Part shown: in pieces, positions 1 through 24,000 of the stretch
Numbering within the stretch: the stretch's first letter is position 1
How the letters are laid out: every line of letters begins with the position of its first letter
From: Sulfuricella sp.
Lineage (GTDB): Bacteria > Pseudomonadota > Gammaproteobacteria > Burkholderiales > Sulfuricellaceae
Direction of reading: 5' to 3'
DNA length: 24,000 bases
Assembly (NCBI GenBank): GCA_018336195.1
Contig: JAGXQV010000145.1
Coordinates: forward strand, 21,995-45,994
Notes under the pieces: generated by a model
The model's input: only the letters and a program-made list of their open reading frames with translations
Databases searched by the model: none
What the model was told of the DNA's origin: nothing
Position numbers and translations under genes: made by a program

Positions 1-1802
1 ACGTGGTCGCCCGGGTCGTCGAACGCAACGAAAGCGACGTTCTGGTGCGTTTCGACGTCAAGGATACCGGCATCGGCCTCACCCCCGAACAAATCGGCCG
101 CCTGTTCCAGAGCTTCTCGCAGGCGGACACCTCGACCACCCGCAAGTACGGGGGGACCGGGCTGGGCTTGGCAATCTCCAAGAAGCTCGCCGAACTGATG
201 GGCGGCGCGGTGGGCGTCGAGAGCGAGTACGGCAAGGGCAGCACCTTCTGGTTCACCGCCCGTCTCGGCATCGGCCAGGCCAAGGTGCGTTCGCTGCTGC
301 CCGACCCCGACCTGCGCGGCAGACGAGTGCTGGTGGTGGACGATAACGAAAGCGCCCGTAGCGTGCTCAACGATATGCTCGCCAGCATGACCTTCGAAGT
401 CGGCGACGCGAACTCAGGCGCTGCCGCGCTCGACGCGATCAAGCGCGGCGCGGCCAGCGGCAAGCCCTATGAAATCGTATGGCTGGACTGGCGGATGCCC
501 GGCATGGACGGCATCGAAACGGCACAAAGGATCAGGGAACTCGGCCTGGTTCCGCCTCCTCATCTGGTCATGGTGACGGCCTTCGGCCGCGAGGAAATCA
601 TCAGTCAGGCGACCAGCGCGGGTATCGAGGACGTGCTGATCAAGCCGGTCAACCCTTCGGTGCTGTTCGACACCGCCATGCGCGTGCTCGGCGGCGTGCA
701 GGAAGGGAAACGCGAAGCCGGCGACGCGCCCTCGCTGCTGGTGGAAAGCCTCGCCACCATTAATGGCGCGCGCATCCTGCTGGTGGAGGACAACGACCTC
801 AATCAGGAAGTCGCCAGCGAACTGCTCAAGGACGCCGGCTTCGTCGTGGACATTGCCGACAACGGCAAGATCTCCGTCGAGATGGTACAGCGCACCGCCT
901 ACGATCTCGTGCTGATGGACATGCAAATGCCGGTGATGGACGGGGTCACCGCCACCCAGGAGATTCGCAAACTGCCGGGATACGCCGAACTGCCGATCGT
1001 CGCCATGACCGCCAACGCCATGCAGCAGGACAAGGACCGCTGCCAGGAAGCGGGAATGCAGGATTTCATCACCAAGCCCATCGAGCCGGATCAGTTGTGG
1101 GCCACCCTCATCAAATGGATCAAGCCGCCCGAGAGCGGCGAGACGCCCGTCCCGACGCCGACCGCGCAGCCCTCCGCACCCGCCGCGCCGGCCAACGACC
1201 TGCCCAGCGGAATCGCCGGCCTCGACGTGGAATCCGGCCTGCGCCGGGTGCTCGGTAAGAAGTCGCTGTATCTTTCCATGTTGCGCAAGTTCGTTGCCGG
1301 CCAGCGCGCCGCACCTGCAGAAATCCGCGCCGCGCTCGATGCGCAGGACTGGGACACCGCGCAACGCCTGGCGCACACCGCCAAGGGGGTGGCCGGCAAC
1401 ATCGGTGCCGGCGCGATGCAGGAACTCGCTGCCGCCCTGGAACTGGCGCTCAAGGAACGCCGCCCGCGCCCCGAAACGGATGCGGCGCTGGCCCGACTCG
1501 CCACGCCCCTGGCTGCGCTGATCGAAGCCATCCAGGCGCAATTGCCTGAGGAAGCCGCCAAGGCGCAAGTCGCTGTCGATCTCCCGGCGCTGCGCGAAAC
1601 TTGCGCCAAGCTGGCAGCACTGCTGGCCGACGACGACTCGGAAGCCGGCGACCTGCTCGACCAGCACGCCGACTTGCTCAACACTGCCTTCCCCACCCAC
1701 TTCCGCCGTATCGACGACGCCGTGCGGGGATTCGATTTCGAAGCGGCCCTGGCCGCGCTCCAGGAAGCCGCCGTCGAGCGCGGCATCGAGGTGCCCACAT
1801 GA
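1..1802 (+). CDS. Hybrid sensor histidine kinase, C-terminal part (5' end lies outside the window): HATPase_c - REC - REC - HPt
   Basis: The frame is open from the window edge (track ORF 3..1802). G-box region [10 protein letters not shown]...[23 protein letters not shown]. Two receiver domains ([11 protein letters not shown]...[11 protein letters not shown] and [11 protein letters not shown]...[13 protein letters not shown]). HPt motif [13 protein letters not shown]. The stop TGA at 1800-1802 overlaps the next start (ATGA). Confidence 0.9.
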
Positions 1803-4237
1803 ACCGGATCGCAAAATTCGTCTCAACCCGAACCACCACCGCCTGGATACTGGCGATTCTGGCATCCATCGCCATCGGGGTGGCCGCCGGCGAGGTCGCG
1901 CGTCTCGCCGGGGAACGCACGCGCCTGTCATTGCTGCAAACGGAAGCGGACCGCGGCAGCCTCGACATGATGTCGCAAACCTTGAGTGGCAACATGATGG
2001 GTGCGCTGGGACTGCTCGGCCTGGTCGAGCGCGACATCAAACAGGAAGCGCGCGGGCGCATCGCGCCGAACGACCCGGATATCGTGGCGCTGCTGGAAAG
2101 CGTCGGGACCGCCCACGGCGCGAACGGCACCTTCCTGGTCGGCGAGAACGGCGTCGTCAACTCGTCCTGGGACAGCACCGGCAAGCCCTCGACCGGCCTC
2201 GACGTGAAATTCCGCCCCTATTTCCAGATGGCCAAGAAGGGCAAGGAAAGCATTTACGCAGCCGTCAGCCTGGCGACCGGCAAGCGCGCGCTGTATTTCG
2301 CCGCCCCCTTGTACGGCGGGACCAAGGCCGACTCGCCGACCGTCGGCGCGGTGGTGGCGCGCACCAACCTGGAACGGGTGGACAAGCTGCTTGCCGGGCG
2401 GGCCAGCATTGCGCTGCTGCTTTCCCCGCAGGGCGTGGTGTTCTCCAGCAGCCGCCCGGAATGGATCGGCCACCTCGCCGCCCAACCCACTCCCGAAAGC
2501 ATCAAGGCGATTCGCGACCTGAAACAGTTCGGCACCATGTTCGACAACAAGGAACCGCCGGTATTGCCGATAGCCGTCGCCCCCGGCATCACCGAAGTGG
2601 ACGGGAAACGCCATGCCGTCGCGCACGCCAAGTTGCAATGGAACGACCCCTATGGCGAGTGGACCATGATCTTGCTGGAAGACCTGACGCGCACGGCACC
2701 CATGGCCGAGCGCGTCTGGATCGGCGTGGGATGCGGATTGGGCATCCTGCTGCTGGGTATCCTGATTCTCCAGTTGCTGCGCGGCCACCATGCTCAAATC
2801 GCCGCCGCCCAGCAGTTGCGCCTGAATGCCGAGCAGCAGGAAGCGCTGGCGCTGCGCAAATCCCGGCTGGCCGAGGCCTCGCTGAAGCTCCAGCAGGCGA
2901 TGACCACGGCAACGCTGGCGCAGACCTTCCTCGACGAGGCCAACCGCCTGATCGGCGTATTGCAAGGTGCGCTGTACGTCGTCGAAGGGGAAGGCGAAGC
3001 GCGGTATCTGGCCCTGGCGGGAGGCTATGCCTGCTCGTCCGATCTGCCGGCGCACGTATCGTTCGGTGACGGCCTGCTCGGCCAGTGCGCGGTGGAATGC
3101 CGGACGATCCTGGTCGAAACTCCGCAAGAAGGCTATTGGCGGGTTTCCTCGGGACTCGGCGGCAGCCTGCCGCGGATGGTGGCGATCCTGCCGATCCTGC
3201 GTAACGAAACGCTGCTCGGGGTGGCCGAGATGGCGGCGCTGCGGCTGCTGGACAAAGACGAACTGGGAATTTTCGAAGATCTGTTGCCCCTGGTGGCGCT
3301 CAATCTGGAAATCCTCCAGCGCAACCGGCGCACCGAGGAAATAGCCGCTTCCTCGCTCGCCACCGAGCGCGAACTGGCGCGTATGGGCGAAATGGAGCGC
3401 TTCAACCGCCTCGCGCAAGGCCGCGAGCAGCGCGTCCTGGAACTCAAGCGGGAGGTCAACCGCCTCGCCGCGTCGCTGCATCGAGCAGCGCCCTACGAAT
3501 CCGCCGAGATTGCCGACCGGCATGGCGAGAGCGCCGCTATCGGCGCCGAACTAGCCGTCCAGCCCGCGGAACCAGGTGGTGACGAACCGCTTGCGCTGGA
3601 CAACCTGGTGGATATCGACGAACTGCAAACGCTGGTGACTCATTTCTGTGAAGCGGTGGGCATCGCCGCCGCGATCATCGACCTGCAAGGCAAGGTGCTG
3701 GTTTCCGCACGCTGGCAACGAGCTTGCACCGATTTCCACCGGGTCAATCCCGATACCTGCGCGCGCTGCATCGAAAGCGACACGCAACTCGCAGTGCACC
3801 TCCAGGACGGACAGGACTTCACCCTATACCGTTGCAAGAACGGCATGACCGATTGTGCCTCGCCGATCATCGTGGAAGGCCAGCACCTCGCCAACGTCTT
3901 CATCGGGCAATTCCACGCCGGTGCTCCCGACCTGGAATTCTTCACTCGCCAGGCCGAACAGTTCGGCTTCGACCGGGAAGACTATCTGGCCGCCATTTCC
4001 GCGGCGCCGGTGCTCGACGAAGCACGCCTTCCCGCAATCCTCGGCTTCCTCAGCGGATTCGCGCGGATGGTGGCTTCGCTGTCCCTGCAACGGCAACGCG
4101 CCGACGAGGCGCAGCAGAAACTTAGCCAGAATGCCGTAATCATCGAGCGCGAACGCCTCGCCGCCATCAGCCTGGCGGAGGATGCCGAACTGGCGCGCCG
4201 CGCCCTCGAAACCCGCCAATCGGAACCGCAGCCATGA
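1799..4237 (+). CDS. Membrane multi-sensor protein without a recognisable output domain: TM - Cache-type periplasmic domain - TM - GAF - coiled coil - PocR-type sensory domain
   Basis: I chose the ATG at 1799 (MNRIAKF...), preceded by GAGG at 1787-1790 and overlapping the upstream stop, over the Arg-rich 1601 extension. TM helices [17 protein letters not shown] and [22 protein letters not shown] flank about 270 aa carrying the Cache-like motif [11 protein letters not shown]...[23 protein letters not shown] motifs [11 protein letters not shown] and [19 protein letters not shown]. PocR-like Cys-rich block [25 protein letters not shown]...[30 protein letters not shown] saw no HisKA, HATPase, GGDEF, EAL, MCP-signalling or HTH motif. 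Confidence 0.8.
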
Positions 4238-7200
4238 ACCGTCTGATCCGCATACTCGAAAAACGCCGGCTGGCCACCAAGCTGCTGCTGGGGTTCGCCG
4301 CCATGCTGCTGCTCTCCCTTGCCTTGGGGGTGCATAGCATCCTCAACCAGCGCGCCCTCAACGTGGGAATTCAGCAGCTTTATGAAAACGAACTGTTGGG
4401 CGTTTCGGGAATCGAGGAAGCCCGCATCCATTTCGCCAGGATGGGACGCGCCTTGCGCCAGGCCATCCTGGCACCCAACGAGGGGGAGCGCAACGCGGCG
4501 CTCAAGCAACTGACCGACGCCGAAAGCGCGGTACGCAAGGAAATCGAAGCCTCGCGCAGCCGCATTTTCCTGGAAGAGAACAAGAAAAACCTGGTCAGAT
4601 TCGAAGCGCGCTTCGCGACCTACACGCGCAACGTCGAGCAGTCGCTGGCATTGCTCAGGAAGAACGATTTCCGCCCGGAAGCGGCAATCGCCTACGTTTC
4701 CACCGCGGAATTCCAGCGCACCGGACAGGAAACCGACGACGCGCTGGAAGACATCGTGCGCTTGAAGCAGGAAAGCACCCGGGAAGCCGCCCAGCACGCG
4801 CAAGCCTTCGCCGAGGAAGGCACGCGGATGACCGCCATTCTGCTGGGTAGCGGCACCCTGCTGGTGGTGGTGTTCGGTGCCTTGATCGGCCTGTCGATCC
4901 GCCGTCCCACCGAGCACATCCGCGAAGCCGTTAAGCAACTGGCCGCCGGTCAACTCGACGTAACGGTGCCCTACGCCGACCACCCCAACGAAATCGGCGA
5001 TCTGGCGCGCGCCGTCGCGGTGCTGCAAAACGAAGCGCGCCAGATGGACGCCCAGCGCTGGATCAAAACCCACCAGGCGGCGCTCTCCGCCGAATTGCAG
5101 GAAGCCGCCAGCTTCGCCGATCTGGCGCGCAAGCTGCTTTCGGGATTGGCGCCGCTTCTCAAGATCGGCCACGGCGTTTTTTATATCTACGAGGAAGAAC
5201 CGCGCCGCTTGCGCCTGCTGGGCAGCTACGCCTACCGCGAGCGCAAGCAGCTCAACCAGTATTTCGCCCTCGGCGAGGGGCTGGTGGGGCAATGCGCCCT
5301 GGAAATGACCCCGATTGTCATCAGCGAGCCGCCGCCGGATTACGTCCACATCGGCTCCAGCCTCGGCGCGGCGACACCGCGCACCATCGCCGTGCTGCCG
5401 GTAATCCGCAACGACAAGCTGCTGGCGGTGATCGAACTGGCGACCTTCGAGGTTTTCGACGCCAACCAGCAGGCGCTGCTCGACGGCCTGATGCCGCTGC
5501 TGGCGATGAGCCTGGAAATCCTGGAGCGCAACGTGCGCACCCGCCAATTGCTCGAAGAAACCCAGCGCCAGGCCGAAAGCATGGAAAAGCAGGCCTCCCA
5601 GTTGGAGGAACAGGCGGTCGAACTGGAAGCCCAACAAGGTGAACTGAAAGCCACCGAAGCCTGGTATCGCGGCATCATCGAATCCGCCCCGGACGGCATG
5701 CTGGTGATCGACCGGCACGGCACCATCATTCTCGCCAACCCGCAGATCGAAACCATGTTCGGCCACGGCATCGGCGAACTCCCCGGCAACCCCATCGAAA
5801 TCCTGGTGCCGCCCGCGATACGCGAGGAACACGTGGGCTGGCGCGACGCTTTCATTGCCGACAGCAAAACCGGCCGGGCCAACCGGGAATTGCGCGGCGT
5901 CCGCCCCGATGGCTCGGAGTTTCCGGCCGAGGTCGGCCTGTCCAAGTTACCCGATGTAGGGGGACGCGGCCTGTGCGTGTGCGCCTCGGTGCGCGACATC
6001 ACCGAACGCCAGCAAGCCGCACAGCACCTGTCTGCCCTGGAAGAACGCAGCCGCATGATTCTCAGCTCGGTCAGCGACGGCATCGTCGGGCTCGACCTGG
6101 ACGGACGGATGACCTTCACCAATCCAGCCGCCCCAGCCATGCTCGGTTTCAACGAAGCTGAAATGCTCGGTGAACGCATCCATTCCCTGGTCCACCACCA
6201 CTACCCAGACGGCCGCGAATTCCCCCGCGAGGAATGCCGCATGTACCGCACCACCATCGACGGACAAGCGCGCACCGTGGACGATGAAGTGCTGTGGCGC
6301 AAGGACGGCAGTCCGTTCCCGGTCGAGTATTCGACCACCCCGGTACACAAGGATGGCGCACTGGTCGGCACGGTGGTGACCTTCCGCGACATCACCGAAC
6401 GCAAACAGGCGCAGGCGGAAGTCCTGCGCGCCAAGGAAATCGCCGAGGAGGCCACCAAGACCAAGAGCGACTTCCTCGCCAACATGAGCCACGAAATCCG
6501 TACCCCGATGAACGCCATCATCGGCATGTCGCATCTCGCCCTGCAAACCCAGCTCGACAAGCGGCAGCGCAACTACATCGAAAAGGTCAACCGCGCCGCC
6601 GCCAACCTGCTCGGCATCATCAACGACATTCTCGACTTCTCCAAGATCGAGGCCGGCAAGATGAGCATGGAGCGCATCGACTTCCGCCTGGAGGACGTGA
6701 TGGACAACCTCGCCAACCTGGTGGGGATGAAGGCCGAGGACAAGGGCCTGGAACTGTTGTTCAACGCCGCCCCCGACGTGCCCACCGCGCTGGTCGGCGA
6801 TCCGCTACGGCTCGGGCAGATCCTCATCAATCTGGGCAACAACGCGGTGAAATTCACCGATGCCGGGGAAATCGTGGTTGGTGTCGAAAAAGCGGCGGAC
6901 CATCCCGACGGCGTGGACCTGCACTTCTGGGTCAAGGATTCCGGCATCGGCATGACCCCCGAGCAGTGTTCCAAGATGTTCCAGTCGTTCAGCCAGGCCG
7001 ACGCCTCGACCACCCGCAAATACGGGGGCACCGGACTGGGGCTGGCGATCTCCAAGAACCTGGTGGAAAAAATGGACGGGCGCATCTGGGTGGAAAGCGA
7101 GGCGGGCAAAGGCTCGACCTTCCATTTCCACGCCCGTTTCGACGTGCAGGCCGAACCCATGGCGCGGCGGGTATTCCGCGCCGAAGAACTGCTTGGCGTG

Positions 7201-8646
7201 CGGGTGCTGGTGGTAGACGACAATGCCTCGGCACGCGAGATCCTGTCCGGCATGGCCCGCAATTTCGGGCTGGAGGTCGACGTGGCCGGGGACGGCCAGC
7301 AAGCCCTGGCGATGATCGGCGAGGCGGAACGGAAAGAACTCCCCTACGATCTGGTGCTGATGGACTGGAAGATGCCGGTGATGGACGGCGTCGAAACCAT
7401 GCTGCGCCTGCAGGAAGAACAACTGGCGCGAGTGCCGGCGGTCATCATGGTGACCGCCTACGGGCGCGAGGAGGCTCTGGGTTCCGCCGAGCAACGCGGG
7501 GTGGAACTCAAGACCGTGCTGACCAAGCCGGTGACCTCCTCGACGCTACTCGAAGCCATCGGCGAGATGCTGGGCAAGGGGCTGGTCGCAGATGATCGCG
7601 TCCACGACAAGGTTGATCGCGGCGCTACCGCCATGGATAGCCTCAAGGGTGCGCGGGTGCTACTGGTCGAGGACAACGATATGAACCAGGAACTGGCCAG
7701 CGAACTGCTTGGCCAGGCCGGCATGGAAGTGGTGATCGCCAACCACGGCCAGGAAGCGCTCGATATCCTGGCACGCGACGCCCGCTTCGACGGGGTGCTG
7801 ATGGATTGTCAGATGCCGGTGATGGACGGCTACACCGCCACCCGCGAAATTCGCAACAACCCGGCCTTCAAGAATTTACCGATTATCGCCATGACCGCCA
7901 ACGCAATGGCCGGCGACAAGGAGAAGGTAATGGAAGCCGGGATGAACGACCACATCGCCAAACCGCTCGACGTCGAGGAAATGTTCGCCACCCTCGCCAA
8001 ATGGATCAAGCCCGCCGGCACAGCCCCCGCCAGCAGCGCGCCTGCCCCGGCGGCGGCGCAGGGCGGCCTGCCCACCCTGCCCGGCATCGACATCAAGGCG
8101 GGACTCGCCACCACCATGAACAACGAAAAGCTCTACACCCGCCTGTTGGTGAAATTCCGCGACGGCCAGAGCAATTTCGCCGCATTGTTCCGCGCCGCCC
8201 AGGCCGATGCCGACCCCACCGCAGCGGCGCGCGCCGCCCATACCCTCAAGGGTACCGCCGGCAACATCGGCGCCAAGGGCGTACAAGCGGCAGCGGGAGA
8301 ACTGGAATCCGCCTGCAATCAAGGTGTTCCCACAGAGCGCATCGACGAACTGCTTAACCATGTCCTCGCCGAGCTGGCGCCGCTTATCGCCGGCTTGGCG
8401 CAAGTTGAAGGAGCGGAACCGCTTGCCGTGGAAGCACCGGGGACAACGTCGGTCGACCGGGCACGCCTCACCGGGTTGCAGGAAAAACTCAAGGCCCTGC
8501 TCGCCGACAGCGACACCGAAGCCAGCGACGTACTCGACGAACTCCGGGAACTCGCCAAGGGCACGCCGCTGGCAGCCAGCCTGAAGAAGGTTGCCGATGC
8601 CATAGCGGCCTACGACTTCGACGCGGCGCTGGAAGCCCTGGGCTGA
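4234..8646 (+). CDS. Hybrid sensor histidine kinase: 4HB_MCP-like N-terminal sensor - TM - HAMP - GAF - coiled coil - PAS - PAS - HisKA - HATPase_c - REC - REC - HPt
   Basis: 1470-aa ORF whose ATG overlaps the upstream stop (ATGA at 4234-4237). [26 protein letters not shown]...[26 protein letters not shown]...[19 protein letters not shown]. Two PAS blocks each ending ...[18 protein letters not shown]-box [21 protein letters not shown]-box [14 protein letters not shown]. Receivers [13 protein letters not shown] and [13 protein letters not shown]. HPt [13 protein letters not shown]. Confidence 0.93.
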
Positions 8647-8663
8647 TCGCCACGCCAGTCCCC

Positions 8664-10112
8664 ATGACACCCGCTCCAGGCAGCCACAGACTCTACGTGG
8701 CGGGCATCGGCGCTTCCGCCGGTGGGCTGGAGGCGATGTTGCCGCTATTCGCCCAGTTGCCTGCGACCGGCCGAATCGCCTACGTGGTCGCCCAGCACAT
8801 GGCGCACGACGCCCACAGCGAGCTGGTGGCCCGCCTGATCGGACGGGAATCCCGGCTGCCCCTGGCCGTCGCCCGCGACGGCGAAACACTCCAGGCCGAC
8901 CGGGTTTACCTGGTTCCCGCCGGCAAGGACGGCGTGGTGCTCGGCAACGCCCTGACCCTGCAAGAACCTTCCCCGCAATTTCTGTCCCACCCCTCGATCA
9001 ATGCGCTGTTCGCCTCGCTCGCCCACACCTACCGGGACAACGCCATCGGCATCGTGCTTTCCGGCACGGGATTCGACGGCGTCGCAGGCTGCCGGGCAAT
9101 CAAGGCTGGCGGCGGACTAACCTTCGCCCAGGATCCCGGCGAGGCCAAGTTCAACGGTATGCCGACGGCGGCAATCGAAGCCCGCCTGATCGACCGGGTA
9201 CTCCCGGTGGCAGCCATCGGCGGCGCGTTGGCGGGCCTCTTTCCGGGAACTGAGGTACCACCGCCGACCGCCGTCGCCAAGCCGCCGGTTGAATCGGCGC
9301 TTCCCGACGCGGCACTCCGCGAACTCGAATACCTAGTGCGCCTGGTGCATGAAGCGACGGGCATCGATTTCTCCGGCTACAAGGAAGAAACCCTGCTGCG
9401 CCGCCTGGAAAAGCGCAAAGCCCTCCTCGGCGTCACCTCGTCGGAAGCCTACCTGGCATTAATCCACCGCGACACTGACGAATTGCACACCCTGCAACAC
9501 CAGTTCCTGGTATCTCTCTCGTCCTTTTTCCGTGACCGCGAAGCGTTCCGCGAGCTGGAGCGCGCCCTGGCCGCCCTGCTCGCCCGGAAAACAGCGGGCG
9601 AGCCGCTGCGCGTCTGGGTGCCGGGATGCGCCTCGGGCGAGGAACCCTACACCCTGGCAATCGTGATCAGCGAATTGCTCGGCAACGACCGCGCGCGCCA
9701 CGCGGCAAACATCATTGCCACCGACCTCAACGACGAAGCGCTGGAAATGGCCCGCACCGGCCTATACCGCCACACGGCTTTCCGCGAAATGGAAGCGTCC
9801 CTGCAGAACCGCTACTTCGTCCCCAAAGGCCAACACTTGGCAGTATCGGAGACGCTGCGGAAAATGGTGTCCTTCGAGAAGCGCGACGTGCTCGACGGGC
9901 CGCCGGCCCAAGACCTCGACCTCATCAGTTGCCGCAACCTGCTGATCTACCTGAAAAGTGCCTTGCAGGACCGGCTGATTGCCGACTTTCACCGCGCCCT
10001 GCGACCCAACGGCCTGCTCTTCATCGGCCAGTCCGAATCGCCGGGACTGACCGGCAACGCGCTATTCGTCCCGGTGGACCGCGACCAGCGCCTGTTTCGC
10101 CGCCGTCCCTGA
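8664..10112 (+). CDS. CheB-CheR fusion protein (protein-glutamate methylesterase domain plus protein-glutamate O-methyltransferase domain), with no receiver domain
   Basis: The N-terminal half carries the CheB catalytic-triad contexts GIGASAGGLEAM (Ser), VVAQHM (His) and SGTGFDG (Asp). The C-terminal half carries the CheR SAM-binding motif VWVPGCASGEEPYTLAI and DLISCRNLLIYL. It starts 17 nt after the kinase stop. Confidence 0.9.
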   Translation: MTPAPGSHRLYVAGIGASAGGLEAMLPLFAQLPATGRIAYVVAQHMAHDAHSELVARLIGRESRLPLAVARDGETLQADRVYLVPAGKDGVVLGNALTLQEPSPQFLSHPSINALFASLAHTYRDNAIGIVLSGTGFDGVAGCRAIKAGGGLTFAQDPGEAKFNGMPTAAIEARLIDRVLPVAAIGGALAGLFPGTEVPPPTAVAKPPVESALPDAALRELEYLVRLVHEATGIDFSGYKEETLLRRLEKRKALLGVTSSEAYLALIHRDTDELHTLQHQFLVSLSSFFRDREAFRELERALAALLARKTAGEPLRVWVPGCASGEEPYTLAIVISELLGNDRARHAANIIATDLNDEALEMARTGLYRHTAFREMEASLQNRYFVPKGQHLAVSETLRKMVSFEKRDVLDGPPAQDLDLISCRNLLIYLKSALQDRLIADFHRALRPNGLLFIGQSESPGLTGNALFVPVDRDQRLFRRRP

Positions 10113-10633
10113 ACATCTCGTCACCCAGCTCGGCCACGACCGCCGAGGCACCTTTCAGACGCCCGGAGTGACCGCCTTGCCGCCGTTGCGCGTTTTTGTT
10201 TGGCAACCCTGACCGGCGTTTCGATCAGGCGCCTCACCAGCCGCCAATCCAAGGACGTGCTGGTCCCGGAGGAAAGCTGCGGATACGCCACGAAACCAAG
10301 AATTTCCGGCTGTTCGCCAAGCTGCTTGGACACGGGCTGATTGGGCGCCATTTTGTGTGAGGCTGAAGACTGCGGAGGGCGCTCAATGAGCGCTATGTGC
10401 CATAAGGAGACGGTCGGGAACCGCGCGATGAATGGCTGATCCTCGGCCGGAGCAGCCGCTCAGGCTAACTGAGATAAACGGCTACTTCCGACCCAAAGCG
10501 GAAATTGCCCACCAGAAGAAGCGGACGTCCAGGAACGTCCAAGCTCTCCGGCGGCAATGGGGCGTAGTGGAATTGCCGTCCGGTGCAGCGCCTTGGCGCC
10601 TTGTTATGCGAGCTAATTGAAGCGCTTTGATGT

Positions 10634-12247
10634 TCACGGCAAGGCTGGCAGGCCCAGTTCATTGAGGAAGGCATTGTGTCTGTCCCGCGCATCCTTGATG
10701 TTCTGCTCCAGGGCGACTAGCTCGGTATTGATTTCCTGCAAATCGACCTCAGCCTCGCCCACCGCCGTGCTGATATAGCGCGAGATATTCAGGTTGAAGT
10801 CGTTCTTCTCGATCTCTGCCATGTCCACCCGTCGGGCGTAGCGGGGCTCTTCCTTTCGGAATTGGTAGGTGCCGATGATCTTGGCGATGTGCTCCTCGCT
10901 CAATTGATTCTGGCGTTTGCCTTTCACGAAGTGCTCGGCGGCATTGATGAAGAGCACGTCGTCTGGCTTCTTGCACTTCTTCAGCACCAGGATACACACC
11001 GGGATGCCGGTGGAGTAGAAGAGATTGGCGGGCAGGCCGATGACGGTGTCGATGTGGCCGTCCTTGAGCAGCTTGGTGCGGATGCGTTCCTCGGCGCCGC
11101 CACGGAACAGCACGCCGTGGGGCAGGATGATCGCCATCACGCCTTCGTCCTTGAGGAAGTGGAAGCCGTGCAACAGGAAGGCGAAGTCGGCGGCGGATTT
11201 GGGGGCGAGGCCGTGGCTTTTGAAACGCACGTCGTCGGCCAGCGCGTCGGTCGGCTCCCAGCGGTAGCTGAACGGTGGATTGGCGACGACGGCGTCGAAG
11301 CTCGGCTTCTTCGCCGGGTTCGGCTCGCGCATCATGTCCCACTCGTTGAGCAGGGTATCGCCGTGGAAGATGTCGAATTCCGTGTCCTTCACCCCGTGCA
11401 GCAGCATGTTCATGCGGGCCAGGTTGTAGGTGGTGATGTTCTTTTCCTGGCCGAAGATTTTGCCGATGGCGCCGCCCGCCTTTGCCACCTTCTTGCGCAC
11501 GTTGAGCAGCAGCGAACCGGAACCGCAGGCGAAGTCCAGCACGCTCTCCAGCCGCTTTTTGGTCCCGGTTTTCGGTTCCTGGCTGTCCAGCGTGACGATG
11601 GCCGAAAGGATGTCGGAAATCTGCTGCGGGGTGTAGAACTCGCCCGCCTTCTTGCCCGACCCGGCGGCAAACTGGCCGATCAGGTATTCATAGGCATCGC
11701 CCAGCGCGTCGATGTTCGTGGAGAACTCCGCCAGCCCTTCGGCAATTTTCTGGATGATGGTGCACAGCTTGGCGTTCCGGTCCTCATACTTCTTGCCCAG
11801 CTTGGGAGAACTCAGGTCGATCTCGGAGAACAGGCCCTGAAAGGTGCTCTCAAAGGATTCCGTTTCGATGTATTTGAAGCCCGCTTGCAGCGTGTTGAGC
11901 AGCTCGCCGTTCTGGGTGCGCGCCAGGTTGGCGATGCTGTTCCACAGGTGCGCGGGCTGGATGACGTAATGCACCTTGCGCCGCATCTGCTTCTCGAACG
12001 CCGGGATGTCGTCCACATTGTTCGCATACCACAGCGCCAGCGGCACCTTGCGGGTGTCGCCGCCTACATCCGGGTAATCCCGCCCCAGCTCCTTCTTCGC
12101 CGCCGTCTCGTAGTTATCCGAGAGGTAGCGCAGGAAGAGGAAGGACAGCATGTAGTCGCGAAAGTCGTCCGCATCCATCGCCCCGCGCAGTTGGTCGGCG
12201 ATGCTCCAGAGGGTGTTGCCCAGTTGTTTTTGGTTGGTTTCGGTCAT
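10634..12247 (-). CDS. hsdM: Type I restriction-modification system, DNA methyltransferase subunit M (N6-adenine)
   Basis: 537 aa. AdoMet motif VLDFACGSGSLLLNV and catalytic motif VVANPPFSYRW. The N-terminal HsdM_N-like segment LWSIADQLRGAMDADDFRDYMLSFLFLRYLSDNYE resembles, from memory, the EcoR124I/type IC style. Confidence 0.95.
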   Translation of the reverse strand: MTETNQKQLGNTLWSIADQLRGAMDADDFRDYMLSFLFLRYLSDNYETAAKKELGRDYPDVGGDTRKVPLALWYANNVDDIPAFEKQMRRKVHYVIQPAHLWNSIANLARTQNGELLNTLQAGFKYIETESFESTFQGLFSEIDLSSPKLGKKYEDRNAKLCTIIQKIAEGLAEFSTNIDALGDAYEYLIGQFAAGSGKKAGEFYTPQQISDILSAIVTLDSQEPKTGTKKRLESVLDFACGSGSLLLNVRKKVAKAGGAIGKIFGQEKNITTYNLARMNMLLHGVKDTEFDIFHGDTLLNEWDMMREPNPAKKPSFDAVVANPPFSYRWEPTDALADDVRFKSHGLAPKSAADFAFLLHGFHFLKDEGVMAIILPHGVLFRGGAEERIRTKLLKDGHIDTVIGLPANLFYSTGIPVCILVLKKCKKPDDVLFINAAEHFVKGKRQNQLSEEHIAKIIGTYQFRKEEPRYARRVDMAEIEKNDFNLNISRYISTAVGEAEVDLQEINTELVALEQNIKDARDRHNAFLNELGLPALP

Positions 12248-12250
12248 GGT

Positions 12251-13147
12251 TTATGGCTTGCCCTCTTGCGGTGGGGGTAACGTTTTGGTGCGCTCTGCCA
12301 GCATCTTATCCTCGGATTTCACTCGGCGTTCCAGCTTCTTCAGGTCTTCTTCGGCAGCCAGTTTTTCGGGCTGAATACCGCGCTGCCCTAGCATGTCGCG
12401 CACGCTTTCGTTGTTCTTAACGTGTTCGTGCGTAATCGCGGGTTCGCCGCGCAAATTGTCTTGTCGCACGTTGTGATTCGTCATTTCGGTGGCGAGATTT
12501 TTGGCGGCAATGGTCAGCGTAGGCAAAAAATCAGCCAGCGGACGGTTGGCTACAATGCCGTATTTATTTTTCATGGCTTGCGTGGTGTTTCCACCAAACA
12601 GTGCCTGATCCCCCCGTGATCGAATCCGGCCAAAACCAGCATCGTCCACACCGCGCTCGTAAATGTTTTGCGAGAGTGCCTTTTCCGACTCCTTGAGCCG
12701 GTCACGTGCTTCCATGCGCGCTTGCAGGCGCATGCGGTCTTCAATTAGCTCTTGCTTGCGGGTTTGCACAGCAAAGTAGCTTTGCGCAAAGGCAACCTCA
12801 GGCTTGCGCGGATCGCCGTTCTGGGCAATCAGGTAACAGGCATAGCGGGTGAGCATGAAATCATCAATTTCCCGCTCCCCGCCCTTGCCATGGACGATCA
12901 ATTTCGTGACGCCACGAAAATGATCTGAAACCGCATGTCCAGAGGCTTCGCATGCCTGCATAGCGCGCTGGATGGCGGTTTGAAAGTTCTCCCAGCGCGC
13001 ATAGCCCAAGGGAACTTGCAAATCGCGGGCAAACCAGAATTCGACGCCCTCGGCATCGGCACGCTGTGCACCAGCCTCCAGACTACTTTGCAAGGCTTTG
13101 AGTGGCTCATCCATGGTGTTTCCTCCGCTGGTTTTGTACTTGTTCAT
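12251..13147 (-). CDS. dinD: DNA damage-inducible protein D (DinD) family protein. The start is uncertain (ATG 13147, or ATG 13114 = MDEPLK...).
   Basis: 298-aa ORF. EFWFARDLQVPLGYARWENFQTAIQRAMQACEASGHAVSDHF...LTRYACYLIAQNGDPRKPEVAFAQSYFAVQTRKQE matches my recollection of the conserved core of E. coli DinD (SRYACYL..QNGDP.KP....Q.YFA.QTR). The stop lies 3 nt before the hsdM start. Confidence 0.82.
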   Translation of the reverse strand: MNKYKTSGGNTMDEPLKALQSSLEAGAQRADAEGVEFWFARDLQVPLGYARWENFQTAIQRAMQACEASGHAVSDHFRGVTKLIVHGKGGEREIDDFMLTRYACYLIAQNGDPRKPEVAFAQSYFAVQTRKQELIEDRMRLQARMEARDRLKESEKALSQNIYERGVDDAGFGRIRSRGDQALFGGNTTQAMKNKYGIVANRPLADFLPTLTIAAKNLATEMTNHNVRQDNLRGEPAITHEHVKNNESVRDMLGQRGIQPEKLAAEEDLKKLERRVKSEDKMLAERTKTLPPPQEGKP

Positions 13148-13358
13148 GCATTTGAACTGTCAAGGATTCCTTGACAGTTGCCGCCGAGTCCAACTCCCCG
13201 TCCTCGAAGATGTTCTTCAGGTGCAGGGAGATGTTCTGCTTCGTGGCATCGAAGAGTTCCGCCATCTCCAACTGCGTCAGCCAGACGGTCTGCTCCTGCG
13301 CCCGCAGCTTGATCTGGCTGCGGCCGTCTTCGGTTGTGTAGAGAATCAGGTCGTTCAT
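13107..13358 (-). pseudogene. Truncated N-terminal remnant of a RhuM-family (virulence protein RhuM-like) gene
   Basis: The first ~68 aa, MNDLILYTTEDGRSQIKLRAQEQTVWLTQLEMAELFDATKQNISLHLKNIFEDGELDSAATVKESLTVQ, follow the typical RhuM N-terminus (..LY.tedG...WLtq.qmaeLF....qNIs.HlkNIf..gEL....tvKe.LtVq). The ORF then diverges (MHEQVQNQRRKHHG*) and stops at 83 aa. Full-length family members are roughly 300+ aa, and the expected ...EG.R.V.R....YNLD...VGYRV core is absent. Its 3' end overlaps the dinD start region. Confidence 0.7.
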
Positions 13359-13363
13359 GGTGT

Positions 13364-14575
13364 CTACGCTGGTGCCCGGGGGGATACAGGTGTGGTTGCT
13401 AATTCTGCCACTGCAGGGCGGAATGAATAGCGGTCCAGGAAAACGTTGAGAATCTCGCGGAACATCTTCTTGTCAGTGGAGGTGATCGATTCAGACTCGA
13501 AGACCGAATACTTGGCATGACTTCTGACATTCAAAAAACGTGCGTAGAGGGCCTTATTGGCATGCCCTTCAAAACATGTAGAGATGTGTTGTCGGCCAAA
13601 GAATATGGCGGTCTTTTCGAGAATGCTACGGAGCGAGTTGAAATGATATTGTGAAATCTTTCCAGATTTCGCCACCGCACGCAGCTCGTCCAAGGCCGCG
13701 ACATGATGCAGAAAGGGAGACTCGCCGGTATCTTCGAGAGTGTATGTCTGCGCCTCATTCAGCCGGTGCAGAATGTATGCCTTCTTCCTAATATTGTCTT
13801 TGCCCTCAGGGGGTCTCTTCCCTGTAAGTTCATTGAACATCACATTGAAGAACAAACCATGGTGCGTAGAAATTACGACCTTCAGCTTATTGTTTTCATT
13901 TTTCAGCAATCCACCTAGGCTAGCCGCAACGGCAATGGTGTTGTGCTCATCCAGTGACGAGATGGGGTCATCGATATAAACATACTTTACCCAATCGTAA
14001 GGCGCCCCTTTTTCAGCTTCGATGGCGAGTTGGAGTATTGACAAGAAGAAGCACCAGATAAAAATGTTTTCCTCGCCTCTGGAGATTTTGATGTCCTCAA
14101 GCCGCCTGCGATTTCCGGCCACCGTCACGTCGCGATGAAAGCGTATCTCGGCCGCAGCGTAGTCAATTCTGAAATCAAAGTCAGCGTGCTGATGAAGAAG
14201 TGGGCGAATGAGGTCTTCGATGCCCATTCCGTCAAGGCCATCAAAGAAGCGAGACTGAGCCTTAAACTTAATTTTGCGTTCCCGGTCCTCATTGAGGTCA
14301 TTGTCCCAATCAAAGAGGTCTTCAGTAAAGGCATTGAAGTAAAGAGTGTCCCGTTTCTCCTCCTTCTTGCCGAGATCTTTAAATTCCATCGACAGGCGAG
14401 TTTTCCCCACGCCATTGTGTGCGAACACCAGAACGAAATCATTTCCTGAAACCGGTGTAGTGCCTTTCCGATTGGCCGTCTTCTTGCGTTTGTTAACTCC
14501 CTTTAAATCCCTGCGGAGCTTTTTCGCCAGTGACTCCAGCGATCTGAATTTGTTGATGGTTGTTATCTTGCTCAT
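13364..14575 (-). CDS. PrrC-like ABC/AAA_13-type ATPase, a candidate anticodon nuclease
   Basis: 403 aa. Walker A FAHNGVGKTRLS. ABC-signature-like ISRGEENIF. Walker B/D-loop YVYIDDPISSLDEHN. H-switch VVISTHHG. The C-terminal region has R316-x3-E320 (LRSILEK) and H353 (NVRSHAKY). This spacing mirrors the R320/E324/H356 catalytic residues I recall for E. coli PrrC (396 aa). The gene is embedded in a type IC-like R-M locus directly after hsdS (ATGA overlap at 14572-14575). That it is a real CDS is near certain. The confidence given here is for the functional call. Confidence 0.62.
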   Translation of the reverse strand: MSKITTINKFRSLESLAKKLRRDLKGVNKRKKTANRKGTTPVSGNDFVLVFAHNGVGKTRLSMEFKDLGKKEEKRDTLYFNAFTEDLFDWDNDLNEDRERKIKFKAQSRFFDGLDGMGIEDLIRPLLHQHADFDFRIDYAAAEIRFHRDVTVAGNRRRLEDIKISRGEENIFIWCFFLSILQLAIEAEKGAPYDWVKYVYIDDPISSLDEHNTIAVAASLGGLLKNENNKLKVVISTHHGLFFNVMFNELTGKRPPEGKDNIRKKAYILHRLNEAQTYTLEDTGESPFLHHVAALDELRAVAKSGKISQYHFNSLRSILEKTAIFFGRQHISTCFEGHANKALYARFLNVRSHAKYSVFESESITSTDKKMFREILNVFLDRYSFRPAVAELATTPVSPRAPA

Positions 14576-15804
14576 GATTGGATGGCATCAGGGGATGGAA
14601 ATAGCTGCTGCATCAGACCCTCCTTGTGAGACTTGAGGGTATCGAGCTTCTCGATTTCAGCGGCGATCGTGTTGTCGAGGCTCGTGAGGCAGTCTGCGAT
14701 CTTCCTCTGTTCGGCCAATGTCGGGAAAGCGCTTTGCCAGCTCTCGATTGCCCCTTTAGTGATGTGCATGATGCCAAGCCCATTCGTAGTCTTGGCCTTC
14801 ATGTTTTCAGTTTCATTTTCGAGGGTGATGAAGAGGAACTGCTTGTCGATTCCACGCTGCTCAATCACTTTCCAAATGTGGTAGTGATAAATGGATTTTT
14901 CGCCGCGCCAGATGCGGGGTCCAAAGGACGCGGACCACGCATAAAGCAGGTCGCCCTTCTCACAATACTTCGTCTCATCCAACTCAAGGTCTGAGTAATA
15001 CCAAGCGTTGCTGGTGAAGAAGTTCCCAACACGCAGAACTGGGTATTTCCCAGATTCGAGCAGTTCTTCCTGTTTGTAGGCTCGGCCGTTGTAGAAAATC
15101 GCGGCTTGGCCCAAGGCCATCCTTTTCCACTCCCCGGCGTTTTGGAATTCTGGGAAGCGGAGGAGGGGTTGGGTTTCGCGTTCGCGGGGGAAAAGCTGTT
15201 GCATCAGCCCTTTTTTATGGGTCTTGAGCGCGTCCACTTTCCGCGCTTGCGCGGCCATCAGTTCGTCCACTGAACTCAGGCACTCGGCGATTTTTTGTTG
15301 TTCGGCGGGGGATGGAAGCGCGACTGAGAATGAGAGGAAGGTTTCAGCATGGATGCGTCTTGCCTTTCTACTTCCATCGGCAGTTTCACCCAACCTTTCG
15401 TAAAAATCTCTGCGCTTGACGTATTCCAAAAGGAACACGGGGTTGAGCCCGCCAGTGATGTCAAAGCATGGCAAATCGACCGTTGACTCAAAGTTGTCCA
15501 AGCTGGGGGGAATGATGCCGAAGGCTTGGTTCAGAAAATCAAGTTTGCTGTAAATAAACTGTCCGGTTTTGCGCCGGAAATACTGAGTGTTGATGCTGCC
15601 TTGAATGGCATCGTTCTTCTCGAAAACTCCGTTTCCCCAGAGCTTAACGGTAATCTTCTTTGCGACGTTGCCCTTACTTCCTGGTAGTCGGCTTTCACTC
15701 AGAAATTCGCCAAGCTGTCTTTCTTTCCACCCCTCTGCCCCCCGAAACTCAGGAAACCTCCGCTTCGGCACCAGCGCGGACTTTTTGCTGCGCGCTCCGC
15801 TCAT
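14572..15804 (-). CDS. hsdS: Type I restriction-modification system, specificity subunit S
   Basis: 410 aa with two variable target-recognition regions. They are separated and followed by repeated conserved regions AEQQKIAECLSSVDELMAAQARKVDALKTHKKGLMQQLFP and AEQRKIADCLTSLDNTIAAEIEKLDTLKSHKEGLMQQLFP. RFPEF motifs precede each TRD. ATGA overlaps occur at both ends. Confidence 0.93.
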   Translation of the reverse strand: MSGARSKKSALVPKRRFPEFRGAEGWKERQLGEFLSESRLPGSKGNVAKKITVKLWGNGVFEKNDAIQGSINTQYFRRKTGQFIYSKLDFLNQAFGIIPPSLDNFESTVDLPCFDITGGLNPVFLLEYVKRRDFYERLGETADGSRKARRIHAETFLSFSVALPSPAEQQKIAECLSSVDELMAAQARKVDALKTHKKGLMQQLFPRERETQPLLRFPEFQNAGEWKRMALGQAAIFYNGRAYKQEELLESGKYPVLRVGNFFTSNAWYYSDLELDETKYCEKGDLLYAWSASFGPRIWRGEKSIYHYHIWKVIEQRGIDKQFLFITLENETENMKAKTTNGLGIMHITKGAIESWQSAFPTLAEQRKIADCLTSLDNTIAAEIEKLDTLKSHKEGLMQQLFPSPDAIQS

Positions 15805-16811
15805 GCCGCTCCTCCCAATTCCTGCGCCAGCAGTTCATGCAGTTTGGCCTGGATGAGTTTTTTGTCGGGCAATTGCAATTGGTATTGGGCGATCAGCGTG
15901 GGCGAGAGGTTGCGCGACAGGGCGTATTCCACCACTTCCTGGTCGTGGTCACAGCATAGCAGAACGCCGATGCTGGGGTTCTCGTGCGCTTTCTTGATGT
16001 CGCGGTCGAGCGCTTCAAGATAGAAATTCAGTTGCCCCATGTGCTCGGGGCTGAATTTGCCGATTTTGAGTTCAAAAGCCACCAGCGCAGAAAGGCCGCG
16101 ATGGTAAAAGAGCAGGTCAATGAAAAAATCCTGATTGCCGACTTGCAGGCGGAATTTTTCGCCCATGAAGATGAAATCCGCGCCCAGTTCCAGAATGAAG
16201 GCCTTCATGTTCGCCACCAGGGCGCGTTGCAGGTCGCCTTCACTGTGAGATTCGGGCAAGCCGAGAAACTCAAGGACGTAACTGTCTTTGAAGGCGCCGG
16301 CGATCAGCGGGTTCAATTCTCTCGCCACCGGTGAGAGTTTTGCGCCGGTCACACTGCGCTCAAAATGGGTAGCGTCAATTTGACGCTCCAGTTCCCGCTT
16401 GCCCAAACCCTCGGCCAAGGTCAATTGCAGGTAGTAAGCGCGTTCTTCCGCCGACTTGCAGCGCGAAAAGATGATGGTGTTGTGCGTCCAGGGCAATGCT
16501 CGCGCCAGTGCCGAGCGTTTTTCATCGCCTCGATAGGTCTCGTAAAACTGCTTCATGCGCCACAGGTTCTTGTCGCTGAAACCTTTGGCCTCCGGGGCGT
16601 GTTGGGCGATGTAGCGTGCCAGTTCGGACACCACGCCTTTTCCCCAGACTTCGCGTTGTACTTTTTCGCTGATGGTTTGGCCGATGTGCCAATACAACTC
16701 CATCAGGGCCGTATTGGCCTGTGCAAAGATTTTTTGCCGCGCTTGCTGAATCTGCCCTAGCAATTCGCGGAAGGCGTTTTCGGTGGGGTCGGTGTTGTTC
16801 AGCTTATTCAT
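15801..16811 (-). CDS. YhcG/DUF1016-family PD-(D/E)xK nuclease-like protein
   Basis: The N-terminal helical region LMELYWHIGQTISEKV....WGKGVVSELARYI and LPWTHNTIIFSRCKSAEERAYYLQ is typical of the DUF1016 N-domain. The C-terminal nuclease core FFIDLLFYHRGLSALVAFELKIGKF carries an intact D...E-x-K. I chose the start at ATG 16811 (MNKLNN...), which overlaps the hsdR stop by 8 nt. The track ORF extends to 16856. Confidence 0.82.
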   Translation of the reverse strand: MNKLNNTDPTENAFRELLGQIQQARQKIFAQANTALMELYWHIGQTISEKVQREVWGKGVVSELARYIAQHAPEAKGFSDKNLWRMKQFYETYRGDEKRSALARALPWTHNTIIFSRCKSAEERAYYLQLTLAEGLGKRELERQIDATHFERSVTGAKLSPVARELNPLIAGAFKDSYVLEFLGLPESHSEGDLQRALVANMKAFILELGADFIFMGEKFRLQVGNQDFFIDLLFYHRGLSALVAFELKIGKFSPEHMGQLNFYLEALDRDIKKAHENPSIGVLLCCDHDQEVVEYALSRNLSPTLIAQYQLQLPDKKLIQAKLHELLAQELGGAA

Positions 16812-19800
16812 ACGCGCTGAGTCCTGAGATGTCGCGGCCATCGGCACGTTTGACAAGGTAGGGGGCGCAATCCTGCATCAGGGCGATTTCCTTGTGGGTG
16901 CGCTCTTTCCAGCCGAGGTCATACGGGGCGTAGAGGTCGCTGAGTTGCTCGCCATCGAAAATCATGCGGTCGAGAATGCCGTCCACAAAGCTTTGCAGGG
17001 CGGCGGTGGCGAGGCCGTGTTTCGCAGAGATGGCGGCGAGTTCCTGGGCGTTCTTTTCAGCCTTGAAGCGGGTGTAGCCCTCGCGGATGGCGGTCTCGGA
17101 GAGACCCTCGCCGGCCTTGAGGGTGCCGATGTATTCGGCGATGGCGTCGCGCTCGTTCATGAACTTGGCATCGGCGCCGATGAGGCCGATGAGTTCCTCG
17201 CGAGTCATCTTGGACTTGCCCGGCCCTTTCTGCGAGAACCTGGCGATAAGGCCCATGATGTAGTCGTAGTCGATGACGGCGGAGGCGAAGAGGACGAACT
17301 CGAAGTCGAGCTGGTCGATTTGTTCTGCGGGATCGTCGGCGCCCGGCCCATCACCCTCCTTGCCGCTCTTGACCCGCTGCTCTCTGAGCTTTTTGGCGGT
17401 TTCCAGATACTGGCCCTTGAAGCCGCGCAGGTTGTCCTCGGGCAGCACCTGCTCGATGCTGGCTTTGTTTTCCCCGGTGAGGTCGGTGTATTGGTCGAGT
17501 TGGGTCTTGAGGCGCTGGACTTCCTTGAAGTGGCTGATGAAGGCAGCGCGGGCTGCGTCGCCCTTCAAATTGGCGACGGCGGAGGGCGTACAGCTTAGGC
17601 CCTGAGACTTCATGAAGTCGTCGAGCTTCTGTACGGCGGCTTCCAGCTTCTTTATCACCACCGGCGCCTTGTCTACCAGCCAGATTTCCCGCGCCTGCTC
17701 GCCGGTCTTCTCACCGGAAAAAAGGGCGATGGCGGCATCGACTGAATCTTGTTGTTGGCGGAAGTCGAGGATGTTGCCGTAGGGCTTGGTGCCGTTGAGC
17801 ACGCGATTGGTGCGCGAGAAGGCCTGGATCAAGCCGTGGTGCTTGAGGTTCTTGTCCACGTAGAGCGTATTCAGGAACTTGGAATCGAAGCCGGTGAGCA
17901 GCATGTCCACGACGATGGTGATGTCGATCTTTTGCGCGGCGGGGTAGTCGGCATTCGGCCACTGCTGGTCTTTGATGCGCTTTTGCACATCCTGGTAGTA
18001 GAGGTCGAACTCGCTAAGGCGGTGATTGGTGCCGTAGCGGGCGTTATAGTCGGCGAGGATGACTTCAAGCGCTTGCTTCTTTTTCTCCGGCTCGACCTTG
18101 TTGTCCTCCTGCTCCTGCGGGAGGTCACTGGAAAGCTGCTTGATGTCCTTCTTGGCTTCTTCGTTCTCCGCGAGCTCAGCGGGCGGTGAGAAGACGCAGG
18201 CGATGTTCAGTGGCTTGTAGTCGGGGTCGGCGGTCTGTTTATCAGCCTGCAAGGTCTTGAACAGCGCGTGGTATTCGATGGCGTCGTTGATGGACGCGGT
18301 GGCGAGGATGGCGTTGAAGCGGCGTCCGCCGGTGGCGGCATCGTGCTTTGTCAGAATTTCGCCAACGATGGCCGCTTTGGAAAAGGGGGGCTTTGGTTCA
18401 TCGGCTTTGGGCGCCCCCTTGCCAACTGGCTTCGCCTCTTTCTCGTTCTTGGGCTTCGGCTTGAAGTAGTCGATGTGAAAGCGCAGGACATTGCCATCCT
18501 CGATGGCGTGGGTGATGGTGTAGGCGTGGAGCTGCTTCTGGAAGAGGTCTTCCGTGGTGCGCATGGAGGCCTGGGTATCCTCGATCTTCTGCAAAGTGGC
18601 ATTGGCCTCAAAGATGGGGGTGCCGGTGAAGCCGAAGAGTTGCGCCTGGGGGAAGAAGTCTTTGATGGCCTTGTGGTTCTCGCCGAACTGCGAGCGGTGG
18701 CACTCGTCGAAGATGAAGACGATGCGTTTGTCCTTCAGCGCTTCGAGTTGCTCCTTGTAGGTGGCCTGGCCGTTTTTGCTGCGCTGCTTGTTGCGCTTGC
18801 TGGACTCAATCAGCGCGAGGCCGAGCTTCTGGATGGTGGTGACGATGACCTTGTCGGCGTAGTCCTCGGAAAGCAGGCGGCGCACGAGGGCGGCGGTGTT
18901 GGTGTTTTCTTCGACGCAGCCTTCCTGGAACTTGTTGAATTCCTCCCGCGTCTGGCGGTCGAGGTCTTTGCGATCCACGACGAAAACGCACTTGTGGATA
19001 TGGTCGTTTTCCTTGAGCAGGGTGGACGCCTTGAAGGAGGTGAGCGTTTTTCCAGAACCTGTGGTGTGCCAGATGTAGCCATTGCCGTTGTCTTCGGCTA
19101 TGCACTTCACCATGTGCTGCACGGCATAGACCTGGTAGGGCCGCATAATCATGAGCTTTTGCTCCCCGGCGAGCAGCACCATGTAGCGGCTGATGATCCG
19201 CCCGAGGTCGCACTTTTTCAGGAAGCGCTCGGCGAACTCGTCGAGTTGGGTGATCTTGCGGTTGTCCTCGTCGGCGAACTCATAGATGGGCAGGAAGCGC
19301 TCGTCGGCATTGAAGGCGAAGTGGCGGGCGTTGTTGTTGGCGAAGTAGTAGCTGCGGTCGCGGTTGCTGACGATGAAAAGCTGCATGAAGCAGAGCAGCG
19401 TCTTGGTGTAGCCGTTGCCGGGGTCGTGCTTGTATTCGACGATCTGCTCCATGGCCCGGCGCGGATTGACGCCGAGAGTCTTCAACTCGATCTGCACCAC
19501 CGGCACGCCGTTGATGAGTAGAATCACGTCGTAACGGTGGTGGCTGTTGTCGGTGTTAATGCGGAGCTGGTTGATGACCTCGAAGTGGTTTTTGCACCAG
19601 TCCTTGAGATTGACCAGGGTGTAGTTCAGCGGCGTGTCATCGTCGCGGGTGAAGGCATTGATGCTGCGCAGGGTCTTGGCAGCGGCGAAGACATCCGGGG
19701 TGACGATTTCATCCAGCAGCCTGGCGAACTCGCTATCCGTGAGCCGGACACGATTCAGGGCCTCGAATTTGTCGCGGAAGTTTTTCTCTAACGCAGCGCG

Positions 19801-19881
19801 GTCAGTGATATCCGAGCGGTATTCGTATTTGAGCCCCGTCAGTTTATCGATGAAGCTTTGTTCGATTTGTTGTTCAATCAT
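16804..19881 (-). CDS. hsdR: Type I restriction enzyme, endonuclease/translocase subunit R (type IC-like)
   Basis: I chose the start at ATG 19881 (MIEQQIEQSFIDKL...). The 34-aa upstream extension in the track looks non-coding. Nuclease motif RYDVILLINGVPVVQIELKT. Helicase motif I IWHTTGSGKTLTS and motif II VFIFDECHRSQFG. QLFIVSNRDRSYYFANN resembles my recollection of the EcoR124I HsdR region QLFVISNGTDTRYFANT. Confidence 0.95.
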   Translation of the reverse strand: MIEQQIEQSFIDKLTGLKYEYRSDITDRAALEKNFRDKFEALNRVRLTDSEFARLLDEIVTPDVFAAAKTLRSINAFTRDDDTPLNYTLVNLKDWCKNHFEVINQLRINTDNSHHRYDVILLINGVPVVQIELKTLGVNPRRAMEQIVEYKHDPGNGYTKTLLCFMQLFIVSNRDRSYYFANNNARHFAFNADERFLPIYEFADEDNRKITQLDEFAERFLKKCDLGRIISRYMVLLAGEQKLMIMRPYQVYAVQHMVKCIAEDNGNGYIWHTTGSGKTLTSFKASTLLKENDHIHKCVFVVDRKDLDRQTREEFNKFQEGCVEENTNTAALVRRLLSEDYADKVIVTTIQKLGLALIESSKRNKQRSKNGQATYKEQLEALKDKRIVFIFDECHRSQFGENHKAIKDFFPQAQLFGFTGTPIFEANATLQKIEDTQASMRTTEDLFQKQLHAYTITHAIEDGNVLRFHIDYFKPKPKNEKEAKPVGKGAPKADEPKPPFSKAAIVGEILTKHDAATGGRRFNAILATASINDAIEYHALFKTLQADKQTADPDYKPLNIACVFSPPAELAENEEAKKDIKQLSSDLPQEQEDNKVEPEKKKQALEVILADYNARYGTNHRLSEFDLYYQDVQKRIKDQQWPNADYPAAQKIDITIVVDMLLTGFDSKFLNTLYVDKNLKHHGLIQAFSRTNRVLNGTKPYGNILDFRQQQDSVDAAIALFSGEKTGEQAREIWLVDKAPVVIKKLEAAVQKLDDFMKSQGLSCTPSAVANLKGDAARAAFISHFKEVQRLKTQLDQYTDLTGENKASIEQVLPEDNLRGFKGQYLETAKKLREQRVKSGKEGDGPGADDPAEQIDQLDFEFVLFASAVIDYDYIMGLIARFSQKGPGKSKMTREELIGLIGADAKFMNERDAIAEYIGTLKAGEGLSETAIREGYTRFKAEKNAQELAAISAKHGLATAALQSFVDGILDRMIFDGEQLSDLYAPYDLGWKERTHKEIALMQDCAPYLVKRADGRDISGLSAYE

Positions 19882-20228
19882 TGTTGGAGCTCTGCAATCT
19901 TGGTACCGCCCTTGGCAACACATGACACCGGTAAATTTCCACAAATAGCCGCCTCTTACAATCATTGAGCATTCTGAATGCATTTCACTTCAGGATGTTC
20001 ACTGCTAACACCGTTTGGCCGCATAACCACGAAGCACAGCGGACGACGGATGGCGAAGCTGGCCGACGGGTCCGGTGGAGTAGATTGTTGGGACAGCTTG
20101 CCATTGGTACTGGCGCCGGTCACGCAACCGCCATTCCAGTGAATGTCTGCTCTAGGAAAATCGGTAAATGACGGCTTATGGCCGACAGCAGTCATGCTAT
20201 CACATTGGCATGACCGTCCGCTCCGGCC

Positions 20229-20265
20229 GAAAAACAGACCCTCACGGCAAACAATCCGACGGTCT
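20229..20265 (-). terminator. Putative Rho-independent terminator of the REC-REC-histidine kinase gene
   Basis: The minus-strand RNA reads AGACCGUCGG-auuguuug-CCGUGAGGGUCU followed by G-UUUUU. The outer stem has five perfect pairs (AGACC/GGUCU), with further pairs around one mismatch and a bulge. It lies about 60 nt downstream of the stop at 20325. Confidence 0.5.
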
Positions 20266-20324
20266 CTTGTGGATAGAAACCAGTCCCCCAATCCTTGCCA
20301 GGTCCCCACAAAGCTGCCCTCCCC

Positions 20325-22079
20325 CTACTGCACCAACACGTCTCCCGCCTCCTCCGCCGCGCGCGGCAGCATCACCATCAGTGTGGTGGTGTTGTTTTCG
20401 TCGGAAACGTTCATGGCGATCCTGCCGCACTGGGTTTCGGCGATGAGTTTGGCCGAATAGGTACCCAGACCGGTGCCGCCCTGCTTACCGGCGGTGACGA
20501 ACTTGTCGAAGAAATGCTCGCGGATTCCCAGGGGAACCGCGCCATGATTGACAAGGCTGATCATGGCGCGATCCTCCTTGCCGTGCAGGTCGATCTTGAT
20601 GGTCTGCTGTTGTCCCGAGGCTTCCATGGCATTCTTGAACAGATTGCCGAACAGGGAATAGCAGAGGAGTTCGTCGCCGGCGATGAAAAAGGCTTCCTGC
20701 TCGCTGACTTCCTTGCCGCTCGCCATGAATTGGACGCTTACCTGGCGCGCCTCCAGTTCCGATTGTTTTTCCTTGACGATGCGTTTCAACAGTTGGGCAA
20801 TGTCGACCCGCCCGGGGGTGAATGCATAGGTGCCCTGCTCCATCTTGTAGAGATCCAGCGACAGGTTGACCATGTTGAGCACGCTGTAGGCGGACTGCTC
20901 GATATCCTTGATGATTTCCTTCTGGTCGTTGGACATCATGTCGTCGTCGAGGAGGATCGAGGAGAAGTTGATGATCCCGCCGATCGGGTTTTTCATGTCG
21001 TGGTGGACGATGCGTTCCACTTCCTCGCGCAGGCGGAAATTCTCTTCGAGAATCGCGTGCTGCTTCTGCAATTCCTCATGGTTGCGGCGAATTTCGTCGA
21101 ACGAACGTTTCAGCCGCAAATGAGTACGGATGCGCGCCTTGAGGATGGGAGGATCGGCCGGTTTGCTGATGTAGTCCACCGCGCCAAGTTCCAGGCCCTG
21201 GGTGACGTTGACCGCCTCGCCGCCCATGGCGGTAAGGAAAATCACCGGGATGTCGGCGGTGGCGGGATTGGCCTTGAGACGGCGGCAAACCTCGAAACCG
21301 TCCATTTCCGGCATCATCACGTCGAGCAGGATCAGGTCGGGGAGCTTTCCGGATTCGAGGATCTTCAGCGCCCGCTCCCCGCCGTTGGCCGCTTTCACGC
21401 GGTATTCGTCGTCGAGCAGTTCAACCAGCAAGTCGAGGTTATCCGGCACGTCGTCGACCACCAGGATGGTCGCCTCGCGCGCCAAACGCCCCTTGAATTC
21501 GTCATCCATCACGATCGCCAGCGGCTCGGCGCCGGCTTTCATCGGTGGCACCGCAATAGGCCGCGCAGCAATCCCCGGAGGCTGGAATTCCGGCACGCTC
21601 TGCGCCGCTGTTCTGGGCGCGGCGGCGCTCGGCGCCGGCTTTGCCGCGCCGCCCGCCACGAACGGGAACGCAGCCGCCTTGGCGGCGGCAACTTCCGGGC
21701 GGGGCGTATTGATGATCTTGGTGAGCTTGGTTTCCAAACTGTTGACGGTAAACGGCTTGACCATGAAATCGGAAACACCCGCCTCGATCGCCATTTCAAC
21801 CTGGTGGCGCTGGGTTTCGGCGGTCACCATCAGCACCGGCAGGTTGGCCAGCTTGGCATCCGCGCGGATCGCCTTGAGCATCTCCAGGCCGCTCATTACC
21901 GGCATGTTCCAGTCGGTAATCACCACCTGGACCGGTTGCGACCTGAGAATATGCAGGCCTTCCGTCCCATTGGCCGCCATCACGATATTTTTGAACCCCA
22001 TCTGGTTGAGATTCTTGGCAATGACGCGGCGCATGCTGTCCATGTCGTCGACCACCAGGAAACGCAGGTTGTAGTTCAT
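20325..22079 (-). CDS. Response-regulator/histidine-kinase hybrid: REC (CheY-like) - Ala/Pro-rich linker - REC - HisKA - HATPase_c
   Basis: 584 aa. REC1 LRFLVVDDMDSMRR...VVITDWNMPVMSG...MVKPF. REC2 ILVVDDVPDNL...LILLDVMMPEMDG...YISKP. H-box ERIVHHDMKNPIGGI. N-box FGNLFKNAMEAS. G-box GGTGLGTYSAKL. SD-like GGGAGA lies 5-6 nt upstream of the ATG at 22079. Confidence 0.9.
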   Translation of the reverse strand: MNYNLRFLVVDDMDSMRRVIAKNLNQMGFKNIVMAANGTEGLHILRSQPVQVVITDWNMPVMSGLEMLKAIRADAKLANLPVLMVTAETQRHQVEMAIEAGVSDFMVKPFTVNSLETKLTKIINTPRPEVAAAKAAAFPFVAGGAAKPAPSAAAPRTAAQSVPEFQPPGIAARPIAVPPMKAGAEPLAIVMDDEFKGRLAREATILVVDDVPDNLDLLVELLDDEYRVKAANGGERALKILESGKLPDLILLDVMMPEMDGFEVCRRLKANPATADIPVIFLTAMGGEAVNVTQGLELGAVDYISKPADPPILKARIRTHLRLKRSFDEIRRNHEELQKQHAILEENFRLREEVERIVHHDMKNPIGGIINFSSILLDDDMMSNDQKEIIKDIEQSAYSVLNMVNLSLDLYKMEQGTYAFTPGRVDIAQLLKRIVKEKQSELEARQVSVQFMASGKEVSEQEAFFIAGDELLCYSLFGNLFKNAMEASGQQQTIKIDLHGKEDRAMISLVNHGAVPLGIREHFFDKFVTAGKQGGTGLGTYSAKLIAETQCGRIAMNVSDENNTTTLMVMLPRAAEEAGDVLVQ

Positions 22080-22361
22080 GTCACTTCTCCCTGTTTAATA
22101 TCATCCATTATCGGCGCCGCCACCGTGGAAAAGCAACAAAGCTTTACCACTGTAAGTTGGCAGCAAAAGTGGGATAGGACCATGCAATATTTTTTCTTCG
22201 CGCTCACCAAAATCATGCGGAAACGCGATCTGTTCCTCATTACAACTCACTTAAACTCACAAAAAGGTATGCCGAATGAATAACTCCTTGATTTGACCTT
22301 TACCGGCATGATTCATGACGCTATGCTTTGTGGACATCCGCAAGGAACATGGAGAAACACA
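22080..22361. promoter_or_regulatory. AT-richer divergent intergenic region between the REC-REC-HK gene and glgP. It presumably carries both promoters, and the glgP RBS is at 22351-22354.
   Basis: 282 bp with no convincing ORF, flanked by divergently oriented genes. GGAG lies 7 nt upstream of the glgP ATG. I could not place a convincing -35/-10 pair with proper spacing. Confidence 0.3.
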
Positions 22362-24000
22362 ATGCTCAAACCGTCCGAAGCATCCATCCCGGATATCCAG
22401 AAACTCGACACGCCGTCCGTCGAGCACTCCCTCATCAACCATCTGACTTATTCGGTCGGCAAGGATTACATCACCGCCACCGACCGCGACTGGTTCTTCG
22501 CCCTGGCGAACGCGGTGCGGGAACGCATGACCGGGCGCTGGATGGAAACCATGCGCAGCTATTACAAGCAGGATGCCAAGCGGGTGTATTACCTTTCCAT
22601 GGAGTTCCTGATCGGGCGCACTTTGCTCAGCAGCCTGCTCAACCTGGGTTTCGAGGAAGAATGCCGCAAGGCGATCCAGGATCTCGGCGAAGACCTCGAA
22701 AAAATCCGCCAGATCGAACCCGATGCAGCGCTGGGCAACGGCGGTCTGGGGCGGCTCGCCGCATGTTTTCTGGATTCGATGGCGACCCTTGGCCTGCCCG
22801 GTTACGGTTACGGGATACGCTACGAATACGGAATGTTCAACCAGCGCATCGAGAACGGCCACCAGATCGAGCATCCCGACAATTGGCTGCGTTACGGCAA
22901 CCCGTGGGAATATCCACGACCCGAGGTGCTGTATCCGGTCAAGTTCCACGGGCGGGTGGTGGAATTCGCCGACGAGGGCGGACGCTTGCGCCACCACTGG
23001 GTGGATACCGAAGACGTGATGGCGATGGCCTACGACACGCCGATTCCCGGCTTCGGCGGCAAGACGGTGAACAACATGCGGCTGTGGGCGGCCAAGGCGT
23101 CACGCGATTTCGACCTGCAATACTTCAACGAGGGCAACTACATCAAGGCGGTGGAGGACAAGAACCAGTCGGAAAACCTCTCCAAGGTGCTGTATCCCGA
23201 CGACACCACCCAGATGGGCCGCGAATTGCGCCTGAAACAACAGTATTTCTTCGTCTCTGCGTCGATCCAGGACGTACTGTACCGCTTCGACAAATCCGGC
23301 CACGCCATCGACGAATTGCCGGACAAGGTGGCCATCCAGCTCAACGACACCCATCCCTCAATATCGGTGCCGGAGTTGATGCGCATCCTCGTCGATCTGC
23401 GCGGCCTGCCTTGGGAGCAGGCGTGGAACATCACTACCCGGGTGTTCTCCTACACCAACCATACCCTGATGCCGGAAGCCCTGGAAACCTGGCCGGTGGC
23501 GCTGATGGAAAGCGTCTTGCCGCGCCATTTGCAGATCATCTACGAAATCAATCAGCGTTTCATGACCGAAGTGATGCACCGTAACCCCGGCGACGTGGAG
23601 TTGATGAAACACATGTCGATCATCGACGAGGACCGCGGCCGACGGGTGCGCATGGCCTATCTCGCCATCGTCGGCAGCCATCACGTCAACGGCGTGGCGC
23701 AGATCCACACCGACCTGATGCGCGCCACCATTTTCAAGGATTTCGACCGTTTCTTTCCCGGCAAGATCCTCAACATCACCAACGGCATCACCCCGCGGCG
23801 CTGGCTCAACCAGGCCAATCCGGGGCTGTCCCGACTGATCTCCAGCCACATCGGCCATGACTGGCGCACCGACCTCGCGCAACTGGCGAAGCTCGCGCCG
23901 CTCGCCGAAAACCGCGCCTTCCGCGAGGAATTCCGCTCCATCAAACATGCCAACAAGGTCAAGCTGGCCGGCATCATTCACCAGAAACTCGGCATCCAGG
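22362..24000 (+). CDS. glgP: Glycogen/maltodextrin phosphorylase (GT35), N-terminal ~546 aa. The 3' end lies outside the window.
   Basis: Hand translation from ATG 22362 gives MLKPSEASIPDIQKLDTPSVEHSLINHLTYSVGKDYITATDRDWFFALANAVRERM.... It also contains EPDAALGNGGLGRLAACFLDSMATLGLPGYGYGIRYEYGMFNQ, LNDTHPSI, YTNHTLMPEALE, NGVAQIHTDL and TNGITPRRWL. No stop occurs up to base 24000, which explains its absence from the ORF track. The track ORF 22328..23584 is in a different frame and is spurious. Confidence 0.95.
   Translation, partial: MLKPSEASIPDIQKLDTPSVEHSLINHLTYSVGKDYITATDRDWFFALANAVRERMTGRWMETMRSYYKQDAKRVYYLSMEFLIGRTLLSSLLNLGFEEECRKAIQDLGEDLEKIRQIEPDAALGNGGLGRLAACFLDSMATLGLPGYGYGIRYEYGMFNQRIENGHQIEHPDNWLRYGNPWEYPRPEVLYPVKFHGRVVEFADEGGRLRHHWVDTEDVMAMAYDTPIPGFGGKTVNNMRLWAAKASRDFDLQYFNEGNYIKAVEDKNQSENLSKVLYPDDTTQMGRELRLKQQYFFVSASIQDVLYRFDKSGHAIDELPDKVAIQLNDTHPSISVPELMRILVDLRGLPWEQAWNITTRVFSYTNHTLMPEALETWPVALMESVLPRHLQIIYEINQRFMTEVMHRNPGDVELMKHMSIIDEDRGRRVRMAYLAIVGSHHVNGVAQIHTDLMRATIFKDFDRFFPGKILNITNGITPRRWLNQANPGLSRLISSHIGHDWRTDLAQLAKLAPLAENRAFREEFRSIKHANKVKLAGIIHQKLGIQ

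Follow-up and report, generated by a model that had tools for sequence, protein, structure and literature searches.

A gene in Sulfuricella sp. encodes a membrane protein with three sensory domains and lies between two hybrid kinase genes. As the initial annotation recognised no kinase, cyclase, chemoreceptor or DNA-binding module in the protein, the question arises of where its signals are passed. The window analysed was a stretch of 24,000 nucleotides, and all features lie on its plus strand unless stated otherwise.

The sensor gene and its neighbours

The sensor gene occupies 1799..4237, with an ATG at 1799 and a TGA at 4235-4237, and encodes 812 amino acids. The ATGA overlaps described at both of its junctions were present in the sequence, one combining the stop of the upstream kinase gene with the sensor start (1799..1802), and the other combining the sensor stop with the start of the downstream kinase gene (4234..4237). 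A Shine-Dalgarno-like GAGGTG was identified 5 nt before the ATG at 1799. We infer that the sensor gene is translationally coupled at these overlaps. Three long minus-strand ORFs (414-1931, 1928-3523 and 3982-5832) were considered as genes; as GC3 favours the plus frame and no Pfam matches were obtained, they are regarded as shadow ORFs.

Pfam analysis showed both flanking genes to encode hybrid kinases, as had been proposed. The upstream kinase (HK1) is represented in the window by its C-terminal 599 amino acids (3..1802), comprising HATPase_c, REC, REC and Hpt domains. The full-length HK1 on the source contig (L001, 5709-10004) is 1431 amino acids long, with the architecture dCache_1-HAMP-GAF-HisKA-HATPase-REC-REC-Hpt. 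The downstream kinase (HK2; 4234..8646, 1470 amino acids), assigned by Pfam and synteny, has the architecture 4HB_MCP-HAMP-GAF-PAS-PAS-HisKA-HATPase-REC-REC-Hpt.

The sensor gene belongs to a larger cluster, which also includes a CheB-CheR fusion, a REC-HD-GYP regulator and a REC-REC-kinase. The CheB-CheR fusion (CheBR; 8664..10112, Pfam) combines a methylesterase and a methyltransferase and has no REC domain. The REC-HD-GYP regulator has intact HD and GYP motifs, and 45 of 81 related loci encode a regulator approximately 75% identical to this cluster's own copy. The REC-REC-HisKA-HATPase protein (20325..22079, minus strand; Pfam, BLASTP) shows 41-46% identity to the orthologue that closes the cluster in related genomes. 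In the window, its gene is separated from the cluster by a restriction-modification island; no tRNA genes were found in the window as island boundaries.

Domain architecture of the sensor

The domain order given in the initial annotation (Cache, GAF, C-terminal PocR) was confirmed by Pfam, PDB sequence search, AlphaFold and Foldseek. In full, the sensor consists of TM1, a DctB-like double-Cache domain, TM2, GAF, a coiled coil, PocR and a terminal helix of 50-70 amino acids, and the AlphaFold model was confident (pLDDT 87.9). In the HMM check, PocR and GAF scored above their cut-offs, but dCache_1 was below its own (30.5 bits on residues 91-237; cut-off 45).

TM1 (residues 12-37; 1832..1909) was identified by hydropathy and lies within a model helix spanning residues 12-61. 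TM2 (residues 303-330; 2705..2788) was likewise identified by hydropathy, with a model helix that continues to residue 365. These two hydrophobic segments flank the periplasmic domain (residues ~45-298; 1931..2692), which matches the sensor domain of Vibrio cholerae DctB (3by9) with an E value of 1.2e-11 in a phmmer search of the PDB; a second DctB entry, 2zbb, matches with an E value of 2.6e-5. Foldseek comparison with DctB structures gave TM scores of 0.66-0.76 (3by9, 0.76 on target), and also returned PctA, Mlp24 and Tlp3. The homologue alignment contains invariant FRPY, YAA and SPQG motifs. The domain is thus assigned as a double-Cache domain, having a two-module PDC fold between two TM helices and homology to solved dCache structures.

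The GAF domain (residues 369-504; 2903..3310) was identified by GAF_2 (PF13185; 40.9 bits, cut-off 28.6) and GAF (PF01590; 26.8 bits, cut-off 22.4), carries a conserved G-x-G-L-L-G-Q-C-A motif, and has an alpha/beta GAF fold at residues 370-480 of the model. It is 33-39% identical to both flanking GAF domains and lies closest to the HK1 domain (39% identity, E 1e-33 by BLASTP; HK2, E 2e-30). A single GAF subtype is common to all membrane proteins of the cluster, including the other kinase-less proteins in related clusters. The sensor has no HAMP domain, while both flanking kinases have one. The GAF domain is followed by a coiled coil or signalling helix (residues 505-559; 3311..3475), with a model helix at 486-559 and a conserved 22-residue motif in the alignment. 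A variable linker (residues 560-599; 3476..3595) was modelled with low confidence (pLDDT <50 at 572-594), and in the alignment this is where relatives have a hemerythrin insert.

The PocR domain (PF10114; residues 603-762; 3605..4084) matched Pfam with an E value of 2.7e-46 and 157.7 bits (cut-off 23.9), over profile positions 2-161 of 162. It had been called Cys-rich, and five cysteines proved to be conserved (617, 643, 654, 657 and 679, each in at least 96 of 98-99 aligned homologues), with a sixth, 686, variable. Residues C617, C643, H647, C654, C657, C679 and H706 are near-invariant. The PocR transcriptional regulator model (NCBIfam NF047788, AraC-type) scored 39.7 bits against a cut-off of 500, aligned only over profile positions 6-108, which is the sensory part, and was rejected, with no HTH match. 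The sensor ends 50 residues past PocR, with a conserved C-terminal helix or tail (residues 763-812; 4085..4234) that lies in a model helix at 741-808 and carries a near-invariant SLAEDAE motif. Column conservation is high along the whole sensor, with mean column majorities among the aligned homologues of 0.81 for PocR, 0.78 for the tail and 0.60 for GAF. The tail is strongly conserved although nothing follows it in the sensor.

The claim that the protein has no output domain withstood a search for cryptic domains in sequences, profiles and the model. In Pfam (E<=1) and NCBIfam (E<=0.1), the sensor gave no match to kinase, cyclase, MCP-signal or DNA-binding models. Cache, GAF and PocR were the only domains found by these searches, by PDB sequence search (E<=1), and by AlphaFold and Foldseek, and outside these domains the model has helices only. 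The sensor was not classed as a histidine kinase, as HisKA/DHp and HATPase_c gave no match and the model shows nothing globular beyond PocR. Methyl-accepting chemotaxis protein (no MCPsignal match in Pfam) and H-NOX or NosP (FIST) family member (no Pfam or NCBIfam match) were rejected likewise. Signalling helices nearly always join a sensory domain, with PocR named among these, to a catalytic domain (PMC1592074), so a terminal signalling helix in the sensor suggests a partner in trans.

Related loci, fusions and module exchange

A set of 81 related loci was compared from Beta- and Alphaproteobacteria, Magnetococcales, Geobacter and Geothrix, annotated by naive ORF calling and by BLASTP searches with domains taken from the window, with Pfam spot checks on L015 and L086. 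The hosts include Sterolibacterium, Sulfuritalea, Rhodoferax, Geobacter, Geothrix, Magnetospirillum and Magnetococcales. They are denitrifying, iron-cycling and magnetotactic bacteria, and some are cultivable.

A kinase core was absent from 75 of 78 complete homologues. A 4HB_MCP-HAMP gene lay directly downstream of the sensor homologue in 67 of 74 loci; 54 of these 67 genes encode a recognisable kinase core, and 50 of the 67 loci have the exact 4-bp overlap. The co-occurrence of the gene pair thus extends, with the overlap, to dozens of species. The kinase-less PocR form was present in 20 loci in the genome scan. Loci that lack an adjacent HK1-type kinase still retain the short Cache-GAF form together with the 4HB kinase. 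Judged by this synteny, the downstream 4HB_MCP-type kinase appears to be the universally conserved partner of the sensor, and the upstream kinase appears to be a partner only in the PocR-bearing subtype. Cache-TM-GAF is the conserved core of the family, and PocR, PAS and hemerythrin are optional add-ons.

The sensor and kinase parts are joined in some relatives. One complete protein (L086) is a single polypeptide with the architecture Cache-GAF-PAS-PocR-HisKA-HATPase-REC-REC-Hpt; a second (L081) has the same fused architecture and is truncated at the contig end, and two others (L057, L076) are Cache-GAF-PAS-kinase forms. In four loci (L015, L019, L026, L036), a short Cache-GAF protein is followed by a 4HB protein carrying the coiled-coil/PocR module, with a kinase core after the module in all but L036. 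The L015 and L086 architectures were checked by Pfam, and the L015 and L019 modules were aligned. The coiled-coil/PocR/tail module of relatives shows 47-56% identity to that in the window, and in L015 it ends approximately 35 residues before HisKA. An exhaustive library search found that 82 of 115 representative module carriers run on for >250 amino acids, and only 9 end where the sensor ends. In nine of the 82 longer carriers, which were scanned, the module was followed by PAS and then by HisKA/HATPase/REC or SpoIIE. Among the loci examined, no protein joined the sensor naturally to the 4HB kinase itself. In the fused relatives the kinase core is of the HK1 type, with 62-65% identity to the HK2 core, and these fusions implicate the upstream kinase lineage no less than the downstream partner.

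The sensor has no output domain and shows conserved co-operonic linkage to a kinase, two of the features that define an accessory sensor; the third, direct binding to the kinase and modulation of its activity, is predicted from the fusions and module exchange. Synteny, fusions and the exchange of the PocR module strongly support the functional linkage in the proposed role as an accessory sensor for one or both kinases. At the level of sequence, conserved adjacency and fusion are evidence of such linkage and of no particular contact mechanism.

Proposed function and comparison with known systems

As the gene is joined to kinases, and conserved beside them, in many bacteria, the protein is most likely a detachable sensor of hybrid kinases. 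With moderate confidence, we propose a kinase-less transmembrane co-sensor that operates as a complex with one or both neighbouring hybrid kinases, above all with the downstream kinase. The sensor would be made in fixed proportion with its neighbours from translationally coupled genes, and would assemble in the membrane with the adjacent kinase(s), with the 4HB_MCP-HAMP-GAF kinase as the main partner; in the PocR-bearing subtype, the upstream Cache-HAMP-GAF kinase would probably join the complex. Assembly may occur via the family-wide parts, namely the Cache domain, the TM helices, and the GAF domain of shared subtype with its flanking helices. Ligand or redox state would be read at the periplasmic DctB-like Cache, the GAF and the Cys/His-rich PocR domains, and would alter the long helices of the sensor, including the conserved terminal helix; the same helix is predicted to drive the DHp domain directly in fused relatives. 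This change could shift the kinase/phosphatase balance of the partner. Phosphoryl groups would pass by a His-Asp-His(Hpt) route to the REC-HD-GYP regulator, with c-di-GMP hydrolysis as the output, and the pathway therefore probably controls c-di-GMP. From the genes we infer complex formation, the direction of regulation and its sign, the ligands and the path of the phosphorelay.

A different reading, which we consider unlikely, is that the sensor is a receptor in a chemoreceptor-like array, in which kinase-less receptors share hybrid kinases through the common GAF domain and CheB-CheR provides adaptation by methylating and demethylating at least one of these receptors, much as in the logic of Wsp. 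Such an array would dispense with MCP, CheA and CheW, and would consist of Cache-GAF-PocR, 4HB-HAMP-GAF-PAS and HAMP-GAF receptors with HisKA-type kinases, CheBR methylation/deamidation and HD-GYP c-di-GMP hydrolysis; this composition is equally improbable. All 11 PocR-type loci with sufficient flank encoded the CheB-CheR fusion, compared with 8 of 35 short-type loci (Fisher p 6e-6); however, phylogenetic relatedness among the loci means that such associations are not independent. The neighbourhoods examined contained no MCP-signal, CheA or CheW genes, and two Geobacter loci (L009, L012) have runs of tandem kinase-less TM-GAF proteins beside one kinase and CheBR, as an array of this kind would have. 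The GAF helix begins with a Q-Q pair in the 4HB kinases of 6 of 15 CheBR loci, an enrichment over the 1 of 38 in other loci, but the sensor itself showed no CheBR-linked Q/E pattern (13/20 versus 33/53, p = 1). Its LQQ pair at 364-366 was considered as a CheR/CheB methylation site and is MCP-like only in part; the second residue is Q or R whether CheBR is present or absent. The SLAEDAE tail motif, judged by eye, does not fit the [EQ][EQ] consensus, and neither was accepted as a methylation site. The MCP methylation-helix domain occurs in none of the cluster proteins, and the PocR/tail module is also found in two CheBR-less loci (L015, L019).

The sensor could also be an inhibitory decoy, a coreless kinase paralogue that forms non-productive heterodimers with the HK1-type kinase via the GAF and coiled coil, and so titrates activity instead of passing on signals of its own. 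This is doubtful. The same input region is normally found on an HK1-type core in the fused relatives, the sensor GAF is closest to that of HK1, and the two genes overlap by 4 bp. However, conservation in the sensor peaks at PocR and the tail, which is unexpected for a decoy; all three sensory domains are kept intact, and the short form is conserved with the 4HB kinase in loci where no HK1-type kinase adjoins. That the protein is a functionless, decaying kinase remnant, produced by a recent truncation or by a sequencing or assembly frameshift, is very improbable, even though it ends at the exact point where fused relatives run into PAS or HisKA. The search for a frameshift separating it from HK2 was negative: HK2 has its own start, a TM helix and a 4HB domain from residue 1. 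The identical gene and junction were present in two independent assemblies (ENA, Logan), and the GC3 pattern fits an intact coding frame. Both the stop position and the tail recur in 20 other PocR-bearing members of the alignment, and the kinase-less state is the rule in the family. These conservation data effectively refute decay.

If the co-sensor reading is correct, bacteria widen phosphorelay input by adding whole multi-domain sensors as separate, translationally coupled polypeptides, and PocR, PAS and hemerythrin modules are free to shift between sensor and kinase in evolution. The locus would offer a natural system for comparing signalling-helix transmission in trans with that within one chain, and a CheB-CheR fusion with no nearby MCP would make the methylation targets of orphan CheBR directly testable. 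Control of c-di-GMP by redox or small-molecule cues would be ecologically relevant in the family's hosts.

The arrangement had been described as seldom characterised. This holds for the sensor family, as full-text literature searches yielded general PocR and S-helix papers and no description of the family or cluster; it does not hold for the principle, since accessory kinase sensors such as H-NOX, NosP, LuxP and UhpC are well known. The pairing is a variation on the known theme of an accessory sensor plus a kinase. In H-NOX/HnoK and NosP/NahK, an output-less sensor beside a (hybrid) kinase governs autophosphorylation by direct contact, and the phosphorelays reach c-di-GMP enzymes, including HD-GYP or EAL response regulators. 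The present sensor is similarly output-less and encoded beside a hybrid kinase, and would act on it by contact. However, H-NOX and NosP have no sequence relationship to it and are small, soluble haem proteins of one domain, whereas the sensor is an 812-aa transmembrane protein with three sensor domains and a paralogue of the input regions of its own kinases. UhpC/UhpB and LuxP/LuxQ resemble the proposed role in that a ligand-binding protein, distinct from the histidine kinase, communicates its state to that kinase within a protein complex; UhpC is a transporter homologue and LuxP a periplasmic binding protein, and neither has a cytoplasmic GAF, PocR or kinase-type signalling helix.

The Wsp system comprises the WspA receptor, the WspE hybrid CheA, WspC (CheR), WspF (CheB) and WspR (REC-GGDEF). 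Like this cluster, it brings together a membrane receptor without a kinase, a hybrid kinase, CheR and CheB activities, and a response regulator that metabolises c-di-GMP. Unlike Wsp, the cluster has no MCP-signal, CheA or CheW, its kinases are of the HisKA type, CheB and CheR are fused without REC, and the output is HD-GYP (degradation) rather than GGDEF. RpfC/RpfG likewise pairs an Hpt-bearing hybrid kinase with a REC-HD-GYP regulator, the route in this cluster being presumed, but RpfC senses by its own membrane domain, with no separate multi-sensor protein or CheBR. DctB has a homologous periplasmic double-Cache domain. The sensor differs from it in lacking a kinase core and in its cytoplasmic part, and the name DctB on some database homologues is an over-annotation. 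Further counterparts are the PocR hybrid kinases (L086, L015, L019, P0129, P0143), which contain the same coiled-coil/PocR/tail module; L086 also shares the Cache-GAF N-terminus, and the L015, L019 and L086 clusters share the REC-HD-GYP regulator. In these kinases the tail runs into PAS or HisKA-HATPase-REC-Hpt, whereas the sensor stops at its end.

The sensor gene and its domain architecture

The sensor, an 812-aa Cache-GAF-PocR protein, is encoded on the plus strand from an ATG at 1799 to a TGA at 4235-4237. The initial annotation had described ATGA overlaps at both of its junctions, and these are seen in the sequence at 1799-1802, where the stop codon of the upstream hybrid kinase (HK1) overlaps the sensor start, and at 4234-4237, where the start codon of the downstream hybrid kinase (HK2) overlaps the sensor stop. 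A GAGGTG motif is located 5 nt 5' of the start codon. As the homologues in the alignment begin with the same N-terminus, MNxIAxFV, the ATG at 1799 was taken as the real start, and an upstream TTG at 1601 was ruled out. The long minus-strand ORFs across this region were shadow ORFs, with a mirrored GC3 pattern and no Pfam match. A frameshift splitting the sensor from HK2 was checked and excluded. The identical protein and junction were present in two independent assemblies (a 176-kb ENA metagenome contig and a Logan contig), the last ~50 residues and the stop position were kept in all of the aligned PocR-bearing homologues, and HK2 aligned with its orthologues from residue 1, with a TM helix and a periplasmic 4HB domain of its own.

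Pfam analysis identified PocR at residues 603-762 (E 2.7e-46) and GAF_2 at residues 369-504, above threshold. The dCache_1 match at residues 91-237 scored 30.5 bits, under the 45-bit threshold. The Cache assignment was nevertheless secured by the match of the periplasmic segment to the Vibrio cholerae DctB crystal structure 3by9 (E 1.2e-11), by superposition of the AlphaFold model on 3by9 (TM-score of 0.76), and by the hydrophobic segments that bracket the domain (residues 12-37 and 303-330). The segment also matched Sinorhizobium meliloti DctB, and the model superposed on other double-Cache chemoreceptor domains. Although related to DctB through its Cache domain, the sensor is neither a kinase nor DctB.

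The AlphaFold model, built from 111 aligned homologues with a mean pLDDT of 87.9, was comprised of a first TM helix and double Cache domain in the N-terminal part, a second TM helix continuous with a helix reaching residue 365, GAF (370-480), a 74-residue helix (486-559), a disordered linker (560-599), PocR (600-740) and a single terminal helix (741-808). No further globular domain was present in the model. Permissive searches with Pfam and NCBIfam models of kinase, cyclase, phosphodiesterase, MCP-signal, phosphatase and DNA-binding domains gave no match in the sensor. The domain layout and the lack of an output domain, both as initially proposed, are direct observations, and the observation on the sensor was confirmed.

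PocR had also been described as Cys-rich, and five cysteines in or just before it (C617, C643, C654, C657 and C679) are near-invariant across ~98 homologues, as are H647 and H706 (residues 617-679 and 706; window 3647-3835 and 3914-3916). This set suggests a putative metal, Fe-S or redox site. Mean conservation within the family was higher in PocR (0.81) and the tail, the terminal helix after PocR with its SLAEDAE sequence (0.78), than in the Cache (0.68) and GAF (0.60) domains.

Neighbouring genes and conserved gene order

Pfam confirmed the domains of the two flanking hybrid kinases reported at the outset. The C-terminal part of HK1 occupies 3-1802; on the source contig, the whole protein is 1431 aa (dCache_1-HAMP-GAF-HisKA-HATPase-REC-REC-Hpt) and is preceded by a REC-HD-GYP regulator with HD and GYP motifs present. 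HK2 (4234-8646) is a 1470-aa 4HB_MCP-HAMP-GAF-PAS-PAS-HisKA-HATPase-REC-REC-Hpt protein. The motif [IV]-S-x-x-L-Q-[QE]-A-x-S-F opens its GAF helix just after HAMP (residues ~285-295, window ~5086-5118); it recurs in 4HB proteins of the related loci L003-L087 and partially fits the MCP methylation consensus. Downstream lies a plus-strand CheB-CheR fusion (CheBR; 8664-10112), a methylesterase and methyltransferase without a receiver domain. No MCP, CheA or CheW genes were found near CheBR in the neighbourhoods inspected.

Exact protein look-up identified four neighbourhoods (the window's contig, a Sterolibacterium MAG, a 3-Mb genome and a Sulfuritalea MAG) sharing one gene order with 4-bp overlaps: a kinase or kinase-like gene, the sensor, a 4HB kinase and CheBR, followed by an optional 4HB-HAMP-GAF-PAS protein without output, REC-HD-GYP and a REC-REC-kinase. 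The flanking kinases described initially are part of a cluster that is wider than had been described, including CheBR, REC-HD-GYP and the REC-REC-kinase. Scanning a single genome for each species added 80 loci (81 in all), which were annotated from simple ORF calls and BLASTP queries taken from the window's own domains, with Pfam spot checks. Complete sensor genes were present in 78 of the 81 loci, and 75 of these 78 lacked a kinase core. A 4HB_MCP-HAMP gene lay directly downstream in 67/74, with an exact 4-bp overlap in 50 of the 67; the gene pair does co-occur in other genomes. REC-HD-GYP was present in 45 of the 81 loci and CheBR in 22. Taxa represented among the loci included Rhodocyclaceae, Sterolibacterium, Sulfuritalea, Rhodoferax, Duganella, Propionivibrio, Chitinilyticum, Magnetospirillum, Terasakiella, Magnetococcales, Geobacter and Geothrix.

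The sensor GAF with its flanking helices is 39% identical to that of HK1 (E 1e-33) and 33% identical to that of HK2 (E 2e-30), and further kinase-less membrane proteins in related clusters carry this subtype as well. Its motif is G-x-G-L-[LV]-G-Q-C-A, with the cysteine in 106/111 sequences; this residue, C430 of the sensor (window 3086-3088), is common to both kinases. The subtype is the sole cytoplasmic domain common to every membrane component of the cluster. The overlaps, the synteny and the shared GAF are, like the architecture, observed directly. In two Geobacter MAGs, between four and six kinase-less membrane proteins with this subtype are encoded in tandem (4HB-HAMP-GAF-PAS, Cache-GAF-PocR and HAMP-GAF types; L009 1443-9153, L012 5728-16201), adjoining a single hybrid kinase and CheBR.

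In the window, CheBR is parted from the REC-REC-HisKA-HATPase gene (20325-22079, minus strand), the orthologue of the gene closing the cluster elsewhere, by a low-GC type I restriction-modification island (10634-19983, minus strand; GC of 0.50-0.60 vs 0.62-0.68 in the flanks). It encodes, all on the minus strand, HsdM (10634-12247), a Bro-N protein (12251-13147), an AAA_13 ATPase (13364-14575), HsdS (14572-15804), a YhcG/DUF1016 PDDEXK nuclease (15801-16856) and HsdR (16804-19983). In related genomes, this position is taken instead by a 4HB-HAMP-GAF-PAS gene and the HD-GYP regulator. No tRNA gene was found at the island boundaries within the window. Near the window end (22257-24000), ORFs at 22257-22997 (minus), 22328-23584 (plus) and 23358-23981 (minus) had no Pfam match. 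Upstream of the window, a giant DUF7933/CLIPPER repeat protein (>2385 aa; source contig 1-4027) with a weak IPTL-CTERM sorting signal adjoins the cluster on the opposite strand.

Length classes, fusions and module exchange

Searching 5.8 billion proteins gave 488 relatives of the sensor, with no output domain among the 120 listed. Databases name them either in general terms or too specifically ("PocR ligand-binding domain-containing protein", "DctB"), and no publication on the family or its cluster came up in a full-text literature search. The alignment of homologues resolved classes of ~520 aa (Cache-GAF only), ~700 aa (Cache-GAF and PAS), ~800 aa (Cache-GAF-PocR, including the window sensor), ~936 aa (PAS inserted between GAF and coiled coil) and ~1070 aa (as the ~936-aa class, with hemerythrin between coiled coil and PocR). 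These classes identify Cache-TM-GAF as the constant core, with PocR, PAS and hemerythrin as optional cytoplasmic add-ons. The hemerythrin insert, seen in orthologues P0019, P0044, P0057 and P0064 (alignment A1, columns ~745-890), hints that O2, iron or NO may be sensed in this family.

In three complete proteins, the sensor and a hybrid-kinase core form a single chain: that of L086 (2128 aa; Cache-GAF-PAS-PocR-HisKA-HATPase-REC-REC-Hpt, confirmed by Pfam) and those of L057 and L076 (Cache-GAF-PAS-kinase). A protein of the same kind in L081 ends at the contig end. L015, L019, L026 and L036 have the short Cache-GAF form as their upstream protein, and the coiled-coil/PocR/tail module is found inside the 4HB protein, between PAS and HisKA in the first three; no kinase core was seen in that of L036. 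Over ~280 residues, SLAEDAE tail included, these modules share 47-56% identity with that of the window; in L015, the tail ends ~35 residues before HisKA. Split kinases were also observed, with a 4HB-HAMP-GAF-PAS protein (L003, 18352-21142) or a Cache-GAF-PAS protein (L066, 9965-15724) followed by a separate kinase core, HisKA-HATPase in L003. The fusions and module exchange are themselves observed, and fission and fusion appear to be frequent in this system.

An exhaustive profile-free search with sensor residues 520-812 returned 2916 clusters at E<=1e-30. Among the 115 top representatives reaching the tail, 82 run on for >250 aa and nine stop where the sensor stops. Nine longer representatives were scanned, and each had PAS, HisKA-HATPase-REC-Hpt or SpoIIE after PocR. 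The terminal helix is thus, in most relatives, a signalling helix feeding an output domain, in agreement with the rule that S-helices almost always connect a sensory domain, PocR being among those named, with a catalytic one (PMC1592074). That PocR and the tail are the best-conserved parts argues that the free terminal helix of the sensor has a partner.

Proposed signalling and comparison with known systems

We consider it reasonably probable that the sensor is a kinase-less co-sensor, in complex within the membrane with the hybrid kinase or kinases next to it and signalling to REC-HD-GYP. What we infer here is the complex with its interface, whether regulation is positive or negative, which ligands are bound and how the phosphorelay runs. 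The sensor would assemble in the membrane with HK2 as the constant partner and, in the PocR subtype, probably with HK1 too. Contact would most likely be through the constant parts (Cache, TM helices and GAF), and PocR and the terminal helix may add a second regulatory contact or conformational input. The signal would run via the kinase REC and Hpt domains to REC-HD-GYP, which would then lower c-di-GMP. The accessory-sensor reading of the initial annotation is partly supported, and the comparative evidence strengthens it considerably.

An alternative is a chemoreceptor-like array of kinase-less receptors adapted by CheBR, which we regard as improbable. It would fit the absence of MCP, CheA and CheW near the cluster, the tandem kinase-less receptors in Geobacter, and the presence of CheBR in 11/11 PocR-type loci with enough flank vs 8/35 short-type loci (p 6e-6). 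A Q-Q pair was also enriched in the 4HB kinases of CheBR loci (6/15 vs 1/38; p of 0.001, which ignores kinship). However, neither the CheBR nor the Q-Q association is independent of phylogeny, and the Q-Q pattern linked to CheBR is not seen in the sensor itself. The sensor might instead be an inhibitory decoy of the HK1-type kinase, but this fits poorly with how strongly PocR and the tail are conserved. The conservation data also speak against a decaying remnant or artefact, which is effectively excluded.

In function, the co-sensor proposed here would resemble separate sensor proteins that act on a (hybrid) kinase encoded next to them, such as H-NOX/HnoK, NosP/NahK, LuxP/LuxQ and UhpC/UhpB, but it shares homology with none of these. 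In terms of homology, the sensor corresponds to the input half of the PocR-type hybrid kinases, and its periplasmic domain is a relative of the DctB one. The output of its cluster resembles that of RpfC/RpfG. The cluster also recalls the CheB and CheR combination of Wsp, but differs in being without MCP, CheA or CheW.

Follow-up and report, generated by a model that had tools for sequence, protein, structure and literature searches.

A type IC-like restriction-modification operon with exchangeable passenger genes in Sulfuricella sp.

Introduction

The window analysed here, a 24,000-nucleotide stretch of a Sulfuricella sp. contig, contains a type I restriction-modification (R-M) operon in which four other genes lie between hsdR, hsdS and hsdM. 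Such an arrangement raises the question of whether the genes make up one composite defence machine, or whether the R-M operon simply carries passengers that work on their own. An initial annotation favoured the former, and knew of no description of this stacked combination as a unit. The embedding of genes within type I R-M loci has already been described under the term "guilt-by-embedding" (Payne et al. 2024), with 3,568 distinct embedded cassette combinations, and PADLOC models exist for all four passengers, with PDC-S02, PDC-S05 and PDC-S13 built from type I-embedded cases. Other stacked composites are also easily found, including hsdM-rhuM-hsdS-Shedu-HAD-hsdR on Methylocystis pGW6_2 and hsdM-rhuM-hsdS-KAP NTPase-ATPase-hsdR on an Aliarcobacter plasmid. 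The idea of an undescribed unit is therefore not supported.

As in the guilt-by-embedding systems (type I R-M, BREX, DISARM and the helicase-methylase-ATPase system Hma), the window has same-strand genes nested between core genes, and its YhcG, RhuM fragment and DinD match PDC-S02, PDC-S05 and PDC-S13, respectively, with very strong HMM scores. Fixed slots within one R-M lineage and palindromes within coding sequences, both described below, are not discussed by Payne et al. (2024).

Organization of the operon

The operon consists of seven minus-strand open reading frames (ORFs), and their order and coordinates are essentially those first annotated:

16804-19881, minus strand: hsdR, first operon gene; type I restriction subunit of the EcoR124I-like family
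15801-16811, minus strand: yhcG/DUF1016 passenger with PD-(D/E)xK nuclease fold; slot A, between hsdR and hsdS
14572-15804, minus strand: hsdS, specificity subunit with two target-recognition domains (TRDs); Methylase_S, PADLOC Specificity_I
13364-14575, minus strand: prrC-like predicted anticodon nuclease (ABC-type NTPase plus C-terminal RNase), directly 3' of hsdS
13107-13358, minus strand: rhuM remnant of 83 codons, N-terminal helix-turn-helix-like region only; PADLOC PDC-S05 positions 1-80
12251-13114, minus strand: dinD passenger (Bro-N domain, PADLOC PDC-S13), adjoining hsdM
10634-12247, minus strand: hsdM methyltransferase, final operon gene; TIGR00497, N6_Mtase
13155-13179, no strand assigned: rhuM palindrome, perfect, 25 nt, from repeat search
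12896-12925, no strand assigned: dinD palindrome, near-perfect, 30 nt, from repeat search
10522-10541, minus strand: terminator-like hairpin about 95 nt past the hsdM stop, a candidate transcription-unit end from consensus scan
19882-20324, minus strand: spacer of 443 nt 5' of hsdR, where the promoter is presumed to lie; unconserved in related loci beyond about 19950

In operon order, the junctions are an 8-nt overlap (hsdR stop with yhcG start), two 4-nt overlaps, a 5-nt gap, an 8-nt overlap and a 3-nt gap, so that the limits given in the initial annotation (8-nt overlap, 5-nt gap) are accurate and stop and start overlap at four of the six junctions. Its family calls were all confirmed with Pfam, NCBIfam and PADLOC. 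The range that it assigned, 10113-20228, does enclose the operon, but includes non-homologous spacer at both ends.

The core genes encode a type IC-like enzyme

All three R-M subunits score above curated family cut-offs, and the catalytic motifs are intact. HsdR matches TIGR00348 (8.8e-119, 397.9 bits; cut-off 284.55) and contains the Pfam domains HSDR_N, SWI2_SNF2, T1R_D3-like and EcoR124_C (PF12008, 2.5e-66), with DECH at residue 392 and GSGKT at 275; the ATG at 19881 agrees with the family start. Its best solved relatives are the HsdR subunits of EcoR124I/II (PDB 2w00/4be7), aligned end to end at 1e-116. HsdM matches TIGR00497 (1.4e-119, 400.2 bits; cut-off 242.75) and N6_Mtase (5.9e-104), carries NPPF at residue 323 and the AdoMet motif FACGSGS at 238, and aligns over its full length with the EcoR124II M protein (PDB 7bst_D, 3e-88). 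HsdS contains two stretches of Methylase_S (106 bits; cut-off 22) and matches PADLOC Specificity_I at 4.5e-117; no match to the EcoR124 S subunit was detected by sequence search. At the DNA level, only conserved 5', central and 3' segments of hsdS match other loci, and the TRDs are nearly unique.

By sequence, then, the operon is type IC-like and of the EcoR124I family, as first annotated, given that HsdR and HsdM are nearest to EcoR124I/II and that HsdR has the EcoR124_C domain. EcoR124I differs in lacking embedded genes and in gene order. The textbook type IC layout with adjacent hsdM and hsdS is absent from the window, where 2.3 kb lie between the two genes, and they are also separated in 48 of 49 relatives.

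The operon lies on an acquired island

The G+C content of the block is 48-60%, as compared to 62-68% in its flanks, which consist of histidine-kinase and CheB/CheR genes. DNA homology to related loci is confined to about 10489-19950, and homology to the closest locus, L001 (L numbers denote related loci), stops at 10489. Because of the drop in G+C content, the signal-transduction flanks and the confined homology, the block of about 9.4 kb is concluded to be horizontally acquired, sitting among signal-transduction genes of a host with about 64% G+C. No tRNA, integrase or repeat borders were found at the island boundaries. The hsdS-prrC-83-codon ORF-dinD-hsdM stretch is present in identical form on an independent assembly (L088).

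The EPEC RRDM island (RptR plus type I R-M, with DarTG2 between hsdS and hsdR) resembles the operon as predicted here, in that it is a seven-ORF, single-promoter operon carrying another defence system. It differs in that the passenger is DarTG2 and that the RptR repressor is the first gene; there is no comparable first gene 5' of hsdR in the window, where the ORFs in 19962-20460 are without homology support from related loci.

A fixed gene order with two slots

Related loci were gathered with HsdM as bait at a threshold of at least 80% identity, such that the frequencies given here describe this lineage only. HsdM is present at 80-96% identity in at least 80 loci from many phyla. Among the matches listed, 49 loci are complete, and all have the order hsdR-[slot A]-hsdS-[slot B]-hsdM, with slot B filled in 48 and slot A in 18. 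Of these 49, one carries no passenger, 17 carry one, 21 two, six three, three four and one five; three or more are thus found in ten. The slots hold PrrC in 29 loci, RhuM in 20, YhcG in 11 and DinD in five. Pfam searches with representatives identified further cargo, namely AlbA_2/HATPase_c_4, PDDEXK_3, a zeta-toxin-like kinase, Fic, GmrSD and an ABC ATPase, as well as an IS200-like Y1 transposase. One 126-residue cargo protein looks PIN-like, as judged by eye.

The passengers assort independently among related loci, and the exact combination in the window is found in none of the 49 complete relatives among the matches listed. Parts of it do recur: R-yhcG-S-prrC-M in L027, L048 and L054, R-S-prrC-rhuM(full)-dinD-M in L089, and R-S-rhuM remnant-dinD-M in L078 and L092 (the L092 contig stops before hsdM). 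Among the matches listed, the nearest relative of HsdM is in L001 and L002 (96% identity), of HsdR in L009 (88%), of HsdS in L033 (67%), of PrrC in L037 (84%), of YhcG in L040 (76%) and of DinD in L078 and L089 (92% and 90%). The profile of DNA homology is blocky as well; again among the matches listed, hsdM matches at least 80 loci, the conserved parts of hsdS 49-61 and the 5' part of rhuM about 30, and dinD, prrC, yhcG and the TRDs match only 1-10. Independent assortment of the passengers, and a different closest locus for each gene, lead to a reading of the window as a recombinant mosaic and not a new machine.

The two gaps between core genes probably serve as slots for cargo, which recombination replaces; likely anchors are the ends of the core genes, segments of hsdS and the 5' part of rhuM, all of them conserved. 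In the window copy, slot A holds the DUF1016/YhcG nuclease-fold gene, and slot B holds PrrC, a deleted rhuM and DinD.

The PrrC passenger

The window PrrC matches the PADLOC PrrC model at 2e-127 and has the NTPase motifs GVGKT (55-59) and DDPISSLD (202-209). Invariant in 30 homologues are G57-K58-T59 of Walker A, D202-D203 of Walker B, H238/H239 and R316/E320/H353. The last set corresponds to the published Arg-x3-Glu...His triad, which in EcoPrrC is Arg320-Glu324-His356 (PMC1484252). The start of prrC overlaps the stop of the type IC-like hsdS by 4 nt, and PrrC is in the same position in 29 of the 49 complete relatives among the matches listed.

The link of PrrC to type IC enzymes is published, and a guard relation with the R-M enzyme is documented for PrrC only. 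PrrC was first characterised with EcoprrI, an E. coli type IC system, as a latent anticodon nuclease that is kept inactive by the type IC enzyme and is freed when a phage inhibits the enzyme. The prr locus of E. coli CT196 (hsdM-hsdS-prrC-hsdR) and the window share a type IC or type IC-like enzyme, prrC directly after hsdS, and a PrrC with NTPase motifs and the triad, but the window has hsdR first and hsdM last (R...S-prrC...M) and embeds three further ORFs. Given the intact motifs and the canonical hsdS-prrC adjacency, the window PrrC most likely acts as in EcoprrI, by analogy, with the R-M enzyme as the first line of defence.

The YhcG, DinD and RhuM passengers

YhcG contains DUF1016_N (1e-40) and YhcG_C (8e-54), at 139.1 and 182.1 bits, respectively, against cut-offs of about 33, and matches PDC-S02 at 1e-127. 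The D...ExK motif is visible in the translation as IDLLFYH...AFELK. One PDC-S02 (DUF1016) representative gave no protection when tested in E. coli B (PMC12881386), and the defence role of YhcG is therefore unproven. DinD matches NF008573 (1e-110, 369.7 bits; cut-off 242) and PDC-S13 (8e-116), with an N-terminal Bro-N domain (1.7e-9, 38.6 bits; cut-off 25.6), and GGAGGA lies 6 nt 5' of its ATG. Its identity to E. coli DinD, an SOS protein and the only homologue studied, is 38%. A LexA box of the E. coli type, CTGT-N8-ACAG, is absent across the whole window; the rhuM palindrome does contain CTGT...ACAG, but with a 13-nt spacer instead of 8. No solved structure was found by sequence search for PrrC, DinD or YhcG.

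The 83-codon ORF matches only the first 80 or so positions of the PDC-S05 (RhuM) models and has no Pfam match. Full-length RhuM relatives have 333-336 residues, with Pfam Virulence_RhuM (PF13310) at residues 60-309, a domain missing from the window ORF. As the initial annotation had it, the ORF is, on this domain content, a deletion remnant and not a RhuM family member. Truncation of rhuM is found in 12 of 33 rhuM-bearing loci, window included, and the remnants end at codon ~27 in L091, ~70 in the window, ~77 in L078 and ~82 in L092. The intact counterpart, prrC-rhuM-dinD-hsdM, is found in L089. The remnant and dinD recur as a pair in L078, L092 and L031, but a functional two-gene module was rejected as the main reading, given the variable remnant ends and the intact rhuM that precedes dinD in L089. 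RhuM (PDC-S05) cloned alone protects E. coli against T7, T5 and T4 (PMC12881386), and therefore works without an R-M partner.

One machine or separate passengers?

If the seven genes were one integrated system, the R-M complex would scaffold or guard PrrC, YhcG and DinD, which would be triggered when R-M is inhibited. Tight, co-directional junctions and the PrrC precedent fit such a system, and the filling of slot B in nearly all relatives among the matches listed could mean that this R-M lineage needs some passenger, which comes nearer to the idea of the initial annotation. That annotation had named cargo that varies independently of the R-M genes, with no enrichment, as evidence against its proposal; the passengers do vary independently of the R-M genes, although some passenger is almost always present. 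Furthermore, DinD and YhcG are found in either slot and in either order relative to PrrC (L025, L028, L038, L090, L095), most DinD relatives at 70-75% identity have none of this lineage's hsd genes within 6 kb, and rhuM relatives, a family protective on its own, are also found outside R-M loci. The guard idea is documented for PrrC with type IC enzymes, but nothing in this analysis connects YhcG or DinD with the R-M complex, and an integrated system is judged very unlikely.

A somewhat less remote reading, still improbable, is that, PrrC aside, the passengers have no defence role and are hitch-hikers or genes of the addiction type, shielded from loss by insertion in an operon under selection and heading for decay. 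The frequent truncation of rhuM, the IS200-like transposase, zeta-toxin-like, Fic and PIN-like genes in the slots, and the lack of protection by the PDC-S02 representative would be expected of such genes. However, neither YhcG nor DinD is truncated in the window, and both retain their family motifs and score highly in HMM searches; full-length copies of the closest DinD relatives (78-92% identity) occur across many loci, and RhuM is protective by experiment. The most likely role of YhcG and DinD is that of autonomous candidate defence genes embedded in the operon, not of subunits of a composite machine, and the operon would benefit them through co-transfer and co-expression. The explanation preferred here, with good confidence, is an acquired type IC-like operon from a widely transferred lineage of fixed order, with swappable slot passengers, among which YhcG and DinD are autonomous.

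Transcription

A consensus scan found no sigma-70-like promoter on the operon strand, including upstream of hsdR, and 22 terminator-like sites, which is not above the 14.6 ± 3.6 expected in shuffles. Given the junction geometry and these weak consensus scans, a single promoter 5' of hsdR probably serves all seven ORFs, with translational coupling between them, in keeping with the single transcription unit first proposed. Classical type IC loci have separate promoters for hsdMS and hsdR. Several transcription units, with internal promoters (for instance before hsdM, as in EcoR124I) or processing, would allow for independent expression of modification and passengers; otherwise, with hsdR as the first gene, a newly entered host would express restriction ahead of modification. 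The stable hairpins that lie within dinD and 40 nt ahead of it might be processing or pause sites. Weighed against the stop/start overlaps and the scans, several units are considered unlikely.

Palindromes within passenger coding sequences

Conserved, perfect palindromes of 25-30 nt lie inside the rhuM, dinD and DUF1016 coding sequences and show strong compensatory covariation. Where the genes have decayed, they persist as orphan hairpin arrays, found at the 5' edge of slot B. The window has two. The one in the rhuM remnant, AACTGTCAAGGAATCCTTGACAGTT, covers codons 60-68, with arms of 12 + 12 nt that are 100% complementary and an RNA fold of -18.7 kcal/mol; similarity to full-length rhuM stops 4-5 nt past it. 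Across 28 rhuM sequences, 96.4% of cells are paired, as compared to 78.5% in shuffles, with double-sided changes in 9 of 11 pairs, and resampling of synonymous codons gives p of 0.0002-0.03 per sequence. The one in dinD covers codons 64-73 (DHFRGVTKLI), with 13-nt arms that are 92% complementary. At least 11 of 14 pairs are kept in 70 of 87 DinD relatives, with most low scores due to register shifts in extraction, and compensatory variants occur in L025, L028 and L146.

An integron attC reading was rejected: the flanks CGGCAAC and GTTCAAA do not fit the R-box consensus (RYYYAAC...GTTRRRY), many hairpins have AAC...GTT yet many copies have AGT...ACT, and the window has no integrase ORF. A structure of the sense-strand RNA only is not supported either, given that intermediates of the G·U type are about as frequent as those of the C·A type. 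Rfam 15 gave nothing at the hairpins in the window operon and three related loci, and the palindromes were absent from the literature found in a limited search; they may be new. It is tentatively suggested, at somewhat less than even chances, that they are selected nucleic-acid elements, as opposed to by-products of mutation, and form an undescribed class of structured cis-element common to three unrelated R-M-embedded families. They would then regulate the passenger together with the hsdM downstream of it, or else mark the crossover points for passenger exchange. Either role, if true, would account for the persistence of the orphan arrays at the edge of slot B.

Implications

The seven-gene stack is one more combination of a catalogued phenomenon and brings no new principle. 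If functional, the palindromes would suggest that embedded defence genes have their regulation or their mobility in common. The R-S-M lineage itself is unusually clear, in that two fixed slots are almost never both empty and take their replacement genes from a common pool, and it therefore offers a convenient natural system for studying the exchange of defence genes.

The operon and its genomic setting

Gene calls were made from the ORF listing of the window together with inspection of start codons. The gene order, strand and junctions in the initial annotation were correct, and all seven family names proposed there were upheld by profile searches that included PADLOC, in which PDC-S02, PDC-S05 and PDC-S13 are the models for DUF1016 (YhcG), RhuM and DinD.

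Genes of the operon (window coordinates)
19881-16804, minus strand: hsdR; TIGR00348 (8.8e-119) and an EcoR124_C domain
16811-15801, minus strand: yhcG; YhcG_C and DUF1016_N; PDC-S02, 1e-127
15804-14572, minus strand: hsdS; Methylase_S, two stretches
14575-13364, minus strand: prrC; PADLOC PrrC, 2e-127
13358-13107, minus strand: rhuM remnant, an 83-codon ORF; first ~80 positions of many PDC-S05 models
13114-12251, minus strand: dinD; NF008573, 1e-110, exceeding the curated cut-off; PDC-S13
12247-10634, minus strand: hsdM; TIGR00497, 1.4e-119

From hsdR to hsdM, the junctions are an 8-nt overlap, two 4-nt overlaps, a 5-nt gap, an 8-nt overlap and a 3-nt gap. The order differs from that of textbook type I loci. 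HsdR aligns end to end with the EcoR124I/II HsdR (1e-116) and HsdM with its EcoR124II counterpart, the M protein (3e-88), alignments that justify the label type IC-like at the level of sequence, and the R-M catalytic motifs are intact. Two long ORFs on the plus strand, of 472 codons antisense to hsdM (10862-12280) and 417 codons antisense to hsdR (18268-19521), are most likely shadow ORFs of G+C-rich coding sequence.

The operon block has a G+C content of 48-60%, against 62-68% in the background, and DNA similarity to related loci is limited to about 10489-19950. This acquired island measures about 9.4 kb; the range first assigned to it, 10113-20228, runs on into non-homologous spacer at each end. 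Its neighbors are a CheB/CheR fusion gene and a hybrid histidine-kinase gene, and neither a tRNA gene nor an integrase was found around it. The flanks (3-10112 and 20325-22079) are rich in signal-transduction genes, which encode a hybrid histidine kinase fragment, a PocR/GAF/Cache protein, a 1470-aa multi-PAS hybrid kinase and the CheB-CheR fusion, with a response-regulator/kinase gene in the opposite flank. Pfam recognizes none of the three ORFs at 22257-23981.

Related loci and passenger slots

Relatives were collected by scanning one genome per species with HsdM, which gave at least 80 loci at 80-96% protein identity (individual loci have handles of the form L001). Their hosts include Beta-, Gamma- and Deltaproteobacteria, Verrucomicrobiota, Cyanobacteria, Planctomycetota, Bacteroidota-related lineages and others; this hsdM lineage moves horizontally. 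Slots were counted in the 49 loci, among those listed, that carry both hsdR and hsdM. All 49 have the order hsdR, slot A, hsdS, slot B, hsdM, with passenger genes in slot B in 48 and in slot A in 18. The number of passengers of at least 100 aa is 0 in 1 locus, 1 in 17, 2 in 21, 3 in 6, 4 in 3 and 5 in 1, such that the load of the window, three intact passengers and a remnant, is at the upper end yet unexceptional.

PrrC is present in 29 of the 49 loci, in every case adjoining hsdS on its downstream side, and RhuM, YhcG and DinD occupy slots in 20, 11 and 5, respectively. Pfam searches of representatives identified further cargo: AlbA_2/HATPase_c_4 proteins, PDDEXK_3, zeta-toxin-like kinases, Fic, GmrSD, a large ABC ATPase and an IS200-like Y1 transposase. 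A PIN-like protein and an HI0074-family nucleotidyltransferase-binding protein were judged by eye alone. In slot B of several loci, the Y1 transposase ORF (Pfam Y1_Tnp, 1e-24) is flanked by REP-like hairpins of the form CCTGGGGC-NNN-GCCCCAGG (L013 8600-8775; L025 9335-9472; L038 7254-7467; L008 2025-2198; L010 694-827 and 1171-1274), a REP/RAYT-like insertion in a type I operon. L002 has a weak group II intron domain match directly upstream of hsdR (2843-2985; E 1.6e-4, below the gathering score), and L008 has two Acido-Lenti-1 sRNA matches at the gathering score upstream of hsdS (37-81 and 249-293).

Among the listed loci, the nearest relative is a different locus for each window gene: L001 and L002 for HsdM (96%), L009 for HsdR (88%), L033 for HsdS (67%), L037 for PrrC (84%), L078 and L089 for DinD (92% and 90%) and L040 for YhcG (76%). 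The DNA-homology profile is blocky. Matches to hsdM occur in all 80 listed loci, to hsdR in about 50, to three conserved hsdS segments in 49-61 and to the 5' part of rhuM in about 30, while just 1-10 loci show similarity to dinD, prrC, yhcG or the hsdS recognition domains. Partial versions of the arrangement, written from hsdR (R) through hsdS (S) to hsdM (M), are R-yhcG-S-prrC-M (L027, L048, L054), R-S-prrC-dinD-M (L072, L094, L099), R-S-dinD-prrC-M (L090) and R-S-prrC-rhuM-dinD-M with full-length rhuM (L089), and both DinD and YhcG can be found in either slot. The neighborhood survey that the initial annotation had proposed shows passengers assorting independently within fixed slots, and the window operon is a mosaic. 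Homologous recombination between the conserved blocks is the simplest route for passenger exchange. In L088, from an independent public assembly, the stretch from hsdS through prrC, the 83-aa ORF and dinD to hsdM is identical to that of the window.

Published precedents

The nesting of defense genes in Hma, BREX, DISARM and type I R-M systems has been described by Payne et al. (bioRxiv 2024), who counted 17,432 such genes and 3,568 cassette combinations; the PDC models that PADLOC now uses come from that work, which also found PrrC embedded almost exclusively in type I R-M. A cloned PDC-S05 (RhuM) gene gave about 1000-fold protection of E. coli B against T7 and T5, and a PDC-S02 (DUF1016) representative gave no protection (PMC12881386). 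DUF1016, a DinD-RhuM fusion protein, GIY-YIG and Fic genes were reported between type I core genes by Milman et al. (2023), and the EPEC RRDM island is a type I operon of seven ORFs with DarTG2 within. Two plasmid loci are likewise stacked with overlapping junctions: L083 (Methylocystis rosea pGW6_2, 2853-10996) reads hsdM-rhuM-hsdS-Shedu-HAD hydrolase-hsdR, and L086 (Aliarcobacter plasmid, 2970-10906) reads hsdM-rhuM-hsdS-KAP NTPase-ATP-binding protein (ATPase)-hsdR. Each also has a short additional hsdS fragment upstream of hsdM. Given these published cases and composites, the window arrangement is of a known kind, and the suggestion that such a unit was undescribed is not supported.

Expression and function

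The junctions are tight, a consensus scan of the operon strand found no sigma-70-like promoter, and terminator-like matches on the operon are in no excess over expectation; we infer a single transcript with translational coupling. The yhcG and dinD genes are intact, as is PrrC, in which Walker A/B and R316/E320/H353, the counterpart of the published triad Arg320-Glu324-His356, are invariant among 30 homologues. By analogy to EcoprrI, PrrC would be a latent second-strike RNase, freed once the type IC enzyme is inhibited, and YhcG and DinD would probably act autonomously. The initial interpretation is partly right. Its suggestion that the R-M complex may be a scaffold or guard for several back-up effectors is improbable when extended to all of them, given that passengers move freely between slots, vary in their order and exchange partners, and that most more-distant DinD relatives and several rhuM relatives sit outside loci of this lineage; the same free reshuffling argues against a new composite machine.

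The rhuM remnant and coding palindromes

Full-length rhuM relatives encode 333-336 aa, with Pfam Virulence_RhuM at residues 60-309. In the window, the ORF runs only to codon 83, resembles full-length rhuM until about codon 70 and has no Pfam match by profile search, so the name rhuM remnant was apt; L089 is the intact state of this slot B. Truncated or internally deleted rhuM occurs in 12 of 33 rhuM-bearing loci. Remnants end at codon ~27 in L091, ~70 in the window, ~77 in L078 and ~82 in L092, and in L004 and L015 the break is at codon ~85 with the C-terminus kept. The differing end points indicate repeated independent deletions.

Palindromes in the window
13155-13179: perfect 25-nt palindrome, AACTGTCAAGGAATCCTTGACAGTT, rhuM codons 60-68
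12896-12925: 30-nt palindrome, GAYCATTTTCGTGGCGTCACGAAAATGRTC, one mismatch in the window copy, dinD codons 64-73, encoding DHFRGVTKLI

Similarity to full-length rhuM stops 4-5 nt past the rhuM palindrome. Codons 60-68 are palindromic in rhuM genes throughout the related loci, across many phyla, and in distant plasmid genes of Methylocystis, Aliarcobacter, Klebsiella and Vibrio with differing sequences. In 28 sequences, 96.4% of cells are paired, against 78.5% in shuffles (0 of 500 reach 96.4%) and 23-44% in slid controls, and 9 of 11 stem pairs have two-sided, compensatory changes. Pairing is retained while the peptide varies drastically (VKESLT, AEESSV, VNQRLT, CKQILQ, IRKFLI). When synonymous codons were resampled with the peptide fixed, the observed pairing was reached with p of 0.0002-0.03 per sequence; codon choice among synonyms is biased towards pairing. 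Inner-stem types and outer-stem-plus-downstream types occur in all four combinations, showing that recombination occurred at the hairpin and that the arms were re-matched later. In the rhuM remnant of L065 (494-763), the palindrome region (about codons 58-70) was removed precisely and in frame, as expected from palindrome instability.

The dinD palindrome keeps at least 11 of 14 pairs in 70 of 87 DinD relatives, low scores being mostly register shifts from extraction. Most relatives at 68-92% identity retain it; their "synonymous" positions are invariant, a few compensatory variants occur, and E. coli dinD has a 7-bp version only. A subset of DUF1016/YhcG genes has perfect palindromes of 25-27 nt that encode IRESVTPE-like peptide repeats and have covarying stems (L011 6353-6407; L027 4963-4989; L048 6646-6672; L050 7517-7541; L054 6714-6822; L064 7675-7699; L074 5213-5237); the window yhcG has none of this type. 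Perfect hairpins with a stem of at least 9 and a loop of at most 7 number 0 in 145 kb of hsdR, 1 in 60 kb of hsdS, 2 in 79 kb of hsdM and 1 in 35 kb of prrC, and their density is 0.7 per kb in rhuM, 0.7 per kb in dinD and 1.2 per kb in yhcG.

Some loci without the passenger genes retain the hairpins alone, as orphan rhuM-type and dinD-type arrays between hsdS and the next gene.

Orphan hairpin arrays (locus coordinates)
L005 2171-2413
L008 1663-1931
L010 896-986
L064 9173-9246
L002 8865-8937
L009 8879-8949

L005 has five hairpins in 250 nt; the count in L008 and in L010 is four or five. Flanking coding homology is gone, with homology restricted to the palindromes themselves. A conserved two-hairpin module lies upstream of differing passengers in L002, L005, L008, L009 and L064, and is followed by yhcG, a zeta-toxin-like gene or an IS200-like transposase.

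The hairpins of the window operon and three related loci have no Rfam match. Structure in the sense RNA only is not favored, given that mismatch intermediates of the G·U type fall about equally on either strand. The palindromes could be DNA-level hairpins or symmetric protein sites, or could be kept by intrastrand template switching (cf. PMC8794818). The window operon belongs, as a recombinant, to a class already described and is not a new composite machine; its coding palindromes merit separate study.

What the first reader, a model, noticed from the sequence alone, without database searches (positions are those of the whole stretch)
13364..14575. PrrC-like candidate anticodon nuclease with conserved R-x3-E...H spacing in an atypical locus position
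The 403-aa protein has ABC-ATPase motifs: FAHNGVGKT, ISRGEEN, YIDDPISSLDEHN, STHH. Its C-terminal region places R316, E320 and H353 within a few residues of the R320/E324/H356 ACNase residues I recall for E. coli PrrC (396 aa). It is translationally coupled to hsdS of a type IC-like system, and type IC is the family that masks PrrC in E. coli. Three features differ from the classical locus. It sits upstream of dinD/hsdM rather than of hsdR. It has a Lys/Arg-rich ~45-aa N-terminal leader (KKLRRDLKGVNKRKKTANRKG) before the Walker A. It is the most AT-rich gene of the islet (about 45% in a sampled line), which suggests separate and recent acquisition.
Basis: partly seen in the sequence, partly recalled or inferred. 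Interest (0 to 1): 0.7.

Follow-up and report, generated by a model that had tools for sequence, protein, structure and literature searches.

The report
Ordinary PrrC anticodon nuclease in restriction operon
The gene encodes a typical member of the known PrrC family of tRNA-cutting "backup" nucleases that sit inside type I restriction-modification operons, and its position, low GC content and basic N-terminus are normal for its branch of the family.

Summary
It is a PrrC-family protein: the PADLOC PrrC model scores E=2e-127. BLASTP against a 396-aa EcoPrrC-type protein, recovered here and matching all 30 published EcoPrrC residue positions checked, gives 33% identity (E=3e-54). That alignment pairs R316/E320/H353 with R320/E324/H356 and also pairs R346, N349 and the PrrC box. 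The three "atypical" features do not hold up. The order hsdR-hsdS-prrC-hsdM is found, with or without embedded genes, in every one of 83 related loci long enough to show it (80 species across many phyla, plus three E. coli variants). Only the distant classical clade is hsdM-hsdS-prrC-hsdR. prrC has lower GC than both hsdR and hsdM in 73 of 76 loci. Among near relatives, PrrC identity tracks HsdM and HsdR identity, so recent separate acquisition is not supported. The basic leader marks a large subclade, and EcoPrrC also has a Lys-rich leader. The best reading is a latent anticodon nuclease held in check by its restriction-modification partner and released when a phage blocks restriction. The target tRNA is unknown. 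This is a new member of a known kind, of low interest. One minor point stands out: two discrete PrrC lineages sit on one conserved R-M backbone.

The parts
13364..14575 (-). prrC homologue, 403 aa: N-terminal ABC-type NTPase domain plus C-terminal anticodon-nuclease (HEPN-type) domain
   Evidence: ORF. PADLOC PrrC E=2e-127, covering residues 12-389. Pfam AAA_13 E=2.9e-17. 33% identity, E=3e-54, to an EcoPrrC-type protein. AF2 model has pLDDT 75 and its ABC head matches PtuA and Rad50.
14438..14524 (-). Lys/Arg-rich part of the N-terminal leader (residues 18-46), containing a 16-18 aa subclade-specific insert
   Evidence: 14 K/R in the 49-residue leader. The insert is present in 13 of 86 sampled homologues and absent from the short-leader class. 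EcoPrrC-type proteins have 7-9 K/R in a 37-40 aa leader. AF2 confidence here is low, pLDDT about 49.
14399..14425 (-). Walker A / P-loop, FAHNGVGKT (K58, T59 = EcoPrrC K46, T47)
   Evidence: K58 and T59 are invariant in 86 of 86.
14297..14341 (-). PrrC box, YFNAFTEDLFDWDND (residues 79-93), the family-specific motif
   Evidence: 13 of 15 residues identical to YYNAFTEDLFYWDND at 82-96 of the EcoPrrC-type protein. The motif is defined in PMC3025547 and PMC1484252.
14066..14086 (-). ABC signature (C-loop), ISRGEEN (K163, R166 = EcoPrrC K168, K171)
13940..13978 (-). Walker B and D-loop, YIDDPISSLDEHN (D202, D203, D209 = EcoPrrC D215, D216, D222)
13859..13870 (-). H-loop, STHH (T237, H238 = EcoPrrC T250, H251)
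13613..13630 (-). R316-S-I-L-E320-K321: nuclease residues aligned with EcoPrrC R320-N-L-Y-E324-K325
   Evidence: BLASTP alignment. R316 and E320 are invariant in 86 of 86. They lie on predicted helix 309-325.
13517..13540 (-). R346-F-L-N349-V-R-S-H353: aligned with EcoPrrC R349...N352...H356 (the HEPN-type R-x6-H element)
   Evidence: R346 and H353 are conserved in 85 of 86. The HEPN assignment of the PrrC nuclease domain comes from PMC3710099.
14572..15804 (-). hsdS (specificity subunit); its stop overlaps the prrC start by 4 nt
   Evidence: Pfam Methylase_S, two stretches, E=3.1e-30. Junction sequence.
16804..19983 (-). hsdR (restriction subunit); the likely true start is M35, at about 19881
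   Evidence: Pfam HSDR_N, SWI2_SNF2, T1R_D3-like and EcoR124_C. 31% identity over full length to EcoprrI-like HsdR. Homologues align from residue 32-37 onward.
10634..12247 (-). hsdM (methyltransferase subunit)
   Evidence: Pfam HsdM_N and N6_Mtase, E=5.9e-104. 36% identity to EcoprrI-like HsdM and 77% to the E. coli R-S-C-M type HsdM.
15801..16811 (-). Embedded yhcG/DUF1016-like PD-(D/E)xK nuclease gene between hsdR and hsdS. The start shown is the ATG overlapping the hsdR stop; the mechanical ORF begins at the TTG at 16856.
   Evidence: Pfam DUF1016_N and YhcG_C. PADLOC PDC-S02 E=1.4e-127. Junction.
13107..13358 (-). Embedded 83-aa ORF, 5 nt downstream of prrC
   Evidence: PADLOC PDC-S05 E=3.8e-37. 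No significant Pfam hit. Conserved downstream of prrC in L006, L009 and L015 (59-96% identity). Called as a gene on the Logan contig.
12251..13114 (-). Embedded dinD homologue (Bro-N domain), 287 aa from the ATG that overlaps the orf83 stop
   Evidence: NCBIfam NF008573 DinD E=1e-110. Pfam Bro-N. PDC-S13 E=7.8e-116. A 287-aa gene call on an independent contig.

Best explanation
The gene encodes a PrrC-family anticodon nuclease embedded in, and co-transcribed with, a type I restriction-modification operon of the architecture hsdR-(yhcG)-hsdS-prrC-(orf83-dinD)-hsdM.

Shown here: family membership; intact NTPase motifs and nuclease residues; tight coupling to hsdS; conservation of the S-prrC-M arrangement across many phyla.

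Inferred by analogy with E. coli PrrC/EcoprrI: the protein is made with the R-M subunits and is held latent by physical association with the Hsd complex. When a phage anti-restriction factor disables the R-M enzyme, the ABC-type N-domain (GTP hydrolysis and dTTP binding in EcoPrrC) switches on the C-terminal metal-independent RNase. R316, E320, H353 and R346 then cleave a tRNA anticodon loop, leaving 2',3'-cyclic phosphate and 5'-OH ends. Translation stops and the infection aborts.

The target tRNA is not predictable. The segment equivalent to the EcoPrrC tRNA-Lys recognition stretch (284-294) is only partly conserved: GES--PFLHH against GDSNKSFSYH. This places the protein in the known 'His instead of Tyr294' subset, which was predicted in 2006 to have other specificities.
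For: PADLOC PrrC profile E=2e-127, 423 bits, nearly full length. Pfam AAA_13 is above its gathering score.

A 396-aa E. coli plasmid protein annotated 'anticodon nuclease' sits in an hsdM-hsdS-X-hsdR locus. It carries the expected residue at all 30 EcoPrrC positions checked against the literature. BLASTP to it gives 33% identity, E=3e-54, over residues 19-357.

Of 27 functionally probed EcoPrrC residues mapped onto this protein, 24 are identical. K171 is R here, a substitution tolerated in EcoPrrC. Y294 is H here, the known alternative.

The PrrC box is 13/15 identical. The catalytic residues are invariant in 85-86 of 86 homologues.

The protein is 403 aa with no coiled-coil or zinc-hook insert. 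The AF2 model shows an ABC head plus an all-helical C-domain, with R316/E320 on one helix and the R346..H353 element at the end of another.

The gene is always next to hsdS within a type I operon in 83 related loci. Close homologues are named 'anticodon nuclease' by NCBI (P0049, 86% identity).

Against: There is no experimental evidence for this clade. EcoPrrC N321, strictly essential in the yeast toxicity assay, is Ser here. It is Ser in 66 of 86 clade members, so this is a clade trait rather than a lesion.

Two PrrC homologues, from N. meningitidis and X. campestris, were non-toxic in yeast. Activity therefore cannot be assumed from motifs.

Overall identity to EcoPrrC is only 33%, and the partner R-M is only 31-36% identical to EcoprrI. 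Whether silencing by the Hsd complex, or GTP and dTTP control, carries over is pure inference.

The C-domain alone hits no Pfam HEPN model. No solved PrrC structure exists for comparison.
Confidence: 0.8

Rival explanations
1. This is a PrrC-like gene that is atypically placed and was acquired separately and recently, as an AT-rich insert into a pre-existing type IC system, so it might be regulated differently from classical PrrC.
For: It is the lowest-GC gene of the operon. The order differs from the classical M-S-prrC-R. At deeper divergence PrrC is incongruent with the backbone: loci with HsdM 73-82% identical carry PrrC that is either 68-75% or only 45-52% identical. Some exchange of the central hsdS-prrC segment has therefore occurred in the family's history.
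Against: R-S-prrC-M is the universal order in this clade, across 80 species and 3 E. coli variants. prrC has lower GC than hsdR and hsdM in 73 of 76 loci, and hsdS shows the same deficit. In the nearest relatives PrrC identity (94, 84, 83%) matches HsdM (93, 85, 85%) and HsdR (86, 77, 77%). The exact protein is found with the same neighbours on independent contigs.
Confidence: 0.08
2. This is an RloC-like or other AAA_13 ABC-HEPN nuclease that acts autonomously, for example by sensing DNA damage, rather than as a guardian coupled to the R-M system.
For: The only Pfam hit is the generic AAA_13 model, which also covers RloC. JGI labels several homologues 'wobble nucleotide-excising tRNase'. There are weak PADLOC hits to PDC-S06 and LmuB.
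Against: RloC proteins are 658-897 aa with a coiled-coil and CXXC zinc-hook insert and are rarely linked to R-M systems. This protein is 403 aa, has no such insert, carries the PrrC-specific box, scores 423 bits on the PrrC profile against 51 bits or less on the others, and is always embedded next to hsdS.
Confidence: 0.03
3. This is a PrrC homologue that has lost RNase function or never had it. It would act only as an ABC-ATPase accessory or regulator of the R-M complex, or be an inert passenger.
For: The N321 equivalent is Ser. The Nme and Xca PrrC homologues were non-toxic in yeast. No biochemical data exist for this clade.
Against: All catalytic-triad and NTPase residues are intact here and are invariant across 86 homologues spanning many phyla. 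That argues for purifying selection on the nuclease site. The ORF is intact and tightly coupled to its neighbours.
Confidence: 0.08

Closest known systems
E. coli PrrC (EcoPrrC) with the type IC EcoprrI system (prr locus; Levitz 1990; Blanga-Kanfi 2006, PMC1484252; Meineke 2010, PMC3025547)
   Same: Two-domain layout: ABC-type NTPase plus C-terminal anticodon nuclease. Similar size (403 against 396 aa). Walker A and B, signature and H-loop motifs, PrrC box, R-x3-E-K and R..N..H nuclease residues. A Lys-rich leader before Walker A. The gene lies immediately downstream of hsdS inside a type I operon, and the HsdR is of the EcoR124-like kind.
   Different: Only 33% identical. The operon order is R-S-C-M rather than M-S-C-R. 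The partner HsdM and HsdR are only 36% and 31% identical to the EcoprrI-type proteins. N321 is Ser, Y294 is His, and the tRNA-Lys recognition stretch is only partly conserved. The leader is 12 aa longer and richer in Arg. The segment between Walker A and the PrrC box is 15 aa shorter.
The 'AAA family ATPase' / 'anticodon nuclease' genes between hsdS and hsdM in E. coli and Klebsiella chromosomes and plasmids (e.g. WP_015056406, WP_097455398)
   Same: The same R-S-C-M architecture with 4-nt overlaps on both sides. HsdM is 74-77% and HsdR about 68-69% identical to the window's. All catalytic residues are shared.
   Different: PrrC is only 47-52% identical. These proteins lack the 16-18 aa basic insert in the leader, and these loci have no yhcG, orf83 or dinD insertions.
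RloC (Davidov and Kaufmann 2008, PMC2610378)
   Same: ABC ATPase motifs and the R-x3-E...H nuclease triad. Both fall under Pfam AAA_13.
   Different: RloC is twice the size, has a Rad50-like coiled-coil and zinc hook, excises the wobble nucleotide, and is rarely linked to R-M systems. None of these features applies here.
rlo/mlo embedded ORFs of Campylobacter jejuni hsd loci (Miller 2005, as summarised in PMC5183652) and RM-embedded 'PDC' genes (Payne 2024 preprint, 10.1101/2024.01.29.577857)
   Same: An hsdR-[ORFs]-hsdS-[ORFs]-hsdM layout with variable embedded defence-type genes. The yhcG-like, 83-aa and dinD genes match PADLOC families PDC-S02, PDC-S05 and PDC-S13.
   Different: The particular combination R-Y-S-C-h-D-M was seen only in this window and its exact-match contig among the loci sampled.

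Membership tests
PrrC anticodon nuclease family | N-terminal ABC-type NTPase with Walker A (AxxGxGKT), signature/C-loop, Walker B (DD), D-loop and H-loop (TH) | tested here: met
   AHNGVGKT59, ISRGEEN, YIDDPISSLD and STHH align with EcoPrrC AFNGTGKT47, LSKGEES, FIDDPVSSLD and TTHS. They are invariant in 86 homologues. The AF2 head domain matches ABC/SMC-type ATPases such as PtuA and Rad50.
PrrC anticodon nuclease family | PrrC box (EcoPrrC 82-YYNAFxEDLFYWDND-96), reported as unique to the family | tested here: met
   YFNAFTEDLFDWDND at 79-93 is 13/15 identical to the EcoPrrC-type sequence. The essential residues E88, W93, D94 and N95 correspond to E85, W90, D91 and N92.
PrrC anticodon nuclease family | C-terminal nuclease residues R320-x3-E324 ... 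H356 (plus R349 and N352) | tested here: met
   BLASTP pairs R316, E320, K321, R346, N349 and H353 with R320, E324, K325, R349, N352 and H356. Conserved in 85-86 of 86, except N349, which is N or Q. Exception: N321 is S317.
PrrC anticodon nuclease family | Significant match to a family profile | tested here: met
   PADLOC PDLC02360 PrrC, E=2e-127, residues 12-389 against profile positions 20-350 of 372. NCBIfam has no model that hits.
PrrC anticodon nuclease family | Size about 341-416 aa, without the coiled-coil/zinc-hook insert (the distinction from RloC) | tested here: met
   403 aa; no CXXC motif; no long helical insert in the AF2 model.
PrrC anticodon nuclease family | Genetic linkage to a type I R-M locus related to EcoprrI (type IC) | tested here: met
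   Embedded in a complete hsdR/S/M operon with a 4-nt overlap with hsdS. HsdR carries EcoR124_C. HsdM and HsdR are much nearer to the EcoprrI-type than to EcoKI. Strict type IC membership is a separate test, listed below.
PrrC anticodon nuclease family | tRNA anticodon-loop cleavage; latency imposed by the Hsd complex; activation by an anti-restriction factor with GTP and dTTP | not testable with these tools
   Needs expression, tRNA-seq or northern blots, and co-purification.
EcoPrrC-like tRNA-Lys-specific subset | Conserved recognition stretch 284-KYGDSNKSFSY-294, including D287, S288, F292 and Y294 | tested here: not met
   The aligned segment is DTGES--PFLH. G, S and F are kept, D287 is E, the NK pair is deleted and Y294 is H. 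It belongs to the 'His' subset noted in PMC1484252.
HEPN superfamily RNase domain | All-alpha bundle carrying an R-x4-6-H motif | tested here: inconclusive
   R346-x6-H353 fits the motif, and the AF2 C-domain is all-helical. However, no Pfam HEPN model hits the isolated C-domain, and the fold search returned only ABC-head matches. The assignment rests on PMC3710099.
Type IC restriction-modification family (EcoR124I / EcoprrI), strict sense | High HsdM/HsdR sequence similarity within the family and hsdM-hsdS-hsdR gene order. The within-family similarity criterion is from general knowledge of type I families and was not tested against a reference set here. | tested here: not met
   36% (HsdM) and 31% (HsdR) identity to the EcoprrI-type proteins, and the order here is R-S-M. 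This is better described as a distinct, IC-related family whose HsdM is 65-93% identical across many phyla.
RloC | 658-897 aa with a Rad50-like coiled-coil and CXXC zinc hook splitting the ATPase domain | tested here: not met

The most novel reading that the evidence does not exclude
Within one conserved R-S-C-M type I backbone (HsdM 73% identical or more), PrrC falls into two discrete lineages, with nothing observed between 52% and 68% identity to the window's PrrC. The window belongs to the lineage with an Arg/Lys-rich, 16-18 aa longer N-terminal leader. The central hsdS-prrC segment may be exchanged as a cassette, as hsdS target-recognition domains are. The two lineages may differ in tRNA target or in the anti-restriction trigger they sense. 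The basic leader might act as a nucleic-acid or Hsd-complex tether. None of this appears in the papers read here.
Probability: 0.25. Interest if true: 0.4.

Novelty: new member of a known kind. Interest (0 to 1): 0.2.

Why it matters
It matters little beyond annotation. The gene should be labelled as a PrrC-family anticodon nuclease rather than 'AAA family ATPase', and the operon as a type I R-M system carrying four embedded accessory defence-type genes. The comparison does make one point that the papers read here do not state. Most PrrC-like genes sampled here sit in an hsdR-hsdS-prrC-hsdM operon that is conserved across phyla, not in the textbook hsdM-hsdS-prrC-hsdR locus, and this clade has had no biochemical characterisation. 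A representative such as this one would be a reasonable choice for testing whether restriction-coupled silencing and tRNA targeting generalise beyond EcoPrrC.

Tried and rejected
(1) A sequence search of PDB found no solved relative. Foldseek of the AF2 model found only generic ABC/SMC heads such as PtuA, the retron ATPase and Rad50. No structural test of the nuclease domain was therefore possible.

(2) blastn of the gene, and of an E. coli homologue, against 5,426 E. coli genomes found only R-S-C-M type homologues. It never found the classical prrC, which is too diverged at the DNA level. The classical type was finally recovered by tblastn against plasmids.

(3) Pfam on the isolated C-domain at E up to 10 gave no HEPN hit. 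NCBIfam has no model for the protein.

(4) The promoter and terminator scan was uninformative. It found 1 promoter-like site against 3.4 expected. The only notable feature is a weak terminator-like hairpin about 100 nt downstream of hsdM, at 10522-10541 on the minus strand.

(5) I looked for island boundaries. There is no tRNA gene and no integrase. The flanks encode two-component and chemotaxis signalling proteins.

(6) I considered RloC, LmuB and PDC-S06 and rejected them on size, architecture and score.

(7) I considered that low GC marks recent insertion and rejected it using the family-wide GC comparison and the identity tracking among near relatives.
Full report
**Observation.** The ORF is real. 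It runs from ATG to TAG at 13364-14575 on the minus strand and encodes 403 aa. The basic stretch is at 18-38, and residues 316, 320 and 353 are R, E and H.

The start codon overlaps the hsdS stop in an ATGA (hsdS 14572-15804). The whole minus-strand block reads hsdR (16804-19983, probable start M35), a yhcG/DUF1016-like nuclease gene (15801-16811), hsdS, this gene, an 83-aa ORF (13107-13358), a dinD homologue (12251-13114) and hsdM (10634-12247). Every junction is an overlap or a gap of 5 nt or less.

The gene is the lowest-GC member of the block, at 48.3% against 52-60% for the others. The flank upstream of the block is 64.6% GC.

**What it is.** The PADLOC PrrC profile matches almost the whole protein (E=2e-127, 423 bits). 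The next-best defence profiles score 51 bits or less. Pfam gives only the generic AAA_13 model (E=2.9e-17), and NCBIfam gives nothing.

To test the residue correspondence directly I needed an EcoPrrC sequence. blastn searches of E. coli genomes found only a different kind of homologue. A tblastn search of plasmids found an E. coli P1-like plasmid with an hsdM-hsdS-'anticodon nuclease'-hsdR locus. Its 396-aa product has the expected residue at all 30 EcoPrrC positions I took from the literature. These include K46, T47, E88, W93, D94, N95, K168, K171, D215, D216, D222, K245, T250, H251, N257, E262, F292, Y294, H295, H315, R320, N321, E324, K325, R349, N352, H356 and C386. It also contains the KYGDSNKSFSY stretch at 284-294.

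BLASTP of the window protein against it gives 33% identity, E=3e-54, over residues 19-357. The alignment pairs R316 with R320, E320 with E324, K321 with K325, R346 with R349, N349 with N352, and H353 with H356. It also pairs all the NTPase motifs. The PrrC box aligns as YFNAFTEDLFDWDND against YYNAFTEDLFYWDND.

There are three departures:
- S317 replaces N321, which was strictly essential in the yeast assay (PMC3025547).
- H290 replaces Y294. This is the alternative already noted in 2006 (PMC1484252).
- R166 replaces K171, a change tolerated in EcoPrrC.

In an 86-sequence alignment of homologues, R316, E320, H291 and H311 are invariant. R346 and H353 are conserved in 85 of 86. Position 317 is Ser in 66 of 86.

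An AlphaFold2 model (pLDDT 75, pTM 0.68) shows an ABC head followed by an all-helical C-domain. R316 and E320 lie on helix 309-325, and the R346..H353 element lies at the end of helix 341-351. Foldseek finds only ABC/SMC heads (PtuA, retron ATPase, Rad50). No solved PrrC exists by sequence or by fold.

**The three 'atypical' features.**

*(i) Locus position.* A scan of one genome per species found at least 576 species with a relative. Fifty are R-S-C-M. All the others are the same order truncated by a contig end or carrying extra yhcG-like, 83-aa-ORF-like or dinD-like genes in varying slots. None is M-S-C-R.

Three different E. coli variants are also R-S-C-M, with 4-nt overlaps on both sides of the PrrC homologue. 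Of the 5,426 E. coli genomes, 83 carry a homologue of one of these variants (L002) or of its relatives, and every listed hit lies at or beside an hsdM gene.

This sample was selected by similarity to the query, so it describes the query's own clade. The classical clade (L004, L005) is M-S-C-R. In both clades prrC directly follows hsdS.

An hsdR-[ORFs]-hsdS-[ORFs]-hsdM layout with embedded genes was described for Campylobacter in 2005 (as summarised in PMC5183652). [quoted passage not shown]

*(ii) Leader.* The 16-18 aa basic insert (GV.KRKKTA.RKGT...G) and a Walker lysine at about residue 58 define a subclade. It comprises 13 of the 86 sequences sampled and all 120 listed database clusters at 66% identity or more. 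The short-leader class has 3-8 K/R in its leader, against 13-15 here. EcoPrrC-type proteins also have a Lys-rich leader of 37-40 aa with 7-9 K/R, which BLASTP aligns with this one. The feature is real but is not a departure from the family. AF2 confidence there is low.

*(iii) AT-richness.* prrC has lower GC than both hsdR and hsdM in 73 of 76 loci, by 4.8 points on average, and hsdS shows the same deficit. In the nearest relatives, the identities of PrrC, HsdM and HsdR move together: 94/93/86% in L006, 84/85/77% in L027 and 83/85/77% in L015. The exact protein occurs with the same neighbours on independent public contigs. Low GC is a family trait, not a mark of recent insertion.

At greater distance PrrC is not congruent with the backbone. 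Loci whose HsdM is 73-82% identical to the window's carry a PrrC that is either 68-75% or 45-52% identical, with nothing in between. For example, L013 is M 81 / R 78 / C 68, while L050 is M 82 / R 76 / C 49. The divergence is concentrated in the leader, the 101-160 insert, the 251-282 linker and the last helix. This suggests that the central hsdS-prrC segment has been exchanged between otherwise conserved operons at some time in the family's history.

**The restriction system.** HsdR has the HSDR_N, SWI2/SNF2, T1R_D3 and EcoR124_C domains. HsdM and HsdR are 36% and 31% identical over full length to the EcoprrI-type proteins. They are only 25% identical over partial alignments to type IA EcoKI. 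'Type IC-like' is fair. However, given this low identity and a different gene order, it is not type IC in the strict sense. It is a distinct and widespread family, with HsdM 65-93% identical across phyla.

**Mechanism.** By analogy with EcoPrrC, the protein is most likely a latent anticodon nuclease held inactive by the Hsd complex with which it is co-translated. It would be released when a phage factor blocks restriction. The NTPase domain would gate the HEPN-type RNase (PMC3710099).

Only family membership, motif integrity and linkage are shown here. Silencing, the trigger, nucleotide control and the target are inferred. The partly divergent recognition stretch (DTGES--PFLH against KYGDSNKSFSY) means the target tRNA cannot be named. 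Two PrrC homologues were non-toxic in yeast, so activity must be tested.

**Verdict.** The identification and the residue alignment are correct. The claimed peculiarities are normal for this branch of the family. This is a new member of a known kind, with the best database match at 92-94% identity and the exact protein already present in public assemblies. Interest is low. The only mildly novel thread is the two-lineage structure of PrrC on a shared R-M backbone, together with the uncharacterised basic leader.

Noticed in passing
window 15801-16811 (-): A yhcG/DUF1016-type PD-(D/E)xK nuclease gene is embedded between hsdR and hsdS (Pfam DUF1016_N and YhcG_C; PADLOC PDC-S02, E=1.4e-127). Its ATG overlaps the hsdR stop by 8 nt. 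In related loci a yhcG-like gene that is only about 30% identical sits either here or between prrC and hsdM.
   Followed up: partly
window 13107-13358 (-): An 83-aa ORF lies 5 nt after prrC. It matches many PADLOC PDC-S05 profiles (best E=3.8e-37) but has no significant Pfam or PHROG hit. A similar ORF follows prrC in L006 (96% identity), L015 (87%) and L009 (59%). Its function is unknown.
   Followed up: partly
window 12251-13114 (-): A full-length DinD homologue (NCBIfam NF008573, E=1e-110; Bro-N domain; PDC-S13) is embedded between the 83-aa ORF and hsdM. Among the close relatives only this locus has it in that slot. In other loci a dinD-like gene sits between hsdR and hsdS.
   Followed up: partly
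L006-L085 compared with the window: PrrC identity to the window is bimodal (68-94% or 45-52%), while HsdM and HsdR vary continuously (65-93% and 59-86%). PrrC also evolves faster than the flanking enzymes: means of 48.5% against 74% and 66% in the distant set.
   Followed up: partly
L003:4801-7716 and L001:1534-5318: E. coli variants of the same operon carry other embedded genes. In L003 a 476-aa hypothetical protein lies between hsdS and the PrrC homologue, which is annotated with an N-terminal extension of about 100 aa. In L001 a TrlF-family ATPase and an RNA-binding-domain protein lie between hsdR and hsdS.
   Followed up: no
window 1-10112 and 20325-22079: The R-M block (GC 0.48-0.60) lies between genes for signalling proteins in DNA of about 65% GC on the low-coordinate side. 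These are hybrid histidine kinases, a PocR/GAF/Cache sensor protein, a CheB-CheR fusion (8664-10112, +) and a response-regulator/histidine-kinase hybrid (20325-22079, -). There is no tRNA gene and no integrase in the window.
   Followed up: partly
window 22001-22500: There is a local GC dip to 0.488. The overlapping ORFs (22257-22997 on the minus strand, 22328-23584 on the plus strand) have no Pfam hit.
   Followed up: no
window 19882-19983 (-): The mechanical hsdR ORF starts 34 codons upstream of where homologues begin to align (residues 32-37). The real start is probably M35, at about 19881.
   Followed up: partly
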